This document shows positions 1 to 64,000 of a DNA stretch of 64,000 bases, one piece after another. Below the pieces are notes generated by a model, which was given only the letters and a program-made list of their open reading frames with translations, did no database searches and was not told the origin of the DNA. Position 1 is the first letter of the stretch. Each line of letters opens with the position of its first letter. This DNA comes from a virus (Duplodnaviria > Heunggongvirae > Uroviricota > Caudoviricetes), in the IMG/VR virus record IMGVR_UViG_3300009826_000001, positions 1 through 64,000 of that record. One strand, 5' to 3'. The translations under genes were made by a program, and so were the position numbers.

Positions 1-87
1 CCCACGGTGAGGAGCCGGTAACCAACGCGGTGATTGGCAGGGGCAAACTCCGCTGCTCGCGCGGGTTCAAGCTCTACCCTTAGAGCT

Positions 88-276
88 ATGCCGTGGCACA
101 TTGACAAGAAATCCGATCGCTGCCCCGCCAGTAAGCCGTTCGCGGTGATCGGGGGCCGCGACGACGACCACCTGGCCGGTTGTCATGCCACCTGGGACGA
201 GGCCGTGGACCAGCTGCGCGCGCTGTACGCCAACGACGCGAAGTCGATGTACACCACCCCACCCACCCTCGGATGA
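88..276 (+). CDS. hypothetical small protein (62 aa from ATG at 88)
   Basis: ORF in track (34..276); internal ATG at 88; ends TGA overlapping next ATG (ATGA). Confidence 0.3.
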   Translation: MPWHIDKKSDRCPASKPFAVIGGRDDDHLAGCHATWDEAVDQLRALYANDAKSMYTTPPTLG

Positions 277-362
277 CGGTAGGTCTTGTCCAGGCGGCCT
301 GCATCGTGCTGCTGGTCATCATCATCACGTTCGGGCTACTCGTCTGGATCACCCGGGAGTAG
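273..362 (+). CDS. small hydrophobic peptide (29 aa, one TM helix)
   Basis: ATG 273 overlaps upstream stop (ATGA); translation MTVGLVQAACIVLLVIIITFGLLVWITRE. Confidence 0.25.
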   Translation: MTVGLVQAACIVLLVIIITFGLLVWITRE

Positions 363-567
363 CTTTCGCCTGGGCGAGCTCCATGTCCTGCATGACGTAG
401 ACCATCGCCCGCAGGCCGTCCTCGGCGCGCATCAGCCGCAGTCCACAGCGAAACATGGCGTCCTTGTAGGTCTCGGAGTCGGGCGCGTTACGCGCGGCGT
501 CGAGGTGCTCGACGGCAGCCTTCACGTCGTCGACCAGATGCGTGTAGTCGGTGTTCTGGATCATTTC
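349..567 (-). CDS. hypothetical protein (72 aa)
   Basis: C-terminal part of ORF 349..735; start at MIQNTDYTHLV preceded by AGGCAGGAA RBS-like. Confidence 0.5.
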   Translation of the reverse strand, partial: EMIQNTDYTHLVDDVKAAVEHLDAARNAPDSETYKDAMFRCGLRLMRAEDGLRAMVYVMQDMELAQAKATPG

Positions 568-574
568 CTGCCTT

Positions 575-1117
575 TCACCACAGTTGGAACTCCTCATCAG
601 CGGCCACCGCCGCCGGTGTCGTGCGGGCGGCCGACCGGAACAGCGGGTGCTGCCCAGAGCGCAGGTCTTGGTACCAGAGCTGCTTACGTCCCGACAGGTG
701 TGAGAGCACCGTGCGCGCCGCTCGAGGCCCGTCATGATGCCATCCCACCGGGTGTGACAGCCGTTCGTATTGCCAGCCGGAAGCTTTCAGTGACACGCCG
801 GGCTCGTCGGCCAGGATGTAGGTCTGGATGCGCGCGAAACCGAGCGCTTTAGCCGCCCGCGCCGCAGCGCCGTAAAGAAACGAACAGGCGTTGCGACCGC
901 CATCAGTGCAGCAGCGGGTGACTTCCACCCAGTCGTCCTGGTGCTGACCGCCGACTGGGCGCCCGACGACGATCACGCCGACCAACCGATCGGGTGCCAG
1001 CACGCCCAGGCTGAAGCGGTGGCCCTGGATCGGCTTGTGGTGGCGGTGATGCGCGGTGACGAATGCATTGGCCTCCGCCAGCTCGACGTGCACAAGCTCA
1101 AGAGACACTGCTGCCAT
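575..1117 (-). CDS. hypothetical protein (180 aa)
   Basis: ORF track; protein-like composition (HHRHHKPIQGH... GVIVVGRPV...). Confidence 0.5.
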   Translation of the reverse strand: MAAVSLELVHVELAEANAFVTAHHRHHKPIQGHRFSLGVLAPDRLVGVIVVGRPVGGQHQDDWVEVTRCCTDGGRNACSFLYGAAARAAKALGFARIQTYILADEPGVSLKASGWQYERLSHPVGWHHDGPRAARTVLSHLSGRKQLWYQDLRSGQHPLFRSAARTTPAAVAADEEFQLW

Positions 1118-1997
1118 CTCCGTGGTACGGACAGTTGGGGTCCCGGCCGTCCTCGTGGCCGCAGCACAGCTCGTGGCCGTGCTCGGGGTGCTCGTCGCGG
1201 TGACAGGTACAACCGTCTATGTACTGCGCCATGTGCTCCTCGCCTTCTGGGACCGCGCGGATGGTCAGCTGCGCGGCGTCCTGGTTGAACGAATAGCGGG
1301 CCGGGTTGTGGTCGAGGACATCTTCGGTGTTGATACCGACACCGAAGATGCGGTCGGCGATGCGGTCATCGACGCAGACCCGGCACGGACAGGGAGCGAA
1401 GTGGTCGGCCAGCATCATCGGCCGGTCATCGTCGAAGATCGCCGTGACTGTCCCGTCGCGGTCGGCTGCAAACTGGATACCCTCCTCGTCGACGTAGCCC
1501 AAATCGACGAAGCCAGGAGGGATGACATCGGCCGGCCCAGGCGGCAGGATGACGGCGTGCTCGGGCGGCTCGATGAGACACGGCGCGGTCGCGCCCGGGT
1601 TCGGGCAGTCCCAGCCCAGCGTCGCGTTGAGGGTGCGCGCGCTTCCGTTCGTGTCGACATACCACAGCCGCACGCTGGCGACGAGCTCGTTGTAAGCCCC
1701 CACCAGCCCGTTGATCATGTCCGTGATGGTCTGCCCCGGGGGTGGCATCGGGCCGATGAAGGTCGAGCCGTGACAGATGACCTTGCTGTCGTCGTCCTCG
1801 TAGCGATACGTCTCGTCCAGGACGCCGCTACAGCGCATCTGGACCATCCGGGCGGTGACGGGAAGGCCGTGCCAATCGTCGTCGCAGTGCGGGCAGCGGT
1901 GATACCGGTTGACACGGTAGTCGTCCACCGGCCCGCGCTTGAGGCTCTCGTCCACAAGCTCGTCGATCGCGGCCACGATGTCGTGGTCGCCGCTCAT
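1098..1997 (-). CDS. Cys/His-rich hypothetical protein (about 299 aa)
   Basis: ORF 1098..2078, likely start MSGDHD at 1997; C-terminal CTCHRDEHPEHGHELCCGH metal-binding-like cluster. Confidence 0.5.
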   Translation of the reverse strand: MSGDHDIVAAIDELVDESLKRGPVDDYRVNRYHRCPHCDDDWHGLPVTARMVQMRCSGVLDETYRYEDDDSKVICHGSTFIGPMPPPGQTITDMINGLVGAYNELVASVRLWYVDTNGSARTLNATLGWDCPNPGATAPCLIEPPEHAVILPPGPADVIPPGFVDLGYVDEEGIQFAADRDGTVTAIFDDDRPMMLADHFAPCPCRVCVDDRIADRIFGVGINTEDVLDHNPARYSFNQDAAQLTIRAVPEGEEHMAQYIDGCTCHRDEHPEHGHELCCGHEDGRDPNCPYHGDGSSVS

Positions 1998-2173
1998 TGC
2001 GCCGCCCACTCCTGGGGGATCACTGTGCTGAACACGAACGCGGCGTGGTTGCCGGGATGGCCGGTGAACTTGGCGCACCGCGCCTGCGGATTATCAGGAT
2101 GGGCCTGCCGGCACATGACACGTTCCTTCCAGACGCCGGTGGCCGGCCGGGAAAAATCGACGTACTCAGGCAT
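1994..2173 (-). CDS. small Cys/His protein (59 aa, not in ORF track)
   Basis: ATG at rc(2171-2173) preceded by GGAGAA SD; stop TGA overlaps downstream ATG (ATGA); MPEYVDFSRPATGVWKERVMCRQAHPDNPQARCAKFTGHPGNH... Confidence 0.4.
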   Translation of the reverse strand: MPEYVDFSRPATGVWKERVMCRQAHPDNPQARCAKFTGHPGNHAAFVFSTVIPQEWAAQ

Positions 2174-2182
2174 CGAGTTCTC

Positions 2183-2797
2183 CTATCGGTAGTAACCGCT
2201 GACACCAGGGCGCCCGAACTCGGGCGTATGCGGCAGCCGGGACCGTTCGCACAGCCCGGGTGGCCAGTTGCGGTCCACCGGGCGGTGCAGCGGCACCAGG
2301 TCGGGGTTGCCCACGGCCATGATGCCGCCCTCGTGCAGCAGCATGTGGTGGACGTAGTCGGGCTCCCAGCCGTCATCGTGTTTGTTGGGCCCGGTGGTCT
2401 TGTCCAGGTAGGCCGTGGTGGAGCGGTGCGCGACGATCAGCGGGATGCCGCCACCGGAGAGCAGCATCCCCAGCCCGCGTGAGCACCGCTCCTCGTACTC
2501 GAGCGCCGTCTCCTCGTCGGGGTTGAACGCGCGCAGGTCGAACATCCCGGGATAGTGGTGGTTGCTGACCCCGAGCCGATCGGCCACGATGTCGCCGGTC
2601 TGGCTGGCCCGGCACAGGTCGCTGGAGATCACATAGTCCGGCTTGGGGTACTTGGCGCTGATCGCGTCGATGAGGAAATCAGCGCCGGCTTCCGCGGATT
2701 GCCGGCCGAGCTCGTTCAGGCCGATCTGGCGCCAGCCTTCGGGACTGGGGCTGGCTGACGTTTCGCCGTGTCGCATCAGGTAGCCGAGCAGCTTCAC
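2183..2797 (-). CDS. histidine phosphatase (phosphoglycerate-mutase superfamily, branch 1)
   Basis: RHGET catalytic motif, LNELGRQSA, CRASQTGDIVA and LIVAHRSTTAYL motifs typical of RHG histidine phosphatases. Confidence 0.7.
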   Translation of the reverse strand: MKLLGYLMRHGETSASPSPEGWRQIGLNELGRQSAEAGADFLIDAISAKYPKPDYVISSDLCRASQTGDIVADRLGVSNHHYPGMFDLRAFNPDEETALEYEERCSRGLGMLLSGGGIPLIVAHRSTTAYLDKTTGPNKHDDGWEPDYVHHMLLHEGGIMAVGNPDLVPLHRPVDRNWPPGLCERSRLPHTPEFGRPGVSGYYR

Positions 2798-2806
2798 GGC
2801 GACAGA

Positions 2807-3064
2807 TTAGCAATTACTGTCGCCATCACCCGGGAGCCGCGCCCGCGTGATGACGAATCCAGCTTCGTCGAGCAGCTTGAGGATCTCTACGGCCATCTGC
2901 CAGTATGTTTTGTCGCCATCAACCATGCAGGAGTAGCCCCCGTCATGGAACCAGCCCTCGATGGTCTCGGTCGCCTCATCTCGCAGCTCCGCTTCCGCTG
3001 CTACCTGGGCCAGCACTTCGTGTATGGGACGGCCAGGCATGGGAGTGAACTCCTCTGGGGTCAC
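2807..3064 (-). CDS. hypothetical protein (85 aa); C-terminal module paralogous to 3061..3447
   Basis: ORF track; shared WQMAVEILKLLDEAGFVI C-terminus and about 85% DNA identity over about 45 nt. Confidence 0.5.
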   Translation of the reverse strand: MTPEEFTPMPGRPIHEVLAQVAAEAELRDEATETIEGWFHDGGYSCMVDGDKTYWQMAVEILKLLDEAGFVITRARLPGDGDSNC

Positions 3065-3447
3065 TGGGGTGGTTGATTCTTGCGCACAATAACGAACCCG
3101 GCTTCGTCGAGCAGCTGGAGAATTTCTGCGGCCATCTGCCAGCGGCGATCGTCCTTATCGGGATGCAGAATCTCGTGAGCCTGGCGCACGGTCAGGCCCG
3201 ACTCCACCACAGCCGCTCCCCGTTCTGTGAGGGTCAGCGCGGGTGATGAACTGTCGCTGCTGCCGTCTTTGCCGGAATTGAGCCCGATGGCCATCTTGTT
3301 GATCACGCTGGTGTCGGCAACACGTTGCTCGACGCTGAGCCCGGGGGAGGGGCCAACGGTCCACACCCACATGCCGTAGGAGTGGTTGTTCATCGTGAAC
3401 CCGACCTCGCGGCCATCATCGGTGTGCAGCGTTCCGACGATCCTCAT
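3061..3447 (-). CDS. hypothetical protein (128 aa)
   Basis: ORF track; ATGA overlap with upstream gene. Confidence 0.55.
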   Translation of the reverse strand: MRIVGTLHTDDGREVGFTMNNHSYGMWVWTVGPSPGLSVEQRVADTSVINKMAIGLNSGKDGSSDSSSPALTLTERGAAVVESGLTVRQAHEILHPDKDDRRWQMAAEILQLLDEAGFVIVRKNQPPQ

Positions 3448-3623
3448 GAAGCACCGCCCGGTGTCACAGGGTTGACGTAAGCACTCCTAGCGACCTCGAT
3501 TGCCTGCCTTATCTCGTCACTGACGGCACAAAAGGCTTCTTCCGGTTCCTCCACAGGGCGTCGTATCGGTGCCATCCCGAAGATGTCGCCAATACCTGCA
3601 ACGAAGCTCTGCCAGGCCATCAT
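3444..3623 (-). CDS. small protein ending YVNPVTPGGAS (59 aa)
   Basis: start MMAWQ overlaps stop of upstream gene (ATGA). Confidence 0.45.
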   Translation of the reverse strand: MMAWQSFVAGIGDIFGMAPIRRPVEEPEEAFCAVSDEIRQAIEVARSAYVNPVTPGGAS

Positions 3624-3886
3624 GAAGCAGCGCCCGGCGTCACGGGGTTGACGTACATCTCGATGCCGGCCTTGTCGAACGTGAGCAGCATCCCCACCCA
3701 CATCCGGACGCACTGGCCCTCCGTGGCCTCGGGAAAGACTTCCTTCACCAGCGCACGGATACGTTTGTTGAACTCCTCGATCGCGGCCAGCTTACGTTCC
3801 CGCATCAGCCGCGCATCGTCGGCGCGCATCCCGATGAACGCCTCCGGGTCCACGATGCGAATCCCGTCGCGCTCGTTATCCGGCAT
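3620..3886 (-). CDS. small protein ending YVNPVTPGAAS (88 aa)
   Basis: ORF track; same 36-nt 3' terminal sequence as neighbour. Confidence 0.5.
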   Translation of the reverse strand: MPDNERDGIRIVDPEAFIGMRADDARLMRERKLAAIEEFNKRIRALVKEVFPEATEGQCVRMWVGMLLTFDKAGIEMYVNPVTPGAAS

Positions 3887-4058
3887 TCAGTGTCTCCTCG
3901 ATTTCTTCGATAGCCCGGTTGATCTCCCCGATCTCCCGCAGCCTCCTATCCAGGGCTTCCTTGAGGTGCTCCACTTCTTCCTCCCGCCATTTGAGGTCGG
4001 CCTTCAGGTTGTCCAGGTTGGCGCGGAGGTACTTCTTCGCCGTGTCGTTAACGGTCAT
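3876..4058 (-). CDS. small coiled-coil protein (60 aa)
   Basis: MTVNDTAKKYLRANLDNLKADLKWREEEVEHLKEALDRRLREIGEINRAIEEIEETLNAG; ATGA coupling. Confidence 0.45.
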   Translation of the reverse strand: MTVNDTAKKYLRANLDNLKADLKWREEEVEHLKEALDRRLREIGEINRAIEEIEETLNAG

Positions 4059-4312
4059 GACTCGGTAACGCCGAAGGATCGGGTCGGATACGGCGGGGGT
4101 GTCAGGTCGAGGTCGGCGACCTTTTGCCCGTCGACCTCGACGCGGACATAGCCAGCGTCGTGCGGGATGAACTGGGCGATCCTGTCGTCTCCGATAAAGA
4201 TCGCGACGTGCTCGCCGTTGATGATCGCGTCCCACATGCGGTCATTCTGTTTGGTCAGCAGTCTTTGCAGCGCGATGGTGCTCCACACGCTGCGGTCGAT
4301 GTCGTCGCTCAT
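4055..4312 (-). CDS. hypothetical protein (85 aa)
   Basis: start MSDDID; ATGA overlaps on both sides. Confidence 0.5.
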   Translation of the reverse strand: MSDDIDRSVWSTIALQRLLTKQNDRMWDAIINGEHVAIFIGDDRIAQFIPHDAGYVRVEVDGQKVADLDLTPPPYPTRSFGVTES

Positions 4313-5175
4313 GACTGCGGCATCGGGATGACGGGCAGGCCCGGTTGCGTGGAGTTGGGCCAGCACCCGATGGGGCTGCGGTCCTTGTGCGCGTCCAGGC
4401 ACTTGCTCACCAGCACGTTGGGGTCGTTGCTCACCGACTGGCGCAGCTTCTCGTTGGCCTTGGCATCGGCCTCGGCGGTCTTCTCGCGCTGCTCGGCCAC
4501 GCGGGTGTTGGCCTTCTCGATGTTCAGCGCGTTGATCCGGTCCTGAGTGTTGTTGTCGTAGGCCACCAGCGGCACGAACACTTTCTGAATCTCCACCCGG
4601 TCACCCACGGCGCGCTGCACGTCGGCCTGCACCCGCTCGGAGATCCCCACCAGCGGCGCGCCGTCGCTGGCGCCGGGAGCCAGCGGGTCGAACTTGGCGA
4701 ACTCGGTGTTGAGCGCCACGGCCAACTCCTTGTTGACCAGGTTGTCGCGGATGCCGTCGAAGTTGCGGTAGTCCAGGAACAGGCTCGGCGCGGCCTTGGG
4801 GTCCAGCCGCCACTGGATCGTCACGTTGGCCGTGGCCGTGGAGTTGTTGCCCAGGCGCACCACCATGCCGTGATCGGTGCCCTCGAACTTCTCGAGCTGC
4901 ACTGCGCCGTCCATGTTGGTGACGTTCTGCCACGGTGCGGTCCAGTGCAGGCCGTTGGACAGCTCCCCTTGTGGCCGGCCGAAGGTCGTGACGATGCCGA
5001 TGTCGCGGGTGGGCACGATGGTCGCAGTGGAGAACATCAGCAGTAGTCCCGCCAGGAGCGCGCAGCCGATGGCGGTGCCCCAGGCGGGCGCCCGCGCGCT
5101 GCGCACCGCGAGCCCGAAGATCACAGCGCCCAGCGCCACCAGAACCAACAGGCCGATCACAACGACGATGAACAA
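4309..5175 (-). CDS. SPFH/band-7 (stomatin/prohibitin/HflKC-like) membrane protein
   Basis: N-terminal TM helix, then VPTRDIGIVTTFGRP...LSNGLHWTAPWQNVTNMDGAVQ SPFH-like core and EKANTRVAEQREKTAEADAKANEKLRQ coiled coil. Confidence 0.65.
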   Translation of the reverse strand: MFIVVVIGLLVLVALGAVIFGLAVRSARAPAWGTAIGCALLAGLLLMFSTATIVPTRDIGIVTTFGRPQGELSNGLHWTAPWQNVTNMDGAVQLEKFEGTDHGMVVRLGNNSTATANVTIQWRLDPKAAPSLFLDYRNFDGIRDNLVNKELAVALNTEFAKFDPLAPGASDGAPLVGISERVQADVQRAVGDRVEIQKVFVPLVAYDNNTQDRINALNIEKANTRVAEQREKTAEADAKANEKLRQSVSNDPNVLVSKCLDAHKDRSPIGCWPNSTQPGLPVIPMPQS

Positions 5176-5189
5176 GGGGAGTCCTCTCT

Positions 5190-5414
5190 CTAGGTGGTGG
5201 TCACGCGGTACATCGACAGGAGAGCGTCGATACCTTCGGGCCCATCGGCCTCGAAGAATTGGGGGGCGGCATGGGCGTCCGGGCCGCGCACGACGAGCCA
5301 GTCCCAGCCCACCGCCTCGATCCGCACATAATCGTTGCCCAGCATGAACGCGCCGCCACAGTAGCCGTCGAGCAGTTCTCCGACCTGCGGCGGCTTGGGG
5401 AAGATGTCAGGCAC
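5190..5414 (-). CDS. hypothetical protein (74 aa, GTG start)
   Basis: ORF track. Confidence 0.45.
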   Translation of the reverse strand: MPDIFPKPPQVGELLDGYCGGAFMLGNDYVRIEAVGWDWLVVRGPDAHAAPQFFEADGPEGIDALLSMYRVTTT

Positions 5415-5607
5415 GGCGCTGCACCACCTTGGCCACCAGCTCCGGTGAGCAGCCGATCTGGCGCGCGAGGCTGACGTAGCTGCCGCAGCCCTCGGCGTAG
5501 GCGCGAGCGATCAACTCGTCACGCTGGCGGCGGCACTGGTCGCTCTGGCCCGAGAACTCCAGGATTCGTCTGTGAAGTTCCCGGGCCTGAGCGACCAACG
5601 CATCCAT
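5407..5607 (-). CDS. small HTH DNA-binding protein
   Basis: GSYVSLARQIGCSPELVAKVVQRR helix-turn-helix-like segment. Confidence 0.5.
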   Translation of the reverse strand: MDALVAQARELHRRILEFSGQSDQCRRQRDELIARAYAEGCGSYVSLARQIGCSPELVAKVVQRRA

Positions 5608-5865
5608 TCACCGCACCATCTTGTCGGTCGGGTAGACCGCACCGCAGACGAGGCAGGTCTTGCGGTTCTGGGAATCGCGCAGCCGCCGCGTCTTCTCCTC
5701 GTGCGCGTGATAACGCACAATGCCGCCGGTGATGATGACGGCCAGCAGGAGCACGGCACACAGCGCGAAGCCCCAGCCCACCACCCAGGAGGGAATGCCC
5801 GCGACCATCGGCACAGTCTCAGGACAGTCGGGCACATCCACGGTGATCTGCCGCAGCGGGATCAT
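5608..5865 (-). CDS. small membrane protein (85 aa)
   Basis: hydrophobic segment VVGWGFALCAVLLLAVIITGGIV. Confidence 0.45.
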   Translation of the reverse strand: MIPLRQITVDVPDCPETVPMVAGIPSWVVGWGFALCAVLLLAVIITGGIVRYHAHEEKTRRLRDSQNRKTCLVCGAVYPTDKMVR

Positions 5866-6059
5866 GGCCCCATCAGCTCGCTGATCGCTTGCTCGGTGGG
5901 GCTAATGGTCTGGCGCATCTGCTCGATGACCTGCGCACGCATGTCGATGGCCTGGACCAAGCGTCGTGCGGCGTCGATCACTGCGGCCGACGAAGCCGGT
6001 CGCGGCCAGTGAGCGTGCGCCTCCAGTGCTTCGCGCAGCTCGTCGAGCGGTGAGCCCAT
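5862..6059 (-). CDS. hypothetical protein (65 aa)
   Basis: start MGSPLDEL overlaps rsr stop (TGATG). Confidence 0.4.
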   Translation of the reverse strand: MGSPLDELREALEAHAHWPRPASSAAVIDAARRLVQAIDMRAQVIEQMRQTISPTEQAISELMGP

Positions 6060-7771
6060 CAGATGAGGCCGGCCGAGAACTGGCTGATCACCTGCGGAAC
6101 ATTGCTGTCGAACCCAGAGATGTCGATGCTGCCCGCATCCTTCGGGTCGGCGATCGACGTCCCGTTGGCGGTCATGGCCACCACGCCGTAGCGCGTGGGC
6201 CCGTAGCGGTCCCGGTAGGTCTTGAGCGCCTGGTGCGGGTGGATGCTGCCGTACCAGGTTTCCCCGTCCGTGAGCGTCCAGATGGCGTCGAAGTTCAGGT
6301 TCTCCTTCGCCGCCCACTGCATGGGCAACGAGCAGTCCGTCGCGCCGAAGCTCAGGCCGGCCATGTAGCGGCACACGTCGTCGAGGCGACGGCGCGGAGT
6401 GATGTCCAGCCGGGTGGCCGCCGAATTGCGACGCGTGTAGGCGCCGTAACCGCCGCGCTGACCGTCCGAGAACCCGATGATCTCAGCGTCCTTCTCGACG
6501 TTGAGCGTCACCAGCGCGAGCGCGGCCACTGCCTCGCGGCAGGAGATCGGCAGCCCCGACACCGCGCCCCCCATTGAACCCGACACATCGCAGGCCAAGA
6601 GCACCTTCTTGCCGCACGGCTCGACCGCTCCGTAGGCCGCGTAGAACGCGGCGTCCAGCGCGTCGGTCATCTTGGGCGTGGGCGTCCAGGTGGACTCCCC
6701 ACGCGCGGAGCGGCCACTGGCGTAGGTGCGCTGGGCCACCAGCACGTTGATCGGATGCACCCGGCCGCGCTTGAGCCGCTCGGCGTCCTGCAAGTCGCGG
6801 GCGATCACGTTGCCGTAAGCGGAGGTGGTCAGGCCCAGCCGGGTCAGGCGCGGGAGCTGGCGCATGAGCGCGGTGATCGGCATCCCGCCTTCGGCATCCA
6901 GCAGCGCCTCCCACACGCTCGGCTCAACCAGCGCGGCATCGGGCAGCATCTCCCAGGACAACGAGGGATTGTCAGTGATGATCCGAATCCACTGGCTTGC
7001 GCTGGTCGCGGCCTGCGCCTCGATGAACGCGTTGACCAACGCGGGAAGCGCGCGCGGGGTTGCACTCGCGGTGAGCGGAGAGCCCCACGCGTACCCGTTA
7101 CGGTGCCTGTCGGTGATGGCGTTGACGCGCTCGCTGTCGCGTCCGGCCATCGTGTCCACGATGTAGCTGTAGAGCGCATCGCGTGACGCGTCATTGGGGC
7201 ACGGGTGGCTCAGCGCGAGCAGGTCGGCGTGGCGCCAGCCCTCCCGCTGGCGGTACTTGAGCACCTGGTAGGCGAGCTTCTCGGCGTCCTTGGCGTTGTA
7301 CCAGTCAGCCACGGCGCGCTTAAGCGCGCGGCCCCAGCCGCGGAAGTTCTGCACATATCCGGCGAACAGGTACAGGTGACTGGCGGTGCGGCACACGGCG
7401 GGAAGCTTGGAGAGCGCGTAGGCGCGATCGTCTGCGCGCTGCGCCAACGACGCGGCGACAGCCAGCGCGAAGATCGCCGGGTTCTGCCGGGGTGCGCGGC
7501 CCTGTGTGGAGATTTCGGTGAGGGCATCGACGAGCAGGATCGGGCTGGTCTGCGCAAGCTCGACGACGACCTGGGCGTTCTCGCGGGTGAGCTCCGGCTC
7601 GCGCGTGTAGTACGTTCCGCCCTCGGTGCCCAGCGTCAGGAACCGGCGCAGCCGGGTGAACTGGTCGGTGCCGAACACGAAGCCGCCGGCGGCGTTTTTG
7701 ACGGTCGCATCGCCGGCGGGCTGGTTCTGCGGGGTGGCCCGCGTGGAGATCGCGGACAGGGCATCGGCCAT
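6059..7771 (-). CDS. rsr: Ro60 orthologue (TROVE domain + vWA/MIDAS domain), Rsr-like RNA-binding protein
   Basis: RLRRFLTLGTEGGTYY and RQNPAIFALAVA match the Ro60 TROVE signature; C-terminal vWA with LLACDVSGSM MIDAS (DxSxS). Confidence 0.9.
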   Translation of the reverse strand: MADALSAISTRATPQNQPAGDATVKNAAGGFVFGTDQFTRLRRFLTLGTEGGTYYTREPELTRENAQVVVELAQTSPILLVDALTEISTQGRAPRQNPAIFALAVAASLAQRADDRAYALSKLPAVCRTASHLYLFAGYVQNFRGWGRALKRAVADWYNAKDAEKLAYQVLKYRQREGWRHADLLALSHPCPNDASRDALYSYIVDTMAGRDSERVNAITDRHRNGYAWGSPLTASATPRALPALVNAFIEAQAATSASQWIRIITDNPSLSWEMLPDAALVEPSVWEALLDAEGGMPITALMRQLPRLTRLGLTTSAYGNVIARDLQDAERLKRGRVHPINVLVAQRTYASGRSARGESTWTPTPKMTDALDAAFYAAYGAVEPCGKKVLLACDVSGSMGGAVSGLPISCREAVAALALVTLNVEKDAEIIGFSDGQRGGYGAYTRRNSAATRLDITPRRRLDDVCRYMAGLSFGATDCSLPMQWAAKENLNFDAIWTLTDGETWYGSIHPHQALKTYRDRYGPTRYGVVAMTANGTSIADPKDAGSIDISGFDSNVPQVISQFSAGLI

Positions 7772-7791
7772 AGTGATTCCTCTCTGGTTGG

Positions 7792-7866
7792 GGCATGAAC
7801 GAAGTAGGTGTGACCGGATGATTTCTCATTGCAAGGGAGGTAACCGATCACAATCCGGCTCATGCC
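7792..7866 (-). ncRNA. structured RNA-like repeat unit 1 (75 nt; Y-RNA-like/tRNA-mimic candidate)
   Basis: 7-bp terminal stem GGCATGA/TCATGCC; conserved internal motif GAACGAAGTAGGTGTGACCGG; inner GCCGGA/TCCGGC stem; D-loop-like GATCGGTTA on minus strand; strand uncertain. Confidence 0.4.
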
Positions 7867-7876
7867 AGGGGTTGAG

Positions 7877-7948
7877 GGCGTGAACGAAGTAAATGCCGAC
7901 TGGGATTATCTTCCTGAAAGGTAACCAACCGGACTAGCGGCTCACGCC
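7877..7948 (-). ncRNA. structured RNA-like repeat unit 2 (72 nt)
   Basis: terminal stem GGCGTGA/TCACGCC; ACGAAGT motif; inner GCCG/CGGC stem; D-loop-like GGTTGGTTA. Confidence 0.4.
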
Positions 7949-7957
7949 AACATCTTG

Positions 7958-8082
7958 CGCCGCGAACGAAGTGGGTGTGACCGGCGTTTACCTGCTCTGC
8001 CAGTTGAGCTTCGAGACTGCCCCAGCAGTCCCGGTCGGATTCGAACCAACAACACTGATAACCGATTACGTCCGGCTCGCGA
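7958..8082 (-). ncRNA. structured RNA-like repeat unit 3 (125 nt) with tRNA T-arm mimic
   Basis: terminal stem GCCGCGA/TCGCGAC (1 mismatch); GAACGAAGTGGGTGTGACCGG motif; minus-strand GTTGGTTCGAATCCGAC T-arm-like element (8030-8050) and GACTGC-TGGG-GCAGTC hairpin. Confidence 0.45.
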
Positions 8083-8092
8083 CAACATCTGC

Positions 8093-8209
8093 GTGACGAA
8101 CGAAGTAGGGGCGATCCGCACTCGGTATTTCCCGACCCCGGGCCGGGCGTTCTTTCTTGAACTATCACCCTGCGGGCGAACAGGTAAGCGAATCATTTCG
8201 GCTCGTCAC
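8093..8209 (-). ncRNA. structured RNA-like repeat unit 4 (117 nt)
   Basis: terminal stem GTGACGA/TCGTCAC; GAACGAAGTAGGGG motif; no T-loop. Confidence 0.35.
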
Positions 8210-8219
8210 CGAAGTTGTG

Positions 8220-8384
8220 GGTGGGGAACGAAGGGGTTGGCAACCGGAGAGGGCTTACGCCCAGCGAGTTAGGCCACTACTCTACGGCCCGCTCACGCTT
8301 CTCAACGCTTCGCAGGCCGGCGGGATTCGAACCCGCGATCTCATCTTTGACAGAGATAACCAATTGCACGGTCGGCTCCCCACC
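8220..8384 (-). ncRNA. structured RNA-like repeat unit 5 (165 nt) with tRNA T-arm and D-loop mimics
   Basis: 8-bp terminal stem GGTGGGGA/TCCCCACC; minus-strand GCGGGTTCGAATCCCGC (perfect T-arm) and AATTGGTTA D-loop-like; no matching acceptor or anticodon arm. Confidence 0.45.
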
Positions 8385-8394
8385 ACAAGCTAGA

Positions 8395-8514
8395 GGACGC
8401 GAGCGAAGAAGGTGAAGACCGGGTTTCACGCCGGGGCGAAACCCGACGCGGCAGGGTTTGAACCTGCTATGCCAAGTTAACCGATCATCGAACGGCTCGC
8501 GTCCCTATTCAGCT
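8395..8514 (-). ncRNA. structured RNA-like repeat unit 6 (120 nt) with T-arm mimic
   Basis: 10-bp terminal stem GGACGCGAGC/GCTCGCGTCC; minus-strand GCAGGTTCAAACCCTGC T-arm-like and GATCGGTTA D-loop-like. Confidence 0.45.
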
Positions 8515-8630
8515 TTCAAGCAACAACTCAGGGTATGTACGGCGTACATGCTTGTCAAGGACATGTTTTCCCGGCGCGCCGCGAGTCATTACCCATTGCC
8601 GCCCGGATTCGGGCATACAGTGGCGATGTG

Positions 8631-8855
8631 ATGAGAATCCTCGTGGCGGCCCAGATCGGCGGTCGCAACGTGACCGAGACGGTGGAAGTGCCCAACGAGA
8701 CGCGCCAGGCGTTCCGCATGGCGATCGGTGACATCGCGTGCCGCCTGGAGCTGTCCACCTACGGCCCTCCCAGTCCCGTCGAGGAGATGACAATGGAGGA
8801 TCAGCCGGTGAACCTGGGCCAGTCTTTCGCGCGTGGGCCCAAGCCTAATGGCTAA
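8631..8855 (+). CDS. hypothetical protein (74 aa)
   Basis: in-frame ATG at 8631 within ORF 8535..8855; MRILVAAQIGGRNVTETVEV... Confidence 0.4.
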   Translation: MRILVAAQIGGRNVTETVEVPNETRQAFRMAIGDIACRLELSTYGPPSPVEEMTMEDQPVNLGQSFARGPKPNG

Positions 8856-9042
8856 CCGCGGCCTCAAGCGCGCCTACCCGATGGGGCCGCCGCAGCGCGA
8901 CGAGCTGATCATGCGGCTACGCCACCAGGGGTTCACCTACAAGGAGATCGCCGAGCGCGTCGACATGGACGAGTCTGGCGTGCGGCGCGCCGTCGAGCGA
9001 ATCCGCTCCGGCGGCTTCGGCACGGGCGTTATTCGCAGCTAG
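8848..9042 (+). CDS. sigma-70 region-4/LuxR-like HTH protein (64 aa)
   Basis: QRDELIMRLRHQGFTYKEIAERVDMDESGVRRAVERIR; ATG overlaps upstream stop (ATGGCTAA). Confidence 0.5.
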   Translation: MANRGLKRAYPMGPPQRDELIMRLRHQGFTYKEIAERVDMDESGVRRAVERIRSGGFGTGVIRS

Positions 9043-9196
9043 GATCATCCACACCGCGACTGCGGCCGTCAGTGCGAGTACGGCCCCGGCGAACTTCAGC
9101 CACCACTCCCGCCAGTAACGCTCCCGGTGAGTGGTCACGCCATGCGACGCGCACACCCACATGTACTGCGGGTGGTTCTTGCGCCAGCAGTTGCAC

Positions 9197-9463
9197 TTAC
9201 CCATTCGTACCAGGACTAACCCTGAGTCCACCCTCATAGTCCTGTCGGGCCAGATCGACCGAGGCGACAGCGGGTATCCCCGCGTAACGCTCAAGTTGAG
9301 CGGCCAGCCACCAGATCATGCCGTACAGCTCCTGGATGGCCTCATAGACATCGCCCGAACTGCAATCCAGCATGGACTGGAGTTGGTCGTTAGCCAGCAA
9401 CTTTCCCTGATCGTCTACGCAATGACCGTAGCTTCCAGCCACCGTGGTCCTTTCATCCATTGA
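9197..9463 (-). CDS. hypothetical protein (88 aa)
   Basis: start MDERTT within ORF 9197..9544. Confidence 0.4.
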   Translation of the reverse strand, partial: SMDERTTVAGSYGHCVDDQGKLLANDQLQSMLDCSSGDVYEAIQELYGMIWWLAAQLERYAGIPAVASVDLARQDYEGGLRVSPGTNG

Positions 9464-9764
9464 CTCCGTAGTTGCGGCCCTTCTGCCACTGCGCGGCGTG
9501 CAGGTTGCACACCGGCGTGCCACGACCCTCCGGCTGTGGCTCACCCTTGGAATTCACCCACTGCACGGCCTTGTTGGCACAGCCCAGGTAGTTCCACATC
9601 TCCTCGTAGATCGGGCTCGACCAATCCGCGGCGTCGTACTGCAGCTTGGTGCGCGCCCGGCAGCGCAGCGCGCTCACTGGAGCTGCTTCCGAAACGCGAT
9701 AGTCGGCTCGTCGCCGTAGCTGCACTCGGTGTTCGGGCACGACGGCGTGCTGGTGATGCTCCAT
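9453..9764 (-). CDS. hypothetical protein (start uncertain, possibly internal)
   Basis: ORF track; C-terminal WVNSKGEPQPEGRGTPVCNLHAAQWQK looks coding. Confidence 0.35.
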   Translation of the reverse strand: MEHHQHAVVPEHRVQLRRRADYRVSEAAPVSALRCRARTKLQYDAADWSSPIYEEMWNYLGCANKAVQWVNSKGEPQPEGRGTPVCNLHAAQWQKGRNYGVNG

Positions 9765-9931
9765 TCATGGCCGTTGCTGCAGGAGTAGCCGGTGGTGGCG
9801 CGGTTGGGGTCGTGGCTGTGGTAGTTGCCATCTTCGTCGTAGTACGGCCTCCAGCCCATCAACGTCTTGGTAGTTCCGTTGATGTAGACCTTGCTGGTGT
9901 CGCCACTGAGCTGGCATCCGGGGCATTTCAT
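9674..9931 (-). CDS. Cys-rich zinc-ribbon-like protein (85 aa)
   Basis: MKCPGCQ...CSNGHEW...CPNTEC. Confidence 0.5.
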   Translation of the reverse strand: MKCPGCQLSGDTSKVYINGTTKTLMGWRPYYDEDGNYHSHDPNRATTGYSCSNGHEWSITSTPSCPNTECSYGDEPTIAFRKQLQ

Positions 9932-10287
9932 CGGTCGCTCATGCTTCCGCGCTGCGGCATAATCTCTCGCGCACCGTCATAGGGCATGAACGCGTAGGTG
10001 GGCAGGTCATCGGGGTTGTTCATCACCGGGATGCCGTTCTCGTCCATGCCGTTGGGGATCTGCTGCAGCGCCCAGCCATACTGGAGCGCCCAGTTCACAA
10101 TCCGGTCCCATAATCCCTGGTGGGCGATCACGATCTGGCGCGCTTCGAACTTGGGCGGCTCAGCGGCTTCGGGCAGCTCCAGGTCCTCGTCGGCCGGAAA
10201 CCATTTGTGACAGGCCCCGCAGTACCGATTGATCTCGTCGTTGGGGTTGTGACTGGTCTTGTTGCAGTCGGGGCAGGTGAAGCTCAT
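9928..10287 (-). CDS. zinc-ribbon protein (119 aa)
   Basis: MSFTCPDCNKTSHNPNDEINRYCGACHKWF. Confidence 0.5.
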   Translation of the reverse strand: MSFTCPDCNKTSHNPNDEINRYCGACHKWFPADEDLELPEAAEPPKFEARQIVIAHQGLWDRIVNWALQYGWALQQIPNGMDENGIPVMNNPDDLPTYAFMPYDGAREIMPQRGSMSDR

Positions 10288-10532
10288 GAGTGCCTTTCCT
10301 TGACGTGTTGGGCGACCCACTCGGCCGCCTCCTTGACGGTGGTGAACCCGGCGTAGGACTCGCCGCAGTTCTCGCACACGACCAGCTTGTCGGTCGGGTG
10401 CGGCTCGGCGACGATCTCTACCCTTGGTGGATCTGCGGGTCGTTGCGCTGCTTCGCTCGCTGCCGATGGCTTCTTAGGCCGGCGGCCACGACCCCGAAAG
10501 CGGTTCGGGAGCCAGCCCCTCGGAGGGCTCAT
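10284..10532 (-). CDS. hypothetical protein with CxxC motif (82 aa)
   Basis: ORF track; KLVVCENCGESYAGF. Confidence 0.5.
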   Translation of the reverse strand: MSPPRGWLPNRFRGRGRRPKKPSAASEAAQRPADPPRVEIVAEPHPTDKLVVCENCGESYAGFTTVKEAAEWVAQHVKERHS

Positions 10533-10972
10533 GGCTCCTGTTCGCCCACAGTCAGGATCGCCGGGTTGACCACTCCGCCGCTCTCGTCGGCAACGACAGC
10601 CTTTTCCTCGCTCAGATACTGCCGGTTGTGCCAGCGCCGCAGTATTTCGCCGTACGCCCAGAACCGGGCGAGCGCCTCCACCGCACAGCCGTACATGAAC
10701 CCGGTGATGCCGATGTCAGCGTCGGCGTCCTGGCTGGCCTGCTCGGCGATCTCGAGGATGACCTTGGTGACGCCGTCGTGGTAGGCGGCGATCTCCTGCG
10801 AGGTCCACTGGTCGACCGGACCGCCGGGAATCAGTTCCCGGCGCCTGACCTCGGCCTCCATCAGCTCGGCCCACTTCTCGCCGTAGCGCACGACGGCCCT
10901 GCTGTAATCGTCGTCGTTGTTGACCGCGACGTAATCCTGATACTCAGCTTCCCTGCCGGCCACGATCTGCAT
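10529..10972 (-). CDS. hypothetical protein (147 aa)
   Basis: ORF track. Confidence 0.55.
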   Translation of the reverse strand: MQIVAGREAEYQDYVAVNNDDDYSRAVVRYGEKWAELMEAEVRRRELIPGGPVDQWTSQEIAAYHDGVTKVILEIAEQASQDADADIGITGFMYGCAVEALARFWAYGEILRRWHNRQYLSEEKAVVADESGGVVNPAILTVGEQEP

Positions 10973-10981
10973 ATCACTCCT

Positions 10982-11347
10982 TCACCATTGTTCTGACGGG
11001 TTCCCTATCTCGGCTGCCATGTCGTCGTCCTTGCGCGCCCGGCTCTCGTTGCAGTGCCGGTGCGCGGGCTGCCAGTTGGTCTCATCGAAGACCAGCTCGG
11101 GGGCCTGGCGCACCGGGATGATGTGATCCACGGTCGGGGCCCACGGGCTGCGGTAGTGCTGGCGGTAGTTGATCGGATTGCCGCACAGCGCGCACGGCTC
11201 ACCGGCGGCCTCGCAGCGGTACATGAACTGCTTGCGCAGCTGGCGGTAGGTGTTGTTGCGTCGCGGGTCGTCGCGGTCGCGGCCCTTGTGCGCCGGCCGC
11301 CACTCGCCTTCGGGGGTGTCGTCGAAGGGGTCGGCCTGCTCGGTCAC
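10982..11347 (-). CDS. HNH endonuclease
   Basis: CALCGNPINY...PTVDHIIPV...NWQPAHRHCNESR HNH motif; start uncertain (GTG near 11347; ORF open to 11533). Confidence 0.65.
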   Translation of the reverse strand: MTEQADPFDDTPEGEWRPAHKGRDRDDPRRNNTYRQLRKQFMYRCEAAGEPCALCGNPINYRQHYRSPWAPTVDHIIPVRQAPELVFDETNWQPAHRHCNESRARKDDDMAAEIGNPSEQW

Positions 11348-11625
11348 GGAGCGGGGGTGAAGTCGAAATACTTGCTGCGCTGCGTGGCGAAGTAGCCGCT
11401 GAGTTGGAGCACCGTTTTTTCGCAGCAGGGCGGGTGCGCTGTGGAGGTTCCGGCTACCGAGATGATGTGTGGACCGCCATCGGGCACCTGGTCGCCGAAT
11501 CGTGCGTTGCGCCACGCGATCTCCACCGCTCAAGGATAGTCACCGCCAGACCGCGAACAGCAGCAGCCACACCGCGATCGCCAATCCGACCAGCACGCCG
11601 ATGAGAACCATGTGCATGTCCATCA

Positions 11626-11772
11626 TGGCTCTTGGTTCATGTAGACGAACGCCAGCGCGCGCAGCGATAACGCGATGTCGATGAGTGCCAGTGCGATCGC
11701 CTGTTCGGCGAGCCCTTCGCGTGCCATCTCACGCATCTCGGGCAGCTCGCCGTCCTTGTCGAGAAAGTTGGT
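11626..11772 (-). CDS. small protein (about 50 aa, not in ORF track)
   Basis: MTNFLDKDGELPEMREMAREGLAEQAIALALIDIALSLRALAFVYMNQEP; followed by a 27-aa membrane peptide ORF (11542..11625). Confidence 0.3.
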
Positions 11773-12140
11773 CATATCGCGCCGGTCCTTCCCTGGACCT
11801 TCCAGATCACCTCGAAGCCCTCGAACTCGCGGGGCAGCGGGTCCATCGTCACCACGATGCAGCGACGCTGGTCGCCGTACTGGCCGGCCTGCACAGTGAA
11901 GGTCGGCCGATCGGCGATCAGCTGTGCGTAGAAGCGTTCGAGCACCTGGTTGGGTACCTGCGCCGGGGCGTAGGTACTCCTAGGTACTTGCACGACGACA
12001 GATGGGCAGTTGCATTGGCTGCCCTGGGTTGCCCGGTAGGGCTTGCGCAACCACTTGCGTATCCAGTTGCGCCAGTTGATCGGCTTGGCCGGGTGCTTCG
12101 GACACCACTTGGTGCCGACCCGCAGATAACCCTCGGTCAC
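11772..12140 (-). CDS. hypothetical protein (122 aa)
   Basis: ORF track. Confidence 0.5.
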   Translation of the reverse strand: MTEGYLRVGTKWCPKHPAKPINWRNWIRKWLRKPYRATQGSQCNCPSVVVQVPRSTYAPAQVPNQVLERFYAQLIADRPTFTVQAGQYGDQRRCIVVTMDPLPREFEGFEVIWKVQGRTGAI

Positions 12141-12390
12141 TGCTGCGCCATCTGTTGCACCATCCGCTTACCCTCCTCGGTCATGGTCCACATCAGCTGC
12201 TGAGCGTCGATCGACCAGCCCAGCTTCATGTAGCCCTTGAGCCAGTTATCTACCAGGCCAGCCAATATCACCAGCTCCGAGAATTCATTGACAGCCTTTT
12301 CAAGCTCGGCCTCGGACAAGCCGCCTTCGTTGCTCTCCGCAATCTCGACGAGGAAACGTTTCTTTTCGTTGTCAGATAGATACCCGCTCA
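12137..12390 (-). CDS. hypothetical protein (about 84 aa, GTG start)
   Basis: GTGA overlap with upstream stop; VSGYLSDNEKKRFLVEIAES... Confidence 0.45.
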
Positions 12391-12687
12391 CTGCGCGACC
12401 ATCAGCAGTGTGCGCTTGACCTCCTGGGCCTTGCTGAAGGCTTTCATGTAGCTCAGGCCGCTGTAGATGCTGGCGGTGATGCCCAGGATGGTGATCGTCA
12501 GGTCGTAGGTGTCCGCGTCGAAGGTGTCGGGCTCGATCGTGATGCGGGCATCGGCCAGCATCTCGGGGACCTCGATGCCCACGCGCTTGTAGAGCTTCCA
12601 CAGCGGTGCGGACTGGCCGGTGGTCAGGTGGTTCTCGCGGCCGGCAGGGAAGTCCCACTCCCAGTCGGGGTAGCGACGCATCGTCAT
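12388..12687 (-). CDS. hypothetical protein (about 99 aa)
   Basis: ATG (MTMRRY) preceded by GGAAGGA SD; upstream 28-aa TM peptide ORF 12690..12776 (MPPWWWIALTAFAVIVWTVLLIMGWKEK). Confidence 0.5.
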   Translation of the reverse strand: MTMRRYPDWEWDFPAGRENHLTTGQSAPLWKLYKRVGIEVPEMLADARITIEPDTFDADTYDLTITILGITASIYSGLSYMKAFSKAQEVKRTLLMVAQ

Positions 12688-12775
12688 GTCTATTTTTCCT
12701 TCCATCCCATGATCAACAGAACTGTCCAGACGATGACCGCGAACGCGGTCAACGCGATCCACCACCAAGGCGGCA

Positions 12776-13018
12776 TTATTTGAGCTGATCGAGCAGTGGC
12801 ACGCCGAAGTCGACGGCCTTGCAGCGCATGTGGTTGTCGGCGGCGTAACGCAGCGCGGTCAGCTCGTTGCCGAACAGCACGACCGTTCCCTCATGCTTGT
12901 TTTCCTCGTAGGCACACCAGACCACGCGGTGACGCCCGGAACCGGGCAGCTTCGGTGGCTTGGGTGGGTAATCGGTCTGAGCGGCATCGGACTTGTCCAC
13001 ACCCGGCATATTACGCAT
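12776..13018 (-). CDS. hypothetical protein (80 aa), last gene of minus-strand block
   Basis: ORF track. Confidence 0.5.
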   Translation of the reverse strand: MRNMPGVDKSDAAQTDYPPKPPKLPGSGRHRVVWCAYEENKHEGTVVLFGNELTALRYAADNHMRCKAVDFGVPLLDQLK

Positions 13019-13082
13019 GGATTAGTAATCAGACAACGGTGTGTCACCCGGCGTTAACCGGCTCCGACCGTATGATCGGCCC
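13019..13082. promoter_or_regulatory. divergent intergenic region (strand switch), probable promoters
   Basis: only non-coding gap between minus block and plus late operon; short inverted repeat GGTGTGTCACC. Confidence 0.3.
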
Positions 13083-13304
13083 ATGACGATCGGCATCGAC
13101 AAGCTGGACGACCTACAGGGGCTCATGCAGGGATTACTGGGCGTGGCGGCCGCGATTCGCGACAAGCTCACGGCTAAACCGCTGGAGGCCCAGAAGCTGC
13201 ACAGCATCGCGGTGACGCTGCGCAGCATCGACGATTCACTGTGCAGGATCGCCGAGTCGACGGCCATCATGTCGCGGCCCCCGAGCCCGCTCAACAACCG
13301 ATGA
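13083..13304 (+). CDS. hypothetical protein (73 aa)
   Basis: ATG 13083 within ORF 13041..13304. Confidence 0.45.
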   Translation: MTIGIDKLDDLQGLMQGLLGVAAAIRDKLTAKPLEAQKLHSIAVTLRSIDDSLCRIAESTAIMSRPPSPLNNR

Positions 13305-14038
13305 CCGCCGAGCAGCTCGACTTCATCGAGCGCCAGGCCAACGCCTGGCGTGAGATCCGTCAGTGGGCCAAGGATGCGGAGGACCACCCACTGATCCCGA
13401 CGCAGCCCGGCGGCAGCTGGGACGGCCCCGGCTCCACGCTGGACGGTGCGCAGGCGGTGGTGCTGTGGCTACCGAAGCTGATCACCAAGCTGGGCATCAA
13501 GACCATCCTCGACGCGCCGTGCGGAGACTGGACCTGGATGAAGCACGTCGATCTGTTCGGCGTGGACTACACCGGCTGGGACGTGGACGAGGTTCGCATC
13601 GAGAAGTGCGACAACACCGTCAACACGCCGCGCGGTAGCCGCGCCAGGACCACTGCCAAAAAGGTGCGGTTCGAGGAGGTGAACCTGCTCAAGGTCCGCG
13701 ACGTGCCCAAGGTCGACCTCATCATCTGCCGCGATTTTCTGAGCTGTCTGCTCGACGAGCACATCCAGCATGTGCTGACTCGGTTCAAGCTCTCGGGCAG
13801 CACCTGGCTGCTGATCACCACCTACCCCGGCGCCAGCAACGAATACACCTACGACCCGAGCCAGCAGACCTGGGACGGCTATCTCGAGCGGCCGGTCAAT
13901 CTCGAGGGACCGCCCTGGAACTTAGAGCCGGTCGCCCGGGTACCGGAAGTCTCGGGCCCCGGCGGAGTGCTCACGATGCCGCGCGATATGGCGCTGTTCC
14001 CGCTCAATCACGGTGCAGTGTGGACGGATGCTTCCTGA
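13301..14038 (+). CDS. class-I SAM-dependent methyltransferase-like protein (paralogue of 31046..31699)
   Basis: ILDAPCGDWTW (motif I-like), GWDVDE (post-I), DLIICRDFL (motif II-like); ATGA overlap with upstream gene. Confidence 0.55.
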   Translation: MTAEQLDFIERQANAWREIRQWAKDAEDHPLIPTQPGGSWDGPGSTLDGAQAVVLWLPKLITKLGIKTILDAPCGDWTWMKHVDLFGVDYTGWDVDEVRIEKCDNTVNTPRGSRARTTAKKVRFEEVNLLKVRDVPKVDLIICRDFLSCLLDEHIQHVLTRFKLSGSTWLLITTYPGASNEYTYDPSQQTWDGYLERPVNLEGPPWNLEPVARVPEVSGPGGVLTMPRDMALFPLNHGAVWTDAS

Positions 14039-14219
14039 CCAACTGAACAGGATGTTGCGGCTGGCCAATGGTGCGCTGCGCAAGATCGCCGAACGCGAGC
14101 GTATTCCCGAAGGAGCCGACGTTCACCACGACGAAGCCACCCGGCAATACTCCTGGTGGCTCGGCTACCGGCAGGCCGTCGAGGAAATGATCGAGCTGGC
14201 GCGCCAAAGCGGAAGTTAA
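14028..14219 (+). CDS. hypothetical protein (63 aa)
   Basis: ATG 14028 in ORF 14013..14219. Confidence 0.4.
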   Translation: MLPDQLNRMLRLANGALRKIAERERIPEGADVHHDEATRQYSWWLGYRQAVEEMIELARQSGS

Positions 14220-14296
14220 AGTTTTGGGCCCAAAACTTTATAGGTTGACCGCGATAGTAAAGGTTTCTTTATAGGCGCCCGAATCCGGGCGGCGCC
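14217..14296. promoter_or_regulatory. palindrome + AT-rich repeat + GC hairpin, probable terminator/promoter-operator
   Basis: perfect palindrome AGTTTTGGGCCCAAAACT; two CTTTATAGG direct repeats in the only AT-rich stretch nearby; CGCCCGAATCCGGGCG hairpin. Confidence 0.4.
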
Positions 14297-14338
14297 GTGG
14301 CGCTGCTGGATAGCAGCAGGCCGCTGGTTGATTATTGG

Positions 14339-14797
14339 ATGATGACGACGAGCAAAACCGACTGGGACGAGTGGAGCGACGAGTACGGCCAGTGCTACGT
14401 CAACCCGCCCTACCTGATCCGTCAGTACCGCAGTGCCAACGGCGAGACAGTGTGGCAGCTCACCGGCGCCGGCGAGCCGGTCGAGAGCGACGACCTGTCA
14501 TTTCTGCAGCGCGAGGCCGCCGAGCACCGGCGCTCGGCCAGCTCACTACCACTGACCCGGGAGCTGGGCGATCTGAGTGCGGGCGCTACTGGTGGCGGCA
14601 TCGTGCGCGAGGACCGGATGATCGACACCGCGCGATACAAGACCGAGCTCACCGAGCTGCGGCACTGCGCGCGAGCGCTGGCCAGGATGGTGAGCGGGGT
14701 CAACAACATCTACCGCGAGGCCGCGGTGGTCAATAGCCGGGACGTATTGGAGTCGGTACGCGCCGATGTCCAGTCGATATTGGACCGATTGCCCTGA
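14339..14797 (+). CDS. hypothetical protein
   Basis: ORF 14297..14797, ATG at 14339 (MMTTSKTDWDEW). Confidence 0.5.
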   Translation: MMTTSKTDWDEWSDEYGQCYVNPPYLIRQYRSANGETVWQLTGAGEPVESDDLSFLQREAAEHRRSASSLPLTRELGDLSAGATGGGIVREDRMIDTARYKTELTELRHCARALARMVSGVNNIYREAAVVNSRDVLESVRADVQSILDRLP

Positions 14798-14817
14798 GGA
14801 ACATCACACTAAGAAGC

Positions 14818-15078
14818 GTGGATAACGTGCGGATCATCCGTGCCAACGGCGAAGTCGAAGACCTGCCGGCGGGACTGCACACCGAGGAGCCCCGCTCACC
14901 GATGCGCCGGTTCATCCTGGAACTGCCCGAAGGCATCTTCGAGGGCATCGCTATGTCGGGCGGCTGGGTGGTGCTGCACCAGCTGTGCGACGCCATCTTT
15001 GTGATCTACCCCAGCGTCGGTGACCTGCTGGAGCGCAAGAACCTCAACGCCAACATCATCCGGTGGCTGGATGCCTAG
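14818..15078 (+). CDS. hypothetical protein (GTG start)
   Basis: ORF track. Confidence 0.45.
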   Translation: MDNVRIIRANGEVEDLPAGLHTEEPRSPMRRFILELPEGIFEGIAMSGGWVVLHQLCDAIFVIYPSVGDLLERKNLNANIIRWLDA

Positions 15079-15505
15079 TCTGACCAAGGTTGAGCGCGAG
15101 CGCCGGGATGCGTTGATCATCAACCTGTTCCTGTCCGGCCAGCGCGAGAGTGTGATCGCCCGCCGGGTCAACCTGTCGGCCAAGCGTGTCCACCAGATCG
15201 TCGATGAGCAGCTGGCCATCGCCAGCGAACGCTTCGGCCTGATCAGCCAGAAGGCCCTGGTCGTCAGCAATGAGCGCCTCGAGATGCTGCTTAAGGGCAT
15301 CTGGAACAAGGCGGTGTCCGGTGAGGACACCAAGGCCACCGAGGTTGCGCGCCGGCTTTTGGAGCAACAGGCCAAGCTCTACAACATCGCCGCCGACGTG
15401 CCCACCCGGTTCGCCCCGATGGGCGACAACGAGCTGACCGACGAAGTCGACGACCTGCGCAAGTACCGGGCACGCCATCACCCGCAGGAGGCATCCACGG
15501 CATGA
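15071..15505 (+). CDS. putative small terminase / HTH DNA-binding protein
   Basis: ATG overlaps upstream stop; [24 protein letters not shown]; lies upstream of large terminase. Confidence 0.45.
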
Positions 15506-15909
15506 CCAATATTGAGTGGCCGGCAGGATCGCTGAATGAACGCCGCGCCATCTTCGTCTATGAGGTCGCACGCCTGCAGGCCGCGGCGGTTGGCGCGCCT
15601 ATCGTCCCCGAGTCGTGGTCGCACCGTGACGAGGCGTTCCGGTCACAATTCCTCGGTGTCATCGAAATGATGGCCGGCGCGGACCGCAAAAGTGATCCCG
15701 AAGAACTGCACAACGACTGGTGGCGCAAGTACGAGGAGATGGGCTGGGTTTATGGCCCTGAGCGCGATCCGGTCAAAAAGACACATCCTGACATGGTGGA
15801 TTTCAAGCTGCTCGGCTGGCGTGAGCGTAACAAGGACGCTGTGTTCGTCGCGCTCTGCGAGCTAGCACGTCAATGGATCATTGACGACGATCCCGAGGAG
15901 GCGGCATGA
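15502..15909 (+). CDS. hypothetical protein (135 aa)
   Basis: ORF track. Confidence 0.5.
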
Positions 15910-16370
15910 CCGGAAAGCTCTCCGACGAGGACGGTTATGCGTCGGCACCCGGTGTCGAGGACATGGTCGCGGCGTGCGAGAAAAACACCGCGTGGCGCCG
16001 GGTGCTGGCCACCAGCGAGCGCACCCAGATCGTGCTCATGTCCATCCCGGTGAACACCGACATCGGCGCCGAGGTCCACAAGGTGGATCAGACCATCGTC
16101 TTCGTGGCCGGCGAGGGCTACGCCGACCTGGACGGCAGCAGAACAAAGATGGGCCCGGGCTGGATCGCGTTCGTGCCCAAGGGAACCCGGCACAACTTCA
16201 TCAACACCGGCATGGGGGACCTCAAGCTCTATACCGTCTACGCGCCGCCCAACCACAAGCCCGGCGACGTGGAGAAGACCAAGGCCGATGCCGCCAAGGT
16301 GCCCGACGTGCCACTGCACTCCGGGCGCACCTTCGCCTTACCGCGCCGCGATGCCTGGTATTACCAATGA
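15906..16370 (+). CDS. cupin-domain protein
   Basis: [20 protein letters not shown] matches cupin motif 2 G(x)5PxG(x)2H(x)3N; β-rich. Confidence 0.55.
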
Positions 16371-17995
16371 CAGCCGCCGTCGCCGAGGCGGTCCCTACGC
16401 TGGGATCGACGCTGCCGCGCATCTATACCCCTCCCCTGCCGGAGAACTGCGATCCGTATTACGAAGGGCCACAATGCCCTTGCGGCTGCGGGCTGAATGA
16501 CCAGACCAGCTGGGGCTACAGCGCGACCGACTTCCTGGAGAACCTGTGGCACTGGGAGCTGTTGCCCTGGCAGGTCTTTCTCAACTGGCACACCCTGGAG
16601 AAGCGTCCAAAGACCCACTCCGGCTTCCGATTTCCCACCACTTTGGTACTGGTTGCCCGCCAGCAGGGAAAGACCAAGTGGCTCAAGGGCATTGGCCTGT
16701 GGCGGCTGTTCATGGACGAGGGCGGTAAGTCCAGCGCGAGCTGCCCGGCCGCCAAGCTGGCGGTGATCGCGGCGCAGAACCTCGACTATGCCGAGACGAT
16801 GCTGGCCGACGTGGTGGGTGAGATCCGCAGCCACCGAGTCTTCTCCCGCGAGCTCGTCAACCACCGGGTGGTCAACGGCAAGCACCGCGCCATCCTGACC
16901 AATGACCGGCTGTGGCGCGCCGCCACCGCGAGCCGCCGTGGCGCCCGATCGCTGTCGGTGGACCTCGCCATGCTCGACGAGCTGCGCGAGCACACCACCC
17001 ATGACGCCTACAACGCGATCGCCCCGACCACCACGGTGCGGCCCTACTCCCAGGTGATCTGCACGTCCAACGCCGGCGACGTGCGCAGCGTGGTGCTCGA
17101 GGAACTGCGCGAGGTCGCCACCCGGCGCATCGTCAACAACGACACCGAGGGCGCTCAGGTGGGCCTGTGGGAGTGGAGCGTCCCGCTGGACGCCGACCCA
17201 CACGACCAGCAGTTCTGGCACCTCGCGCTGCCGTCGATGGGCCGGCTCAACGAGTTCACGATCGACACCGTGCGCGGCTACTACGAGGCCATGCAGTACA
17301 AGAACATGCCCGGGTTTCGCACGGAGTTCTTATGCCAGACGGTTGACGCGCTGGAACCCGGCATCATCCCGGCCGAGCAGTGGATGGACGGCAAGGACGC
17401 CGCCAGCCGGCGTGCCGAAGGGAGCCTTGTGTATGCCGCCCTCGACATCAGCTACGACCGCAGCTATTCCTACATCGCGGTCGCGGCCCGGCGTGAGGAC
17501 GGCAACATCCACATCGAGGTGATCCAGGCCGCCAATGGCACCGACTGGGTGATTCCGTGGCTGGTCGAGCGCAAAGACAAGTTCGTCGGGGTGGCCGTGC
17601 AGAAGACCGGCGCGCCGGCGTCGAGCCTGATCCCCGAGATGATCGAGGCCGGAATCAAAGTCGTGGAATGGGGGCCGGGCTCCGAGGTCACCGGGGGCTG
17701 CTCGCTGTTCTACGACCGCATCGTCCAGGGCCAGGTTTTCCATAGGCCCAGCCTGGTCCTGGACCGGGCAGCTGCCTCCACGATCAGCCGGCGCGTCGTT
17801 GACGCGTGGGTGTTCGATCGCCGCAACTCTCCGGTGGACGCCGCGCCGCTGGTGGCGTGCGCTGCTGCGGTGTGGCTCCTGGAGCAGATTCCCGAGCCCG
17901 AGCCGATGATCCATTCTTGGCCGAGCGAGGACGAGATCGCGGCGTGGGAGCGCGAGGCAGAAGAACAAGCAAAGGAGATGGGATATGACCGATGA
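16367..17995 (+). CDS. terminase large subunit
   Basis: ATGA overlap with cupin stop; Walker-A-like LVARQQGKTKW; size and position upstream of portal. Confidence 0.8.
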   Translation: MTAAVAEAVPTLGSTLPRIYTPPLPENCDPYYEGPQCPCGCGLNDQTSWGYSATDFLENLWHWELLPWQVFLNWHTLEKRPKTHSGFRFPTTLVLVARQQGKTKWLKGIGLWRLFMDEGGKSSASCPAAKLAVIAAQNLDYAETMLADVVGEIRSHRVFSRELVNHRVVNGKHRAILTNDRLWRAATASRRGARSLSVDLAMLDELREHTTHDAYNAIAPTTTVRPYSQVICTSNAGDVRSVVLEELREVATRRIVNNDTEGAQVGLWEWSVPLDADPHDQQFWHLALPSMGRLNEFTIDTVRGYYEAMQYKNMPGFRTEFLCQTVDALEPGIIPAEQWMDGKDAASRRAEGSLVYAALDISYDRSYSYIAVAARREDGNIHIEVIQAANGTDWVIPWLVERKDKFVGVAVQKTGAPASSLIPEMIEAGIKVVEWGPGSEVTGGCSLFYDRIVQGQVFHRPSLVLDRAAASTISRRVVDAWVFDRRNSPVDAAPLVACAAAVWLLEQIPEPEPMIHSWPSEDEIAAWEREAEEQAKEMGYDR

Positions 17996-18455
17996 CGTTC
18001 CAGTGGGCGCACGGCTGGGGTCCGAGCGGCTCTACGATGTGGACGCCGATGGCTGGCCGCGGCCATTCGAGTCGGCGCTGCGCTATGCAACGGCGGTGGC
18101 CGACACGTTGCCCGATGCCCCCGAGGAACCGCTGACCGAACCCGACGAGCCGCCGATTAGGCCCGAGGAGATCCCCGACTACATCCCCGACGCGCCGGAA
18201 CGGCACCCGCCGATCGGGCTTCGCAACCACAGGCCCGCTCGCAAGGCTGTCAAACCCAAGCGCCGCAAACGTGCCCGGAAACAGGCGAACTGGCGTGAAA
18301 TCCTGTCTACCCTCCTGGAGCTGTGCGGAATCGCCGCGCTGACGACTGGATCGTGGATGATCCGGGCGTGGCTCGGGGTATTGGTGCTGGGCACATGCCT
18401 AGTCTTAATGGGCATAGCTCTGTCTTTTGAGCCAGGGGGCCGAACTAGGGAGTGA
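17985..18455 (+). CDS. hypothetical protein with C-terminal TM segment
   Basis: ORF track; Pro/Glu-rich middle, hydrophobic C-terminus. Confidence 0.45.
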   Translation: MTDDVPVGARLGSERLYDVDADGWPRPFESALRYATAVADTLPDAPEEPLTEPDEPPIRPEEIPDYIPDAPERHPPIGLRNHRPARKAVKPKRRKRARKQANWREILSTLLELCGIAALTTGSWMIRAWLGVLVLGTCLVLMGIALSFEPGGRTRE

Positions 18456-19816
18456 GCGTTCTCGCCCGACTGATGCCGCGCGGCGGCGCGATGGAGCGCC
18501 GCACGCTGGAAAGCTCTGCGTTCGTCCCACCCCCTCAAGTCGGTGTGATCGACGATTACGTCGGCGTACACCGGGCGATGAGCTCAATGACGGTGATGGC
18601 CTGCGTGCGGCTGCTCTCCGATACCATCGCCAGCCTGCCGTGGAAGGCATACCGCAAGGGCAAGGACGGCATCCCCGTCGAGGTCGACCCGCAGCCGGCG
18701 ATCCTGCGCAGCCCGTTCCCCGGCTTCGACTTGTTTCAGTACAAGTGGATGATGGTGTCCTCGATGGCGTTGCGCGGCAACTTCTACGCCTACGTCACCA
18801 GCCGCGACGCCATGTTCCGGCCCACCGCGATCCTGCCTCTGCACCCCGACCTGATTTTTTTGGAGCGCCGACCCGACATCCTGATGTGGATGGACCCCAT
18901 CTACCGCATCATGGGCCAGCAGGTGCCCAGCCAGGACATGGTCCACATCCGGCGCTTCACGATGGCCGGCGAGCCGTGGGGCCTCTCCCCGGTCAAGCAG
19001 GCCGCGGCGGCGATCGGGATGAGCCTGGCCGCCGAGGAATACGGCTACCGCTATTTCCGCGAGTCGGCCAACCCTTCGGGCATGTTGATGACCGAGCAGA
19101 ACCTGTCCGACGACGTGGTCAAGCGCCAGCAACAGCAGTGGATCGCCAGCCACGGTGGCCGCCGGCTGCCGGCGGTGCTCACCGGCGGCTTCAGCTTCAA
19201 GACGCTCACGATTGCGCCCAACGAGGCGCAGTTCCTAGAAACCCGTCAGTTCCAGCGGTCTGAGATCGCCATGATGTACGGGATACCGCCGCACATGATC
19301 GGCGACACCGAACGGTCCACCAGCTGGGGCACCGGCATCGAGCAGCAGTCCATTGGCGCGGTCACATTCACCTTCCGGTCCTGGGCCGCGCCGATTGAAT
19401 CCGTGATGACCAACCTGCTGCCAACCGGCCAATATGTCCGGTTCGACTTCAACGAATTGACCCGAGGTGACATCAAAGCGCGCTACGACGCCTACGACCA
19501 GGCGATCCACTCCGGCTGGCTCAACGTCAACGAGGTTCGCCGCGACGAGCAACGGCCACCGATCGGACCTGATGGCGAAATCTACCTGCAGCCGGTCAAC
19601 TACGCGCCGCTGGGCTTCACCCCGGTGGCAGCACCACCCAAGGCGCCGCCGGCCGTGCCCCCGAACTACCCCGAAGCTCCCGGGGTGAAAGAGCCACCCG
19701 GAAAGGCTGGGCCGCCGCAGCCGGGGAAGCCAAACGGTAAAGGCACCCGAGATGACATCGGTGAGTATTTCGGGCGCCTATATCCGTGGCTTGACCCAGA
19801 GAATCAGCGAGGATAA
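18452..19816 (+). CDS. portal protein
   Basis: 454 aa, position between terminase and protease; HK97-like portal composition. Confidence 0.75.
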   Translation: MSVLARLMPRGGAMERRTLESSAFVPPPQVGVIDDYVGVHRAMSSMTVMACVRLLSDTIASLPWKAYRKGKDGIPVEVDPQPAILRSPFPGFDLFQYKWMMVSSMALRGNFYAYVTSRDAMFRPTAILPLHPDLIFLERRPDILMWMDPIYRIMGQQVPSQDMVHIRRFTMAGEPWGLSPVKQAAAAIGMSLAAEEYGYRYFRESANPSGMLMTEQNLSDDVVKRQQQQWIASHGGRRLPAVLTGGFSFKTLTIAPNEAQFLETRQFQRSEIAMMYGIPPHMIGDTERSTSWGTGIEQQSIGAVTFTFRSWAAPIESVMTNLLPTGQYVRFDFNELTRGDIKARYDAYDQAIHSGWLNVNEVRRDEQRPPIGPDGEIYLQPVNYAPLGFTPVAAPPKAPPAVPPNYPEAPGVKEPPGKAGPPQPGKPNGKGTRDDIGEYFGRLYPWLDPENQRG

Positions 19817-19820
19817 AGGG

Positions 19821-22001
19821 ATGGACCACAGTAATCGCGCCCGCCTGATCGACGTCCCGGAGCGCCGCACCCTCGCGATGCCACCGGAGTTGCGTAAAGA
19901 CCCGGGCACCGGGCAGCTGGTGATGAGCGGCTACGCCGCGACGTGGGACCCCTACGACTGCTACGGCGGACCCGACCACGGCGGGTGGGTGGAGAAGCTG
20001 GAACGGGCCGCGTTCGAGCGCACCCTTGACGAGAAGCCCGACATGATGCTGCTGGTCAACCACGAGGGACTGCCGCTGGCGCGCACCAAGAGCGGCACGC
20101 TGCAACTTGACACCGACCGGCGAGGTCTGACGATGCGCGCGATGCTCGATCCCGACGACCCCGACGTGCAGCGGCTGATCCCGAAGATGAAGCGCAAAGA
20201 CCTCAACGAGATGAGTTTTTCGTTCCGGGTCAAAGATCAGGCGTGGAACAGCGATTACAGCCACCGCACGATAACTGAACTATCACTTCAGAAAGGGGAC
20301 GTGTCGATTGTCAATTACGGCATGAACCCCAACACCCATGCGATCATGGGCGTGGAATCGCTGGCACGCGCGGACGGGAGCGCACTGATGGAGGTCCGGC
20401 GCCTGGACCGCACCGTGCTGGCCGGGGCGATGGCCAACCTGCGCCGCGCCTGGCGTGCCAACGAGGAACCCGAGCACTGCCCCGGTGGCGCGGATTGCAT
20501 GGGCGCGATGTGCCCCGACCACGGCGAGAAGGCCGGCAAGCGCCAGTCCACGCTGGTCAACTTCGATGGCGGTCACTTGCTGCACGGCGGGGAGTGCCTG
20601 ACGTGTGCGGGGGCCCGCGCCAAGACGCCGTCCCAGTACGGCAACGTCGACTACGCCGACCCCGGCTACCTGGACAGCTCGGGCAAGCAGGCCAAGGGCG
20701 GCAACGGCGTCAAGCGGTACCCGATAGATAAGACCCACGTCAAAGCGGCGTGGAGCTATATCAACATGCCCAAGAACCAGAAGGGCTACACGCCAAGCCA
20801 GCTGGCGTCGATCAAGAACAAGATCAAGGCTGCCATGAAGAAGTTCGGGCACGATACCGACGACAGCGACTCCAAGAGCCTGCAGACCGTGGTCGATATC
20901 GACCGGGTCGAGGGCGTGCGAACCGCAACCGGCGGCCTGGCGCTGGTGGCCGTGATGACCGATGGGTCGCGCACCCCGCTGCCGTCCTTGCAGGACACTT
21001 CCAGCCCGATTTCGGGCGTTCCCAGGATGCGCAAGACCGACAACTCGGTCACCGGGTCGGGCAAGGTCAGCGGAACGCGCGTGCCGGTCAAGGACGAGGG
21101 CGAGGACGACCCCGACGAGTTCGGCGAGCCGATCAAGGCCAGTATGCAGAACTGGAAGGACGACGAGGGCCCGAACGACCCGCACAACGAGCCCTACAAG
21201 GCACCGGGTCGCACCGGGCCGGGACAGGCCACCGACAATTCGGTGCTGGACGCCAAGCCCAAGACCAAGGACACCGACTTCTACGACATCTGGCCGGAGT
21301 ATTCGCCCAACGATCCGCACGACGACCCGTATGACGCGCCCAGCGACGAGGGTGACAAAGACCCCGACGAGCTGCACGGCGACCCGGCCCCCGAGCCGAG
21401 CCCCGCAGTCGGCACGGCGTTTCGGCAGGGCACCGGCCCGCGGCTGGGTGGTCACGACATTCCCACCACCGACCATCCGTACAGCGACGATATCGGCACC
21501 GAGCCCTCCGGTGATGCCTATGGCCCGCAGAAGGAGATGGACGACGAGGCCGTCGAGGACGAGCACCACGCCAAGACCACCAGCACCTCCAAGGAGTGGA
21601 TGGAGGGCAGCGCGGCCGAGGACCCGTGGGGCAAGCGCGAGCTGCCCGAGGACAATCCCGACTTCGACGACCCGGTGAAGATCCACGCCACTGCGCGCCG
21701 CGAAGGCAAGAAGCCGCCGACCGATCCCGATGACCCGGAGTACGAGAATGAGCGCCAAGACGGCGAGTCCGAGGCCGCCCCGGACTTCGGCGGCGGCGAG
21801 GATGGCGAGTCCGATTCCGACATGTCCGACGACATGGACGACGCCACGACAGGAGATGGCGGCGATGGCGGCGGCCTGGGCGAGATGTATTCCTACCAGC
21901 CCAGCGTGACCGAGCACCTGCAGCGACTACGACGCAATGCCGAGCTGCCCGACCTGCCGACGCTTGCTGAGGCGGCGGCGTACCTGCACCAGCTGGGCTA
22001 G
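19821..22001 (+). CDS. capsid maturation protease fused to long acidic scaffold-like C-terminal extension
   Basis: N-terminal about 200 aa HK97 prohead-protease-like; C-terminal about 480 aa D/E/P-rich; RBS AAAGGG before ATG 19821. Confidence 0.7.
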   Translation: MDHSNRARLIDVPERRTLAMPPELRKDPGTGQLVMSGYAATWDPYDCYGGPDHGGWVEKLERAAFERTLDEKPDMMLLVNHEGLPLARTKSGTLQLDTDRRGLTMRAMLDPDDPDVQRLIPKMKRKDLNEMSFSFRVKDQAWNSDYSHRTITELSLQKGDVSIVNYGMNPNTHAIMGVESLARADGSALMEVRRLDRTVLAGAMANLRRAWRANEEPEHCPGGADCMGAMCPDHGEKAGKRQSTLVNFDGGHLLHGGECLTCAGARAKTPSQYGNVDYADPGYLDSSGKQAKGGNGVKRYPIDKTHVKAAWSYINMPKNQKGYTPSQLASIKNKIKAAMKKFGHDTDDSDSKSLQTVVDIDRVEGVRTATGGLALVAVMTDGSRTPLPSLQDTSSPISGVPRMRKTDNSVTGSGKVSGTRVPVKDEGEDDPDEFGEPIKASMQNWKDDEGPNDPHNEPYKAPGRTGPGQATDNSVLDAKPKTKDTDFYDIWPEYSPNDPHDDPYDAPSDEGDKDPDELHGDPAPEPSPAVGTAFRQGTGPRLGGHDIPTTDHPYSDDIGTEPSGDAYGPQKEMDDEAVEDEHHAKTTSTSKEWMEGSAAEDPWGKRELPEDNPDFDDPVKIHATARREGKKPPTDPDDPEYENERQDGESEAAPDFGGGEDGESDSDMSDDMDDATTGDGGDGGGLGEMYSYQPSVTEHLQRLRRNAELPDLPTLAEAAAYLHQLG

Positions 22002-22003
22002 TT

Positions 22004-23356
22004 ATGATCGTCGGTGTCGGTACGGGCCGCTCAGGCACCTTGACGTTGGCACTATTGCTGGATGGTTGTCAGAACATCCGGTGCGTGCATGAGTCCGAGC
22101 CGCTGTTGCCGTGGGAGATCGACGGCCGCGCCTACAAGGACAAGCTCGCCGAGATCAAGGCCGAGCCGGGCCGCGCCGAGGTCGGCTTCTACTGGCTGAA
22201 CTACCTGCGGCCACTGCTCAAGGACGTTCCCGACGTGCGGATCGTGGCCACCCGGCGCGACCCGGTGAAGACCGCCGAGTCCTTCGCGGCCTACATGGGC
22301 CCCAAGCGCAACCACTGGCTGGATCACAAGGGTGTGGGCTGGGAGCTCGACCCGCTGTTCGACGACTGTTACCCCACCTACGAGATACGCGACCGCCACC
22401 AGGCGATCGTGCGCTACTGCACCGAGTACAACGCCGAGGTGGACCGGCTGCGGCGCAAGTACCCCTCCCAGGTGCTGGTGGTCAAGACCGAAGACCTGGG
22501 CACCATCGCCACCCAGCAGAAGATTTTCGAGCACTGCGGCATCCCCAAGTCCGATCGCTGCTATGTCGCCGGCATCCACCACAACAAGCGCAAGGAAACC
22601 CGCGACCAGCAAGACGAGCTGGACCTCACGGCGCTGTCGACCACCGGGGACTCTCAGCGCATCCCGCTCTACGTCGGCACCTACCGCAAGCGCAAGCACA
22701 TCGAGACCTGCCTGCGCAGCATCGACGCCAACGTCAAGGGCTACGACGAGATCATCTTCCTCGACGACTCCGGCGACCGGCTGCACACCAAGTGGCTCCT
22801 GCAGTACGGGCAGGTGGTGGCACTGCCCAAAGTCGGGCACAGCGTCGCGATGCGGGCACTGTGCGCGCACGCCAACGGGCGCCAGCTGGCCTGGATCGAG
22901 GAGGACTTCGAGATCACTGGCTCGATGGACCTCACTGAGATGAGCGAGCACCTCTACCACCGGCCCTACCTGGCGCAGATCGCGCTGCTGCGCCAGCCGT
23001 TGTGGGCCGACGAGAAGCGCCTCGGCGGCGTGCTGGAGGCGGTGGCCGCCAACGGCTGGGCGGTGCGCTATGTGCTGGGGCTGTGGGAATCGCGTGGGTG
23101 GTTCACCTGCAACCCCTCCCTGTGGCGCGGGCATGTCACCGAGCTGGGCTGGCCCAATCCCAAGCGGGTGGCCGGGCGCGACTACAGCAGCGAATGGATC
23201 AAGAGCAAAGAACTGCGCGAACTGTTCATGGGCGAGAAGCTGCCCTCGGACTGGATGGCGCCGATCAGCGAAAAGGAGCCGCGTGGCTACTCGTTCGGAT
23301 TCCTCGACGGCATCCGGTGTCACCACTGGGGACACCGGGAGGGCCACGGCTATTAA
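22004..23356 (+). CDS. sulfotransferase-like domain fused to GT2-like glycosyltransferase domain
   Basis: N-terminal IVGVGTGRSGTLTL (5'-PSB-like P-loop) and VATRRDPVKTAESFAAY (RDP 3'-PB-like) resemble carbohydrate sulfotransferases; C-terminal IPLYVGTYRKRKHIETCLRSI...EIIFLDDSGD GT-A/GT2-like. Confidence 0.55.
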   Translation: MIVGVGTGRSGTLTLALLLDGCQNIRCVHESEPLLPWEIDGRAYKDKLAEIKAEPGRAEVGFYWLNYLRPLLKDVPDVRIVATRRDPVKTAESFAAYMGPKRNHWLDHKGVGWELDPLFDDCYPTYEIRDRHQAIVRYCTEYNAEVDRLRRKYPSQVLVVKTEDLGTIATQQKIFEHCGIPKSDRCYVAGIHHNKRKETRDQQDELDLTALSTTGDSQRIPLYVGTYRKRKHIETCLRSIDANVKGYDEIIFLDDSGDRLHTKWLLQYGQVVALPKVGHSVAMRALCAHANGRQLAWIEEDFEITGSMDLTEMSEHLYHRPYLAQIALLRQPLWADEKRLGGVLEAVAANGWAVRYVLGLWESRGWFTCNPSLWRGHVTELGWPNPKRVAGRDYSSEWIKSKELRELFMGEKLPSDWMAPISEKEPRGYSFGFLDGIRCHHWGHREGHGY

Positions 23357-23512
23357 CCGGCGTCGGCTCAAGGACCGTCATCGCCAGCTTTGCGACGGGT
23401 CGATGGCGGTCCCCACGGAGTACGAGGACGACGAGTACGCGATCTGCCTGGCCTGCGGCCGGCGGCTGTGGGTCGGGCGCAACGGCAAGATTCCCAACCA
23501 TTGGCCGTCGAA

Positions 23513-24196
23513 GTGAAGCCCTCGGTGCAGGTGGTCATCCCTTGGCGGCCCAGTCCCGAGCGGATGGCCGCCTTCGAGCGGACCATGCAGTTCTGGAACT
23601 ACGTCGGCTGGCCGGTGGTGTTCGGCGACTCGCCGGCCGACAAGCCGTTCTCGCTGGCCCAGGCCCGTAACCGCGGGGTGGCCAAGACCTCGGCGCAGAT
23701 CGTGGTGGTGTCCGACGCCGACACCATCCCCACGCTGCAGAACGTGGTGCGCGCGGTCGATGATCCCGGTCCCGGTGTGACCTGGGTGTTTAGCCACTAC
23801 CGGCGTATCCACCAGGACTGGGTGGACAAGCCCGACCTGATGGGCGCCCCGCTGATCGAGAGCTGGGAGAACGGACTGGGCGGCTGCTATGTCTGCAAGC
23901 GGTCCACCTACTTCTACATCGGCGGCACCGATCCCCGGTTCATCGAGTGGGGCTTCGAGGACACCTCGATGTATGCGGTGGCCTCCACGCTGGCCCAGGC
24001 CCGCCGGATGCCGGGCGTGATCTTTAGCTTTGAGCACGACGGCGGTTGGACCAAGCGCGGCAACCAGGCCAACCGGCCGCTGTTCACGCCGTATTACAGC
24101 GCGCGGCGCAAGCCGTGGATGATGCGTGCGCTGCTGCGCCAGCGCGCACAGGCCGACCCCACCGACCCGGCCAACATCTACTGGGGACGCCGGTGA
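23513..24196 (+). CDS. GT-A glycosyltransferase (β4GalT/GT7-like)
   Basis: GTG start overlapping upstream stop (GTGA); VVVSDADTIP DxD region, EWGFEDTSMY resembles the WGxEDDD galactosyltransferase motif. Confidence 0.6.
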   Translation: MKPSVQVVIPWRPSPERMAAFERTMQFWNYVGWPVVFGDSPADKPFSLAQARNRGVAKTSAQIVVVSDADTIPTLQNVVRAVDDPGPGVTWVFSHYRRIHQDWVDKPDLMGAPLIESWENGLGGCYVCKRSTYFYIGGTDPRFIEWGFEDTSMYAVASTLAQARRMPGVIFSFEHDGGWTKRGNQANRPLFTPYYSARRKPWMMRALLRQRAQADPTDPANIYWGRR

Positions 24197-24363
24197 GCGA
24201 TGTCATTCCCAATGATGGCCGCTACATCGTTGTCCGCACCGGCCAGCCGGAGGTCTTACTGGTGGCCTGCGCGGAGTGCGGTGTGCTGCTGTGGGACATC
24301 GACGCGCACTACAAACACGCACATTTCGTTCCACCCCATCCACCGCGCGGCGTGTCGCACTAA
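24193..24363 (+). CDS. small protein (56 aa) with CxxC
   Basis: GTGA overlap; VSDVIPNDGRYIVVRTGQPEVLLVACAECGVLLWDIDAHYKHAHF. Confidence 0.4.
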   Translation: MSDVIPNDGRYIVVRTGQPEVLLVACAECGVLLWDIDAHYKHAHFVPPHPPRGVSH

Positions 24364-24466
24364 TCGCCGCGGGCGCCGTGGTAACACTGTTTCTCACGGA
24401 ATCGCGTAGATAAAGCCGGCACGGCTGAAGCCGCGACTCCCACCCTGGCACAGGGGCCCTGATTGA

Positions 24467-24492
24467 TCAGCGCCCTGTTCCGGGCGCTGAAT
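24467..24492 (+). terminator. stem-loop AGCGCCC-TGTTCC-GGGCGCT upstream of capsid gene
   Basis: perfect 7-bp inverted repeat, 6-nt loop, in 150-nt non-coding gap. Confidence 0.35.
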
Positions 24493-24511
24493 TCCGAGTT
24501 AAGGGAATGAA

Positions 24512-25999
24512 ATGCCCGAGTTGCTAGAGGAGCGAGATCCGCTCAATCCGGCCGGGGGCATGGAGGCGTACCTCAAACGTATGCTCCAGCGCCGGGCTCA
24601 ATTAGTCCGACAGCGCGAGGCGTTGCAGGAGAAGGCCGAGGCCGTCCTGCTCGAAGCGCGCAGTGCGGGCCGCGACCAGCTTGGTCCTGAGGAAGATTCC
24701 GAGCTGCGCAAGTACACCAAGCAGATGAAGGCCCTGGGCGCCGACATTGCCGGCCTCGACGAGCGTATCGAGGAAACCCGGCAAGAGGTCGAGCGCACCG
24801 GCTCCATCAGCAAGAACCTCGCCAAGATTCGGCAGGCCGAGACTGCGGTCACCCGGGTCCGTGAGATGGCGGTCTACCAGCAGGGTGACAAGCGCCGGTC
24901 CTATATGCAGGACTTGGTGAAGATGAGCCTCAACCTGGACGCCACCGGCGAGTGCCGGGAACGCCTGATGCGGCACGCACAGGACGTTGCCACCAGCGAT
25001 GACTACCGGGAGTTCCGCGACATCGACCGGGTTGACGGTACCGGCGGTTACGCCGTGCCGCCCGTCTGGCTGATGAATCAGTACATCGAGTTGGCACGTC
25101 CGGGCCGGGCGTTCGCCAACCTGGTGCAGCGCCAGCCACTACCCGGCGGTACGGACTCGATCAACATCCCCAAGCTGTTGACCGGGACCGCGGTCGGTAT
25201 GCAGACCGACAACCAGGACGTCACCGAGGTGGACCTGACGGACACCTTCGTGAACGCTCCGGTACGCACCATCGCCGGCCAGCAAGGGCTCGCCATCCAG
25301 TTGATCGACCAGTCGCCCATCGCGTTCGACGACGTGGTGTTCCGCGACCTGGTGGCCGCGCACGCCGCCGCTGTGGACCAACAGGTTCTACAGGGCGACG
25401 GCACAGGCGGGCTTGGCCCGGGCAACCAGGCCGGCGGCCAGGTGCTCGGCGTGGACTACACCCCGGGGATTCTCACAGTGGCAGCCGCCACGGTGGACAT
25501 CCAGGGCGTGTACTCCGCGATCGCCAACGCCATCCAGCAAGTGCACACCACGCGTTTCCTGCCGCCCGAGGTGATCGTCATGCACCCGCGGCGATGGGGC
25601 TGGTTCCTGAGCCTGCTGGACACCACGCAGCGCCCGCTGTTCCTGCCCAGCGCCAACAGCCCGATGAACATCGGCGGTCTGTTGACTGCGGTGGCAAGCC
25701 AGCAGGTGGTCGGCCAGATGCACGGCCTGCCGGTGGTCACCGACCCGAACATCTCCACTGGGACGCCGCCTACCGGCGCACCGTTGGGGACGCCGGGCGA
25801 TGGCGAGGACACCATCTACGTCGCACGCGTGAGCGACTTGGTTCTGTGGGAGGGTGGCATCCGCGCTCGCGTGCTGCCGGAAACCCGCGCACAGACCCTG
25901 ACAGTCCTCCTGCAAATCTATTCGTACATCGCGTTCAGCGCAGGGCGGTATCCACAGTCCGTCGCGGTCATAACAGGTTTGACCCCACCGACCTTCTGA
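24512..25999 (+). CDS. major capsid protein (HK97 fold) with N-terminal coiled-coil delta-like region
   Basis: AAGGGA RBS; 495 aa; position after protease/scaffold; followed by strong terminator. Confidence 0.8.
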   Translation: MPELLEERDPLNPAGGMEAYLKRMLQRRAQLVRQREALQEKAEAVLLEARSAGRDQLGPEEDSELRKYTKQMKALGADIAGLDERIEETRQEVERTGSISKNLAKIRQAETAVTRVREMAVYQQGDKRRSYMQDLVKMSLNLDATGECRERLMRHAQDVATSDDYREFRDIDRVDGTGGYAVPPVWLMNQYIELARPGRAFANLVQRQPLPGGTDSINIPKLLTGTAVGMQTDNQDVTEVDLTDTFVNAPVRTIAGQQGLAIQLIDQSPIAFDDVVFRDLVAAHAAAVDQQVLQGDGTGGLGPGNQAGGQVLGVDYTPGILTVAAATVDIQGVYSAIANAIQQVHTTRFLPPEVIVMHPRRWGWFLSLLDTTQRPLFLPSANSPMNIGGLLTAVASQQVVGQMHGLPVVTDPNISTGTPPTGAPLGTPGDGEDTIYVARVSDLVLWEGGIRARVLPETRAQTLTVLLQIYSYIAFSAGRYPQSVAVITGLTPPTF

Positions 26000-26006
26000 C
26001 CTGCGG
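25994..26006 (+). repeat. 13-bp direct repeat TTCTGACCTGCGG (left copy)
   Basis: identical copy at 26853..26865 flanking the EndoVII gene. Confidence 0.6.
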
Positions 26007-26033
26007 TTTTACAACTAAATAGCCTCAAACAGC

Positions 26034-26077
26034 AAACTCCCCGGTAGTCAATCAGACTCCGGGGAGTTTGCTTGTTA
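26034..26077 (+). terminator. rho-independent terminator after capsid gene
   Basis: CAAACTCCCCGG / CCGGGGAGTTTG 12-bp stem followed by CTTGTT. Confidence 0.6.
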
Positions 26078-26148
26078 GCAAACCTCCCAGCAAACCGATT
26101 GCGTTGTGGGACACAAAATTGTCGCAGCCCGCTGTTAAGTTGCGCGGC

Positions 26149-26841
26149 ATGGATGATTCCCTGTTCTCGTACAGCGACCTTGATCCAGACCAACGAATCC
26201 CAGTGTGGGGGCCAGAGGGTCTGTTGCCACTGGGATTAGATGATCCTGACGTCGCGGCCGAGGGCATCCACTTCTGTCATAAGTGCAACAGAGTGAAGTT
26301 GCACTCGGAGTTCTACATTCGGCCAGGAAGTGGCCGAGTTCAATTCCCCTGCTCGGACTGTATAAGGGAGTACCAGAAGCGATACGCCGGAAACGATGAG
26401 TTCAATGCTCACCGACGAAAGCAATATGCGAATGACCCCGAGAAGCAGGCGAAGAATCGCGAGCGCCACCAACGCCTAATGCTCGATCCCGCATACCGGG
26501 CAGCGCAAGTGGAGAGGGTCAAGAAATGGGTCGATTCCAATCCCCTTCGCCGCTGGGCGACTCAGCTCAGCAGGTACAGCATCACGCCTGATGATTACGA
26601 AAAAATCTTCGCGGCGCAGGGAAGCGTCTGTGCAGGATGCTTAGCTCCCCCGAACGGCAGGAAGCTGGCTGTGGATCATAACCACCGGTGCTGCGACGGC
26701 GACTTCTCATGCGGGGCGTGCATCCGCGGCCTGCTATGCGATACCTGCAATCGCCGGATCTTGGGTAATGCGGAGAAGAATCGCACCGTCGAAGAAGCAA
26801 CTGCGGTGCTGCGTAGGCTGGCTGACTATCTGGAGGCTTGA
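26149..26841 (+). CDS. Endonuclease VII-type HNH homing endonuclease
   Basis: CAGCLAPPNGRKLAVDHNHRCCDGDFSCGACIRGLLCDTCNRRILG canonical EndoVII/HNH motif; ATG 26149 in ORF 26068..26841. Confidence 0.8.
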   Translation: MDDSLFSYSDLDPDQRIPVWGPEGLLPLGLDDPDVAAEGIHFCHKCNRVKLHSEFYIRPGSGRVQFPCSDCIREYQKRYAGNDEFNAHRRKQYANDPEKQAKNRERHQRLMLDPAYRAAQVERVKKWVDSNPLRRWATQLSRYSITPDDYEKIFAAQGSVCAGCLAPPNGRKLAVDHNHRCCDGDFSCGACIRGLLCDTCNRRILGNAEKNRTVEEATAVLRRLADYLEA

Positions 26842-26852
26842 CGCCGCCTACG

Positions 26853-26865
26853 TTCTGACCTGCGG
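26853..26865 (+). repeat. 13-bp direct repeat TTCTGACCTGCGG (right copy)
   Basis: see 25994..26006. Confidence 0.6.
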
Positions 26866-26873
26866 AAACGCTG

Positions 26874-26911
26874 AAAACTGGCCGCCACGATCAAGTGGCG
26901 GCCAGTTTTTT
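26874..26911 (+). terminator. bidirectional rho-independent terminator
   Basis: AAAACTGGCCGCC-ACGATCAAGT-GGCGGCCAGTTTTTT. Confidence 0.65.
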
Positions 26912-26936
26912 GTGTGGCTACCGATACCCTTAACTC

Positions 26937-27323
26937 ATGGCCGCGCCCGTTCCCAACCGCTGGGCCAACGATCCCCACCCGCGCGGCGTCCCATTACTGC
27001 CAGCGCCCCCGCCAGTCTGGGACCCGTGTAGTCACGGTGGCGACCTGGCGGTACACGGCACCGGAGAGTGCGCTGACTCCGCCAACCCCGCCACCGCTGT
27101 CACGGCCGAGGTTCGCTGGATGGCCGATCCCGGCCTGGGCCCCGAACCGGCCCGTGCCGCGTCAGTGCTCTATATCGCCAGCCTGGCCGCGGCCGGCAGC
27201 GGGGCGACGTTCTTTGCCCGCGACGCGATGTTCGGCGACGTGGAGCCGGTACTGCAAACCGCGCCGACGCCCACGATGGGCAAGCTGCTGTTCTTCCCCA
27301 CGGATCACAAGCGCCTCGGCTGA
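26937..27323 (+). CDS. hypothetical head/connector-region protein (128 aa)
   Basis: ORF track; preferred over overlapping 475-aa Arg/Pro-rich ORF 26914..28341. Confidence 0.4.
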   Translation: MAAPVPNRWANDPHPRGVPLLPAPPPVWDPCSHGGDLAVHGTGECADSANPATAVTAEVRWMADPGLGPEPARAASVLYIASLAAAGSGATFFARDAMFGDVEPVLQTAPTPTMGKLLFFPTDHKRLG

Positions 27324-27347
27324 ACATCGACACGGACAGACCAGCCG

Positions 27348-27827
27348 GTGGCATTGCCTCCCACCGGCTGGTCCCGCGTTTACGCTTATGTCATGGCAGA
27401 GCTTTACGACATGGCCACCGAGGATGTCCGCGATCCCGATAGCGCCCGCGCCCAGGCGATCAAGACAGCGGTACGCAACTACAAAGCGGCCCACAAGAAG
27501 CCACCCGAGCACTTGCAGCGGCTGGCCGACGAGCTCAACGGCCGGCCCGAGAAGAAGCCTGAGCCGGAGCCCGAGCCCCTCCCGGAGCCAGAGCCCGAGT
27601 CCGAACCCAAGCCGCAAGATTTCAGCGTCAGTGTCGATGGCGTGGATCAAGGCCCTGGGCAGGTGGACACGCGCCCCGACGACAGTCATCCCGGTGAACA
27701 GATCACGCCCGAATCCGGGCACAGGCCCAGGTCCAAGCCCAAGCCCGACGAACCGATCTTCCATGAGTTGCCCGGCCCTCTCTCGTCCCGCCGACCCCGC
27801 CGTAAACCCAAGGAGGAAACCAAGTGA
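27348..27827 (+). CDS. hypothetical protein with PEPEPEP linker
   Basis: ORF track. Confidence 0.45.
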   Translation: MALPPTGWSRVYAYVMAELYDMATEDVRDPDSARAQAIKTAVRNYKAAHKKPPEHLQRLADELNGRPEKKPEPEPEPLPEPEPESEPKPQDFSVSVDGVDQGPGQVDTRPDDSHPGEQITPESGHRPRSKPKPDEPIFHELPGPLSSRRPRRKPKEETK

Positions 27828-28084
27828 CGACTGCCATCAGCACTCCCGAGGGGCCCGTCGACACCGTCAACTACAGCACCCCCGCTCCCGAGGACGGGAC
27901 GATCTACCAGCGCGACCCGGCCACCGGCGACGTCTACATCGTGGCCGTCTTCGACCGCAACCCCTACAGCACCGGCCGTGGCGAGGGCGGCTGGTGCAAC
28001 CAGACCATCCCGCCGCAGGTGCCACCGCGCACCCCGATTTCGGCGGGCTACACGATGGTCGACGGAAGCTGGACGAGTGGCTGA
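27824..28084 (+). CDS. hypothetical protein (86 aa)
   Basis: ORF track. Confidence 0.45.
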   Translation: MTTAISTPEGPVDTVNYSTPAPEDGTIYQRDPATGDVYIVAVFDRNPYSTGRGEGGWCNQTIPPQVPPRTPISAGYTMVDGSWTSG

Positions 28085-28751
28085 GGACGACGAGGAATGG
28101 ATCGCGGCCCGTAAGGAAGCGGCTCTGCGTGTCCACAAGGACCCGATCCTCGACCTCATCGACACGCGCGACCCGGACTGGAATCTCTACGTCCAGCGCG
28201 ACATCCACTACCTACTGCGCGCGGCCGGCAAGACGATCCGGCAATACTGCGGGTGGCACATCTACCCCAATATCACCGAAACGCTCTACGACCAGGAGCT
28301 GGGCTCGGGCGGTCGGATCATCCTGCCCACGCTGTTTTTGACCGACGTGCTGTCGGTGAAGCTGCGCTTCGGCTCACCCGACCGACTGTTCGAGCTGAGT
28401 CCTCACGAGTACAGCTGGTGGCAGAACGGCTACATCATGCCTAATCGCCAGCCCTGGTCCGGGCGCGACTGGACCGGCTACTACTACGAGCCCGGGCCCA
28501 CGTTCCTGCCGGTGACCCGGCCCGGCTTCGCCCACGTCACCATCTGTCACGGCTATGACCGGGTGCCTGACGACATCCGGCAGGTGACCTTCGAGCTGGC
28601 CCGCTGGACGCAGGAGATGCCTATCGGCGGCAACGTGAGGATGATCAGCTCGCCGGGCTTCCGGCTGGCGCTCAACCAGGGCATGGGGATGAACCTGAAC
28701 CCCGACCAGAAGCTACGCCTGGGCAACTACTGCATCGGGAACTTCAAGTGA
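28077..28751 (+). CDS. putative head-to-tail connector protein (224 aa)
   Basis: GTG 28077 overlapping upstream stop; position between capsid and tail genes. Confidence 0.45.
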   Translation: MAEDDEEWIAARKEAALRVHKDPILDLIDTRDPDWNLYVQRDIHYLLRAAGKTIRQYCGWHIYPNITETLYDQELGSGGRIILPTLFLTDVLSVKLRFGSPDRLFELSPHEYSWWQNGYIMPNRQPWSGRDWTGYYYEPGPTFLPVTRPGFAHVTICHGYDRVPDDIRQVTFELARWTQEMPIGGNVRMISSPGFRLALNQGMGMNLNPDQKLRLGNYCIGNFK

Positions 28752-29050
28752 GCCGCATGGACGTCTCCGGCTGGCACAGCAAGGTGATCCGCGAGATAGA
28801 GCGCCAGCACGCGGCACGCCAGCATCCTCCTCTGCACTCGGGTTGGCGGGTCGCGCGTCTTGAGGTCAATGCTGATGATTGGCAAGAGGTGGGAGCCGAG
28901 CTGAAACGCAGCGCCACCGGCGACCCGCTGTACCTGCCGCCTGATGCTGAGCTCAACGCGGCGGCGGAAGCCGGGGCGGTGGGAACGATGCACGGCATTC
29001 CCGTCTGGCTGTCGCCCACCCTCCCCCGTGGCCGGGTGGACGCTAGATGA
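28748..29050 (+). CDS. hypothetical protein (100 aa)
   Basis: ORF track. Confidence 0.45.
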   Translation: MSRMDVSGWHSKVIREIERQHAARQHPPLHSGWRVARLEVNADDWQEVGAELKRSATGDPLYLPPDAELNAAAEAGAVGTMHGIPVWLSPTLPRGRVDAR

Positions 29051-29146
29051 TTCCGACTCGGTGGGCTGCGCATACCGACCATAAGGCAGACGGCAAATGA
29101 TAGCTTCGGCTGATGTCGCTGAACCTTTAATTCTGGGAATAACGCA

Positions 29147-29290
29147 ATGACTCCGACCCTATTCGCACGCCTCGCGACCGCCATCCGGGCGATCCTGTTC
29201 AACATCACGCACCCGCACCGGATGCCTCAGTGCCGACACGGCTTTGCCCCTGACCAGGGGTTGGGCCTGTGGTGCCCGGCATGTCGATAA
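29147..29290 (+). CDS. small Cys-rich zinc-ribbon-like protein (47 aa, not in track)
   Basis: MTPTLFARLATAIRAILFNITHPHRMPQCRHGFAPDQGLGLWCPACR; stop overlaps next ATG. Confidence 0.3.
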   Translation: MTPTLFARLATAIRAILFNITHPHRMPQCRHGFAPDQGLGLWCPACR

Positions 29291-29688
29291 TCCCTAGCCC
29301 GTGGGCCATCGCCTACGCGCACCGGCACTTCACCGGCACCAAGGACTCGCACGGCAACAAGAAGCGCATCACCGACCCGCCCGAGATACGGATGGTGATG
29401 AGCATCGCCCAGCCGGGCCGCTTCGGCGCCAGCCGCGAGGTCATCTCCGCCGAGAACCTGCTGCGCGACGAGACCGCGCTGATGATGGCGGTCGCCGACC
29501 CGACGATCTACTACGTCGATGACTCCATCTGGATCTTCCCCGAGTTCGACAAGTACGGCTGCCTGATCCCGGGCTCAGGCATCGCCTACTGGATCATGGG
29601 CACACCCGCCGATGACCGCCAGGGGCCGTGGCCGGATCTACTGGCCATGTTCGGCGGCGTCGTTAGATGTAAACGAGTCAGCGGCTAA
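29281..29688 (+). CDS. hypothetical protein (135 aa)
   Basis: ATG 29281 in ORF 29269..29688. Confidence 0.5.
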   Translation: MSIIPSPWAIAYAHRHFTGTKDSHGNKKRITDPPEIRMVMSIAQPGRFGASREVISAENLLRDETALMMAVADPTIYYVDDSIWIFPEFDKYGCLIPGSGIAYWIMGTPADDRQGPWPDLLAMFGGVVRCKRVSG

Positions 29689-29694
29689 TTAGAC

Positions 29695-29895
29695 TTGCGG
29701 AGTATGATTCGCAACTCTCTGAAAGCGATCGCCGCCGGCATCGGCGCGATCCTGAGCGTAGCCGTCGCGCTGGACGGCATCGGTTTCATCCCCGCCTCGG
29801 CCAGGGCAGTCACCAGCATCGTCATCGCCGTACTCACGCCGGTCGCCACCTGGCTGGCGCCCTACACCGCGACCGCGACCGAGACCGTTGACTGA
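29695..29895 (+). CDS. small two-TM membrane protein (66 aa)
   Basis: AIAAGIGAILSVAVALDGIGFIP... and IVIAVLTPVATWLAPY hydrophobic helices. Confidence 0.45.
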   Translation: MRSMIRNSLKAIAAGIGAILSVAVALDGIGFIPASARAVTSIVIAVLTPVATWLAPYTATATETVD

Positions 29896-30469
29896 GTTTG
29901 CCGGCGAGCTCGGCGAAGGCGCCTTTGGAGCGGCCGAAGCCGCCGGCGGTGACGAAGCCGAGGCCGGCGCTGGGATCAGCCCGTGGCCAATGGACCTGGG
30001 CCACGGCAACTACATGGTGCTCGACCCGGCTGCAATCGAAGCGTTGTTCACCACCCCGCAAGCCAACGCGGCGGTACAGGCCCGCGCCCAGTCGGTGATC
30101 GACATCGCCAACGGTCTGGCCGTGCTACACGGCGTGGTCTATGAAGCCGTGGAGATCAACACCGGGCCGTGGGCGACGAACTTCTTTGGCGTTGAGACAA
30201 CCCGGCCGGTGATCGTGGTGCGGCCCAAGAACTTCTGGGCCTATCTTGAGGAACAACAGCACTCCACCCTGATGATCGCGGCTCACATGGCGGGCAACGA
30301 CCCGAAGGTCACCTACGAGAATCTGTCACAGGGCCTTCCGCTGGACGAGTCCTTCGGCGGATTCAACACGCCGCTGGGTGTGGTGATGGGCGAGATGGAG
30401 GCGTTCTCCGAGGAGCCGGGAACCGGCGACACCGCGGGCGGCGGATTTGAGGAGGGGGCCACGACATGA
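29888..30469 (+). CDS. hypothetical protein (start uncertain: TTG 29888 or ATG 29990)
   Basis: ORF track. Confidence 0.45.
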   Translation: MTEFAGELGEGAFGAAEAAGGDEAEAGAGISPWPMDLGHGNYMVLDPAAIEALFTTPQANAAVQARAQSVIDIANGLAVLHGVVYEAVEINTGPWATNFFGVETTRPVIVVRPKNFWAYLEEQQHSTLMIAAHMAGNDPKVTYENLSQGLPLDESFGGFNTPLGVVMGEMEAFSEEPGTGDTAGGGFEEGATT

Positions 30470-30978
30470 CGTCCTCCTACCCGATCACGGCGGCCATCCG
30501 GCCGTTTCCCACCATGCGGCCAATCCCGGTCGAGGACGTGGCGGTGGCCTACTTCACAGCGATGCTCGATCCGCTGGTGGTCTGCACCCGTAACCCCGAG
30601 TCGCTGCCAGGCGAAGACACGCCCGGGGAGTTCCTGAGAATTCAGGCCGGAGGTGGCCGCCAGCTGCCCAACTGGTACTGGTTCGACATGAGTGTGATCC
30701 TGCACAGCTATGCGCCCAACGACCTGGAGACTCACGCCGAGCGCAACCTCGGCGATGCCATAGCGTGGGGCGCCAACGCACAGGGCACGCTCGTCACCAT
30801 TCCTAACGGCGACCAATACTGGATCACCTACAGCTTCGCCTCGGGCACGCTCACTCGTCTGGGCGATCCGCTGGTGGACATGATCCGTTACCGCGGCATG
30901 GTGACCTGGCGCGTGCAGGGTCACCAGCTGGCGCCCAATCCGGTGGTTCCGTCACCGGATGGCCAGCCCGCGGTATGA
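30466..30978 (+). CDS. hypothetical protein (170 aa)
   Basis: ATGA overlap; followed by 25-aa TM peptide ORF 30975..31052 (MTIVIACVALGVFLALLLHFDRREW) coupled to next gene. Confidence 0.5.
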   Translation: MTSSYPITAAIRPFPTMRPIPVEDVAVAYFTAMLDPLVVCTRNPESLPGEDTPGEFLRIQAGGGRQLPNWYWFDMSVILHSYAPNDLETHAERNLGDAIAWGANAQGTLVTIPNGDQYWITYSFASGTLTRLGDPLVDMIRYRGMVTWRVQGHQLAPNPVVPSPDGQPAV

Positions 30979-31045
30979 CCATCGTGATCGCGTGCGTGGC
31001 ACTGGGGGTCTTCCTGGCGCTGCTACTGCACTTTGACCGTAGGGA

Positions 31046-31699
31046 ATGGTGATGGGCTTCATCGAGCAGCAGGCGAGCGCCTGGACGCAGATTGTGGACA
31101 TGATGATCGAGCAGCCCACCAATGTGCTCATCAACGGGTCGATGAACGGCCCCGCAGCCAACATGGCCGGGAGCGCCAACGTGCGTCACGAGCTGCCGTT
31201 TTTGCTGCGCGAGTACAAGATCACCTCGATGCTCGACGTGCCATGCGGGGACCTGTCCTGGATTCGGCACACCGACCTGCGCAGCCTCTATGTGTATATC
31301 GGCGTCGATGTCGACCGCCGGCTCATTGACGAGGCGCGCCGAGCGTGCCCAATGGGCGGGTTCATCTGCGCCAATATCCTCACCCGCGAGAAGCTGCCTG
31401 TGGTCGATCTGATCCTGTGCCGGGACTTCCTCATGTGCCTGCCTGACGAGCACCTGCAGTCGGTGATCGAGAAGTTCAAATGCTCGGCGGCAGCGTACCT
31501 GTTGGCGAGTAACTACCCGGGCTCGTCGAACACCTTCGACTACCATCCCGAGCAGTTCCCTATCCTCGGTTACCTGGAGAGGCCGTACGATCTCACTGCG
31601 CCACCGTTCAACCTGGAGCAGATCGACGGCATCATCGAGAACCAAGCATCGGCAGGATTGGTGAGCAAACCGCATGAGCTGGCACTATTCAAAATCTGA
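31046..31699 (+). CDS. class-I SAM-dependent methyltransferase-like protein (paralogue of 13301..14038)
   Basis: MLDVPCGDLSWI, GVDVD, DLILCRDFLMCLPDEHLQSV, YPGSSN...GYLERP shared with 13301..14038. Confidence 0.55.
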   Translation: MVMGFIEQQASAWTQIVDMMIEQPTNVLINGSMNGPAANMAGSANVRHELPFLLREYKITSMLDVPCGDLSWIRHTDLRSLYVYIGVDVDRRLIDEARRACPMGGFICANILTREKLPVVDLILCRDFLMCLPDEHLQSVIEKFKCSAAAYLLASNYPGSSNTFDYHPEQFPILGYLERPYDLTAPPFNLEQIDGIIENQASAGLVSKPHELALFKI

Positions 31700-31711
31700 T
31701 GCAGAAATCTG

Positions 31712-32188
31712 ATGCAGCCTGAGTGGGCTGCCCGATTCTGGGCGAGGGTCGACAAGAACGGGCCCATCTCAGAGCTAGGCACTCCCTGTTGGATCTGGAC
31801 AGGACCACAGGCCGGAAAGGGATACGGATATCCCTGCTTCAATGGCAAGCATGAGTACGCCCACCGGCTTGCCTGGGAACTGGCCTACGGCCCGATCGGC
31901 AATGGGCTCACTATCGACCATCGCTGTCACGTTCCGCTCTGTGTCAACGCCGAGCATCTACGCTGCGTGACGCAGAAGCAGAACATCGAAAACCAGCGAA
32001 ACGGGATAAGACAGAGTGCCAACGGAGTTCGTGGAGTCACCCGAGGGAGATGGGGCGTCGGCTTCACCGCCCAGCTCAAGCATGAGGGAAAGTGCATCTA
32101 CCTCGGTACATACGCCACGCTCGAGGAAGCCGAGCAGGCGGCGGTCAACGGCCGCGCAAGGCTATTCACCCATTCAGACGGACGTTAG
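31712..32188 (+). CDS. HNH endonuclease with C-terminal AP2 domain
   Basis: CWIWTG...GYGYP...AHRLAWELAYGPIGNGLTIDHRCHVPLCVNAEHL (HNH_3) and GVRGVTRGRWGVGFTAQLKHEGKCIYLGTYATLEEAEQA (AP2). Confidence 0.75.
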   Translation: MQPEWAARFWARVDKNGPISELGTPCWIWTGPQAGKGYGYPCFNGKHEYAHRLAWELAYGPIGNGLTIDHRCHVPLCVNAEHLRCVTQKQNIENQRNGIRQSANGVRGVTRGRWGVGFTAQLKHEGKCIYLGTYATLEEAEQAAVNGRARLFTHSDGR

Positions 32189-32288
32189 CTTGACAGGATC
32201 GCGGCCGGCTTTTAGCGTGAATCGCGTGTAGGTAACCAATTCCGCAGGACCAGTCCCGGGCAAGCTCTATATCGCTGTCCGGGCTGAT

Positions 32289-32591
32289 TTGTCTCCGGGG
32301 CTCGCGATGGCCCAAGCAGTCCACGCCGGTATCGACTTCAGCCTGAGATTCCCCGGGCTAGTTGAGGCATGGCATCGCGATTCCAACAATGTGGTGATCG
32401 TCGGCGCGCCCAACGAGGCGGGGCTGCTGATGCTCGACAGCCTCGCCTATTCGCTCGGCATGAAACACCAGCTCGTCACCGAGCCCGACATCGGCGACGC
32501 CGCCACCGCCATCGTCCTGGAGCCCGGCTCCCTGGCCAAGCGCATGTGCGCGGAGTTCCCGCTGGCGTTACGGGAGGACGCGGTGGCCTAA
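32289..32591 (+). CDS. hypothetical protein (100 aa)
   Basis: ORF track; followed by GGGCG-CTTG-CGCCC hairpin. Confidence 0.45.
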   Translation: MSPGLAMAQAVHAGIDFSLRFPGLVEAWHRDSNNVVIVGAPNEAGLLMLDSLAYSLGMKHQLVTEPDIGDAATAIVLEPGSLAKRMCAEFPLALREDAVA

Positions 32592-32688
32592 GACCCGGCG
32601 GCGGGGCGCTTGCGCCCGTAAGGAGGTTCGAAGCCTTCCGCCGCCACCAGCCGCGAGTCATGGCGACAGATGAGGCCCTAACCCTCTA

Positions 32689-33366
32689 TCAGCCCGGTCC
32701 GATCCCGGGGCGCGGCGCTTGACCGCCCGGTTTCGGGCGCCGGTGAAACCCCGAATGCTGTGCGTAGAGGTGCTCGGGATTCACGCAACCCTCATTGCGG
32801 CAGCTGCGCAGGATGACCGTGCGCGCCGGGATGGGCCCGTAGTGCAGCTCCCAGCAGTAGCGGTGCGCCAGCATGGTCTTGCCATTGACGCCGATGGTGG
32901 GCCGGCCGCGCCAGCCCCAGCAGTTGTTCTCCGGGCTCATCTGCACGCGGTCCCAGAACCGTTCCTCGGGCGTGCGCGTGATGAAGACCTCGCCGGGATC
33001 GCCGGTCTTGAGCCACGTCATGTAGTGGCTCACGCACCAGCCCCGGCAGTGCGCCGAGCGGGTGCAGCCGTCGACGATGCACTTGGCCCACTGGGGACGC
33101 TTGAGCTCGACATTGGCGAACTTCGCGCCGATCGAGCGCCAGTAGGACCGACGTGCCGCGGTGCTGCCGGCCTTCCAGACACGCAGGTCGGGCTCCATTG
33201 TGACCTCCACCAGCCCGCGGTCCGAGAGTGCCTTGACGGCCCGGTACGCCTGTGCGCGGGTGATGGCCAGCGCGGTGGCGATGCGACCGGTGGTCAGGTA
33301 TCGGCGGGTATCGCGCTCAAGAAGCGCCAGGATGCGGCGCTGCACGGACCCGATGGAGCGGCTCAC
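32689..33366 (-). CDS. HNH endonuclease with N-terminal HTH (opposite strand to late operon)
   Basis: CWGWRGRPTIGVNGKTMLAHRYCWELHYGPIPARTVILRSCRNEGCVNPEHL HNH_3 motif; N-terminal winged-helix-like; GTG start directly after T7 tract. Confidence 0.75.
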   Translation of the reverse strand: MSRSIGSVQRRILALLERDTRRYLTTGRIATALAITRAQAYRAVKALSDRGLVEVTMEPDLRVWKAGSTAARRSYWRSIGAKFANVELKRPQWAKCIVDGCTRSAHCRGWCVSHYMTWLKTGDPGEVFITRTPEERFWDRVQMSPENNCWGWRGRPTIGVNGKTMLAHRYCWELHYGPIPARTVILRSCRNEGCVNPEHLYAQHSGFHRRPKPGGQAPRPGIGPG

Positions 33367-33498
33367 AAAAAAACCGTATAGAAGTGCACGGCTTTATGGT
33401 ATTCGCCCGGTCGGTCACTGCGGTGTTTCGCCGCGACGGCGCCTTACATCGCTGTAATTCTGGGAGCCGGGCCACCCTCTATTCCAAGGAGTAGACGA

Positions 33499-34158
33499 AT
33501 GACCAGCCTGTATCCCGACGCGGGGACGCTACCGCCTACCGGACAGGGCATCGTCTCTGAAGCACAAGAGATCGTTGCCCCGTTTCCTAAGGTCACCGGC
33601 GGTGTGCTGTGGGCGCCCCTGGGCAGTCCCATTCCCACCGACTCGGTGACCCCGCTGTCTTCCGATTACGTGAGCCTGGGCCGCGTGTCCGACGTCGGTG
33701 TGATCCGAAACGAGGACCGTCCGTCCACCGACCAGCACGACTGGGGTGGCGACCTGATCGCGATCCTGCAGCAGTCCTACAGCATGACGATCAAGTTCTC
33801 CCTGTTGCAGCTGATGAACGCCGACGTGCAGGGTGCGGCGCACGGCCACAATAACGTCACTGTGACAAATGCGACCGCCACCAGCGGTACCCAGATCGCC
33901 GTGAAGTACAACAGCCAGCTGCTCGACTACGGCCAGTGGGTCATCGACGCGTACTTCATCAACATGACCATGCGGCTGTTCATCCCGTATGGGCGCCTGA
34001 CCGTCATCGGTCCGATGACCTGGGTGCACAAGGCGCTGGCGATGGCCGAGCTGACGCTGCGACCGTTCCCTGACCTCAACAACAACATGGCCTATGAGTA
34101 TTGGGATGACGGTGTGTTGGCCACTGCCGCAGCGGGTTCCGGTACGTCGGGCACCTAA
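33499..34158 (+). CDS. major tail subunit
   Basis: strong AAGGAG RBS; 219 aa; immediately upstream of G/G-T chaperone pair. Confidence 0.6.
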   Translation: MTSLYPDAGTLPPTGQGIVSEAQEIVAPFPKVTGGVLWAPLGSPIPTDSVTPLSSDYVSLGRVSDVGVIRNEDRPSTDQHDWGGDLIAILQQSYSMTIKFSLLQLMNADVQGAAHGHNNVTVTNATATSGTQIAVKYNSQLLDYGQWVIDAYFINMTMRLFIPYGRLTVIGPMTWVHKALAMAELTLRPFPDLNNNMAYEYWDDGVLATAAAGSGTSGT

Positions 34159-34170
34159 CAGGAGGTTGAT

Positions 34171-34671
34171 TTGACCGTCATGGCGGACCGTAAAGCAACA
34201 CGCAAGGCCACGCCGCCACGGAAAGCGGCCGCGCGCAAGGCTCCAGCTAAGCGCGCGGCCAAAGCCGTGCCCATCGAGATTCCCGATCTCAACGGCCAGC
34301 GCCCCCCGGAGCCCTTCCCGCCTACGCCCGAATCCGGGCAGGCCGCACCCAAGCCCGCAGTGCCCGACCATCCCTACGGAAACGTCCCGGTCTATATCTT
34401 CCATCCCAAGGTGGTGCGGCCCGGCGACAGTATGGACCCCATCGTCTTCCCGGCGATCACCACGATCAACGCCGACGTCGAGTTCTTCTGGGAGCTCGAC
34501 GAGATGGACCCGATGCACCAGGCGTTCCGCTACATGAAGAAGGCCAACGTGCCGCGCGAAGTCCAGCGCCGGGTGGTGCGACTGCCGGAAACCGAGGCCG
34601 CGCGGTTCCTCAACGGATGGTTCAAGGGTGTGCTGCTGCCGGAGGGAGTTGAACCGCCGGGGGAATCCTGA
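34171..34671 (+). CDS. tail assembly chaperone (G)
   Basis: 166 aa; position before overlapping -1 frame ORF and tape measure. Confidence 0.7.
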   Translation: MTVMADRKATRKATPPRKAAARKAPAKRAAKAVPIEIPDLNGQRPPEPFPPTPESGQAAPKPAVPDHPYGNVPVYIFHPKVVRPGDSMDPIVFPAITTINADVEFFWELDEMDPMHQAFRYMKKANVPREVQRRVVRLPETEAARFLNGWFKGVLLPEGVEPPGES

Positions 34672-35144
34672 TGGTCGGTGCGGTGATCACGCGGCACTGG
34701 CCGGCCTTGGTGCGCGATGTCCTCGCGCTGGGCTACCGGCCAACCGACCTGTTCACCAAGCTGAGCTTCTCCGAAGTCGCCTGCATCATCATCGCCTCAC
34801 CTCCCAACAGCGCGGTGCGCCATTCCGTCGACAAGGGCTGGAGCCGCGAGGCGCACCTGCTGGCGAACATGGCCGAAGGTGAGGCCGGCATCGCCAAGAT
34901 CAAGGAGCCCTATCAACGGCCCGGCGTGACCGAACGCCAGTCCGACGACCCCACCCAGAACCCGTTCTTCACCGCCGATGCGCTGACCTGGGAGGAATTC
35001 GACCGGCGTGAGAAAGAACGCTACGACCCCAACCGTAAGCACGTGAAACGACCCGGTAGCAGTCATTCCCGGGCGCTGCAGAGCTCGGGCCCCCGCCCGG
35101 TTCCTAAGGTCAACGAACTGAAGTTCGGCAGGAACCGTAAATGA
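34171..35144 (+). CDS. tail assembly chaperone G-T product via programmed -1 frameshift near 34653-34669
   Basis: -1 frame open from 34653 through 35144; G-run CCGGGGGAA in the 17-nt overlap window; T ORF ends 3 nt into the TMP start. Confidence 0.5.
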
Positions 35145-38100
35145 CGGCTTTCGGCACCAACCTGTGGGTCACCGTCCTGCCCGCCCTGCAAGGGTTGCAG
35201 GAGCGGTTCCGTGAGGCCGGCCGACTGGCCGGCGTGGCGATGGGCTACGCCGCCGGCGAGCACGTCAGCAACGCGCTCATCCAGCACGCCTCGCGCGCCG
35301 GCCAGTCGGCTGGCGCAGCAGCGGCCACCGAGTTCGGCCAGAGCTTCGGCCAGGGCGTCACTGGCGGTCAGGCCATCGGCCAGATCCAGTCCGTGCTCAC
35401 CGACTCGTTCAAGGGCTTCGGCGGAAAGCTCGCCGCCGACTTCGTGGCCGACTTCAACAACGCGCTGCAGGGCAAGGGCCTCAACTTCGGCGACCTGATG
35501 AGGCCGATGGACCAGCTCGAGAACGCGATGCTGGGCCCGATCCAGCGCGTGACCGAGCACATCCCATTGATCGGCACAGCGCTACGCGAGGTCAAGGCAG
35601 ACTTCGACACCTTCCAGGCCGCCGGTATCGGCTGGCTCTCGTCGCTGACCGACATCGCCAACCGCTACCAGGAGATCGCGCGCACGATCGCCGGCCAGAC
35701 GGTGAACACCAGTGCCATCGAGCAATACACCGGGCTTGTGCGCGACATCATGGCCTCGGGCGCACTGGTGCGTGTCGAGGATCTGGGCACCGCAATTGGC
35801 CGGCTAGGCAACAACATTCGCGATCTGGACCCTACCCAGCTCGGCGAGCTTGCCAAGAACTTCGCCCAGGTCGAGGAAGTTGTCGGCAACATCGACGCCG
35901 AGAAGTTCGCCGGCGTGCTCTCGGCGTGGCAGGTGCCTGCGACGCAGGCCAACGAAACGCTGACCATGTTGGGCAACGTCGCCCGAGATAGCGGCCAGAA
36001 GATCAACGCCACCATGTCCGAGATGATCTCGGCCGGCCCCGCGCTGCGTGCGATGGGCTACGACTTCATGCAGACGGCGATGCTGTTCTCCGAAGCTGCC
36101 AAGTACGGTGACACCGCCCAGCGCGCGGTCTATGCGTTCACCCACGCTTACAAGCAGTTCATCGACCTCAACGTCGATCCCAAGGCCGGCATGAAGCAGG
36201 TCCTGGAAAACATCAAGGCGATGACGGAGTCCCCGGACCCGCAACTGGAACGTGCGGGTGTGCAACTCGCCGAGCAGGTGTTCGGCCAGCGCGCCGCGGC
36301 CACCCTCGTCGACATGCTCAAGAAGGGCATCCTCGACGCCGCCGATGCGATGCACGTGCCTGAGGCATTCAAGAAGGAAATGGGCGAGACGGTCGAGCAG
36401 ACGGCCACGCTGGGGCAGGAATGGGAGCGCGTCGGAGCGCAGATTCAGGCCGCGCTGCAACCGGTTGGCACCGCACTGGCGGGCTCGCTGGCGCAATCCA
36501 CCCGCGGCATCTCGGAGTGGCTGGCCGAGAACCAGGCCAAGATCCTGGGCTGGGGCGAGCAGATCACCCAGGTGGTCCTGAGCGGCGTCCAGCACATGAT
36601 GAGCTTCTTCGGCGAGGCGCTGCAGGCCGGGGCGACGTTCGTCAACGCCTTCAAGGAGATGGTTTACGTCGGCTTCGAGGCCATCCTGCAGCCGCTGCAC
36701 GGCTTCACTGAGCTGCTGGCCAAGGCCCATGTGCCGCATTTCAAGGAGATGGCCGATGACCTCGGCCTGATCCAGCAGAAGATGAACCAGATCCACGACT
36801 TCGACGCGGGCCGGTTCACCTACAACCTGGGCACCGGACTCAAGGAGGGTGCCGACCAGGCTGAGAACATCCGGCAGTCACTGGTCAGCTCCACCGCGCT
36901 GGCCCAGCAGGTGCTCCAGCTGCACGCCGCGTTACGGATGAACATCGGCGGCCAGATGCAGGAGGGCATCGAGCAGATCCGTGACGCGGCCGGCCATCTG
37001 ATACCGCCCACCCCGGACAACCTTGAGCTGCAGCTCAAGGGCAGTGCCGCCCAGCACGAGGCGGCAGTCAAGGCTTTCGAGAACGTCGGCGCCGGCATCG
37101 AATTCGACAAGGACGGCGTGCTAGGCGGCAAGATCCGCAGGGTTTTCGCGCTCGCCGGACACAAGGGCCTCGACGAAGCCCTCAAGGTGTTCAGGGGCGA
37201 GGTCGTCAACATCCCGGTGCAGGCCGTCGACGGTTCGGGGAACGTGATCGACGCCGATCACCCGCTGGTTGGCGGGGATGCGCTGGGCGGCGGCGACATC
37301 GACGTCACTGCGGTGGGCGGGCTGGCGCCGGTCGGCGCGGTGGACGCCAGCGGGATTCCCCGCCCGAGCGGCAGTGCTTTCGGCGGACAGCCGTTGCCGG
37401 CCGGCCAAGCCCCCGCGACACCGCCGGCACCTGCCGCCGACTCAGGTGAGCAGGGCCGCGCCGGGACACCGCCACCGCCGATGCCACCGGCCTTCGGCGT
37501 GCCCAGCACCTCCGGGCTGGTGTGGGGGGATGCCGGGCCGGTCCAGACCGGCACACTAGTCAGCTGGCATCCTGATTACGCCGGCGCGGGTGCCGCCGCC
37601 GGCGGCTTCGGTGTCAGTGAACCGCAACGGGTCCAGCTCGTCTCGATGATCTCCCAGCTGCCGCAGGCCCCGGCGACCGGCGCCGCACCCGACCCGGGTG
37701 CCTACCGCAACTACCTCATCTCCCAGGCGCAGGCCGCCGGCCTGAGCCCGGTTGAAATCGGCATGACGCTGGCCGTCGCCCAGCATGAAACACAGTGGCA
37801 GGAACCGGGATTCATGGGTTTCGGCCCGGAGGCCACTCGGCGTGGATACAACTACGACGCCGATCCCAAGGGCGCGATCGACCAGTTCATCCGGCAGTAC
37901 ACCACCCGCCTGGGACAGGCCCCGGGACTCAACCGCAACGATCCCGCCGCGGTCGCCGATTACATCTGGCACACCGTTCACGGTGCCGCCGACCCTCACT
38001 ACGGTGCCTCGCTGATGTCGACCTACCAGGGCATTGGCCCGACTAGCGGGCCGCTCTCCCCGCAGGCGACCCAGGCGCTGGACCACGCCAGCGACACGGT

Positions 38101-41100
38101 CAAGGGACTGTCTGCGCAGATGCCAGTCGGGTTCGCCGACGCCCGCAGCCTGGCCGACCAGCTCCGGGGCGTCGGTTACCAATGGGGCGGTGCCGGGGAC
38201 AAAGTCAACCAGTTCATGTATGACTGCTCGGGCCTGATCAGCGAGATGTACAAGACGCTGACCGGCCTGCCGGCAGGCCCGGAGGTCAAGGGCGGCCCAC
38301 AGGGCGGCCGGTTCACCACCCAGACCCTGATGGACCCAAAGCAGCTCGCCGCGCTGGGATTCGTGCCGGGCTACGACCCCACCTCGATGTTCAACATCGG
38401 CTTCAACGCGGCACACGTGGCGGGTTCGCTGGGCACCGAGGCGCAGGGCCAGCTCAACATCGAGTCCAATGCCCCGCCCGGCTACGTCCAGGTGGGCGCG
38501 GGCACCAAGGGCGCGCACGACCCGCAGTTCACCCAGTTCGCACACCTGCCCGACTGGATGGTCCGTGGTGCCGGCACGCCGACCGGAACCCCGCAGACCA
38601 TCTGGGGCACCGGCGCCGCCGGCACCCAGACGATTCCGCTGGAAGCGTGGCGAGGCTGGATCGCCGGCGGCAAGCATTACCCGCTGGGAGTCTCTCAAGC
38701 GTCCCCGCAGTTGCAGTATCTGGCCCAGATCATCTCGATGATCCCGCAGTTCAGCGCGCTGCAGGCGACTGCGCAGGGCGGTGGGCTGGAATTTACCGGC
38801 GAGGATGCCCAGCTTCGGGCATTGCACGCCGAGCTTCAAAAATCCGGCATCCCGATGACCGAGGTCCCTGGGGCGCTGGATGTCACGGTGCCCCAAGAGC
38901 ACATGCAGCGGTTGATCTACGACACGATCTCCCACTTCACGCCAGTCGGTCAGGAGGTCAGCTTCGGCGGTCCCGGCGGCGTCAACATCGAGCCGGTGCC
39001 GGCGGGGACAGCCGGAGCGCCACACGCGCCGGCCCCGCCGCATGACATGTCACAGGGCGACTGGGCGGCCCTGGGTGCCGAAACCCTGTTGGGTGGGTTG
39101 GCGGCACGGTTCATCGCGTGGCCGATGATCCGGCGCATCTTCGGGATGGCGCGCGGTCTGCGGGCCGGCGCGCGAGGGGTAACGGGGGGTGCCGGATTCG
39201 GCGGTGCCGCACGCGGTGCTGGCGGCGGCTACGCTGCCGCGTACTGGGCGATCAAGGCCGCAGAAGCTGCGCGCCAAGCACCGCGGGGCGGCTCGGAAGC
39301 TTTGCGCGCGGCAGGACTGGACGTTGACCCGATCAGCCAGCGGCTCTGGGAAAGCGGCCCCACGTTTTTCGAGCGCATCAGTGGGCTGGACAGACTGCGC
39401 AGCATCGCGTCGATGCAGCAGTTCCTCAACCAAGCAGACATGCTCGGCGAGGCGGGTTACCCCGAGGGGCTGCTGCCCCCGGATCTGGGTGCTACAGGTA
39501 TTCCCAGTCCGGCGTTAGTGCGCCGGGCGCACCGGATCGCTGCGGGCGAGTCCGCGCTGCGGCCCGGTTTCGGCGCATTGGAACTGGGAGCCGGGCCGCT
39601 CGGTGAGAGCTTCCGTGATCCGGTCACCGGACAGTTCCTGCCGTCAGCGACCTGGGCTGCCGGTCCCGGCGGGGAGTCGCCCTACCCGTTCGACCTGATG
39701 AGCAGCATGAGCCGGTTCCAGCCCGGCCAGATCGCCACCTGGACAGGCATGGCCCGGCCCACCTTCCTCGATGATCTGGCCGCTGCTCAGCGGCAATTCC
39801 TCCGGTTGGCTCAGCTGCCGGCCGAATCCAACTGGCTCACTCAACTCAACCTCGCTCAGCAGCCTTTCGGCGCGCCGACCTACGACCGTTACCGCGGCCT
39901 GATGAGCACCCTGAGCCAGGCCGCGCCCGGCGACATCCTAGGAGCCGTCCCGGAAGCGCAGCGGATGGCGGCCGATGCTGTCGCATTGGCCCGCAACATT
40001 GGGCTCACCTTCGGTGGGGCGCCGCGTTCGGTATCGGCCCGCGCCCAGGAACTACGCAGCCTGTTCGCGCGAGGACCGGCGGCAACGCCGATCACCGGGG
40101 CGCTCGCCGACATCCCCGCCGACATCATGCAACGGCTCACCGGCGGGGTAGCAGGATTGCCGCTGCTCACCACGCCCGAAGCCCCAGCCGAAGCCTTGAT
40201 CCGCAACATCCAGGCGATGGCGGGACAGGTCGAGCTCCGTCAGACGATGAACTGGCTCGCCGCCGAGGCGCAGGCCCTTTCTGGTGCCGGGCGCCAGTAT
40301 GTGATGCCCGGTGTCGCGATGCCGCAGGGTCTTTTCTTCCAGCAGGCGCAGGCGGCAGAAGCCGCGATCCGGGCCAGGATGGCGGCCGGCGAGCTTGGCG
40401 CAGGTGTGGAGTGGGGCATCGAACGCGGGCCGCTACCCGAGGTTGATCCGCGCATCTACCCGTTGCCACCCGGCGAGATTTATCCCAGTCTCGGTGAGGG
40501 ATACGACCCCACGTCGATAGCGACGGGGCAGCAGATCTATGGCCGCCCACTTCCGGGTGGCGGCATGAGCCGGGACTACTGGATCGAAGGTAGCGGGAAC
40601 TCCTGGCGGCTACACGACCTGCGCACCGGCGGCGAACCGCTCCAGCTCGGACAATACCGGACCCGCAAAGCTGCGACGGAGGGCTTGCGTCAGCATCTGA
40701 CCCAAGTGCGTCGAGCGCAGCAAGAACAGGCGATCGCCCGGGCGAACGAGGTAGCCCGGCGCGCTAGGTCGCTAACGGGCATGGGACCGGCGCTGCGGGA
40801 ATCCACGGCCGAGGTCACCGCACGAATCTCAGAAGCAGTGGCCCAGGCGGGATTCGGCAATATCCCCGAGGCTGCAATGGCCCGGGTGTCGCGTTTTGTC
40901 CAGGACCCCGCCGAGGCGCAGCTGCTCGCCCAGATGCTCGGCATCGAGCCTGGGAAGGTTGAGCCCATCTTCGGTCCCGAGCCACCGCCGACGCCAGCGG
41001 GGATGGTGGCCGAGGCCCAGGCCGCGCTCGAGGCCGGCGAGGCGATCACCCCCAAGGCCGGTGAGGCGACTATCTCGAAGGCCGAAGCCGGCCAGACTTG

Positions 41101-44100
41101 GCGTCGGTACCGTCCCCGCACCGCCGCCGGCGAAGGCAACTTCATCATCTCGGGCAAGCGCGGCCGCTATACCGTCCGTGACCTCACCGAGCGCGGTGCC
41201 GAACGCCAGGTCGGCGGAGAGTACCGCACCGTCACCGAGGCTCGCCAGGAGCTCGAAGCCGAGGTGGAACGGATACACCAGGCTGCGCTCGAGGAACTGC
41301 GGGCCGGCCTGGACGCCACCCGCGCCGTGCAACGCAGCCGCGACATCGCCGACGTGATGGGGATGCTTGAGACGGGGCCGGCGTTTGACACCGGCGGCTT
41401 CGCCGACATATTGCGCGGCCTGCAGCTCCCGGCACCGCCTGCGCCCATTTCCATTCCGTACCCCCAGTTCCCGACGCCGGCAGCTCCCGTCTCCATTCCC
41501 TATCCCCAGTTCCCCGCGCCGCGACCGACTCCCCTGTTGATGCCGCGCGTGCGGCCTACGCCACCGCCGGTATCCAGCGAGACGCTCGCCGGGCGCCCAA
41601 TCCTGGAAGCAGTGGGCCGGATGCCGCGCGCTTGGCCGAGCGAACTACCCGCAGGACCGCCCAGCCCGGCAATCGTGGCGAGTTATCTGGACTCTTTCCA
41701 GAAGTATTGGAACGACCTGAGCCCTATAGAGAAGTACGCGGTCTCGCAGGCTCACGCAATGGGCACCCTTCCGATGGAGGACCTGCTCGCACATGCGGGG
41801 TTCGAGAGTGCCGGCGGCTGGGACCCGGGAATGCTCAGCGCGCTCGAATCCGCCATCGCTCCCACCCTTACCACTTCCGTGCAGGACGTGATCGGAGCCC
41901 CAGCTGCCGCGGCGGCGGGGGCTCCCGCGCCAGCTGCCGCGGCAGCGGCACCTGGAACTTACGCCATCGGTCCCGGTGCCCTCGCGCCCGAAGTCCTCGC
42001 CACACCGCCACGGCCACCGGCCCCACTGGCGCCCCCCGGGCTGCTCAGTCGTCTTCTGACCGAGCGCCCCTCTGTCTCGTGGTTGCCAGCGCCGGTCCAG
42101 CGGGCGCTCGGCCAGCTCAGCGACCTCTACTCCCGGCTTCCCGCGCCGGTACGCACGGGCCTGCGGTGGGGAGGACGCGCGCTGGAAGTCGGCCAGGTCG
42201 CCGGAGCGGGCGTCGAGGCCGCGCACGGTGTCGCCGAGCAGGACACGACGGCAGAGAAGGTTGGTGCGCTGGCCCTTACGGCGGGTGGAACGGCTTTACT
42301 GGCTGCGGCCGCGCCAGAACTCGGTACCTTCGCGGCGGTGCTGGGCGCCGCCGCCGGTGCGGCACAGTTGGACGAGCTCGTTCAGCGACACGCGCCCGGA
42401 CTGGTCGCAGCGACCCAGGACTGGACTCCCGGTGCGATCGCCGACCGTCTGGGAGCAGGAACGCGACGGATTTTCGCCGGCGCTCTGCCGAGATTCTTCG
42501 GACCACCACCCACCGCTCCACCGCCAACGCAGCCGGTTGCACCCACCGGCCCACCGGCCGGTGGGCCACCACCGCCACCGCCGGGGCTGCCCAGCGTCCT
42601 CGGAGCAGGAGGGGGTACGCCGCCAACGGTGCACGTCGTGCCACCCCCCGGCGAGGAACACCGCTGGCGCGGCATTTATCCGGCTATCTCAGGCATGCTT
42701 CCCGGCGGAGCGGACTGGGAAGCGCAATATGGCGGTAAGTCGGGAATCGAGCAGGCCCTCACCGCCGAGCTCGGCTCCGGTGGCATGACGCTAGCCAAGG
42801 ATATTGTCGGCGGGATCAATAAGCTCGGCCCCACGATCGCTGACCTGATTGGTGCGGCAGGCAAGGGCATCGTCGATCTTGCGAGGCCGCCGAGCGAGGC
42901 CGAGCGGCGGGAGTGGGGTCCGGGCTCGGAGTTCGGCGCCCTAGGCAAGGCTCGCGACGAAGCGCCCGTCGCTGACGCCGTCTCCGATGCGGTTGGAGAT
43001 GTCTCCGACGCGGGCGTGGACATTGTGCATAGTGTCGGCGATGCCTTTCATAGCTTTTGGTTCGGTTCTCCGCCCGCGAGGCCGACACCTAAGGCACCCC
43101 CGGTCACACCCCCGACAAAACCCAGCGACACAGGTGGCGACGAGGACTGGGACTCGGAGGACTTCACCGGACCCGAGGGCGTGATCCAGCCCGTCGAGGC
43201 AGCCCCGAAATGGACTGTTACAGAGGGAGTCCCCCAGCCGCTCGCCCCGAAGGATCAACCGGATCAACCGGGCGACACCGGCGGCGGAGGCGGCGGCGGT
43301 GGTGGCGGTGGCACCACCGATAGCGGCGACTTCGATGAGGACGACGACTTCACCGGCCCCGAGGGTGTCATCCAGCCGGCCGAGGCCCCTGCGCCACAGG
43401 CCCCGGCTCAGGGCGGTGGCGGTCCACCGCCGCCCGAGCAACAGGCCGGTGGTCCGCCCCCATTGGAACAGCCCGGTGGCGCCCCCGGGACCACTCCTGG
43501 ACAGCCCCCTCCCACAACCTTCACCACCACCCCCGGCGGCAGCGGCTACGGAACTCCCGTCTTCGTCACGAACTGGCCCGGTGTGGGCGCCGGTACTGGC
43601 GCGGCGGGAGCTCCCCCACCGGCAGCCCCCGCGCCTGCTCCCGCGCCTGCTCCCGCGCCTGCGCCCGCACCCGGCGCCGAGGCGCCGCCAGTAGCCGCCG
43701 CAGCACCGGCCGCAGCACCGCCTACTGGCGCACCACCGGAGGGTGGTCCGGCGGCGCTGGCACCGTCACCGGGAGCTACGGCCGCGACGGGACCCATCCC
43801 GGCCGGAGCCAGCCCTGACCAGATGGCTTACGGAGGGCAGCCGTATGGCCCGCAGGGTCCGATCGACCTCAACTACTTCGACCCCTATTCCCGGTATCCC
43901 GCGATGCACCAGCGGGCCTACCGGACGTGGCTGCATGAGTACGAGCGGTGGCAGATCGAAGTCAGCACCCGGTCCCCGCAGATCGAGCTGCTGAATTCAG
44001 AGCTCGCCAGCGCGAAGTCGGCTTATGACATCGAGCAGCAGAAGTGGGGTGCCATCGTCGCCCGGGGCGAGGCCGAGCAGCGCCTAGGGCATGGGATAGA

Positions 44101-45325
44101 TGCGCCCACGCAAGCGGCACTGAACACGGGCAGCCACGCGATCAACTCCGCTGCAAGCAAACTCAACTCGGCCAGCACCAAGCTGTTCGAGGCCACGGCC
44201 GACATCCCGCCGCCGCCCAAGCCTCCTGGCGCCGACGAGCGCGCCGACAAGGACGCGATCAGCCTGGGTCACGGCCTCATCCAGGGCATCTTCGAGGAAC
44301 TGGGCTTCGGCAAAGGGGCCTCGGCGGTGTTCGGCGAGGCGATCACCAGCTGGGGCATCACCAAGATGCTGGGTGCGGGGCTGGACTGGTTCATCGGCGG
44401 TCCCGGCGCGGGCATGTTCGGTGAGCAGGGCGGCCTGGTCCCAGGCAAGGGCAAGCTGTTCGGGTTTGGGGGCGCACGCGGACCGACCGGCCAGAACCTA
44501 GGCGCTGGCTTGGCGCTTGGTTTCGGTGTCCCCAAACCGTTGGTCGAAGCAGGGATGGAGCCCGGCGAAGGCGGTATGCACCCCGGGGAAAACCTGCGGG
44601 GACCAGGACAAGTGGGCAGGCCCGGTTTACCGCAAGTTCTTGGTCCGCTGACCGCGCCTGGTGCCGCGGCTCCCGTTATCGGTCCCAACGGCGGCCCACT
44701 GCCGGTCACGCTGCAACCAGGCCACCAAATTGCGGGGTCACCCGGCGCGCCTGGCAGTACGCCCCAGAACCCGTTGCATGCCGCACTCACGCCGGGACCT
44801 GGCGGCGTGCCGCCTGGTGGCCCTCCTGTCCAGCCTGGTCAAACGCGGGGCTGGTGGCAGCCGTTGCCGGGTGGCGCTGGGCATTATGTGACAGCTGGCT
44901 GGTCGGGTGGCGCTACTGGCGCCGCACCCGACTGGCTCGACCTAGCCGAGGGCGCCGGCGGTGGTGGCCCGGTAACCAGCGTGGGCAGTGCTCTGTTGCG
45001 CACGTTTGCGCCGATGATGCAGCGCCGCCAGCCCTACGATTACGAGGCGCTGCCATATTCACCCGGCAAGATCGCCACAGCCGCCTATACCGCTCCCTCG
45101 TCGCAGTCGCCGACCGTTCCCGGCGGTGGACTGGCCGGTGTGGCAGGTAATTACGGCGGTGTCTCGATCCACAACTACAACCCGACGATGATCGGGCCGC
45201 CCCATTACCAGGTGCCCGGGCAGCTCGGTGACCAGCTGAACAGCGTGCTGACCTCGATAGGCACCCAGCACACTCCGCAACTCGGCGGCGCCGCCGCCGC
45301 TGCCTCATCGTTGCCGGCGGGATAA
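35141..45325 (+). CDS. tape measure protein, 3394 aa, with embedded transglycosylase-like and NlpC/P60 peptidase motifs
   Basis: single uninterrupted ORF directly after G/G-T; YQWGG...DCSGL NlpC/P60 motif near 38175-38240; AVAQHETQWQEPGFMGFGPEATRRGYNYD motif near 37770-37900; C-terminal third Pro/Gly/Ala-rich. Confidence 0.85.
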   Translation: MTAFGTNLWVTVLPALQGLQERFREAGRLAGVAMGYAAGEHVSNALIQHASRAGQSAGAAAATEFGQSFGQGVTGGQAIGQIQSVLTDSFKGFGGKLAADFVADFNNALQGKGLNFGDLMRPMDQLENAMLGPIQRVTEHIPLIGTALREVKADFDTFQAAGIGWLSSLTDIANRYQEIARTIAGQTVNTSAIEQYTGLVRDIMASGALVRVEDLGTAIGRLGNNIRDLDPTQLGELAKNFAQVEEVVGNIDAEKFAGVLSAWQVPATQANETLTMLGNVARDSGQKINATMSEMISAGPALRAMGYDFMQTAMLFSEAAKYGDTAQRAVYAFTHAYKQFIDLNVDPKAGMKQVLENIKAMTESPDPQLERAGVQLAEQVFGQRAAATLVDMLKKGILDAADAMHVPEAFKKEMGETVEQTATLGQEWERVGAQIQAALQPVGTALAGSLAQSTRGISEWLAENQAKILGWGEQITQVVLSGVQHMMSFFGEALQAGATFVNAFKEMVYVGFEAILQPLHGFTELLAKAHVPHFKEMADDLGLIQQKMNQIHDFDAGRFTYNLGTGLKEGADQAENIRQSLVSSTALAQQVLQLHAALRMNIGGQMQEGIEQIRDAAGHLIPPTPDNLELQLKGSAAQHEAAVKAFENVGAGIEFDKDGVLGGKIRRVFALAGHKGLDEALKVFRGEVVNIPVQAVDGSGNVIDADHPLVGGDALGGGDIDVTAVGGLAPVGAVDASGIPRPSGSAFGGQPLPAGQAPATPPAPAADSGEQGRAGTPPPPMPPAFGVPSTSGLVWGDAGPVQTGTLVSWHPDYAGAGAAAGGFGVSEPQRVQLVSMISQLPQAPATGAAPDPGAYRNYLISQAQAAGLSPVEIGMTLAVAQHETQWQEPGFMGFGPEATRRGYNYDADPKGAIDQFIRQYTTRLGQAPGLNRNDPAAVADYIWHTVHGAADPHYGASLMSTYQGIGPTSGPLSPQATQALDHASDTVKGLSAQMPVGFADARSLADQLRGVGYQWGGAGDKVNQFMYDCSGLISEMYKTLTGLPAGPEVKGGPQGGRFTTQTLMDPKQLAALGFVPGYDPTSMFNIGFNAAHVAGSLGTEAQGQLNIESNAPPGYVQVGAGTKGAHDPQFTQFAHLPDWMVRGAGTPTGTPQTIWGTGAAGTQTIPLEAWRGWIAGGKHYPLGVSQASPQLQYLAQIISMIPQFSALQATAQGGGLEFTGEDAQLRALHAELQKSGIPMTEVPGALDVTVPQEHMQRLIYDTISHFTPVGQEVSFGGPGGVNIEPVPAGTAGAPHAPAPPHDMSQGDWAALGAETLLGGLAARFIAWPMIRRIFGMARGLRAGARGVTGGAGFGGAARGAGGGYAAAYWAIKAAEAARQAPRGGSEALRAAGLDVDPISQRLWESGPTFFERISGLDRLRSIASMQQFLNQADMLGEAGYPEGLLPPDLGATGIPSPALVRRAHRIAAGESALRPGFGALELGAGPLGESFRDPVTGQFLPSATWAAGPGGESPYPFDLMSSMSRFQPGQIATWTGMARPTFLDDLAAAQRQFLRLAQLPAESNWLTQLNLAQQPFGAPTYDRYRGLMSTLSQAAPGDILGAVPEAQRMAADAVALARNIGLTFGGAPRSVSARAQELRSLFARGPAATPITGALADIPADIMQRLTGGVAGLPLLTTPEAPAEALIRNIQAMAGQVELRQTMNWLAAEAQALSGAGRQYVMPGVAMPQGLFFQQAQAAEAAIRARMAAGELGAGVEWGIERGPLPEVDPRIYPLPPGEIYPSLGEGYDPTSIATGQQIYGRPLPGGGMSRDYWIEGSGNSWRLHDLRTGGEPLQLGQYRTRKAATEGLRQHLTQVRRAQQEQAIARANEVARRARSLTGMGPALRESTAEVTARISEAVAQAGFGNIPEAAMARVSRFVQDPAEAQLLAQMLGIEPGKVEPIFGPEPPPTPAGMVAEAQAALEAGEAITPKAGEATISKAEAGQTWRRYRPRTAAGEGNFIISGKRGRYTVRDLTERGAERQVGGEYRTVTEARQELEAEVERIHQAALEELRAGLDATRAVQRSRDIADVMGMLETGPAFDTGGFADILRGLQLPAPPAPISIPYPQFPTPAAPVSIPYPQFPAPRPTPLLMPRVRPTPPPVSSETLAGRPILEAVGRMPRAWPSELPAGPPSPAIVASYLDSFQKYWNDLSPIEKYAVSQAHAMGTLPMEDLLAHAGFESAGGWDPGMLSALESAIAPTLTTSVQDVIGAPAAAAAGAPAPAAAAAAPGTYAIGPGALAPEVLATPPRPPAPLAPPGLLSRLLTERPSVSWLPAPVQRALGQLSDLYSRLPAPVRTGLRWGGRALEVGQVAGAGVEAAHGVAEQDTTAEKVGALALTAGGTALLAAAAPELGTFAAVLGAAAGAAQLDELVQRHAPGLVAATQDWTPGAIADRLGAGTRRIFAGALPRFFGPPPTAPPPTQPVAPTGPPAGGPPPPPPGLPSVLGAGGGTPPTVHVVPPPGEEHRWRGIYPAISGMLPGGADWEAQYGGKSGIEQALTAELGSGGMTLAKDIVGGINKLGPTIADLIGAAGKGIVDLARPPSEAERREWGPGSEFGALGKARDEAPVADAVSDAVGDVSDAGVDIVHSVGDAFHSFWFGSPPARPTPKAPPVTPPTKPSDTGGDEDWDSEDFTGPEGVIQPVEAAPKWTVTEGVPQPLAPKDQPDQPGDTGGGGGGGGGGGTTDSGDFDEDDDFTGPEGVIQPAEAPAPQAPAQGGGGPPPPEQQAGGPPPLEQPGGAPGTTPGQPPPTTFTTTPGGSGYGTPVFVTNWPGVGAGTGAAGAPPPAAPAPAPAPAPAPAPAPGAEAPPVAAAAPAAAPPTGAPPEGGPAALAPSPGATAATGPIPAGASPDQMAYGGQPYGPQGPIDLNYFDPYSRYPAMHQRAYRTWLHEYERWQIEVSTRSPQIELLNSELASAKSAYDIEQQKWGAIVARGEAEQRLGHGIDAPTQAALNTGSHAINSAASKLNSASTKLFEATADIPPPPKPPGADERADKDAISLGHGLIQGIFEELGFGKGASAVFGEAITSWGITKMLGAGLDWFIGGPGAGMFGEQGGLVPGKGKLFGFGGARGPTGQNLGAGLALGFGVPKPLVEAGMEPGEGGMHPGENLRGPGQVGRPGLPQVLGPLTAPGAAAPVIGPNGGPLPVTLQPGHQIAGSPGAPGSTPQNPLHAALTPGPGGVPPGGPPVQPGQTRGWWQPLPGGAGHYVTAGWSGGATGAAPDWLDLAEGAGGGGPVTSVGSALLRTFAPMMQRRQPYDYEALPYSPGKIATAAYTAPSSQSPTVPGGGLAGVAGNYGGVSIHNYNPTMIGPPHYQVPGQLGDQLNSVLTSIGTQHTPQLGGAAAAASSLPAG

Positions 45326-45328
45326 GCC

Positions 45329-46432
45329 ATGACCGCCGCCTCGCCCGCCCTGCTCCCCTCCCCGCTGTTCCCGGGGAGCACGACCGCCGCCTACGTGCTG
45401 CCCGAGCTCGACGTGGGCAGCGATTTCGGGGCCCTGCCGCTCACGCTGCGCGGCATGGAGACGCGGTGCGTCTACATCTCCCCGGCTGGCGATCTGTTCA
45501 ACCTGACGGGCCCGATGGCCGGTCTGGAGGGCGTGCGGATCATCACCCAGCTCACCGGCGACCAGTCCTGGCCGATCGAGCAGGTGCTCACCCGCTCGCC
45601 CTACATCATGGGAGCGCGGATCAACCGCACCAACGTGGGCGAACGGCACTTCCAGGCCGGGATCATGATCGGCAGCCACTCCCCGCCGCTGACCGAGTAC
45701 CAGTACCGGATGGCCAACAACCACTGGTGGGCCAGCCAGGACGAGAACAACGACGGCTGGTTCGGCATGTATACCCGGTTCTCGGGATGGCGCTGGATTC
45801 CGCTGCGCATCTTCCAGACAATCAAGACCCCGCAGCGCATCGACCCGACTGCCTTCGGCAACAACGCCGCGGCCTGGGACATCAGCTGGATCGCCCAGCG
45901 GCCGTGGTTCACCAAGGTCGCGCTCTACGACAGCTTCCAGGCCAGCATGGTCACCACCCCCACACTGGCCCCAGCCGGTTCCATCTCGGGCACGCCCGAG
46001 GAAGCCGAGTATTACTGGGGCACCGTGGTGCTGGCCAACCGCGGCGATCTGCCCAGTTGCGCGCAGTTCTTCATCACCAGCCCCGGCCAGGCCATCGTGC
46101 AGGACAACGACTCGCAGCGGCTGGTGGTGCTGCCGCTGACCACGACCAACGTCGGCACTTACATGTGCGACACGGCTCCCGGCGTGCGGACGCTGACCGC
46201 GGCCAATGACCCGTCCGACAACCTGCTGTTCGACTTCATCCGGCAGTCCACCATCCTGGACTTCTTCCTGGGCGGTATCGCCAATGAGGGACTGCCGCTG
46301 GCGATGCAGTTCCAGAACCGCTTCATCTACCAGGTGCCACCGCAGACGGTGTGTTCGTTCACCGTGGGCCACTCCAATCCCGGCGGCGTCATCACGGTGC
46401 TGATGCCCCAGATGTATAAGCGCGGCACATGA
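45329..46432 (+). CDS. minor tail protein (367 aa)
   Basis: position after TMP. Confidence 0.6.
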   Translation: MTAASPALLPSPLFPGSTTAAYVLPELDVGSDFGALPLTLRGMETRCVYISPAGDLFNLTGPMAGLEGVRIITQLTGDQSWPIEQVLTRSPYIMGARINRTNVGERHFQAGIMIGSHSPPLTEYQYRMANNHWWASQDENNDGWFGMYTRFSGWRWIPLRIFQTIKTPQRIDPTAFGNNAAAWDISWIAQRPWFTKVALYDSFQASMVTTPTLAPAGSISGTPEEAEYYWGTVVLANRGDLPSCAQFFITSPGQAIVQDNDSQRLVVLPLTTTNVGTYMCDTAPGVRTLTAANDPSDNLLFDFIRQSTILDFFLGGIANEGLPLAMQFQNRFIYQVPPQTVCSFTVGHSNPGGVITVLMPQMYKRGT

Positions 46433-48420
46433 CCACCGGCACCGGCGTCACCAGCACGGGTCTGGCCGGCCCGCTCATCGGCAGCCTGCAGCAGCTGGTG
46501 GGCAACTTGCGCATCCCGGCGATCCAGTTCAACACCTGGGTCGACTCCCTGCTCAACCTGCCGGAACCGGGCGTGCCCGACCCGCTGACTTCACCGGCCA
46601 GCTGTGCCACCTACCTGTCGGCGCTGCGCCAGGTCACCGTCGAGTCGGGCTATCAGCGTCCGCTGATCCGCATCACTGACGGCAACCTCGAGGTGATGAC
46701 CGAGCTGGAAGGCGAGATCAGCTGCTCGATGCAGGACTTGAGCGCCGACACCGGGATGGTCAACCTCAAGATCAACTTCGACAACTGGCTGGTCGACTGG
46801 ATGACCAACCAGACCATGCCGGTCGAGGATCTCAACCTGCTGATCGACCCGATCGCGAGTAACCCAGACTGGAGAACCCGCTGGGGCGGCAAGATCACCA
46901 TGCTCGACGTCAAGCAGGACGACAAGGGCGTGCACAGCATCGAGATCAAGGCGATGCACTTCCGCGAGCACGCGAAACATCTCCTGGTCGCCGCCAACCC
47001 GATCTTCCCGCCGGAGATCCAGCTTCCCCGGATGTGGGTGCTGCCCGGCCCGATGCGGACCATCGGCTTCATCACTGCGTTCGTCAACCTGGCGCGGCTG
47101 TTCATGCCGGGGTGGTCGACGATCACCAACATCGCCAACCCGGCCGGCTGGATCAACCCAGTCAGCCCTGATGCGGCCCTGAACGTGCTACCGACCTACT
47201 GGCCGATCCAGCCCGCGTTCGTGGATGTGGTGACCGATCAGTCCCGGTGGACCTCGATGGGCGCCAACTGGCAGAACTGGCACGAGGCGTTCAAGGGGAT
47301 GCTCACCGACGCGGGCTGCCAGATGCGCTTCTACACCTACCTGACCACCGACAAGGACAGCCCGAACGTGGAGCTGGCCTCGATCCTGGACCTGGCACCC
47401 GACCTGCTCTCGCTGATGGGCATCGACACCGGCAACCTCGCTGTCGACCTCACCGAGATCGCCGCCCCACAGCGCAACGCGATCTGTGTGGCCTTCGAGA
47501 ACATCTCTGGTGTCACCGGCCCGACCGGCACCGCGGTGGACGGCCTGATCAACACCGTGGCCGTCACACTGGACGACCTGATCACGCCGTTCGCGATCGA
47601 CCCCACCACCGGCAACGTGTTCGACCCGGCGCAGATCCTCAACGGCGAGCCGGTGGAATCGGCGACCGGGCTGGGCCAGACCTACCTGTTCGAGCAGCTG
47701 CTCGGGGTGGCGCCGGCGCCGCCCCAGGTGATCTGGTGGGACGGCTACTGGAACGGTCTGATGGAGACCGAGCTCATCTGGAACAAGGGTGGCGTCAAGA
47801 CCATCATGACTGGGGGCAAATCGCCCACGCTGGTCAACTCCGCCATCGACTTCTCGATAAAGTACGCGCTCGCCCAACTATCGGCCGTATTGGACGAATG
47901 GCTGGGCGTCGCGGATTTCTCCGGCGTCATTCAAACACCGGGCACTCCGGGTTTGGACAATCTCTACAATGGACAGCTCGACAACACAATTTTAGCCTGG
48001 GAACGCTATACCGATCCTTTGCGCGCTTTATACAGCGGGGACATGGCGTGGCAGGAGCACTTCGAAAAGGGCTCCGGTACGGCCTACGTGCTGGCCAGCA
48101 TCCTCACGCTGCGACTGGGCGACTGGAATACCAACCCCTATGCGGCGTTCAAGGCCAAGACGATCGACGGCTATCCCTGGATCGCCAACGTCGATTATCA
48201 CGTCGGTGATCGTGTCGGTTTTGAGCGCAACGGAATTATCTGGGTCGATAATGTCATGGGAATTACCCGGGAATGGGACTGGGAAAAGCCGCTCACCACC
48301 ACGGTGAAGATCGGCGACGACAAGCGCAAGGGCGACCCGATCGCGGCCGCGTTTCACACGATGGAGAACCTCTACACATTCGTGGGAACCCTGGCCGGAC
48401 AGGGGACACTGTTCCAGTGA
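46429..48420 (+). CDS. minor tail protein (663 aa)
   Basis: ATGA overlap; position. Confidence 0.6.
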   Translation: MTTGTGVTSTGLAGPLIGSLQQLVGNLRIPAIQFNTWVDSLLNLPEPGVPDPLTSPASCATYLSALRQVTVESGYQRPLIRITDGNLEVMTELEGEISCSMQDLSADTGMVNLKINFDNWLVDWMTNQTMPVEDLNLLIDPIASNPDWRTRWGGKITMLDVKQDDKGVHSIEIKAMHFREHAKHLLVAANPIFPPEIQLPRMWVLPGPMRTIGFITAFVNLARLFMPGWSTITNIANPAGWINPVSPDAALNVLPTYWPIQPAFVDVVTDQSRWTSMGANWQNWHEAFKGMLTDAGCQMRFYTYLTTDKDSPNVELASILDLAPDLLSLMGIDTGNLAVDLTEIAAPQRNAICVAFENISGVTGPTGTAVDGLINTVAVTLDDLITPFAIDPTTGNVFDPAQILNGEPVESATGLGQTYLFEQLLGVAPAPPQVIWWDGYWNGLMETELIWNKGGVKTIMTGGKSPTLVNSAIDFSIKYALAQLSAVLDEWLGVADFSGVIQTPGTPGLDNLYNGQLDNTILAWERYTDPLRALYSGDMAWQEHFEKGSGTAYVLASILTLRLGDWNTNPYAAFKAKTIDGYPWIANVDYHVGDRVGFERNGIIWVDNVMGITREWDWEKPLTTTVKIGDDKRKGDPIAAAFHTMENLYTFVGTLAGQGTLFQ

Positions 48421-49094
48421 CGACCTACAAAGAGCGCAATCCCCGGCGCCGCGGCAGCCAGCCCAACCGGGATTCCAAGTACGCCTTCCCCGGCTCGAAC
48501 CCCTACGCCCGGTCCAGCCACGCGCCGTTGCTGGAGTTCGGCGAGTGGGGCGAGCTGACGCCCAAGACGATCCAGCAGGCCGGCCTGACCGGCGAAGCCC
48601 GCAAGCGCGCCCAGGAGCTGCTCAAGGTGCAGGCCGCCTACCTGGAGATTTACCAGGCGCTGGACTTCCCCAACGATCCCGAGGGCAACGTATGCGATCT
48701 GTCTGGCGCGCACATGACCCAGCCCAAGATCGCGATCGCCTGGACGCTGGCCCTGCTGGGCTTTCGGCGCACTGGGCGCGGCTACATCAAGAAACGCCAC
48801 TACGACGTGCCCGGCGTCTACGACAACGCCTACTACTACGTCGACTCGCGCGCACCCGACGAGGCGTTCGAGGAACTGCGTCCCGAACACCGTTCTGGCG
48901 ACTACAAGCTGCCACCGGACACCCGCCGGCTGGCCGCGATGCGCGACGGCGAGGAGCCCATGCAGTTCCCGCCGGGCTGGGCGGTCAAGCCCGAGGTCAA
49001 CATCGAGTACATCGACCGCGACGAGTACCGCAAACGTTGCGCGACCGAGAACGCGGAGCGCCCGGAATCGGGCAGTGAGGATGAGCAGTCATGA
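48417..49094 (+). CDS. hypothetical tail-region protein (GTG start, about 225 aa)
   Basis: GTGA overlap with upstream stop; in-frame continuation of ORF 48273..49094. Confidence 0.5.
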   Translation: MTTYKERNPRRRGSQPNRDSKYAFPGSNPYARSSHAPLLEFGEWGELTPKTIQQAGLTGEARKRAQELLKVQAAYLEIYQALDFPNDPEGNVCDLSGAHMTQPKIAIAWTLALLGFRRTGRGYIKKRHYDVPGVYDNAYYYVDSRAPDEAFEELRPEHRSGDYKLPPDTRRLAAMRDGEEPMQFPPGWAVKPEVNIEYIDRDEYRKRCATENAERPESGSEDEQS

Positions 49095-50326
49095 CCAGCA
49101 CCCTGATCAACATCCCCGCCGCCACCACCTACGCGCCGGCCAGCAACCAGACCTCGACGGTCCCGCAGATCGGCTCGATCCTCTACATGGCCAGCTACCT
49201 GTTCCAGCTGGCGCTCTCGAGCGAGATCACCCCGCCCGACACGCCGAACATGTACTCGGGGCGCCTGGAGATCATGGGCGATCCCGGCGCGATCGACCTG
49301 TCGCCGCTGATGGGCCCGCAAGGATTTCCCGGCGATGCTTCATTCGCGCTCAGGCGCCAGGACACCCCGGTGGTCAACAGCATCGACGAGCTGCCGACCA
49401 ACCTCACCGACACCACTACCGACATCGGCAAGTATTGGCAGATCGCCACCATCACGGGCGGCGTGATCACCGCCGTGTGGTCCTACGTCTGGTACGGCGA
49501 CTCCTGGCGGGTGCTGCAGATCGGCACCTTCGGCCCTCCCGGTCCCACCCCGGAGATTTCGGTGGCGTGTGAGGCCATCCCGCCACAGAAGCTGCCGACT
49601 TACCCCGACACCACCAGCATCGTGCAGACCAGCGGGGATGCCCTGGACCCGTCGTGGATCTTCCAGCTGGCGGTCCCGGCCGGCCCACCCGGTCCGGTCG
49701 CCGCGGTGGCGACGTTCCCCGACGTGGACGAGACCAACATCGCCGTGATGGACGTGCTGGCGTTCTCCGGGCATTACACCGACCAGGCCAAGCCGATCTT
49801 CAAGCCGTTCTCACTGACCGGCTACGCCTGCCAGTTCTACAGCGTGCCGCAGTCGATCTTCCAGTCCTACTCCGGGTTTGCCCAGCAGGCGTTCATCGGC
49901 AGCTACGCGCTGCCGCCGCAGAACTTCGAGTGGACGCCGATCGTGTGGGGCCACATCGGGGAGGGCGGCGCGATGCTGTCCACCAGCCCGTTCACCGTGG
50001 GCTGCCAGGTGCTGCTGGGCTCTGACACGATGAACACCGGCTCGAACCCCAACGCTGGCCAGCTCATCGCCCGCGGCATCGGCAACACGCTGGGCGAGGT
50101 CAACATCGTCCCGCACTACAGCTACTCCCCCTACACCGGCACCACGCTGACGCCCGAGAACGGCGTGGCGGTCGTTCCCGCTCAACACACCGGGGACGAG
50201 GGCACGATTTTTCTCAACCTTTGGAACGATGGTTTATATGGCGCCTACAACTTCCAGCCGACCAACGCGCAGCTATTTGTGCTGGTGGTGCCCGTCGATC
50301 TGGCTGCCAGCATCCAGCCGTGGTGA
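49091..50326 (+). CDS. minor tail protein with collagen-like GPxG motifs (paralogue of 52031..53833)
   Basis: MGPQGFPGD, GPPGPTP; conserved C-terminal region shared with 52031..53833. Confidence 0.6.
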   Translation: MTSTLINIPAATTYAPASNQTSTVPQIGSILYMASYLFQLALSSEITPPDTPNMYSGRLEIMGDPGAIDLSPLMGPQGFPGDASFALRRQDTPVVNSIDELPTNLTDTTTDIGKYWQIATITGGVITAVWSYVWYGDSWRVLQIGTFGPPGPTPEISVACEAIPPQKLPTYPDTTSIVQTSGDALDPSWIFQLAVPAGPPGPVAAVATFPDVDETNIAVMDVLAFSGHYTDQAKPIFKPFSLTGYACQFYSVPQSIFQSYSGFAQQAFIGSYALPPQNFEWTPIVWGHIGEGGAMLSTSPFTVGCQVLLGSDTMNTGSNPNAGQLIARGIGNTLGEVNIVPHYSYSPYTGTTLTPENGVAVVPAQHTGDEGTIFLNLWNDGLYGAYNFQPTNAQLFVLVVPVDLAASIQPW

Positions 50327-50332
50327 GCACTG

Positions 50333-50746
50333 ATGGCTAACGAACCGACGATCACCCAGCATGGCGACTGGCATTTGGTGCGGCTGGGCAACTGGGAGGT
50401 CAGCATCGCCCCGGACGGCCTGCTGATGCTGCCCCGGCACCTGCACCCGCGCGAGGTCCCCGAGTTCTGTGCGGCGATCACCGCTGCTGCCGAGAAAGCG
50501 ACGGAAGTCGTCTCCGGCAATGAGGAAGCCGCTGCCGCAGCTGTGCCGGCCAAGCCCACCCCGCGCGGGCGACGCCAGGCGATGGTTGCCAGTGGTGACC
50601 TGCCACCGGGTGCTCAGCGCCGAAACATTGTGGCACGCACGGAAACCGGCCGCGGGGCCATCGGGCGCAACCGGCCACGCGATCTGCGCGAGCGCCGGGT
50701 CCCGCAGCCACCGGGACCGCCGGGGGTCACCAATGGCGGCAGATAA
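50333..50746 (+). CDS. hypothetical protein (137 aa)
   Basis: ORF track. Confidence 0.45.
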   Translation: MANEPTITQHGDWHLVRLGNWEVSIAPDGLLMLPRHLHPREVPEFCAAITAAAEKATEVVSGNEEAAAAAVPAKPTPRGRRQAMVASGDLPPGAQRRNIVARTETGRGAIGRNRPRDLRERRVPQPPGPPGVTNGGR

Positions 50747-51107
50747 GCCGATGCGGCCCAAGAGCCCGCCGGTCCGGGTGGAAGTCCGTATCGGCGGCAA
50801 ACTGCGGTTCGCCAACGACGTCTACGAACCGAGCCTTGTCAACGATGAGTTGACGGTCCTGCTCACCGCAGCCCTCAAGCCCACGATGGTGCCCGTGCAG
50901 GAGGCACCGGCGGGTAGCCAGCGTGATGAGTTCGCCGCCGACCCGCGCAACGGCACGCAGATTCTCATGCAGATCCACAACGGCGTGCGGGAGGCCCCTG
51001 CGCCACCGCCTACGCCGACACCTGTCCCGCCCGAATCCGGGCAGACCGCCGCACCCTTGCCGGGACGGCGACCGAGCACGGCCAAGCGCACCAGGAGGAA
51101 ACGATGA
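50733..51107 (+). CDS. hypothetical protein (about 124 aa)
   Basis: ATG 50733 (MAADKPM) in frame of ORF 50469..51107. Confidence 0.4.
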   Translation: MAADKPMRPKSPPVRVEVRIGGKLRFANDVYEPSLVNDELTVLLTAALKPTMVPVQEAPAGSQRDEFAADPRNGTQILMQIHNGVREAPAPPPTPTPVPPESGQTAAPLPGRRPSTAKRTRRKR

Positions 51108-52030
51108 CCACCCCGGTCGGGCAGTCCCTGACCTACTTCCCGGTCACCGGCGACTACCAGAGTGTCAACGCCCCACTGCCCCAGTCCACCACCAGTGCGC
51201 CGATCATGGGCCCGATCCAGGGACTGGTCACCTTCACCCCCCGCGTGCCGGCCGGGTGGGTCGCCTACGTCGCCGACTACCAGATCAGCCAGGACTCCAA
51301 CAACACCCAGACGGTCCAGATCATCGGCGCGATCACCGGCGGTGCCTGGACGCTGGGTTTTCAGGGCGTGTGGACCGCGCCCATCGCCGCGGGTGCCACC
51401 GCCGCCGAGGTGCAGGCCGCCCTGGGCGCGCTGGAAACGGTCGGCACGCCGAACGTGACGGTCACGGGCAATGACGGCGGTCCCTACACGGTGGAGTTCG
51501 TCGGCACGCTGGCCAACCAGCCGTTGCCGCAGTTACTGTCCAGCGTGGGCACCCCGGCCACCGGTGGGCTGACCGTGTCGTCGGGGTCGCCCTACATCAC
51601 CGTGGTGATGCTGCAACCCGGCTCGGTGAGCCGGGTGGCGCCATGCGCTATCGCGATCCCGCCGCTGGTGGCGCGCATCTGGACCACCGGAGAGCTCAGC
51701 GCGATCAACGTGGCCGACTCCGCGGGCGTCGAGCTGGTCGCCAACACCGAAGTGCTCGACCTGACCTACGACCTGATCTATGACGTCACGTTCAACAGCA
51801 TCACCTACGCGGGCCAGCCGCAGTCGCTGGCGCCGTTCGCGTTCATCGCGCCCACTGACGGGACGCCGGTCTGCCTGACCGACCCCAACCTGGCGCGGAT
51901 CGGCTTCGTCGGCCCGCTGGCCACCACCTGGTTCCCCGGTTGGACTCCGAGCCCGACCATCACCGGCGCGACTATCACGCCGCTGACCGTGGTGTCGGTC
52001 GGCGCCGGAGTGTCCTCTGTGGTGGCCTAA
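51104..52030 (+). CDS. minor tail protein (308 aa)
   Basis: ORF track. Confidence 0.5.
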   Translation: MTTPVGQSLTYFPVTGDYQSVNAPLPQSTTSAPIMGPIQGLVTFTPRVPAGWVAYVADYQISQDSNNTQTVQIIGAITGGAWTLGFQGVWTAPIAAGATAAEVQAALGALETVGTPNVTVTGNDGGPYTVEFVGTLANQPLPQLLSSVGTPATGGLTVSSGSPYITVVMLQPGSVSRVAPCAIAIPPLVARIWTTGELSAINVADSAGVELVANTEVLDLTYDLIYDVTFNSITYAGQPQSLAPFAFIAPTDGTPVCLTDPNLARIGFVGPLATTWFPGWTPSPTITGATITPLTVVSVGAGVSSVVA

Positions 52031-53833
52031 ATGACCAGTGCCACCACCACCACAACGACGTCGGCGATCGCCGCGGTCGGCGATACCAGTTTCCTGGCGA
52101 ACTACCTGATCAACGCGCGGCTGTACGCGGTGGTGGTGCCACCGGGAGCCGAGCAGGAGTTCGTGGCGACCTTCGAGGTCAACGGCAGCCAGGGCACGCT
52201 GACGATGGCGGCGATGATCGGCCCGCAGGGTCCCAAGGGCATCGACATGTTCGCCCTCTACCTGCAGACCGACGACATCGAGACACCGGCCGACCTGCCG
52301 ACCACCCTGCAGGACACGGTGGCTGACCAGGGCAAGTTCTGGGTCTTCGACGACGTGGACAACCTGGGCAACATCATCGGCTCCTCGGGTTACATCTGGT
52401 TCGGTACGGGCTGGCGCCGGATCATGATGGGCACCCCCGGTCCTCCCGGGGTTGTGCCGGTGATCACCCCCAGTGTGGCGCTCGTGCCACCCACCGAGGA
52501 CTCCGAGGTCATCCCCGGCGGCACGGCGGCGTTCCCCACGATGGAATTCGACCTGGCCGCACCGGCGGGCCCACAGGGACCGGGCGCCGCGCTCGCGGTG
52601 GCACCCGACGTGGACCTGACCACTAACCCGCCAGTCGTGGGTGACGTGCTGGGCTGGACCGGCGCGTACACCACCGACACCGCACTGATGAGTCCCACCA
52701 GCCTGACCGCGGTGCTCACCAGCGCCGGCTCGCTGGTGGCCGGCAGCTACAGCTATGTGGTCACCGCCGTCAACAGCTCGGGAGAGTCCACCCCGTCCAA
52801 TGAGGTGAGCGTCACCCCGGCCTCGACCGGCGCGGTGGGACTGGCCTGGTCGACCGTGGTCGGCGCGACCAGCTACAACGTCTATCGCGGGAACACCGCC
52901 GGCGGCGAGAACCTCAACCTGGCCAGCGTCACCACCCCGGCCTACACCGACGACGGCACGGCCACCGGCACGGCGGCCACGCCGCCCACGGTGAACAGCG
53001 CGACCACCCAGTACCCGATCTGGGTTCCGGTCAACGTCAGTGAGCTGATCCCCGCTCCCTTCTCCATGCCGGAGAACGCCTTCTCCAGCTACACCGGGCT
53101 TTCCCAGCGCGCACCGATCGGCTCGTTCGCGCTGCCCGCGCAGCCCTATGCCTGGACCCCGATCGTGTGGGGCCACATCGGCGCGTTCGGCATCGAGCTC
53201 TCGGCCAACCCGCTGATGATCGGCTGCGAGGTGCTGCTCGGCGACACCACCACGGGCCAGCTGGTGGGCCGTGGCTTCGGCAACACGCTCGGTGAAGTCA
53301 ACGTGATGCCGCACTACTCCACGCCGTCCATCCCGGCGCAGGCGATCAGCCCGACCAACGACCTGGCCGTGGTCCCGGCCAACCACACCAACCCGGCCCA
53401 AGGGACGGTCTACGTCAACCTCTACAACGACGGCGACATCGGGATCTATATGTTTTCCCCCACCGACGCCCAGCTGTTCGTCATGGTCATCCCCGTCGAC
53501 CCGGCACCGACCACCGGCTCGGGCGGCTCGGGAACCACCGGCGCGCCGACAGCCACCCCCAGCCTGCTGACCTCCATCGAAACCCTGCTCAGTGGCCTGC
53601 TGACGCTGGACCCGACCACCATCTCGGCCGACCTTTCCACCGTGATCTCCACCCTGCAGGGCTTCCTGGGCGGCGCGGTCGCCAACATCACCACGATCCC
53701 GACCACCATCGTGACCTCGATCCAGTCGGCATTGAGCGGCGTGACGAGCCTGTTCGACCCGACCACCATCACCACCGACCTTGCGGGCGCGGTGACTACG
53801 GTGCAGAACTTCCTCACCAGCATCGGCTTATAG
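52031..53833 (+). CDS. minor tail protein with collagen-like motifs and FN3-like insert
   Basis: IGPQGPKGID, GTPGPPGVVP; SYSYVVTAVNSSGESTPSNEVSVTPA...SYNVYRG FN3-like; C-terminal homology to 49091..50326. Confidence 0.6.
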   Translation: MTSATTTTTTSAIAAVGDTSFLANYLINARLYAVVVPPGAEQEFVATFEVNGSQGTLTMAAMIGPQGPKGIDMFALYLQTDDIETPADLPTTLQDTVADQGKFWVFDDVDNLGNIIGSSGYIWFGTGWRRIMMGTPGPPGVVPVITPSVALVPPTEDSEVIPGGTAAFPTMEFDLAAPAGPQGPGAALAVAPDVDLTTNPPVVGDVLGWTGAYTTDTALMSPTSLTAVLTSAGSLVAGSYSYVVTAVNSSGESTPSNEVSVTPASTGAVGLAWSTVVGATSYNVYRGNTAGGENLNLASVTTPAYTDDGTATGTAATPPTVNSATTQYPIWVPVNVSELIPAPFSMPENAFSSYTGLSQRAPIGSFALPAQPYAWTPIVWGHIGAFGIELSANPLMIGCEVLLGDTTTGQLVGRGFGNTLGEVNVMPHYSTPSIPAQAISPTNDLAVVPANHTNPAQGTVYVNLYNDGDIGIYMFSPTDAQLFVMVIPVDPAPTTGSGGSGTTGAPTATPSLLTSIETLLSGLLTLDPTTISADLSTVISTLQGFLGGAVANITTIPTTIVTSIQSALSGVTSLFDPTTITTDLAGAVTTVQNFLTSIGL

Positions 53834-53843
53834 GCAGCTGGTC

Positions 53844-56800
53844 TTGGCTGGGGCGATCGACCTCTACGCCGGCAGTCCCTCGATTGCCGGCTCCAACCTG
53901 TTCCAGATCGACCACAACCCGCTGGATCAGCTCGACCAGGGCATCCAGGACGTCATCGGGCAGGGCTCCTCGGGGCTGGGCGCCAACATCCTGACGGCGA
54001 TCGAAACCGTGGCCCAGGCGATCATCGACACCATCCTGGGCCTGCCGATCGACACGCCACTGAACTTCTCCACCGACGTCAACGCCGCGCTGGGGATGCT
54101 GGGCAGCTTCATCGACAACCTGCTCACCTTCCTGGGCGATCTCAACCCGCTGGACCCGAACTTCCTGTCCAACATGGAGCAGTACGCTGCGCAGTTCATC
54201 GAGTCCATCCTGGCGCCCACCGGCATCTTCGATCTGGCCCAGCAGATCATCGACGCGCTGACCGGCGAGAGCAACTCCTCGATCTCTGGCCTGCTCACCT
54301 GGCTCGACGGCTTCTACAACGCGCTGACCGGCGGCGCGTCCTCGACGCTGGCCGGCGTGGAGAGCTTCTTTACCAACCTGCTCTCACTGTTCGGGCTGTC
54401 CGGCTCGGCGCTGACCGCCTCGGGCTTTGATCCGTTGACGGCGATCGAAACCTTCATCACCGACATCCTGGCGCCCAACGGACTAACCACCCTGATCACG
54501 AACCTGATCGGCAGCATCAGCACCGACCTGGGTGCGGTATGGGCGGCGATCACCGGGATCGCCGGGGCGACGGTCACCGACGTTCAGACCCTGTTCTCCA
54601 ACCTGGCGTCGCTGTTCGGCATCGACCTGTCCAGCCTGAGCAGCGGCACCTTCGATCCGCTCACGGCGATCGAGAACTTCATCACCAACATCCTGCAACC
54701 GAACGGCCTGACCGACTGGATCACCAACCTGCTCTCGGGGCTCGGGATCAGCGCCAGTGGTATCAGCGCGACCGTGCTGACGGACTTAGAAAGCATCATC
54801 GGTGACATCGGCTCGCTTTTGACCGGCGCGAACGTACCGGCGCTGCAGACCGTGATCGACGACTTGCAGTCCGTGATCGACGCGCTCACCGGCGGGACCG
54901 GTGTGATCGCCGACATCACGACCACGATCACGGATGCGATCAGCAGCGCGGCGTCCCTGGCCCAGGGCATCATCGACACGCTGACCGGCAGTGCAGCAGG
55001 CACCGGCACACTCGGTGATCTGGTCACGTCGGTGCAGAGCATGGTCAGCAATGCCGTCAGCAGCGCCGTGAGCACCCTGACATCGCTGGTCCAGGGCGTC
55101 ATCGACACGCTGACCGGAGCTGCCTCGGGCACCGGGACACTGGCCGACCTACAAACCTGGCTGGCCAACCTGCTCTCGATGTTCGGGGTCAACCTGACCG
55201 ACCTGACCAGCGGCACGTTCGACCCGCTGACCACGATCGAGAACTTCATCACGAACATCCTGGCGCCCAACGGGCTCTCGACCATGCTCGACAACCTGCT
55301 GTCCTCGCTGGGCATCTCGAGTAGCGGCATCAGCGCCACCGTGCTCACCGACCTGTCGTCCATCGCCAACGAGATCGGGTCGCTGCTAGGGATCTCCAAC
55401 ATCCCCGATCTGCAAACGCTGGTAGACACCCTGACCGGCGGCTCGGGATCGGCGATCAGTGCCGTCGCCAGCATCCCGGCCGCGATCGGCGGGGTGATCG
55501 ACACTCTGATGCAGGGCTGGGGCGCCACCGGCTCGGGCTACACGCTGGCCGACCTGCTCAACGCGGCGATGAGCATCCCGTCGCAGGCCGTGGCCGGCGT
55601 GCTGGGCGGCACCAACATCGGCACCGCGATCGAGGGTGTCATCGACTCGGCCGTGCAGGCGCTGTCCAACGACGCCACGTCGGCCGGCAACGGCCTGTCG
55701 GTGTTCACCAACCTGCTCAACGACCTGTCCAACATGCTCGGGTTCAACTCGACCGGCGCGGCACCGGCGGGCTCGCTGACCGCGATCGCGCAGACCAACT
55801 CCGAGTTCATCAACCAGCAGTCGGTGACTCAGCCGCTGTCGGCCAACGTGGACCCGACCACCGACGCGGTGTTCCCGCTGTCCAACCTCGCCAGCCTGGG
55901 AACTCCGGCCTCACTGCCGCTGGTCGCACTCACCGCCGCCAACAGCGTCGTCGGGTTCATCTCCACGGTGTACGGCGGCGTCAAGGAATCCATCGACTGG
56001 ATCGGCTACCCGCAAGGCGGCAGCATCGCCGGGATGACCGGGCTCTACCTCAACATCTGGTCGATCAACACCACCACCGGCGTTCCCACGCTGGTGTGGC
56101 AGACGCCCGCCAGCATCCTCAACCAAGTCTCCATCGACACCAAGCCGGACTGGAACGCGCTGAACCTGCCGACCGCCAACTTCATCAGCTCGGTGCAGGG
56201 CGCGATCTACGCCGTCGAGATGGTGCTGACCGGATCAGGGCAGTACAACGTGGTCGGGATGGCCAACGCGATCCCGGCCAAGACCGGCGTCATCCCGGCG
56301 ATGATCGGTGCGCAGCGTGGTGGCGCGACGGCCACCGCGCCTAACAGTCTGCCGGTCATCGGCACCGCGCCCAGCTTTGTCTACGACGCCTCGACCCCGT
56401 GGTTCGGGATGAGCGGCACGGCAGGCCAGACCCAGTACGTGCCCAACCTGGTGCAGCTGTCCACACCGGCCGGGCCCACCTCGATGGTCAACCCCGCGGT
56501 GAGCAACGGATGGGCGAACTACTTCGACATCGTGGTCTGCGGTGCCGGTGGCGGCGGGTCCTCCGGCGGCCTGGTTACCGGAGGCGACGGCGGCTCGGCG
56601 GGCCTGTGGGCGGCGGCGACGTTCACCAGGGCCCAGATGGGCACGGCCAACATCACCGTGCAGGTGGGCGCCGGCGGTGCGGGTGGTCAGGGGCCCGGTC
56701 AGAACGGGGGCAGTGCGGGCACAGCGAGCTACGTCAGCGTGCCAGGACAGGCCACCATCACCGGCGCGGGCGGCGCGGGCTGTGACAACGAGAGCGGAGG

Positions 56801-57020
56801 GCTCACGGCCGGCGCCGGTGTGGAGGCCGGCAACTACCCGCACAACACCGCACACGGCGCGACGAACACCTACTACGGCGGCCTGGGCGGCGCGACCGGG
56901 CAGACCTACGGGGCGCAACCCGGCGGTGGCGGCGCAGGGGGAAACGCCGACATCTACGGCTCATATATCTCCGGTGGCAACGGCGGCCCCGGTGTGGTCT
57001 TTATCCTGGCATATCAATAG
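53844..57020 (+). CDS. large tail fibre-like protein with about 75-aa internal tandem repeats and Gly-rich C-terminus
   Basis: repeats LxxLFGxxLxxLxSGTFDPLTAIExFITNILxPNGL at about 54361, 54587 and 55150; C-terminal GGGGSSGG...GAGGAGGQGPGQNGG. Confidence 0.6.
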   Translation: MAGAIDLYAGSPSIAGSNLFQIDHNPLDQLDQGIQDVIGQGSSGLGANILTAIETVAQAIIDTILGLPIDTPLNFSTDVNAALGMLGSFIDNLLTFLGDLNPLDPNFLSNMEQYAAQFIESILAPTGIFDLAQQIIDALTGESNSSISGLLTWLDGFYNALTGGASSTLAGVESFFTNLLSLFGLSGSALTASGFDPLTAIETFITDILAPNGLTTLITNLIGSISTDLGAVWAAITGIAGATVTDVQTLFSNLASLFGIDLSSLSSGTFDPLTAIENFITNILQPNGLTDWITNLLSGLGISASGISATVLTDLESIIGDIGSLLTGANVPALQTVIDDLQSVIDALTGGTGVIADITTTITDAISSAASLAQGIIDTLTGSAAGTGTLGDLVTSVQSMVSNAVSSAVSTLTSLVQGVIDTLTGAASGTGTLADLQTWLANLLSMFGVNLTDLTSGTFDPLTTIENFITNILAPNGLSTMLDNLLSSLGISSSGISATVLTDLSSIANEIGSLLGISNIPDLQTLVDTLTGGSGSAISAVASIPAAIGGVIDTLMQGWGATGSGYTLADLLNAAMSIPSQAVAGVLGGTNIGTAIEGVIDSAVQALSNDATSAGNGLSVFTNLLNDLSNMLGFNSTGAAPAGSLTAIAQTNSEFINQQSVTQPLSANVDPTTDAVFPLSNLASLGTPASLPLVALTAANSVVGFISTVYGGVKESIDWIGYPQGGSIAGMTGLYLNIWSINTTTGVPTLVWQTPASILNQVSIDTKPDWNALNLPTANFISSVQGAIYAVEMVLTGSGQYNVVGMANAIPAKTGVIPAMIGAQRGGATATAPNSLPVIGTAPSFVYDASTPWFGMSGTAGQTQYVPNLVQLSTPAGPTSMVNPAVSNGWANYFDIVVCGAGGGGSSGGLVTGGDGGSAGLWAAATFTRAQMGTANITVQVGAGGAGGQGPGQNGGSAGTASYVSVPGQATITGAGGAGCDNESGGLTAGAGVEAGNYPHNTAHGATNTYYGGLGGATGQTYGAQPGGGGAGGNADIYGSYISGGNGGPGVVFILAYQ

Positions 57021-57028
57021 GAGGCGTC

Positions 57029-60000
57029 GTGCCGGGCCAGATCACCTTTGAGGTCATCGCCGTCCAGTCCGTCACGGCACCCTTCGACGGCATCGGCGGC
57101 TTGTCGAGCTTCTTCACCCAGGGTGCCGCCGCACCGTTTAGCGCCGAGGGCTCCCTGGACGCGTTGCAGACGGCGATCACCGTGTTCTCCGGCGAGGGCA
57201 GCCTGACGATGGCGCTGCCGACACCGGCGCAGTTCGAGGGCGTAGGAGAGCTGTCCGGCGCGATCGCGGTGCCACTGGATGCCCAATTCGGCACCGAAGG
57301 GCTGCTCAACGACGTACCCTCCGTGGGGGTCAATCCGGTGTTCGGCGCCGAAGGTGTACTCGACGCCGAGATGATCGCCGCGCTGGACGCCCCGTTCAAC
57401 TCCGAGGGCGATTTCGGCGCGATCATCCCCGTGTTCGGTGACGCCGATTTCAGCACCACCGGCACGCTCGGTGTCACGGTCACGACGCTGGCTCCGGGTC
57501 AGGCGCTGTTCGCCGCAGTCGGTCAGCTGGGCGCCGACGTCGAGATGATCGAGTTCCTCGACGGACAGTTCTCCAGCGAAGGCTCGCTATCCGCCGAGGC
57601 GGCCGAGGGCCTTCCGGCCGAGTTCGACAGCACCGGGACGCTGGACGCCGATGTGCTGGCGATCGACGTGGTGAGCGCGCAATTCAGTGCGGAGGGCGTT
57701 TTCACCCCGGCTCCCAGCGCGGGGATGGATGCACAACTGCCCAGTTCCGGGCAGTTGTCGGTCAGCATCCTGGCCGTCGCCATCGTCGCAGCGCAGTTCA
57801 ACGGCGAGGGGCAACTCGACTCGGCCCTCGTCGAGGTGATCGCCGCCGAGTTCACCGCTTCTGCTTCGCTGGCTGCCGCGGTGGTTGAGCGCGCCGAGAG
57901 CGACGGCATCTTCAGCGGTGAGGCCGCGCTGGACGGGATCTCGGGTGCGGCCCTGGACGGCGAGCTCGACGGCGCCGGCCAGCTCAGCCTCGTGGTCGTC
58001 GCCGGCATGGGAACCGCAGCGCCGTGGAGCGGCGAGGGGTCGCTCGCGGCGGTGGTGGTACCGGCGGCTGCTGGCGCGTTCGCTGGGACCGGCTCGCTGG
58101 ATGCGGCCGTGGTCGGAGTCGGCCAGGCCGAGGCGCTGTTCTGCACCGTCGGTGAGCTGGGGTGCATCGTCACGCCTCGCATCGCACTGACGGCGCAGTT
58201 CACCGGAGGGGGCCAGCTGGGCGCGGCGGCGTGGGCGGGTATCGACGCCAACTTCTCCAGTGAGGGCACGCTGATCCCGCCGCGCAACCCGTACACGATT
58301 TACATCGCCGACCAGGGGTATTACACGCTAAACAGCTGGGACGGCTTTGTTTACACGACGCTGGCCGGTCCTGCCGGCGCTGGAGGCTACTACCTCGGAC
58401 CCGCTTATATGGGCTCCGACCTTAGCACCGGCATGGTCTATATGGCCGACTATTTCTACCCGTATCAGATCATCACCTGGGACGGGGCAACAGTTGGAGC
58501 GATATTGGGCGGCCTGGACACCCCTGGGGACCTGAACTACCCCAACGGTGTCGCTGCGGCCAACGGTCTGGTGTACGTCGCTGACACGCAGAACTACCGG
58601 ATCGTGACCTGGGACGGCGCCACCGAGGGGGTACTGCCGCTCACGTTGGCCGGTCCCACCGACGTGGCCGTTGACAGCAAGGGCGTTCTCTATATCGCCG
58701 ATAGCTACGGCCACGCCGCGTACTCCTGGGACGGCACCACACAGCAGCCCCTGCCGCTTCCGGACGGGTTTAGTCCTATGACGCTGGCTACAGACCCGCA
58801 GGATAACGTCTACTTCCTTGCCACTTGGCCCTTAGGTGTGCAGAAGTGGGACGGATCGACCATGCAGGATGTCGAGATCCCCGGCATAACCGCCAACTCC
58901 GGAGGTGGTGGCATCGGAGTTGACCCCGGTGGCCTCCTCTACATAGCCGACAGCAGCAACAACCGCATCGTGACCTGGGACGGCACGACGCTGACCCAGC
59001 TCCCAATCCCCTCGACTTCTTGGCCCGTTGGCCTGGCGTTCCTGCCGACAGTTCCTGCGGTAGTGGGCATCATGGCGCCACGTGAGGCCGCTGCCGAGCT
59101 CTCCGGCGTGGGCACTCTCTCAGCATCCACGGTCCCGTCCACGAGTCGCTCGGGCGCGCTGAGCGCCACCGGCACGCTGGCCGTCACCGTGGTGGCCAGG
59201 CAATTCGCCGCGCCCGCGTTCTCGGGCGGTGCGTCGCTGCAAGCCACCGCGTCCCCCAAGAGGGCCACCAATGCGGGACTGAGTGCCAGCGGGACTCTGT
59301 CGAGCACGGCCTCGGGCACGGTGACCTTCCAGCCCTTCACCGTGGAAAACACCAACCTCTACGGCCAGCCCGTTCCGGCCGGCGCAGTCGGCTGCTACGT
59401 CACCCTGATCGGCGGGGGTGGTGCCGGAGCGACTAACAGTGGCACCACAGCCGGCGGCGGTGGTGGTGGCGGTGGGATGATCACCCGCACCTGGATTCCG
59501 GTGGCCTCACTGGGATCGACGTACTCGGTGGAACGGGGAGGTCCCTCTGTCTCGCCCGGGACCGGGGGAGGGCCATCCTGGTTCACCTCGGGCTCGGTCA
59601 GTCTCTATGGCAACGGCGGTAGCGGAGGCGGCGATCCGACGGCTGGTGCTGGAGGCACCACCAGCGTCGCGGGAATTACCGCGACGGCATTGACGGGCGG
59701 CGCTGGAGGAACCGGAGCCGGTAGCGGCAACGCAGCCCCTGCTGTGTCAACGGGCGCGCCTGGCGGTGGCGGTGGCGGCGGTCAGTCCAGCGTCGGGGGC
59801 GCCGGCGGCAGTAGCGCAACGGTAGCTGGCGGAGCAGCAGGAGCCGCGTCAGCCGGTGCCGGTGGCAGCCCCGCCGCCTCCGCGGCCGGTAACGGGGGAG
59901 CCGGCGGCGGAGGCGGCGGCTCGTCTCTGTCGACCGGAGCCGGTGTCGGTGGCGCGGGGGGCGCCTACGGCGGAGGAGGCGGCGGAGGCGGCGCAGCTCT

Positions 60001-60622
60001 GTCGGGAAACGCCGGGGTCGGCGGCCTTGGCGGCACCGGCTACACGCGCGTGGAGTGGGTGGATGAGACGGGTGCTCCCCCGTCCTACGCTGACACGTTT
60101 GCTCGCGCCAATGCCACCACCCTGGGCAGCGACTGGATAAATATCAGCGGAACCATGATCATCGACACCAACCGGGCCATCGGCGGGACCACGTCAACCA
60201 CCTGGAACCTTGCCCGTTACTACGCGCCCGCGCCATCCGACGACATGTTTGCCGAGGCCGACTGGGGTTCTACCGACATCGCCAACAACTCGGCTTACAT
60301 CATGATCGGGGCGAACAGCACAGATACCGACTGCGCGATGCTTTATAACTGGAACAACCAGTATTTGTTCCTGAACACGTTCATCAACAACACGCAGACC
60401 CAACGCGCCTCGTGGGCAGGCGATCCCTCCGGTCATGTCCGGATTCAGCGCGTCGGCAACGTCTACACCGCCTTGGTTAATGGCACCGCGCGCGTCACCT
60501 GGACCGACAGCAGTAACGTGCTAACCCGAGACGTCAACCACCGCAACTTCGTCATCGGGTCCGACCGCAAGTCATCGACGGGCTACGGGTACCTGCAGAA
60601 CTGGACGGCGGGAACGCCATAA
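57029..60622 (+). CDS. giant tail fibre-like protein: FxxEGxL repeat array, NHL β-propeller, Gly-rich module, C-terminal lectin-like domain
   Basis: about 18-20-aa periodic repeats (AxFxxEGxL) from about 57100 to 58300; NHL-like blades (LVYVADTQNYRIVTWDG etc.) from 58380 to 59000; CYVTLIGGGGAG...GGGGGGGMITRTWIPVASLGSTYS. Confidence 0.65.
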   Translation: MPGQITFEVIAVQSVTAPFDGIGGLSSFFTQGAAAPFSAEGSLDALQTAITVFSGEGSLTMALPTPAQFEGVGELSGAIAVPLDAQFGTEGLLNDVPSVGVNPVFGAEGVLDAEMIAALDAPFNSEGDFGAIIPVFGDADFSTTGTLGVTVTTLAPGQALFAAVGQLGADVEMIEFLDGQFSSEGSLSAEAAEGLPAEFDSTGTLDADVLAIDVVSAQFSAEGVFTPAPSAGMDAQLPSSGQLSVSILAVAIVAAQFNGEGQLDSALVEVIAAEFTASASLAAAVVERAESDGIFSGEAALDGISGAALDGELDGAGQLSLVVVAGMGTAAPWSGEGSLAAVVVPAAAGAFAGTGSLDAAVVGVGQAEALFCTVGELGCIVTPRIALTAQFTGGGQLGAAAWAGIDANFSSEGTLIPPRNPYTIYIADQGYYTLNSWDGFVYTTLAGPAGAGGYYLGPAYMGSDLSTGMVYMADYFYPYQIITWDGATVGAILGGLDTPGDLNYPNGVAAANGLVYVADTQNYRIVTWDGATEGVLPLTLAGPTDVAVDSKGVLYIADSYGHAAYSWDGTTQQPLPLPDGFSPMTLATDPQDNVYFLATWPLGVQKWDGSTMQDVEIPGITANSGGGGIGVDPGGLLYIADSSNNRIVTWDGTTLTQLPIPSTSWPVGLAFLPTVPAVVGIMAPREAAAELSGVGTLSASTVPSTSRSGALSATGTLAVTVVARQFAAPAFSGGASLQATASPKRATNAGLSASGTLSSTASGTVTFQPFTVENTNLYGQPVPAGAVGCYVTLIGGGGAGATNSGTTAGGGGGGGGMITRTWIPVASLGSTYSVERGGPSVSPGTGGGPSWFTSGSVSLYGNGGSGGGDPTAGAGGTTSVAGITATALTGGAGGTGAGSGNAAPAVSTGAPGGGGGGGQSSVGGAGGSSATVAGGAAGAASAGAGGSPAASAAGNGGAGGGGGGSSLSTGAGVGGAGGAYGGGGGGGGAALSGNAGVGGLGGTGYTRVEWVDETGAPPSYADTFARANATTLGSDWINISGTMIIDTNRAIGGTTSTTWNLARYYAPAPSDDMFAEADWGSTDIANNSAYIMIGANSTDTDCAMLYNWNNQYLFLNTFINNTQTQRASWAGDPSGHVRIQRVGNVYTALVNGTARVTWTDSSNVLTRDVNHRNFVIGSDRKSSTGYGYLQNWTAGTP

Positions 60623-63600
60623 TGCCGGGCACACTGGGTTTCCAAGTCGCGATGCTCGTCAACGCCGCGAGCGAGTTCTCCGGCGAGGGCGAACTCGTCG
60701 TGGCCGGCGGCCCCGCGATCGACGCCGCGTTCAACAGCGAAGGACAGCTGAGCACCCGGGTCGAGGCCACGGCCCAATTCAATGGCGAAGGCCAGCTCGA
60801 CGCCGAGACCGAGCAGATCGCCCAGCTTGATGCGCCGTTCAACTCCGCCGGTTACCTCTCGGTCGTGGAGCTGGAGCTGCTCGACGCGCCGTTCAACGGC
60901 GAGGGCACGCTGACGGCGCAGCTCGCTGCGGCACTCAAGGCGCCGTTCTCATCGGACGGCACGCTGAGTGCGATGGTCATGGGCAGTGCGGACTTCAACG
61001 GCGAAGGCCAGCTCGACGCGGCGCTGCAGGCCACCGTCGATGCGGAGTTCAACACGGAGGGCCAACTGGCCCCGTCCGCGCTGAAGATGCTTTACCCGCA
61101 GTTCAACGGCGAGGGCACGCTGGATGCCCGTGTCGAGGAGGGTGTGGCCGCGCGGTTCGGCGCGCAGGGCTCGCTGTCGGTCGTTGTCGAGACGCTGGCG
61201 CAGTTCAGCGGCGAGGGTCAGCTCGACACTGAAGTCCAGGCCGCGTTGGGTGCCGGATTGGGCGCCGAGGGTCAGCTCAACATCGGGCTGATCCAGGGCG
61301 CGGTGATCGAGTTCGATGCCGAGGGCACGCTATCCGCGCAGGCACTGGAGGGTGCTCCGGCGGGGTTCTCGTCGGAGGGCTCACTGGATGCGCTGGTCGG
61401 CCAGCTCGCCTACCCCGAGTTCGAGGGCGAAGGATGGCTGAGCGCCGATGCCACCCAGATACGCCCCGGCGAGGCTTTGTTCTCCGGTGAGGGATCGCTA
61501 CAAGTCGGTGTTGCCGCGCCGCTCGGAGCGGACTTCGGCGCCGATGCCACGTTAGGTGCATCGGCGCTCGCCGGTGCTGCCGGGCCGTTCAACGGCGAGG
61601 GCACGATGAGCACCGCCATCGCGGTGCCACTGGACGCGGAGTTTTACGCCGACGCCACTCTGGTATCTGACACCGTGCCGGTACAGCCCGGCGAGGCGCT
61701 TTTCCCGGCCGAAGGATCGCTACAGGTCACGGCGGCCGCGCAACTCGACGCGCCCTACTGCGCGACCGGGACACTGGCGACGCAGATCAGCGCCATCGTC
61801 GACATCGAGGTCGTCTGGTTCGATGCCGGTGGCACTTTGAGCGCGGCGGTGGCCGAAGAATTCGACGTGCTGTTCGAAGGCGCGGGCGTCCTTGTGTTCG
61901 ACGCGGTGGAGGCGTTCCCGCGCAGTGCCGTCTTCTCATCGGCCGGCACGCTTGCGGCCGATGCCGTCGAGGCGTTCCCGCGCGACGCGGAGTTCTCGGC
62001 AATCGGCACGCCAGGCGCCGGCGCCGACGCTGGGCTGGATGCCCAGTTCCGGGCGGTCGGGGCATTGGATGCGGTGGTCGTTGCGGGGATCGCGGCGATC
62101 TTCGACGCAGAGGGCTCGTACCTGCCGCATGAGGCCGAGGTCATGCACCCCGAGTTCGGCGCCACCGGCACGCTGGACGCGCTGGCCGAACAAACTATCG
62201 ACGCGCAGTTCACCGGGACGGGGTCGGCGAATGCGAGCGCCCAGGTTGGTGTGAATGCCGCGTTCAGTGCGCAGGCAACTCTTGTCATCACCAATCTCGA
62301 ATCCGAGGTCATCACCCCCGATGGAACGACGAAGACCATCGTGCTGGAGAACGTGAACGACCTGGAGGACTTCGTTCCCGATGGACTTCAGTCCTGCTAC
62401 GTCACCCTCATCGGCGGCGGTGGCAGTGGTGGTAACGGCAACAACGCCGCTGTCGCCGGTGGTGCTTCGGGTGGTGGCGGCGGTGGCCGCATCGACCGGG
62501 TGTCTATTGATCCGAGCCTGCTGGGCACCACGTTCAGCGTCGTTACGGGCGTGGGGGGCAACTCGCCCAGCGGCGCTCAGGCCCACGGGATCGCGGGCAG
62601 CGCCTCCACCTTCACTTCTGGCAGCGTCGCCCTGTCAGCGGGCGGTGGTCAGGGTGGCACTGGCGGGAGCATGGCCGACCCTATTCCTGGTGGCGCGGGT
62701 GGCACCTGTTCGGCCACGGGTGTTTCGGTTACGAGCTACACGGGAGGCGCGGGGGCGGCGTCGGATACCACTACACCGGCCGGGTCGTCGGCTCCCAGCA
62801 CCTCGAATAACCAGGGCTCCGGCGGTGGCAACGGCAACTGCACCTCTGGCGCTCCACCCACCAAGGGTGGCTCGTCGCTCTATGTCGCCGGGGGCGCGCT
62901 GGGGCAGATGCCGCCCAGTGCGGGTCTAGGCAACGGCGGCGCCGGCGGCGGCGGTCAGGGCGATAGCAACAGCGCGGGTGCCCAAGGTGGCCTCTACGGC
63001 GGCGGTGGTGGTGGCGGTGGCAGCACCATCTTGCTGGGCACGCCCGGTACGGGTGGGCCCGGCGCGCAGGGGTACGCGAAGGTGGAGATGGAAGTCTTCA
63101 TCCCGGCCGATGCGACACAGCTGGACCCTGTCTCGCTCGAAAACACCAATGTCGTCAACGCGCCGGTGCCAAACTGCTCGGGCATGTACGTCACCCTGAT
63201 CGGCGCGGGGGGCGCCGGTACGGTGGGTCCCGGCTCCGGTGGCGGCGGCGGTGGCCGCATCGCGCGAGTGTGGATACCGATAGCGAGCCTGGGGTCTACT
63301 TACTCGATCACCAGGGGCCTTGGGGTCGCTGGGGCAAACGGCGGGGCCTCCACCTTCACCTCTGGCGCCGTCACGTTGTCGGCCGGTGGCGGCGTGTGGG
63401 GTGGGAGCACCCACGCTGGGGGAACCTGCGTGGTCAGCGGCGTTGCGGCCAGCAGCTATCCCGGCGCTGCAGGGAGCACTGCTGCGGGTACAGCATCTGC
63501 GGCTGCCGGAGCCGGAGGCGGCGGTGGTGCCGGGTACACCGATGGCGGATCGGGCATCCTCTACGACAACGGGGGGAACGCCGGGGGAAACTCCACCGCA

Positions 63601-64000
63601 TCAACTCCCGTAGTTACGGGTGGAGCAGCGGGTCAGCCCGGCAAGGCCCAGGACCCGCAGCTTGGTGGCGGCTCAGGCGGCGGCGGTGCAGGGTCGAACG
63701 CGTATGGGGCCGCCGGGTCCGGTGGACTTGGTGGTAACTACGGCGGTGGTTCGGGTGGTTCTGGGAACAGCCAGTATGGGAACGGAGCGTCCACGCCCGG
63801 TGGCGGCGGCTACACGCTGCTGGAATACACACCCATCGCGCCGATCAACCGCAACGTGAGGTTCACCGGCGGTGGCCAGCTCGGCTTCAGCAAGTTCGTC
63901 GCCAGCACCTACATCGCCCGGCCGCAGTTCAACACGGCGGGTCAGCTGGGCGCAGCCGTTCTCAAGGGCGCACGCCCCTCGTTCAACGCTCAGGGCAGCC
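60623..64000 (+). CDS. giant tail fibre-like protein (3' partial; runs off window)
   Basis: ATG 60623 overlaps upstream TAA; no stop in frame to window end; same FNGEGQL repeat array and two CYVTLIGGGG...RI.R.WIP.ASLGSTYS Gly-rich modules. Confidence 0.6.

Follow-up and report, generated by a model that had tools for sequence, protein, structure and literature searches.

We analysed a 64,000-nt stretch (the window) of the Caudoviricetes record IMGVR_UViG_3300009826_000001; the features given below with coordinates are on its plus strand. The gene under study (22004..23356) encodes a sulfotransferase-like domain fused to a glycosyltransferase domain, and we refer to it as ST-GT. It starts with an ATG 3 nt past the stop codon of a gene for an S78 head maturation protease with a DUF6582 domain and a long acidic tail (19752..22001; Pfam Peptidase_S78, E 1e-27). 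The protease gene, called on metagenomic contigs as a 726-aa ORF starting at 19821, forms the upstream boundary of the cassette. On the other side lies the gene of a second, GT7C/GT2-like glycosyltransferase (23513..24196; 227 aa as called), which matches PHROG 1721 (E 3.3e-32) and, weakly, Pfam Glyco_tranf_2_2 and Glyco_transf_7C. Next come a 56-aa ORF (24193..24363) called on metagenomic contigs, for which no Pfam or PHROG match was found, and the gene of the HK97-type major capsid protein (24512..25999; Pfam Phage_capsid, PHROG 2263), a candidate glycan acceptor. Two glycosyltransferase genes are thereby placed between the protease and capsid genes, which defines a virion cassette by location rather than by expression. 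The placement in the head-gene block beside another glycosyltransferase, as proposed in an earlier note on this DNA, is borne out. The locus has complete terminase, portal, protease, capsid and tail genes, and we therefore rejected its assignment to an encapsulin gene cluster with a sulfotransferase (PMC8346489).

The capsid protein is ~50% identical to capsids of Mycobacterium phages and prophages, and its named relatives are Mycobacterium and Mycolicibacterium prophages. It harbours two insertions, GLGPGNQAG and a Thr/Pro/Gly loop containing PPTGA, that are absent from the 119 closest capsids. We considered them as markers of an acceptor site and rejected them, as the other ST-GT phage has neither of them in its capsid (P0246). 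No acceptor motif co-varying with the cassette was found. The phage also carries a Mom-like gene. A search of the INPHARED phages for near-identical DNA returned no match, and thus the phage is not a sequenced isolate.

Both the ORF reading and metagenomic gene calls give a 450-aa ST-GT product, and gene callers predicted the identical protein on 10 metagenomic contigs. Two homologues (P0002 and P0003), 45-51% identical to it, have an equivalent two-domain architecture. The AlphaFold model (pLDDT 88.5) comprises two domains joined by a disordered linker (aa 197-217; 22592..22654; pLDDT <50), and the alignment with P0002 shows a 13-residue gap within this linker stretch. ST-GT is thus a real, conserved two-domain protein, with a sulfotransferase-fold N-domain, a flexible linker and a GT-A C-domain. 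The fusion is rare, with three protein clusters among billions of sequences, and no close relatives were found in scans of the GTDB genomes and IMG/VR.

The N-domain (aa 1-196; 22004..22591) was predicted to have the sulfotransferase alpha/beta fold and is nearer to sulfotransferases than to P-loop kinases. With Pfam, ST-GT matches Sulfotransfer_3 above the cut-off (31.3 bits, E 3e-7; cut-off 27) and Sulfotransfer_4 below it (19.6 bits over aa 3-164; cut-off 22.8), the latter family reaching up to 40 bits in fused relatives. A PDB search with a profile of ~110 N-domain relatives yielded 11 matches, all of them sulfotransferases (best E 1.7e-6), at only 15-21% identity to the solved structures. 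No curated NCBIfam family covers the domain, and the names of cluster members of the closest relatives are all 'hypothetical' or absent.

Two segments of the N-domain correspond to the PAPS-binding motifs of sulfotransferases, as the earlier note had read them. The three motifs it quoted from the protein are present as given, namely IVGVGTGRSGTLTL (aa 2-15) and VATRRDPVKTAESFAAY (aa 81-97) in the N-domain and YDEIIFLDDSGD (aa 247-258) in the C-domain. The first contains a 5'-phosphosulfate-binding-type loop, GVGTGRSGTL (aa 4-13; 22013..22042), located between strand 1 and helix 1 and aligning with GVPRSGTT of TPST1. In the model, strand 2-5 precedes it and helix 12-20 follows. Its core, GTGRSGT (aa 6-12), has the conserved Arg and Thr/Ser after strand 1, with G6 kept in 96% of 112 family members, R9 in 98%, G11 in 94% and T12 in 77% (Ser in a further 13%). 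The second contains a 3'-phosphate-binding-type motif, RRDPVKTAES (aa 84-93; 22253..22282), that aligns with VRDGRASVHS of TPST1. R85, found in 112/112 members, is at the end of strand 79-84, and S93, found in 90% at a spacing of +8, is within helix 87-98; the arrangement of an Arg at a strand end and a Ser in the next helix is based on the sequence and the predicted secondary structure. The candidate catalytic base, H29-E30 (22088..22093), lies at the end of strand 2 (His in 88% and Glu in 90% of the 112 members). These residues align with the Glu-Glu of 'CGEETR' in TPST1, whose Glu we take to be the TPST catalytic base. Conservation analysis of the same members also revealed family-specific motifs, W37, N103-H104-W105, P124, Y138 and Y142.

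The C-domain (aa 218-450; 22655..23353) matches Pfam Glycos_transf_2 with 23.6 bits for a cut-off of 23.3, and like that of Sulfotransfer_3 this score is just over its threshold. The fold agrees with the HMM match. D254-D255-S256 follows strand 247-254, E299-E300-D301 follows strand 295-299, and both acidic motifs are invariant across the aligned C-domain homologues, in keeping with the GT-A/GT2-like character ascribed to this half of the protein in the earlier note. By analogy with SpsA-type enzymes, we presume that they contribute to nucleotide and metal binding. The C-domain is 29% identical to glycosyltransferases of the cluster C Bixzunaviruses. Kudefre gp122, which bears the annotation 'AAA-ATPase' and is encoded just before the homologous glycosyltransferase, was considered as a degenerate sulfotransferase domain and discarded for lack of similarity.

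In the lineage of this phage, the slot between protease and capsid genes contains a conserved GT7C-like glycosyltransferase and variable partners, a methyltransferase in relatives and ST-GT here. In the closest relative (L076; capsid 78% identical), it harbours genes for a methyltransferase, a GT2-like protein and a GT7C-like protein, the last one just upstream of the capsid gene and 46% identical to the second glycosyltransferase of our phage. The slot contains a 362-aa GT7C-like protein in L077 and a 441-aa methyltransferase-containing protein in the P0166 phage, and it is enzyme-free in L078, prophiT37-1 and Typha. In the P0002 phage, the ST-GT gene is followed by that of a GT7C-like protein and accompanied by a methyltransferase gene, directly upstream of the terminase, portal, protease and capsid genes.

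With 1,261 HMMER matches, the N-domain family is common, and its members are repeatedly fused to or encoded next to glycosyltransferases and methyltransferases. Independent fusion partners include GT2, GT7, GT25, a PIG-L deacetylase and a methyltransferase. To search IMG/VR we drew patterns from the tighter of our alignments (A3), the broad alignment (A2) being too divergent for this. In 47 viral loci, 22 of the 150 genes at most two positions away from a sulfotransferase-like (ST-like) gene gave GT2 matches, ~9 coded for methyltransferases and five for capsid proteins. By comparison, 150 control genes from these loci, located five or more positions away, gave 0-1 GT2 matches (Fisher p ~3e-6). 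Salinibacter phages (184 records) have capsid, ST-like and GT2 as separate adjacent genes in this order, and so do at least nine unrelated viral contigs of IMG/VR (L042/43, L050/51, L054, L056, L059/60, L062 and L069; GC 39 to 68%).

We favour the interpretation, with somewhat less than even confidence, that ST-GT is a bifunctional glycan-tailoring enzyme of a capsid-adjacent virion glycosylation cassette, which would extend a glycan on virion proteins and sulfate it using host PAPS. Its activity, acceptor and glycan are putative. This functional prediction gains comparative support from the recurrence of the capsid/ST-like/GT2 synteny in unrelated phages, and from the variable glycan-tailoring cassette found in the same slot of close relatives. 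The cassette would be transcribed late, along with the head genes. From host nucleotide sugars, the GT7C-like enzyme and the GT-A domain might build a short glycan on virion proteins, with the capsid as the most likely carrier. In the N-domain, the GTGRSGT loop (R9, T12) and the R85/S93 pair would hold PAPS, and with H29/E30 as the base the sulfate would pass to a hydroxyl of the glycan, releasing PAP. We saw no gene for PAPS synthesis in those parts of the genome that were examined, so that the donor would have to come from the host. Hosts of the genera Mycobacterium and Mycolicibacterium produce PAPS, which their own Stf sulfotransferases use. The outcome would be a coat of sulfated glycans with a negative charge. 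Judging by glycosylated mycobacteriophages, it may alter the particle's surface charge, its antigenicity or its stickiness. Since sister phages encode a methyltransferase in the equivalent place, sulfation could be one of several alternative decorations. More tentatively still, a capsid-linked sulfotransferase and glycosyltransferase module may coat the virions of tailed phages from several bacterial phyla with sulfated glycans, in a fused form here and unfused in the Salinibacter phages and in various viral contigs of marine and soil origin.

The earlier note had predicted either a sulfated glycan on virion proteins or a modification of host glycans, functions that we, too, can only infer. 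In the latter case, the cassette would alter glycoconjugates of the host cell envelope, such as mycobacterial glycolipids or glycans of the arabinogalactan/LAM type, and mask or destroy a receptor. This would result in superinfection exclusion, or prevent new virions from adsorbing again to infected cells and debris. Glycosyltransferases by which phages convert the surface polysaccharides of their hosts form a well-established class. The GT-domain homologues of Gordonia phages and Bixzunaviruses are encoded outside the structural operon, those of Kudefre and the Bixzunaviruses beside membrane proteins, and in bacteria the N-domain family includes fusions to EPS-type GT2 enzymes. The cassette of the P0002 element is near genes for an integrase and a TetR regulator, a position typical of lysogenic conversion; nevertheless, it is co-oriented with the late operon and directly upstream of it. 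We consider modification of the envelope rather unlikely, because ST-GT is encoded between protease and capsid, and ST-like genes directly follow capsid genes in at least nine other viral lineages. Such a capsid-adjacent position implies late, lytic co-expression with the head proteins. Furthermore, no long helix of the membrane-anchor type appears in the secondary-structure output.

The marginal Pfam scores, with Sulfotransfer_4 under its cut-off, and a subfamily with no characterized member would also fit a protein whose N-domain has the sulfotransferase fold but transfers no sulfate. The domain might then serve in nucleotide binding or regulation, act as a kinase-like phosphotransferase or use a different activated donor, and ST-GT would be a glycosyltransferase with an accessory domain. 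This appears improbable given the PAPS-specific R85/S93 pair, which has the canonical spacing and is 100% and 90% conserved, and given that the candidate catalytic base is conserved as well. Every PDB profile match is a bona fide sulfotransferase. The GTGRSGT loop has neither the Walker-A Lys nor the GxxxxGK[ST] spacing, which argues against a P-loop of the kinase or ATPase type, the outcome that the earlier note had named as fatal to its proposal.

The structures nearest to the N-domain are protein-tyrosine sulfotransferases, not carbohydrate sulfotransferases. The domain might thus resemble the former in function and sulfate Tyr residues in a protein of the phage or its host, regardless of any sugar that the glycosyltransferase adds. 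We regard this as quite improbable. Carbohydrate and small-molecule sulfotransferases score only slightly lower (Schistosoma ST 13.5, Cpz8 12.4, NDST1 11.8 and 3-OST-5 11.6), and the top PDB profile match is 3rnl, not a TPST. In the alignment, the TPST segment around what we take to be the catalytic Lys is an insertion missing in the N-domain family. In addition, the recurrent fusion or adjacency with glycosyltransferases, a GlcNAc deacetylase-type domain and methyltransferases points to sugar substrates. Lastly, sugar hypermodification of phage DNA bases, to which the Mom-like gene and the two matches to TET-associated glycosyltransferases among the 150 neighbours of viral ST-like genes might point, is very improbable, as the cassette is linked to the capsid gene rather than to replication genes, no genes of a hydroxymethyl-pyrimidine or TET-type pathway were found near it, and we know of no sulfated DNA modification.

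The N-domain shares the common fold, the xRSGT loop of the 5'-PSB and the Arg...Ser pair of the 3'-PB with enzymes of the Sulfotransfer_3 (PF13469) and Sulfotransfer_4 (PF17784) families, such as TPST1/2, Alicyclobacillus 3rnl, Cpz8 and SgdX2, and its candidate base, like the catalytic base of these enzymes, is an acidic or His residue. It differs from them by its compact size (~195 aa), its low identity (15-21%) and its family-specific motifs. A combination of sulfotransferase and partner domain is also found in NDST, the bifunctional heparan-sulfate N-deacetylase/N-sulfotransferase. ST-GT differs from NDST and other glycan-tailoring sulfotransferases by its GT-A partner and its bacterial-virus setting, and beyond the common fold it has no sequence relationship with these enzymes. 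Closer in organization are the Salinibacter ruber phages (e.g. OR896240) and related IMG/VR contigs, in which an N-domain homologue of 30% identity is encoded directly after the major head protein gene and next to a GT2 gene, forming an unfused pair. Unlike in our phage the two genes are separate, and they belong to an unrelated phage lineage with hosts from an unrelated phylum. All the products are annotated as hypothetical.

Mycobacteriophages glycosylate their capsids and tail tubes by means of phage-encoded glycosyltransferases (Freeman et al. 2023, Cell Host Microbe, as cited in PMC12363180). The virion glycosylation systems of Che8, Corndog and Myrna likewise involve Mycobacterium-type hosts and phage GT-A glycosyltransferases, often with methyltransferases, that decorate capsid or tail. 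No sulfotransferase is reported for them, whereas here one glycosyltransferase is fused to a sulfotransferase domain, and the putative cassette lies between the protease and capsid genes. The word 'sulfotransferase' has 0 occurrences in a structure-based annotation of the mycobacteriophage pangenome (PMC12363180).

The earlier note had also claimed novelty for phage-encoded glycan sulfation. Our literature search found no paper describing phage glycan sulfation. The claim does not extend to the genes themselves, as phage Sulfotransfer_3 genes have already been annotated as auxiliary, with no function assigned. Sulfotransferase genes have been reported in OM43 phages and Synechococcus phage S-SRM01 (PMC10580990), and in viruses from glacier ice (PMC8290583). 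The authors of the OM43 phage study stated that the function 'remains unclear' (PMC10580990). Those genes are also phage-encoded, but they appear in listings of stand-alone metabolic genes, with no fusion, glycosyltransferase or capsid link described (PMC10580990, PMC8290583).

If the virion-decorating module exists as proposed, no sulfated glycoconjugate would have been described before on a bacteriophage particle, and the 'auxiliary metabolic' sulfotransferase genes of phages would for the first time have an assigned function. The capsid/ST-like/GT2 synteny would offer a testable function for the genes that virome studies list as metabolic, and the Salinibacter ruber phages represent a test system for this module that is already in culture. 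Glycosylation of mycobacteriophage virions, only recently shown, alters antibody recognition, which is relevant when mycobacterial infections are treated with phages. A coat of sulfated glycans would confer a strong negative charge on the particle and a likeness to the sulfated glycans of animal hosts and to mycobacterial sulfoglycolipids, and it could thus affect immune recognition, binding to mucus or matrix, and particle stability.

The gene at 22004-23356 (+) is an ATG-start ORF that begins 3 bases past the stop of the upstream gene and codes for a 450-residue protein, hereafter ST-GT. Independent gene callers predicted the same product on 10 metagenomic contigs (≤127.5 kb). The three peptide motifs picked out in an earlier note are present verbatim at residues 2-15, 81-97 and 247-258, and the gene annotation agrees with the neighbourhood that it described. 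An S78 head-maturation protease with a DUF6582 domain and a long acidic tail is encoded on one side (19752-22001, +), and a second glycosyltransferase gene (23513-24196, +; PHROG 1721 ‘galactosyl transferase’, E 3e-32) adjoins on the other, followed by a 56-residue ORF and the gene of the HK97-type major capsid protein (24512-25999, +). The neighbours also include a gene for endonuclease VII.

Pfam analyses matched Sulfotransfer_3 to residues 66-183 of ST-GT (31.3 bits; curated cut-off 27) and Glycos_transf_2 to residues 225-321 (23.6 bits; cut-off 23.3), with Sulfotransfer_4 below its cut-off of 22.8 (19.6 bits, residues 3-164). Scanning 1.84 billion representative proteins in full with HMMER, we collected 1,261 relatives at E ≤ 0.001, the majority being stand-alone proteins of ~200 residues that match the N-domain, a subfamily for which NCBIfam has no model. 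A profile built from 116 of the 1,261 matched 11 PDB sequences, all sulfotransferases, including Alicyclobacillus 3rnl (E 1.7e-6), the tyrosylprotein sulfotransferases TPST1 and TPST2, SgdX2, 5tiz and Cpz8 (9kf1). The AlphaFold2 model computed from the family alignment (mean pLDDT 88.5) showed globular domains at residues 1-196 and 218-450 with a disordered linker between them. In structure comparisons the N-domain, of sulfotransferase fold, was nearest to protein-tyrosine sulfotransferases (TPST2, 14.1; TPST1, 14.0), followed by a Schistosoma sulfotransferase (13.5), a tick TPST (13.0), Cpz8 and an OLS/CurM-type sulfotransferase (12.4 each), NDST1 (11.8), 3-OST-5 (11.6) and Mycobacterium tuberculosis Stf1 (10.8). 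The reading in the earlier note would have been refuted by the absence of a sulfotransferase-family HMM match or of structural similarity, or by a kinase-like loop, and none of these was observed. The best P-loop kinases scored 10.2-10.5, below these sulfotransferases, and the loop has neither the Walker-A lysine nor its spacing. ST-GT is almost certainly a two-domain protein, with a sulfotransferase-fold domain joined to a GT-A glycosyltransferase domain.

Among 112 aligned family members, conserved N-domain positions are found in the loop after strand 1 (G6 96%, R9 98%, G11 94%, T/S12 90%), at the end of strand 2 (H29 88%, E30 90%) and at the end of strand 4 and in the following helix (R85 100%, S93 90%), in addition to the family-specific W37, N103-H104-W105, P124, Y138 and Y142. 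In the profile alignment, GVPRSGT of TPST1, the Glu-Glu of its CGEETR and its VRDGRASVHS pair with GTGR[CS]GT, H-E and R...S of the family, respectively. The Arg in the first loop and the +8 spacing from Arg to Ser are as in TPST and other sulfotransferases, and the Glu-Glu region of CGEETR presumably holds the catalytic residue of TPST. The N-domain is probably a true sulfotransferase using PAPS as sulfate donor. The GT-A domain contains D254-D255-S256 and E299-E300-D301, which do not vary among the homologs that aligned.

The fusion is rare. It was found in the window protein (cluster P0001) and in clusters P0002 (415 residues, 45% identity to the window protein) and P0003 (396 residues, 51% identity), and none was found in INPHARED, IMG/VR or the GTDB representative genomes. 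The N-domain family has been joined to sugar enzymes repeatedly and independently, its partners being GT7 (P0018), GT2 (P0026, P0041, P0045, P0082, P0097), GT25 (P0066) and a PIG-L deacetylase plus GT2 (P0037); in P0044 it is fused to a methyltransferase. If the N-domain is a true PAPS sulfotransferase, its acceptor is likely to be a carbohydrate.

Stand-alone homologs of the N-domain are encoded at 60 viral loci in IMG/VR. Genes up to two positions away from the sulfotransferase-like (ST-like) gene, collected at the 47 loci where the latter could be delimited, gave 150 non-redundant proteins, with Pfam matches to Glycos_transf_2 (22), Glyco_tranf_2_3 (10), SAM methyltransferases (~9), Phage_capsid and Gly_transf_sug (5 each), and Glyco_transf_7C and LicD (3 each). 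Among 150 control genes from these loci, each five or more positions away from the ST-like gene, GT2 was present in 0 or 1 (Fisher p ~3e-6). Using phmmer, we found the order capsid, ST-like, GT2 at loci L042/43, L050/51, L054, L056, L059/60, L062 and L069, whose GC contents range from 39 to 68%. In 184 records of Salinibacter ruber phage isolates, the major head protein gene precedes genes for a 213-residue ST-like protein and a 372-residue GT2, as at 4604-7745 of Salinibacter phage 2_14 (OR896240), all three being annotated as hypothetical. This pair is the unfused counterpart of ST-GT, likewise at the capsid gene.

The window capsid shares ~50% identity with capsids from M. abscessus prophages and from phages of clusters Y (Typha, Bipper) and J (Omega). 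It has 1,111 metagenomic relatives; as the named ones belong to Mycobacterium and Mycolicibacterium prophages, the host is probably a member of the Mycobacteriaceae. In prophiT37-1 and Typha the interval between the protease and capsid genes is empty, with the capsid directly after the protease. The same slot harbours a methyltransferase, a GT2-like protein and a GT7C-like glycosyltransferase in L076 (capsid 78% identical; GT7C-like enzyme 46% identical to the second glycosyltransferase of the window), a single GT7C-like protein of 362 residues in L077, a 441-residue methyltransferase-containing protein in the P0166 phage, and two tiny ORFs in L078, whose capsid is also named in a Mycobacterium sp. 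MAG. Since its contents differ among relatives, the slot is a putative variable glycan-tailoring cassette around a conserved GT7C-like enzyme, with ST-GT as one variant. In the integrase-containing P0002 phage, genes for ST-GT, a GT7C-like glycosyltransferase and a methyltransferase lie directly upstream of, and co-oriented with, those for terminase, portal, protease and capsid.

Compared with its 120 closest relatives, the window capsid has a unique 9-residue insertion, GLGPGNQAG, near residues 300-309, and the longest version of a Thr/Pro/Gly-rich surface loop, PPTGA-containing and likewise unique in this set, at residues 416-434 (STGTPPTGAPLGTPGDG). These insertions were rejected as markers of the acceptor site: the other ST-GT phage lacks them in its capsid, so they identify no acceptor. 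A capsid 72% identical to that of the window, without an upstream protease, is encoded in a 165 kb contig (ENA contig_128496, 5001-8826) beside genes for endonuclease VII and a TraG/T4SS coupling protein; it may be a capsid gene that a conjugative or satellite-like element has taken up.

The phage genome is at least 127.5 kb. Its head protease is 726-749 residues long, versus ~300 in prophiT37-1 and Typha, those of relatives having 542-609; after the S78 and DUF6582 domains comes a ~400-residue, Asp/Glu/Pro-rich tail of low complexity that may be a fused scaffold. The terminase-position gene (16367-17995, 542 residues) directly follows those for RyR-domain (15502-15909, +) and Cupin_2 (15906-16370, +) proteins. 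In the P0002 phage (L005/L006), LAGLIDADG and intein domains are present in the terminase-position and portal genes (6076-8760, 9119-11638), with Hint and Intein_splicing between two Phage_portal segments in the portal protein. In the window, the tape-measure position is occupied by a single ORF of 3,394 residues (35141-45325, +), also one gene on metagenomic contigs, versus 2,390-2,485 residues in relatives; this length implies that the tail would be exceptionally long. Tail/baseplate-type genes (Sipho_Gp37, Gly_rich_2) follow. Within the tail module, directly after the tail terminator, a SAM methyltransferase gene (31052-31699, +; PHROG 3382, E 1.4e-35) may act in the same decoration pathway, because methyltransferases accompany the ST-like and glycosyltransferase genes of relatives. 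HNH (31712-32188, +) and MarR/HNH_3-like (32689-33345, -) genes lie nearby. A 570-residue Ro60/TROVE and vWA homolog is encoded at 6059-7771 (-); Ro-like proteins are annotated beside the glycosyltransferase cluster of Bixzunavirus mycobacteriophages. Other Pfam matches, with coordinates converted from contig L012, are Mom (DNA modification, ~575-1108), histidine phosphatase (~2183-2797), Band_7 (~4309-5175) and the anti-defence family Tad4 (~10529-10972), all on the minus strand.

In the mechanism that we propose, the cassette would be expressed late with the head genes, two glycosyltransferase activities would use host nucleotide sugars to assemble a short glycan on proteins of the virion, and the N-domain would sulfate it with host PAPS. 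This pathway would extend the glycosylation of capsid and tail tube by phage glycosyltransferases in mycobacteriophages (Freeman et al. 2023, as cited in PMC12363180). Modification of the host envelope by the cassette is a serious rival, because the capsid insertions identify no acceptor and because Gordonia phages and Bixzunaviruses encode their GT-domain homologs away from the structural genes. Given a carbohydrate acceptor, we lean somewhat towards the virion as the target.

Phage sulfotransferase-family genes have been recorded as auxiliary, with unclear functions (PMC10580990, PMC8290583), and annotated sulfotransferases are present in giant viruses too. The literature searched gave no account of glycan sulfation by phages, of an ST-GT fusion in a phage or of capsid/ST/GT synteny. 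We rate the ST-GT cassette as a variant of phage virion glycosylation cassettes not previously described in that literature. Its interest is moderate to high, because it makes a direct, testable prediction and because the cultured Salinibacter phages offer a tractable system for testing it.

What the first reader, a model, noticed from the sequence alone, without database searches (positions are those of the whole stretch)
25994..26911. EndoVII homing-endonuclease gene as a discrete insertion flanked by 13-bp direct repeats and terminators
The EndoVII/HNH gene (26149..26841) lies between capsid and connector genes. The exact sequence TTCTGACCTGCGG occurs just before it (25994..26006) and just after it (26853..26865). 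A strong terminator hairpin follows each copy (26034..26077; 26874..26911). This fits a free-standing homing endonuclease that inserted, duplicating or carrying its target-site flank. The element boundaries can be read directly from the sequence.
Basis: seen in the sequence. Interest (0 to 1): 0.6.

Follow-up and report, generated by a model that had tools for sequence, protein, structure and literature searches.

The report
Nuclease gene beside duplicated capsid-gene end
A selfish nuclease gene sits just after this phage's capsid gene and is followed by a 32-base leftover copy of a second capsid-gene end, a scar showing the cassette came from a related phage; this is a tidy but ordinary case of a known kind of mobile gene.

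Summary
TTCTGACCTGCGG occurs exactly at 25994 and 26853. A PF02945 (Endonuclease VII) gene lies between the copies, and a strong hairpin (about -32 kcal/mol) follows each.

The 13-mer alone is not significant, because about 40 such pairs lie within 1 kb somewhere in the window. The repeat is really 32 nt long (25975-26006 and 26834-26865, 27/32 identical). All five mismatches are synonymous third positions, and both copies encode G-L-T-P-P-T-F-stop, the capsid C-terminus. So this is not a target-site duplication. It is two diverged capsid-gene ends, each with its own terminator-like hairpin, with the nuclease gene between them.

Among 97 relatives' loci, 18 carry an EndoVII gene as the first gene after the capsid. 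Two natural with/without pairs show the cassette replacing 53-62 bp at the capsid stop codon, next to highly divergent flanking tracts of the kind homing produces.

Best reading: a free-standing homing-endonuclease cassette was copied in from a lower-GC relative. Its left side joined by homology within the capsid gene. Its right side joined illegitimately, which preserved the recipient's last eight codons. The layout matches fungal mitochondrial "mobile ORF" gene hybrids. No near-identical genome without the cassette exists in the databases searched. This is a new member of a known kind, of modest interest.

The parts
24512..25999 (+). Major capsid protein gene (HK97 type), ending ...V-I-T-G-L-T-P-P-T-F-stop.
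   Evidence: Pfam PF05065. 49-55% aa identity to annotated capsid genes of Mycobacterium phages Bipper, Typha and prophiT37-1. Up to 78% aa identity to metagenomic relatives.
25889..25999 (+). Last 37 capsid codons, with lowered third-position GC. This may be a co-converted tract brought in with the cassette (inferred; weak evidence).
   Evidence: GC3 is 0.676 here, 0.854 for codons 24512-25888 and 0.654 for the nuclease gene. The natural pairs L048/L050 and L027/L026 show divergent tracts of 100-350 nt at the same place.
25975..26006 (+). Repeat copy 1: the functional end of the capsid gene (GGT TTG ACC CCA CCG ACC TTC TGA) plus CCTGCGG.
26031..26072 (+). Hairpin 1: 14-bp perfect stem, 14-nt loop, weak T tail (TTGTTAGC). 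It is a post-capsid terminator-like hairpin of a type shared with relatives.
   Evidence: -32.9 kcal/mol. Arms found. The stem is identical in L030 and L009 and nearly so in L082, all of which carry an EndoVII gene. Looser versions occur in L022 and L004, which lack it.
26149..26841 (+). Free-standing EndoVII-family (HNH-type) nuclease gene, 230 aa. It has an N-terminal CxxC...CxxC region and a C-terminal nuclease domain with CxxC...DHNH...CxxCN. There is no obvious ribosome-binding site.
   Evidence: PF02945 at 65.1 bits. PHROG endonuclease VII families. Alignment to T4 endonuclease VII (1e7d) keeps the Cys pairs, D-H-x-H and N. The ATG start is supported by homologues that begin MADDGLFSY.... 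It is the only EndoVII gene in the window.
26834..26865 (+). Repeat copy 2: a remnant of a second capsid-gene end (GGC TTG ACG CCG CCT ACG TTC TGA CCTGCGG). It reads G-L-T-P-P-T-F-stop in its own frame, with a stop codon four codons upstream. It overlaps the nuclease gene's last codons and supplies that gene's TGA (26839-26841).
   Evidence: Its 3' flank CCTGCGGAAAC matches the sequence just after the capsid stop in L030 and L082.
26874..26911 (+). Hairpin 2: 15-bp perfect stem, 6-nt loop and a T-rich tail. It is taken to be the resident genome's own capsid terminator.
   Evidence: -32.3 kcal/mol. Arms found. It resembles the hairpin after the capsid gene of L026, which has no nuclease gene (AACTGGCCGCC...GGCGGTCAGTT GTGTG).
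26937..27323 (+). First resident ORF downstream (128 aa, high GC3, no detectable homologues). Gene callers disagree on it (128 aa or 67 aa).
   Evidence: GC3 0.814. No hits in the relatives' loci, Pfam, PHROGs or the large protein database. Gene calls.
28077..28751 (+). Head-tail adaptor gene, the first downstream gene shared with relatives.
   Evidence: phrog_442 at 6.6e-17. tblastn hits in most relatives' loci, and 35% identity to the region annotated as adaptor in prophiT37-1.

Best explanation
The 859 extra base pairs are a free-standing EndoVII-family homing-endonuclease cassette. It sits at a recurrent hot spot immediately after the major capsid gene in this group of Mycobacterium-type siphophages.

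The cassette came from a related, lower-GC phage as one block: the end of that phage's capsid gene, its post-capsid hairpin and the nuclease gene. On the left it was joined by homology inside the capsid gene, so the working capsid end (copy 1) and hairpin 1 are donor-type. On the right there was no homology, so the joint was illegitimate and fell at about 26833/26834, at the last codons of the nuclease gene. That joint left the recipient's own last eight capsid codons, stop codon, CCTGCGG and terminator (copy 2 plus hairpin 2) intact downstream.

**Shown**
- The gene family.
- The 32-nt duplication with only synonymous differences.
- The two different hairpins.
- The GC drop.
- The sporadic occupancy of this site in relatives, with divergent flanking tracts.

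**Inferred**
- That the nuclease is active and site-specific.
- That a nuclease-made break in the conserved capsid 3' end triggered the event.
- Which of the two copies is donor and which is recipient.
For: 1. PF02945 domain with its metal and zinc ligands in place, plus a Cys-rich N-terminal extension that T4 endonuclease VII lacks.
2. GC falls to 51-60% across 25900-26900, against 62-73% on both sides. GC3 of the nuclease gene is 0.654 and of the last 37 capsid codons 0.676, against 0.854 for the rest of the capsid gene.
3. The repeat is 32 nt and 27/32 identical. All five differences are third codon positions, and both copies encode GLTPPTF-stop. No match that good appeared in 200 shuffles.
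4. Each copy is followed by a different capsid-type 3' region. Copy 1 is followed by hairpin GCAAACTCCCCGG, as in L030, L009 and L082. Copy 2 is followed by CCTGCGGAAAC as in L030 and L082, then a hairpin like that of L026.
5. 18 of 97 relatives' loci have a PF02945 ORF as the first gene 42-121 nt after the capsid stop, always on the same strand and never elsewhere in the next 4.5 kb. Ten of these were confirmed by Pfam.
6. Natural pairs show the same pattern.
   - **L048 against L050:** they have 0 mismatches over about 1,300 nt, then 6, 18, 13 and 21 mismatches per 100 nt up to the capsid stop. There a 696-bp cassette replaces 53 bp.
   - **L027 against L026:** they have 18 mismatches in the last 100 nt of the capsid gene. 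To the right of the cassette the counts are 19, 29, 35, 8 and 12 per 100 nt, then about 1-2.
   - **Synonymous recoding:** in both pairs the last 5-9 capsid codons are almost fully recoded synonymously (binomial P 4e-4 and 1.5e-6).
7. L048 and L055 share the recoded capsid end and hairpin but carry different EndoVII genes, which indicates turnover at the site.
8. The window's nuclease ends ...ADYLEA-stop, the shortest tail among the homologues. Its stop codon lies inside the capsid remnant, as expected for a joint at the very end of the gene.
9. Literature:
   - Free-standing HNH genes with T4-gp49-like domains are proposed as homing endonucleases in Cluster J mycobacteriophages, and one insertion there remodels the 3' end of the neighbouring gene (PMC3706429).
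   - Phage homing-endonuclease genes cluster beside capsid genes, among other essential genes (PMC10448857).
   - The same order of parts (inserted C-terminus, endonuclease ORF, native C-terminus) is described for mitochondrial mobile ORFs (PMC3630166).
Against: - No near-identical genome lacking the cassette exists in the collections searched. The next closest capsid is 78% identical in amino acids. The empty site, the donor and the extent of any co-converted tract therefore cannot be shown for this genome.
- The closest other nuclease is only about 42% identical, so no donor lineage is sampled.
- The GC3 dip is modest, and the first 60 capsid codons are similarly low (0.73-0.77).
- Pairs of relatives that both lack the gene also tend to be more divergent in the last 27 nt of the capsid gene. 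Recoding of the capsid end is therefore not specific to cassette carriers.
- L074 has a 60-nt capsid-end remnant behind an insert that has no nuclease gene. Such scars can arise, or persist, without one.
- The gene has no visible ribosome-binding site or promoter, and no activity data exist.
- The left arm could be wholly donor-derived (a crossover) rather than a short conversion tract.
Confidence: 0.6

Rival explanations
1. Module-exchange scar unrelated to nuclease activity. Two related phages recombined illegitimately near the capsid gene's end, a general mosaic joint in this family. The EndoVII gene merely lies next to the joint. It may even be a useful phage gene, such as a junction resolvase like T4 gp49, rather than a selfish element.
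For: - L074 carries a 60-nt capsid-end remnant 500 nt after its capsid stop, and the insert has no nuclease gene.
- The interval between capsid and adaptor varies from 337 to 3,967 nt among relatives, with many unrelated inserts.
- Pairs of relatives without the gene also diverge more at the capsid end.
- The domain family is named for a resolvase.
- It is the only EndoVII gene in the window.
Against: - The gene is present in only 18 of 97 relatives, so it is dispensable.
- It always occupies the same slot, with divergent tracts abutting it in otherwise near-identical genomes.
- It has a 139-aa Cys-rich N-terminal extension that the 157-aa T4 enzyme lacks.
- Its GC is lower than that of both flanks.
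- The joint falls exactly at the gene's 3' end.
Confidence: 0.22
2. True target-site duplication. The element inserted by a staggered cut that duplicated about 31 bp of target, and the two copies then diverged in place.
For: - The direct repeats bracket the gene at a spacing of 859 bp.
- If all changes in the functional copy must be synonymous, five out of five third-position differences has a probability of about 0.1 under in-place divergence (own calculation).
Against: - Each copy is followed by a different hairpin and flank, and each of these is matched by post-capsid regions of different relatives. The duplicated unit is therefore 'capsid end plus terminator' in two versions, not a short target.
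- There is no transposase. The only inverted repeats spanning the element are a 74%-complementary 19-mer pair.
- The natural with/without pairs in relatives show replacement with no duplication.
- HNH or EndoVII homing is not known to produce target-site duplications (established knowledge).
Confidence: 0.05
3. Decayed intron or intein. The nuclease gene was once inside a group I intron, or an intein, near the 3' end of the capsid gene, as in mycobacteriophage LittleE. Copy 2 would then be the old downstream exon.
For: LittleE's capsid gene carries a putative group I intron with an HNH gene. Copy 2 is in the right position to be a short 3' exon.
Against: - No Rfam family, including group I or II introns, matches 24000-29000 even at E up to 1.
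- The capsid ORF is complete and ends with its own stop codon before the hairpin.
- The nuclease is a separate ORF on the same strand, not fused in frame.
- The remnant's frame has a stop codon four codons upstream.
Confidence: 0.03
4. Chance repeat or assembly artefact.
For: Exact 13-mers repeated within 1 kb are common in this GC-rich window.
Against: The repeat is 32 nt at 84% identity, with codon-periodic mismatches, and no equal was found in 200 shuffles. The sequence is identical in five loci drawn from three independently assembled contigs.
Confidence: 0.01

Closest known systems
Free-standing HNH / EndoVII-type homing endonuclease genes of mycobacteriophages (Cluster J: Omega, Courthouse and others; PMC3706429)
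   Same: - It is a separate ORF with a T4-gp49-like nuclease domain.
- Its distribution is patchy among related phages.
- It is inserted next to a conserved gene.
- One described insertion (Omega gene 51) also remodelled the 3' end of the neighbouring gene. The authors attribute this to faulty repair or to a donor in a distant context.
- The phages are related: Cluster J and Y capsids are 41-50% identical to this one.
   Different: - The site is the capsid 3' end rather than the lysis cassette.
- Here the neighbour's end is duplicated rather than deleted.
- The protein is only about 30% identical to annotated mycobacteriophage EndoVII genes.
- None of these has been shown biochemically to home, as far as I know.
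Mitochondrial mobile ORF ('mORF') gene hybrids: Allomyces macrogynus atp6; Glomus atp6, atp9, cox2 and nad3 (PMC3630166)
   Same: - The order of parts is identical: inserted foreign C-terminal coding end, endonuclease ORF, then the displaced native C-terminal remnant.
- The two C-termini differ in DNA but are conserved in protein (one search compared).
   Different: - Those endonucleases are LAGLIDADG or GIY-YIG and are often fused in frame to the host gene. Here the gene is an EndoVII-type ORF separated from the capsid gene by a stop codon and a hairpin.
- The duplication here is only 8 codons, against tens of codons in the fungal cases.
- The host is a phage, not an organelle.
- No cassette-free sister is available to prove which end is native.
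T-even phage intronless homing (SegF, SegG, MobE) and 'nuclease genes at boundaries of genetic exchange' (PMC10448857)
   Same: - It is a free-standing nuclease gene between essential genes.
- Divergent co-converted tracts flank the gene, as seen in relatives L048/L050 and L027/L026.
- The literature reports enrichment of homing-endonuclease genes beside capsid genes (31% of T5orf172 neighbourhoods).
   Different: - The nuclease families differ (GIY-YIG, T5orf172 or HNH in those cases).
- Those events use homology on both sides and leave no duplication.
- The mechanistic details for Seg and Mob enzymes are from my own knowledge of the literature and were not re-read here.
T4 endonuclease VII (gp49; PDB 1e7d / 1en7)
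   Same: The nuclease domain is shared: CxxC, D-H-x-H and CxxC-N line up, and Pfam places it in PF02945.
   Different: - T4 gp49 has 157 aa and no N-terminal extension. It is a structure-specific junction resolvase needed for packaging (established knowledge).
- The window protein has 139 extra N-terminal residues with two Cys pairs.
- It is dispensable among relatives.
- Direct pairwise similarity is weak (E 0.5).

Membership tests
Endonuclease VII family (Pfam PF02945; HNH-type fold) | Profile match above the curated cut-off | tested here: met
   65.1 bits against a cut-off of 23.6, covering profile positions 5-81 of 82. PHROG endonuclease VII families score down to 9e-22.
Endonuclease VII family (Pfam PF02945; HNH-type fold) | Zinc-binding Cys pairs and the D-H-x-H ... 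N metal and catalytic residues | tested here: met
   The alignment to T4 endonuclease VII (1e7d) keeps vCagC / kCliC, vDHnH / lDHdH and RGLLCdtCN / RGLLCnlCN. The roles of these residues are taken from established knowledge of T4 endo VII.
Endonuclease VII family (Pfam PF02945; HNH-type fold) | Nuclease activity | not testable with these tools
   Needs purified protein.
Free-standing homing endonuclease gene | Own ORF between genes, not inside an intron or intein | tested here: met
   It is a separate ORF after the capsid stop codon and a hairpin. No intron family matches 24000-29000.
Free-standing homing endonuclease gene | Presence or absence at the same site among otherwise closely related genomes | tested here: inconclusive
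   Met for the family: 18 of 97 loci carry it, and L048 against L050 and L027 against L026 are 94-97% identical in the flanks. For this particular genome, all 10 contigs that encode the identical capsid protein appear to carry the gene, and the next relative is only 78% identical in the capsid protein.
Free-standing homing endonuclease gene | Divergent (co-converted) flanks abutting the gene | tested here: inconclusive
   Clear in the relatives' pairs. In the window there is only a GC3 dip in the last 37 capsid codons (0.676 against 0.854).
Free-standing homing endonuclease gene | Site-specific cleavage of the allele lacking the gene, and resistance of the allele carrying it | not testable with these tools
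   Needs a cleavage assay on a reconstructed empty site.
Transposable element with target-site duplication | Short identical direct repeats made from one target, plus terminal inverted repeats or a transposase | tested here: not met
   The copies differ at 5 of 32 positions and have different flanks and hairpins. There are no convincing terminal inverted repeats (best is 74% over 19 nt). The only ORF is the nuclease.
Mobile-ORF gene hybrid (fungal mitochondrial type) | Order of parts: inserted C-terminal end, endonuclease ORF, native C-terminal remnant, with the DNA diverged and the protein conserved | tested here: met
   The layout is 25975-26006 / 26149-26841 / 26834-26865, with 27/32 nt and 8/8 codons conserved. 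The definition is taken from PMC3630166.
Mobile-ORF gene hybrid (fungal mitochondrial type) | Native remnant matches the cassette-free sister genome | not testable with these tools
   No sister genome is available in any collection searched.
Intron-encoded HNH endonuclease (as in the LittleE capsid gene) | A group I intron structure around the nuclease ORF that interrupts the capsid reading frame | tested here: not met
   No Rfam match at E up to 1. The capsid ORF is uninterrupted.
Terminase-associated HNH packaging factor (HK97 gp74 type) | A small PF01844-type HNH protein encoded next to the terminase genes and conserved in all relatives | tested here: not met
   Only PF02945 is matched. The gene lies after the capsid gene, separated from the portal gene by the protease and two transferase-like genes. 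It is absent from 79 of 97 relatives.

The most novel reading that the evidence does not exclude
The left edge of the remnant (about 26834) may record where the nuclease cut the recipient. If so, this whole set of EndoVII genes targets the highly conserved coding sequence for the capsid C-terminus, G-L-T-(A/P)-P-T-F-stop. Carriers would escape cutting through synonymous recoding of those codons. The window would then preserve a 'one-sided' homing event, with homology on the left and end-joining on the right. It would also be a phage counterpart of the mitochondrial mobile-ORF gene hybrids, with the target readable directly from sequence.
Probability: 0.3. Interest if true: 0.45.

Novelty: new member of a known kind. 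Interest (0 to 1): 0.3.

Why it matters
If the reading is right, this locus gives an unusually legible record of how a selfish nuclease gene enters a phage genome when only one side has homology. The recipient's displaced capsid end survives next to the donor's, so donor, recipient and joint can all be pointed to.

The reading also nominates a concrete, testable target: the last eight capsid codons. That target would apply to a family of EndoVII-type nucleases that, to my knowledge, has never been characterised biochemically as homing enzymes.

It adds one worked example to the view that nuclease genes mark the seams of phage mosaicism. It does not change that view. The gene family, the hot spot next to a capsid gene and the duplicated-C-terminus layout all have precedents.

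Tried and rejected
1. **Near-identical genomes.** A megablast of 24500-28400 against 50,697 phage records found only a 53-nt capsid match. No close cultured relative exists.
2. **Cassette-free sibling by protein identity.**
   - The exact capsid protein is on 10 contigs. The places shown all carry the nuclease gene, and the counts of nuclease-bearing contigs cover the rest.
   - The next capsid is 78% identical.
3. **Cassette-free sibling by exact DNA pattern across remnant plus hairpin 2.** There were 0 hits in metagenome contigs. The 2 hits in viral contigs are unrelated phages with no capsid homology.
4. **Donor lineage through the nuclease protein.**
   - The word-indexed search found only the protein itself.
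   - The exhaustive search found 22,000 domain relatives, but the best full-length one is 42% identical.
5. **Relatives of the downstream ORF (26937-27323), to identify the resident lineage.** No homologues were found at all.
6. **Mapping a conversion tract by comparing capsid 3' segments with relatives.** Indels and 60-78% divergence make this uninformative beyond the last 150 nt.
7. **Simple terminator and promoter scan.** It called neither hairpin and no promoter. Folding was used instead.
8. **Rfam.** Nothing matched in 24000-29000, which removes the intron idea.
9. **Recoded capsid end as specific to carriers.** This was rejected as a clean rule, because pairs that both lack the gene also show lower identity in the last 27 nt.
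10. **Truncation of the nuclease by the joint.** This was weakened. The Pfam domain is complete to position 81 of 82, and some homologues have tails only 3 aa longer.


Full report
**1. What is in the sequence**

The 13-mer TTCTGACCTGCGG is exact at 25994-26006 and 26853-26865.

The first copy spans the last sense codon and stop codon of a 495-aa HK97-type major capsid gene (24512-25999, PF05065). This gene is 49-55% identical to the annotated capsid genes of Mycobacterium phages Bipper, Typha and prophiT37-1.

Between the copies lies a 230-aa ORF (26149-26841). It matches Pfam Endonuclease_7 well above the cut-off (65.1 against 23.6 bits) and several PHROG 'endonuclease VII' families. Aligned to T4 endonuclease VII, it keeps the two Cys pairs, D-H-x-H and the Asn.

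Each copy is followed by a perfect hairpin:
- arms 26031-26044 / 26059-26072, -32.9 kcal/mol;
- arms 26874-26888 / 26895-26909, -32.3 kcal/mol, followed by a T-rich tail.

The consensus terminator scan missed both for technical reasons: a 14-nt loop in the first, and a T-run paired to an A-run in the second.

The sequence is 100% identical over 2,889 bp in five loci drawn from three independently assembled contigs, so it is not an assembly artefact.

**2. Is the repeat more than chance?**

The exact 13-mer alone is not. The window contains 138 identical 13-mer pairs within 1 kb of each other, roughly 40 independent ones.

It covers 25975-26006 and 26834-26865, which is 32 nt with 27 identical positions. 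In the capsid reading frame the two copies are:
- GGT TTG ACC CCA CCG ACC TTC TGA
- GGC TTG ACG CCG CCT ACG TTC TGA

All five differences are third positions, and both copies read G-L-T-P-P-T-F-stop. Both then continue with CCTGCGG. A match of at least 26/31 to the capsid end was never seen in 200 shuffles of the window.

The downstream copy is therefore a remnant of a capsid-gene end. Its frame is closed four codons upstream. It overlaps the nuclease gene's last codons, so that gene's TGA (26839-26841) lies inside the remnant.

**3. What the two copies are**

Each copy is followed by a different capsid-type 3' region.

- **After copy 1:** an AT-rich spacer, then a hairpin with stem GCAAACTCCCCGG. 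The identical stem follows the capsid gene in relatives L030 and L009. Near-identical versions follow it in L082, L022 and L004.
- **After copy 2:** the flank reads CCTGCGGAAAC, as directly after the capsid stop in L030 and L082. The hairpin that follows resembles the one after the capsid gene of L026, which has no nuclease gene.

'TGA CCTGC(G/A/T)G' straight after the capsid stop recurs even in a Streptomyces prophage whose capsid is 53% identical (L092).

So the duplicated unit is 'capsid end plus its terminator' in two diverged versions. This is not what a target-site duplication looks like.

Synonymous-only divergence is most simply explained if both copies once served as real capsid ends in different genomes. 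In-place divergence after a duplication is disfavoured only mildly by the codon pattern (P about 0.1 by my calculation). It is disfavoured strongly by the different flanks.

**4. Composition**

GC falls from 62-70% in the capsid gene to 51-60% across 25900-26900, then rises to 62-73%.

| Segment | GC3 |
|---|---|
| Capsid codons up to 25888 | 0.854 |
| Last 37 capsid codons | 0.676 |
| Nuclease gene | 0.654 |
| Next ORF (26937-27323) | 0.814 |

The figures fit a lower-GC block that begins inside the capsid gene's 3' end and stops at the remnant. The dip is modest, and the first 60 capsid codons are also lowish, so I treat this as weak support.

**5. Relatives**

No nucleotide-level relative exists among cultured phages. 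Capsid homologues were collected from three sources:
- IMG/VR (80 loci, up to 77% aa identity);
- GTDB genomes (16 loci, mostly Mycobacterium prophages and metagenome-assembled genomes);
- the large protein collection (best 78%, no nuclease gene downstream).

In a survey of 97 such loci, 18 carry an EndoVII-type ORF. In every case it is the first gene after the capsid gene, starts 42-121 nt after the stop and is on the same strand. None lies elsewhere in the following 4.5 kb. Ten representatives were confirmed as PF02945.

These nucleases are only 29-47% identical to the window's. Their similarity does not track capsid similarity.

The distance from the capsid gene to the head-tail adaptor gene ranges from 337 to 3,967 nt. 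This interval is a general hot spot for inserts.

**6. Natural pairs with and without the gene**

- **L048 against L050 (without):** They are identical over about 1,300 nt of the capsid gene. They then differ by 6, 18, 13 and 21 positions per 100 nt up to the stop codon. There a 696-bp block (hairpin plus nuclease gene) replaces 53 bp.
- **L027 (with) against L026 (without):**
  - There are 18 differences in the last 100 nt of the capsid gene.
  - A 749-bp block replaces 62 bp.
  - To the right of the block there are 19, 29, 35, 8 and 12 differences per 100 nt, falling to about 1-2.

In both pairs nearly every third position of the last 5-9 capsid codons differs (binomial P 4e-4 and 1.5e-6 against the rest of the gene).

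L048 and L055 share that recoded end and the hairpin, yet carry different nuclease genes. This suggests turnover at one site.

Highly divergent tracts hugging a nuclease gene in otherwise near-identical genomes are the pattern expected from homing with co-conversion of flanks (established knowledge; see also PMC10448857).

Two cautions apply:
- Pairs of relatives that both lack the gene are also somewhat more divergent in the last 27 nt.
- None of these pairs shows a duplicated capsid end.

**7. Mechanism proposed**

A related, lower-GC phage carried this layout: capsid end (copy 1 type), hairpin 1, nuclease gene.

In a mixed infection, its cassette was copied into the ancestor of the present genome. 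On the left, the two capsid genes provided homology. On the right, the two phages had nothing in common: the ORFs after hairpin 2 have no homologues in any relative. The right joint was therefore illegitimate.

That joint fell within a codon or two of the natural end of the nuclease domain. The protein ends ...ADYLEA-stop, the shortest tail among the homologues, yet its Pfam domain is complete. The joint also fell eight codons before the recipient's capsid stop. This left the recipient's GLTPPTF-stop, CCTGCGG and terminator as a scar.

What is shown and what is inferred:
- **Shown:** the structure itself.
- **Inferred:**
  - the direction of transfer, based on GC, GC3 and flank similarity;
  - the trigger, a nuclease-made break in the conserved capsid 3' end.

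A full crossover, with the whole left arm donor-derived, would give the same local picture.

**8. Comparison with known systems**

- **Mycobacteriophages.** Free-standing HNH genes with T4-gp49-like domains are already proposed as homing endonucleases in the related Cluster J mycobacteriophages. The Omega gene 51 insertion there is reported to have created a new 3' end for the adjacent lysin gene, attributed to faulty repair or a distant donor context (PMC3706429).
- **Phages in general.** Homing-endonuclease genes are reported to cluster next to terminase, ribonucleotide reductase and capsid genes (PMC10448857).
- **Mitochondria.** The exact layout of inserted C-terminal end, endonuclease ORF and native C-terminal remnant, with DNA divergence but protein conservation, is the defining picture of mitochondrial 'mobile ORF' gene hybrids in Allomyces and Glomus (PMC3630166).

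The window's case differs in four respects: the nuclease family, a stop codon and hairpin between host gene and nuclease ORF, the shortness of the duplication (8 codons), and the host being a phage.

I therefore file it as a new member of a known kind.

**9. Rivals**

- **Module-exchange scar with the nuclease as bystander, or as a useful resolvase.** This remains possible at about 0.2. L074 shows a 60-nt capsid-end remnant behind an insert without a nuclease gene.
- **True target-site duplication (about 0.05).** The different flanks argue against it, as do the absence of transposase or terminal inverted repeats and the clean replacements seen in the natural pairs.
- **Decayed intron (about 0.03).** There are no Rfam hits, and the capsid ORF is complete.
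- **Chance or artefact.** This is excluded.

**10. Limits**

No cassette-free sibling and no donor could be found in any collection. For this genome the empty site, the donor and the conversion tract therefore remain inferences.

The nuclease has no visible ribosome-binding site or promoter, and its activity is untested.

**11. Verdict**

- **Observation:** confirmed, and extended from 13 to 32 nt.
partly supported. A mobile nuclease cassette is likely. A target-site duplication with element-borne terminators is not.
- **Interest:** 0.3. This is a clear, instructive example that offers a testable target site, but it stays within known biology.

Noticed in passing
window 31712-32188 (+) and 32689-33366 (-): Two further HNH genes (Pfam HNH_3; phrog_3593 at 6.6e-49 and 9.5e-23) sit inside the tail-gene block. 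The second has a faint MarR-like N-terminal hit. The phage therefore carries at least three nuclease genes in its structural region.
   Followed up: partly
L027 3690-3725; L030 4180-4215; L004 7530-7565; L080 about 7530-7565; L022 about 7540-7575: A conserved extended hairpin lies between the post-capsid hairpin and the start of the next gene in several relatives: GACCCCCG-CA-CCTG-CGGAAA-CAGG-C-CGGGGG. In L027 and L030 the next gene is the nuclease gene. L022 has the same shape with a different sequence, which may be covariation. The element is absent from the window. It was not tested against Rfam or modelled.
   Followed up: no
window 26000-26006 and 26859-26865; L030 4060; L092 7399; L082 7390; L022 7459: The heptamer CCTGCGG (or CCTGCTG, CCTGCAG) directly follows the capsid stop codon in several family members, including a Streptomyces prophage whose capsid is only 53% identical. 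CCTGCGG occurs at 0.54 per kb in the 300 nt after the stop, against 0.20 per kb in the background. Its function is unknown.
   Followed up: partly
L108 about 8180-8520 (IMGVR_UViG_2858908967_000002): An unrelated viral contig carries TCTGACCTGCGGAAACGC twice, within a non-coding stretch full of CGTGACTTTCTG iterons that looks like a replication origin. This is the same 18-mer as the window's remnant plus flank. It may be coincidence or a shared protein-binding motif.
   Followed up: no
L074 4728-4787: A relative without a nuclease gene carries a 60-nt remnant of a capsid-gene 3' end, with a 1-nt frameshift, 500 nt after its own capsid stop. The remnant lies behind an insert encoding only a 79-aa ORF with no family match. 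This is a second, independent capsid-end scar in the family.
   Followed up: yes
L048 2499-3194 against L055 2417-3206: Two relatives share the same recoded capsid end and post-capsid hairpin (0 mismatches in the last 27 nt) but carry different EndoVII genes with almost no DNA similarity. This suggests replacement of one nuclease gene by another at a fixed site.
   Followed up: partly
window 19752-24196: The prohead protease ORF (Peptidase_S78 plus DUF6582) has a very long acidic, proline-rich C-terminal extension. A sulfotransferase-like gene (22004-23356) and a glycosyltransferase-like gene (about 23390-24196) lie between the protease and capsid genes. This echoes the glycosyltransferase genes that flank the capsid gene in Cluster J phages.
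   Followed up: no
window 26937-27323: The first ORF after hairpin 2 has no homologue anywhere, not even itself in the large protein database. Different pipelines call it as 128 aa or as 67 aa. Whether it is a real gene is uncertain.
   Followed up: partly

Follow-up and report, generated by a model that had tools for sequence, protein, structure and literature searches.

Probable tape measure protein of 3394 residues, with two predicted cell wall hydrolase domains, in a siphovirus apparently related to Mycobacterium phages

The window, a 64,000-nucleotide stretch of viral DNA (IMGVR_UViG_3300009826_000001), contains an open reading frame (ORF) of 10,185 nt (35141..45325; plus strand, like all features described here) that begins with ATG and encodes 3394 aa without an internal stop. 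Upstream lie the genes for a major tail (tube) protein of 219 aa (33499..34158; phrog_117 major tail protein, E 1.1e-36) and for the two parts of a tail assembly chaperone, the 166-aa G part (34171..34671; phrog_3656, E 1.8e-9) and the T part (34671..35144; phrog_3656, E 1.2e-12), which match the N-terminal and the C-terminal half, respectively, of this one profile. As read from the sequence, T is shifted to the -1 frame with respect to G, and its stop overlaps the start of the long ORF (ATGA). Four nucleotides past the stop of the long ORF begins the gene for a distal-tail-type (Dit) minor tail protein of 367 aa (45329..46432; phrog_106, E 8e-48), followed by that for a Sipho_Gp37-like tail tip/hub protein of 663 aa (46429..48420; PF14594, E 6.5e-40), which is ~44% identical to those of the cluster Y mycobacteriophages Typha and Bipper. 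The ORF thus occupies the slot of the tape measure protein (TMP), and the gene order is the same in Typha, whose TMP is shorter (1527 aa). The Dit-type protein has 135 homologues, which served to find relatives of the phage. Eight uncultured relatives (L004, L005, L006, L014, L016 and three JGI contigs) have a syntenic tail module with Dit proteins that are 56 to 67% identical, and their TMPs have 1984 to 2745 aa; the 3394-aa protein is the longest seen beside them.

Both ends of the protein are tape measure sequence. The N-terminal 46 aa (35141..35278) are 55 to 65% identical to the first ~50 residues of the L004 and L005 TMPs. The core that follows, low in Pro and presumably helical (aa ~77-581; 35369..36883), matches the tape measure profile phrog_991 (E 1.2e-6) and is 25 to 30% identical to the TMPs of the uncultured relatives; with tblastn, it matched 178 actinophage TMP records (best E, 3e-13; ~23 to 25% identity over aa 169-581). 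None of the Pfam TMP families matched the full 3394-aa protein, whereas PF10145 does match the TMPs of the relatives. At the other end, a C-terminal module (aa 2915-3394; 43883..45325) is 45 to 51% identical to the relatives' TMPs. It is made up of a coiled coil, a PPPKPPG motif and the core 'LGxGLxxGIFxELGF...FG..T.WG' (aa 3036-3092; nt 44246-44416) and a spacer rich in Gly and Pro; its terminal strand, 'V-x-I-x-N-Y-N', is comparable to VVNNYG in the ordered, hub-bound C-terminus of the TMP of phage Douge (PMC13033339). All homologues of aa 2196-3394 found by an exhaustive phmmer search map to this module only. Like the giant TMP, those of the relatives come from a single long ORF, begin with the 46-aa N-terminus, contain the core and the 'GIFxELGF' C-terminal module and have Pro-rich distal halves. 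Fusion of a TMP with a foreign gene was ruled out, since tape measure sequence is present at both ends. The initial annotation had also raised the possibility that the C-terminal third is a module apart from the ruler; this was not borne out, because the last ~480 aa are, judged by their homology, the normal TMP C-terminus of the lineage and Pro/Gly-rich distal halves are present in all relatives and in Douge.

The region has a GC content of 69 to 71% and is repetitive, which makes it prone to misassembly, and GC3 falls in the middle of the gene. One could therefore suspect an artefact, in which misassembly or a sequencing error in low-complexity, GC-rich DNA appended downstream or foreign sequence to an ordinary TMP. 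This is highly improbable: the canonical N- and C-terminal TMP modules are in one frame, and the Dit gene follows directly on the stop. The 1735 codons of the middle stretch described below contain 0 in-frame stops, versus 15 to 50 in each of the five other frames; by base composition alone, such a stop-free stretch has a probability of 2.6e-15. The surrounding 30 kb are base-for-base identical in Logan contig SRR10512955 and the ENA MEGAHIT contig ERZ27264051; these come from two different assemblers but possibly from one set of reads. The protein could be read on 8 contigs. Moreover, a check of the relatives for a split gene revealed none, with one TMP ORF of 2 to 2.7 thousand aa in 8 of 8. 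The single giant TMP ORF proposed initially was thus upheld by its slot, by the homology at both ends and by the unsplit relatives, and it is likely that this relative of Mycobacterium phages, an uncultured siphovirus, encodes one bona fide TMP in it. What is extreme is its length; proteins of this kind are known already. Nor is it the longest TMP known, since the TMP of the Thermus phages P23-45/P74-26 is reportedly ~5000 aa long. The tails of these phages (>800 nm, nearly 1 um; PMC9022992, PMC10034513) show that siphovirus tails, and with them tape measure genes, can far exceed the usual length; the Thermus phages belong to an unrelated lineage with a Gram-negative, thermophilic host.

Two peptidoglycan hydrolase motifs had been annotated within the protein. 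The first, described as lytic transglycosylase/Rpf-like, proved to be a real domain (aa 852-975; 37694..38065), which lies behind a Pro/Gly/Ala-rich linker (aa ~700-850; 37238..37690; P+G+A, 54% in aa 701-800). Its fold is all-alpha and lysozyme-like, of the GH73/GH23/GH19-type superfamily, and a helix ends in an acidic residue, the candidate catalytic Glu883, within AVAQHETQWQ (aa 878-887; nt 37772-37801). The lytic transglycosylase/Rpf assignment, however, could not be established, because neither Pfam SLT (PF01464) nor the Rpf-type Transglycosylas model (PF06737) matched aa 852-975, even at E <= 10, and Pfam Glucosaminidase did not match either. The same SLT and Transglycosylas models do find matches in TMPs from the relatives (L006 and L004). 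By fold rank, GH73 glucosaminidases are nearest, and 'AADPxYG' resembles the GH73 motif 'YATDPxY'; these are the only pointers to GH73, and the domain did not qualify as a member of the family, so that we call it a GH73-like, putative peptidoglycan glycosidase. No PDB glycosidase was found with a profile of the domain (A4). The domain matched none of 50,697 phage records, even at E <= 1, and appears to be a new type of embedded domain among sequenced phages. A 343-aa protein of an ESX/type VII secretion-type locus (P0001, L008) is 56% identical over the domain and has in common with it the invariant Glu and the motifs 'GFMGFGPEA' and 'AADPHYG', but it is a stand-alone bacterial/plasmid protein, encoded beside a VldE-like endopeptidase and EccB, and not a phage tail protein.

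The second motif, annotated as NlpC/P60, held at the profile level with conserved Cys, His and Glu residues but not at the Pfam cut-off. The domain (aa ~1005-1150; 38153..38590) includes YQWGGAG (aa 1013-1019) and DCSGL (aa 1028-1032); Cys1029 is the sole Cys of the entire 3394-aa protein. With tblastn, 329 actinophage TMPs matched it. In the alignment (A2), D-C1029-S-G and N-x-E are invariant, and the His of 'AAHVAG' pairs with 'GGHTAA' of the others with a two-residue shift; the order of catalytic residues (Cys, His, third polar residue) is that of NlpC/P60 peptidases. The A2 profile matched the Douge TMP (8zdo_S, E 6e-20), endolysin A (9hyr, E 2e-5, positions 23-146), the NLP/P60 protein 6b8c (7e-5), 7cfl (1.6e-4) and LytE (8i2f, 2.3e-4), as well as 8er5, RipA-type 8idc, Spr (2k1g) and MepS, and most of the matches to NlpC/P60 structures span the Cys-containing half. 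PF00877 remained below its gathering score (13.2 bits with the full protein and 17.6 bits with the segment; cut-off, 23) and matched over profile positions 1-28 only; the homologous segments of other TMPs likewise stayed below the NLPC_P60 cut-off. Both embedded domains are thus predicted cell wall hydrolases, under Pfam thresholds and with an activity suggested by fold and motifs only. Mycobacterium sp. E1214 has them as a tandem cassette, too, in a TMP-like ORF of 1682 aa, and the embedded domains of the relatives differ from them (Rpf-type Transglycosylas, SLT, VldE and GNAT-like). The concept is that of motifs 1 to 3 of mycobacteriophage TMPs, small host-like peptidoglycan hydrolase motifs inside the TMP (Pedulla 2003; Piuri & Hatfull 2006, PMC1796659), which help infection and still add to tail length (PMC1796659). 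Motif 1 (Rpf) and the lysozyme-like domain are not the same by Pfam, and motif 3 of TM4 (mt3) has no similarity to the NlpC/P60-like domain; identity with mt3 was rejected in a blastp comparison of aa 981-1200 with TM4 gp17 (best E, 3.3).

The Pro content per 100 aa is 1 to 4% over aa 1-700 and 4 to 26% over aa 2100-3394, in line with the Pro-rich distal part noted initially; the unusual part, however, is not the last 1300 aa but a Pro/Gly/Ala-rich stretch of 1735 aa (aa ~1180-2915; 38678..43885), which is lineage specific and has no detectable homologue ("orphan stretch"). Neither tblastn with aa 1501-3394 (50,697 phage records) nor a search with aa 2196-2800 (1.84 billion cluster representatives) gave a match to it, and none came from blastp against nine related TMPs or from IMG/VR or JGI metagenome scans; likewise, nothing in the relatives or in Typha/Bipper matches aa 1180-2915. 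Its GC3 is 0.64 to 0.77, versus 0.84 to 0.92 elsewhere, which indicates relaxed codon usage, and the codon usage of aa 1300-2900 is unlike that of the rest of the gene; this part could be of foreign origin or evolve fast, and have another role. An AlphaFold2 (AF2) model of aa 1290-2489, of low confidence (pLDDT 41), has ~36% helix. In the low-confidence AF2 secondary structure, a unit of a beta-hairpin and a long helix occurs at aa 1813-1879 (40577..40777) and again at aa 2000-2061 (41138..41323), with a common pattern by eye that was not significant by BLAST. An Ala/Gly/Leu-rich hydrophobic hairpin (aa 2371-2414; 42251..42382), the only place in the protein where a 19-residue Kyte-Doolittle window exceeds 1.5, is a candidate membrane-inserting segment.

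The tandem repeats listed in the initial annotation could be read in the sequence with two corrections. SIPYPQFP is present twice (41450-41473 and 41492-41515; span, 41450..41515), but one copy is preceded by I and the other by V, so that ISIPYPQFP is not common to both. Two acidic blocks that both end in DFTGPEGVIQP (43160..43378; FTGPEGVIQP at 43163-43192 and 43349-43378) flank a Gly run (43280-43312) of 11 and not 12 residues, and an (Ala-Pro)8 tract follows (43625..43672). Between copies, the cores differ by 3 synonymous changes in SIPYPQFP and 4 in DFTGPEGVIQP, with no non-synonymous change in either, and the flanks of the latter have diverged. Such exact cores with silent changes only would suggest selection on both motifs. 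The low-complexity and tandem-repeat content, the relaxed codon bias and the lack of homologues in phage records, cluster representatives and metagenome scans would also suit a stretch that is neutral filler, grown by runaway duplication or slippage and tolerated because a ruler can be any extended polypeptide, with the short motifs as remnants of recent duplications; moreover, poly-X tracts are common among TMPs (95.5%; PMC13585406). Silent-only differences in the cores next to diverged flanks are unlike neutral decay, an argument that rests on 7 codon differences, and aa 1290-2100 are mostly not of low complexity and have no internal repeats. We therefore regard neutral filler as somewhat doubtful.

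The closest calibration of the ruler comes from Douge, in which a TMP of 1699 aa (gp16; PDB 8ZDO/8ZDQ) specifies a tube of 269.6 nm with 64 rings, or 0.159 nm per aa (PMC13033339). Douge gp16 occupies the same slot in the tail module, matches the A2 profile with residues 1283-1413 (34% identity to the NlpC/P60-like domain in a direct blastp), has a first ~1000 aa low in Pro and a Pro/Gly-rich distal part, like the giant TMP, and ends in a comparable 'V-V-N-N-Y' strand within its baseplate hub-binding C-terminus. It is, however, half as long, lacks the lysozyme-like domain and the 1735-aa orphan stretch, and has no blastp similarity to the giant TMP outside the peptidase domain. In TM4, a TMP of 1229 aa corresponds to 200 nm (0.163 nm/aa), and deletion of a 114-aa embedded enzyme motif shortened the tail by 20 nm (PMC1796659); therefore, non-helical embedded sequence still counts as ruler. 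Pro/Gly-dense windows hold 32% of the residues in TM4, 43% in Douge, where the calibration holds nevertheless, and 59% in the giant TMP. Extrapolated from the sequence with 0.15 to 0.163 nm per residue, the tail would be ~510 to 550 nm long with ~125 to 130 tube rings; the factor may differ here, because the low-confidence AF2 model predicts only ~36% helix for aa 1290-2489.

A genuine TMP could also carry the orphan stretch for another purpose, as cargo or as an envelope-spanning, host-interacting module that is delivered with the TMP. The low-Pro helical part is only ~700 aa long, versus ~900 to 1000 aa in the relatives, and the stretch differs in codon usage, has no counterpart in the relatives, contains the hydrophobic hairpin and keeps exact short motifs that resemble binding sites; the assorted extra domains in the relatives' TMPs, including one GNAT-like stretch, hint at TMPs as carriers in this clade. 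No folded cargo domain was recognised in the stretch, however, and all calibrated TMPs count over their full length, including enzyme motifs and Pro/Gly-rich parts (TM4, PMC1796659; Douge, PMC13033339). Furthermore, the stretch sits between the N-terminal core and the C-terminal module, which would anchor the TMP to the hub, as suggested by its homology to the relatives' C-termini and the likeness of the terminal strand to that of Douge, and would therefore be threaded through the lumen of the tube. Delivery as cargo is thus unlikely.

In the likely reading, the orphan stretch would mainly add ruler or spacer length; duplication and slippage probably enlarged it, and a few short motifs in it would be under selection. 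A trimer of the TMP would be extended inside the tail tube and set its length; at adsorption, it would be expelled before the DNA, after which the enzyme domains would fold and cleave peptidoglycan in both its glycan and its peptide parts. The hydrophobic hairpin and the conserved amphipathic C-terminal core may help to build a conduit through the thick mycobacterial envelope. If the orphan stretch is not ruler, tail length would follow from the ~700-aa helical core together with the conserved ends and the enzyme domains, would fall far short of 500 nm and would no longer track the length of the TMP.

The tape measure protein (TMP) is encoded by a single ATG-started ORF at 35141-45325 (+), which comprises 3394 codons and has no internal stop. 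This ORF occupies the standard place in a siphovirus tail module. Upstream of it lie the genes for the major capsid protein (24512-25999; phrog_2263, Phage_capsid), the major tail protein (33499-34158; phrog_117) and the tail assembly chaperones G (34171-34671) and T (34671-35144, in the -1 frame), which match the N-terminal and C-terminal halves of the phrog_3656 profile, respectively; the TMP start overlaps the chaperone stop. The next genes encode a distal-tail (Dit)-type minor tail protein (45329-46432; phrog_106) and the tail hub protein (46429-48420; Sipho_Gp37), with more minor tail proteins downstream of the hub gene and terminase, portal and protease upstream of the tail module. Among the downstream genes, two very large minor tail proteins are encoded at 53844-60622, one of 1058 aa whose C-terminal domain is Gly_rich_2 and one of 1197 aa with NHL repeats.

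The head-tail module is interrupted by homing-endonuclease-like ORFs at 26068-26841 (Endonuclease_7), 31712-32188 (HNH_3) and 32689-33366 (-) (HNH_3/MarR), and the head-tail modules of relatives also carry HNH genes, at other sites. Two methyltransferase genes (phrog_3382) are present at 13241-14038 and 31046-31699, the latter within the connector/tail gene block. The region 19752-23356 encodes a head maturation protease of 749 aa with a long C-terminal extension and, between this gene and the capsid gene, a galactosyltransferase-like protein (phrog_3047). A 570-aa ORF at 6059-7771 (-) matches phrog_850, "RNA-binding protein" (E = 1e-91).

All of the sequence motifs listed in the initial annotation were found in the TMP, at most a few bases from where they had been placed; the glycine run is present as well but has 11 residues rather than 12. 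AVAQHETQWQ corresponds to aa 878-887, YQWGGAG to aa 1013-1019 and DCSGL to aa 1028-1032, the last including the sole cysteine of the 3394-aa protein, C1029. SIPYPQFP and FTGPEGVIQP occur in two copies each, and an (Ala-Pro)8 tract is present. Proline content per 100 aa is 1-4% in the first 700 residues versus 4-26% in aa 2100-3394. The least conserved 1735 codons have no in-frame stop, against 15-50 in each of the other five frames, and the probability of such an open stretch from base composition is 2.6e-15; high GC content thus does not account for the open frame. An alternative coding frame in the Pro-rich part was rejected, since the other frames are all full of stops, and the excess of GC1 over GC3 in this part is due to its CCN/GGN/GCN composition. 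The protein sequence was read on eight contigs. The Logan contig SRR10512955 (67,421 bp) and the ENA MEGAHIT contig ERZ27264051 (124,041 bp), two assemblies that may share their reads, equal the window over 30 kb. These two contigs have nearly the same genome start position.

If the ORF were an artificial fusion, as the initial annotation had considered, relatives should have a stop near 41.4 kb. In GenBank, no near-identical phage was found, and the ORF had no megablast match in 50,697 phage records. Among cultured phages, the closest relatives are mycobacteriophages of cluster Y, for instance Typha and Bipper, whose Gp37-like proteins share ~44% amino acid identity with that of the window; the gene order is the same in Typha, but its TMP has only 1527 aa. 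The Dit-type protein as a probe returned 135 homologues, which were mostly metagenomic and included one from Mycolicibacterium sphagni. We compared eight tail modules with Dit proteins 56-67% identical to that of the window. In each of the eight, the genes for tube protein, G, T, TMP, Dit and Gp37-like protein follow one another in this order, and the TMP is always a single ORF, of 1984, 2008, 2166, 2323, 2415, 2485, 2510 and 2745 aa; none is split, which speaks against the fusion. A Pro-rich distal half was likewise found in all eight TMPs. The M. sphagni contig (JACKSC010000063.1) has a different and unusual order, in which the tube protein, the chaperones and a 1539-aa TMP are preceded by Dit and Gp37; in the related, prophage-like region of this contig, an intein/LAGLIDADG element interrupts the portal gene. 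The 3394-aa TMP is the longest of the compared set, owing to a stretch of 1735 aa (aa ~1180-2915; nt 38678-43885), referred to below as the orphan stretch, and to an expanded C-terminal spacer. Its size is new within this actinophage lineage.

The N-terminal part is homologous to known TMPs. Residues 1-46 are 55-65% identical to the N termini of related TMPs and aa ~77-581 are 25-30% identical; the N-terminal core matches 178 TMP records from actinophages as well as phrog_991, "tail length tape measure protein." This low-Pro core is presumably helical. It is followed by a linker rich in Pro, Gly and Ala (aa ~700-850) and by two embedded domains.

The first of these (aa 852-975) was modelled with AlphaFold2 (AF2) together with one close homologue, which gave an all-helical structure with a pLDDT of 66. 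In Foldseek searches of PDB and BFVD, enzymes with a lysozyme-like fold ranked first, at nonsignificant E-values. Glu883 is invariant across the three known homologues and is located at the end of helix 2 of the model. In lysozyme-like enzymes, the catalytic acid is found at a helix end. A lysozyme-like fold is thus supported for aa 852-975, whose chemistry may be that of a hydrolase or of a lytic transglycosylase. An Rpf or SLT identity by family membership was rejected, since the Pfam models SLT, Rpf-type Transglycosylas and Glucosaminidase gave no match to the domain. Furthermore, a profile of the domain returned no solved glycosidase and nothing meaningful from PDB, and aa 701-1300 had no phmmer match among PDB sequences. 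A homologue search with aa 821-1260, which was swamped by low-complexity word matches, returned only a 343-aa protein (P0001). This closest homologue, encoded on a contig with an ESX/type VII locus (4593-8286), adjoins a VldE-like L,D-endopeptidase and EccB. Moreover, in Mycobacterium sp. E1214, a TMP-like ORF of 1682 aa has the lysozyme-like domain followed by the same NlpC/P60-like domain as the TMP studied here. The surroundings of P0001 suggest a wall-remodelling cassette common to secretion/conjugation systems and phage TMPs. Since tblastn of the domain against the 50,697 phage records gave no match even at E ≤ 1, the domain type appears to be new, as judged from its absence from sequenced phage TMPs.

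The second domain (aa ~1005-1150) is NlpC/P60-like and matches an embedded segment of 329 actinophage TMP records. Pfam NLPC_P60 scored 17.6 bits, below the cut-off of 23 bits. In a six-sequence alignment the D-C-S and N-x-E motifs are invariant and the histidine aligns with a two-residue shift. A profile of this alignment matched residues 1283-1413 of the TMP from mycobacteriophage Douge (PDB 8zdo chain S) with an E-value of 6e-20, endolysin A with 2e-5 and several solved NlpC/P60 enzymes with 7e-5 to 0.08. Comparison with the TMP of mycobacteriophage TM4 led us to reject the peptidase domain as motif 3 of that protein. The embedded domains of relatives are unlike those described here: one TMP (L004) has an Rpf-type Transglycosylas domain and a GNAT-like stretch, a second (L006) has SLT/VldE and another has VldE. 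In the first of these, a 2485-aa TMP, the Transglycosylas match has an E-value of 3e-32, and the GNAT acetyltransferase-like match (PF00583; aa 1576-1632, contig positions 7261-7431) scores 23.6 bits, with the cut-off at 20.7; an acetyltransferase within a TMP would be unusual.

At the other end, aa 2915-3394 form a C-terminal module, the sole part of the distal 1200 aa for which exhaustive phmmer (aa 2196-3394) found homologues. These are P0002, a TMP of 1451 aa, and C-terminal fragments of TMPs located at the ends of contigs. One of the homologues, P0003, and the truncated gene that starts the contig carrying P0014 are both 431 aa long and therefore probably the same fragment. The elements of the module are a coiled coil, PPPKPPG, a core with the pattern LGxGLxxGIFxELGF..FG..T.WG, which shares 45-51% identity with relatives, a spacer rich in Gly and Pro and, at the end, a V-x-I-x-N-Y-N strand. 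The Douge TMP has a comparable terminal VVNNYG strand within its 42 residues ordered in the baseplate hub (PMC13033339). Taken together, the analyses demonstrate a single TMP gene, both ends of which are TMP sequence and in which two domains of the wall-hydrolase type are embedded. A short PVFVTNWP-type strand motif at ~43547-43570 of the window (aa ~2803-2810) recurs as PVAVTNWP in P0002 and as RVFVTNWP in the REQ3 TMP; the carriers are otherwise unrelated TMPs, and where the motif lies with respect to their enzyme and C-terminal modules varies.

The orphan stretch gave no match in any of the following searches. tblastn of aa 1501-3394 against phages and blastp of the orphan stretch against nine related TMPs were negative, and an exhaustive phmmer comparison of aa 2196-3394 with 1.84 billion cluster representatives, a library that evidently lacks the TMP's own cluster because this cluster was absent from the results, found nothing upstream of aa ~2800. 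Scans of IMG/VR with aa 1301-2100 and aa 2901-3394 and of JGI metagenomes with aa 1301-2100 and aa 2130-2700 detected no relatives. Pfam, NCBIfam and PHROGs on TMP segments gave only phrog_991 and the sub-threshold NLPC_P60, thus no family for the orphan stretch, and self-comparison revealed, short motifs aside, no significant internal repeats. A poor single-sequence AF2 model of aa 1290-2489 (pLDDT 41) was about 36% helical; it contains two units, each of a beta-hairpin and a long helix (aa 1813-1879 and aa 2000-2061), at low confidence and a helical bundle (aa ~2170-2249) at moderate confidence. The only strongly hydrophobic segment of the TMP is an Ala/Gly/Leu-rich hairpin at aa 2371-2414. 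Codon usage is relaxed: GC3 is 0.64-0.77 in the orphan stretch versus 0.84-0.92 in the conserved ends, and the GGC share of Gly codons falls from 80% to 43%. A similar GC3 dip is seen in the Pro-rich part of one relative (L005) and barely in two others (L004 and L006). The two copies of DFTGPEGVIQP (43160-43192 and 43346-43378) differ by four synonymous and no nonsynonymous changes and those of SIPYPQFP (41450-41473 and 41492-41515) by three and none, and the flanks have diverged in both cases. On the basis of only seven differing codons, this suggests that both are translated, selected short linear motifs. A 1735-aa stretch with such apparently selected motifs and without detectable relatives is new.

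The length of the TMP determines that of the tail (Katsura & Hendrix 1984, as cited in PMC1796659). TM4, with a TMP of 1229 aa, has a 200-nm tail, which became ~20 nm shorter once a 114-aa embedded enzyme motif was removed (PMC1796659); Douge, with a TMP of 1699 aa that forms a trimer anchored in the hub, has a tube of 64 rings and 269.6 nm (PMC13033339). Residues in Pro/Gly-dense windows make up 43% of the Douge TMP and 59% of the TMP studied here. The TM4 and Douge cases imply that non-helical embedded sequence counts as ruler. The main alternative, that the orphan stretch is delivered cargo and not ruler, runs against these cases, and we consider it unlikely, though considerably more interesting if true. 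In its specific form, the orphan stretch would be a delivered Pro-rich conduit or effector whose hairpin and DFTGPEGVIQP/SIPYPQFP motifs engage the host envelope or cytoplasmic factors, which we regard as slightly less likely still. If it were true, the clade would use the TMP as a variable-cargo carrier, and tail length could no longer be predicted from the TMP. With the whole protein as ruler, the tail would be ~510-550 nm long at 0.15-0.163 nm per residue, a factor that is less certain here than for the calibrants because of the 59% in Pro/Gly-dense windows, and would have roughly 125-130 tube rings at Douge's 4.18-nm rise. After adsorption, the TMP would be expelled, the two enzyme domains would cut glycan and peptide bonds of peptidoglycan, and a trans-envelope channel, as has been proposed for Douge from cryo-ET (PMC13033339), may be formed in part by the hydrophobic hairpin together with the amphipathic, conserved core of the C-terminal module.

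Embedded muralytic motifs are well described for mycobacteriophage TMPs (PMC1796659), poly-X and repeat tracts have been reported for 95.5% of TMPs (PMC13585406), and the Thermus phages P23-45 and P74-26 have tails of over 800 nm (PMC9022992, PMC10034513). Therefore, neither the kind of protein nor extreme length is unprecedented. Should the ruler rule apply, the phage and its relatives, with TMPs of 2000-3400 aa, represent an uncultured group of Mycobacterium-type siphoviruses with predicted tails of ~300-550 nm, well beyond the 200 nm (TM4) and 270 nm (Douge) measured. The 3394-aa TMP offers a natural test of how far the 0.15 nm-per-residue rule reaches where most of the polypeptide is Pro/Gly-rich and not helical. 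The short conserved motifs may be handles on TMP ejection through the mycobacterial envelope, a question that bears on the engineering of therapeutic mycobacteriophages.
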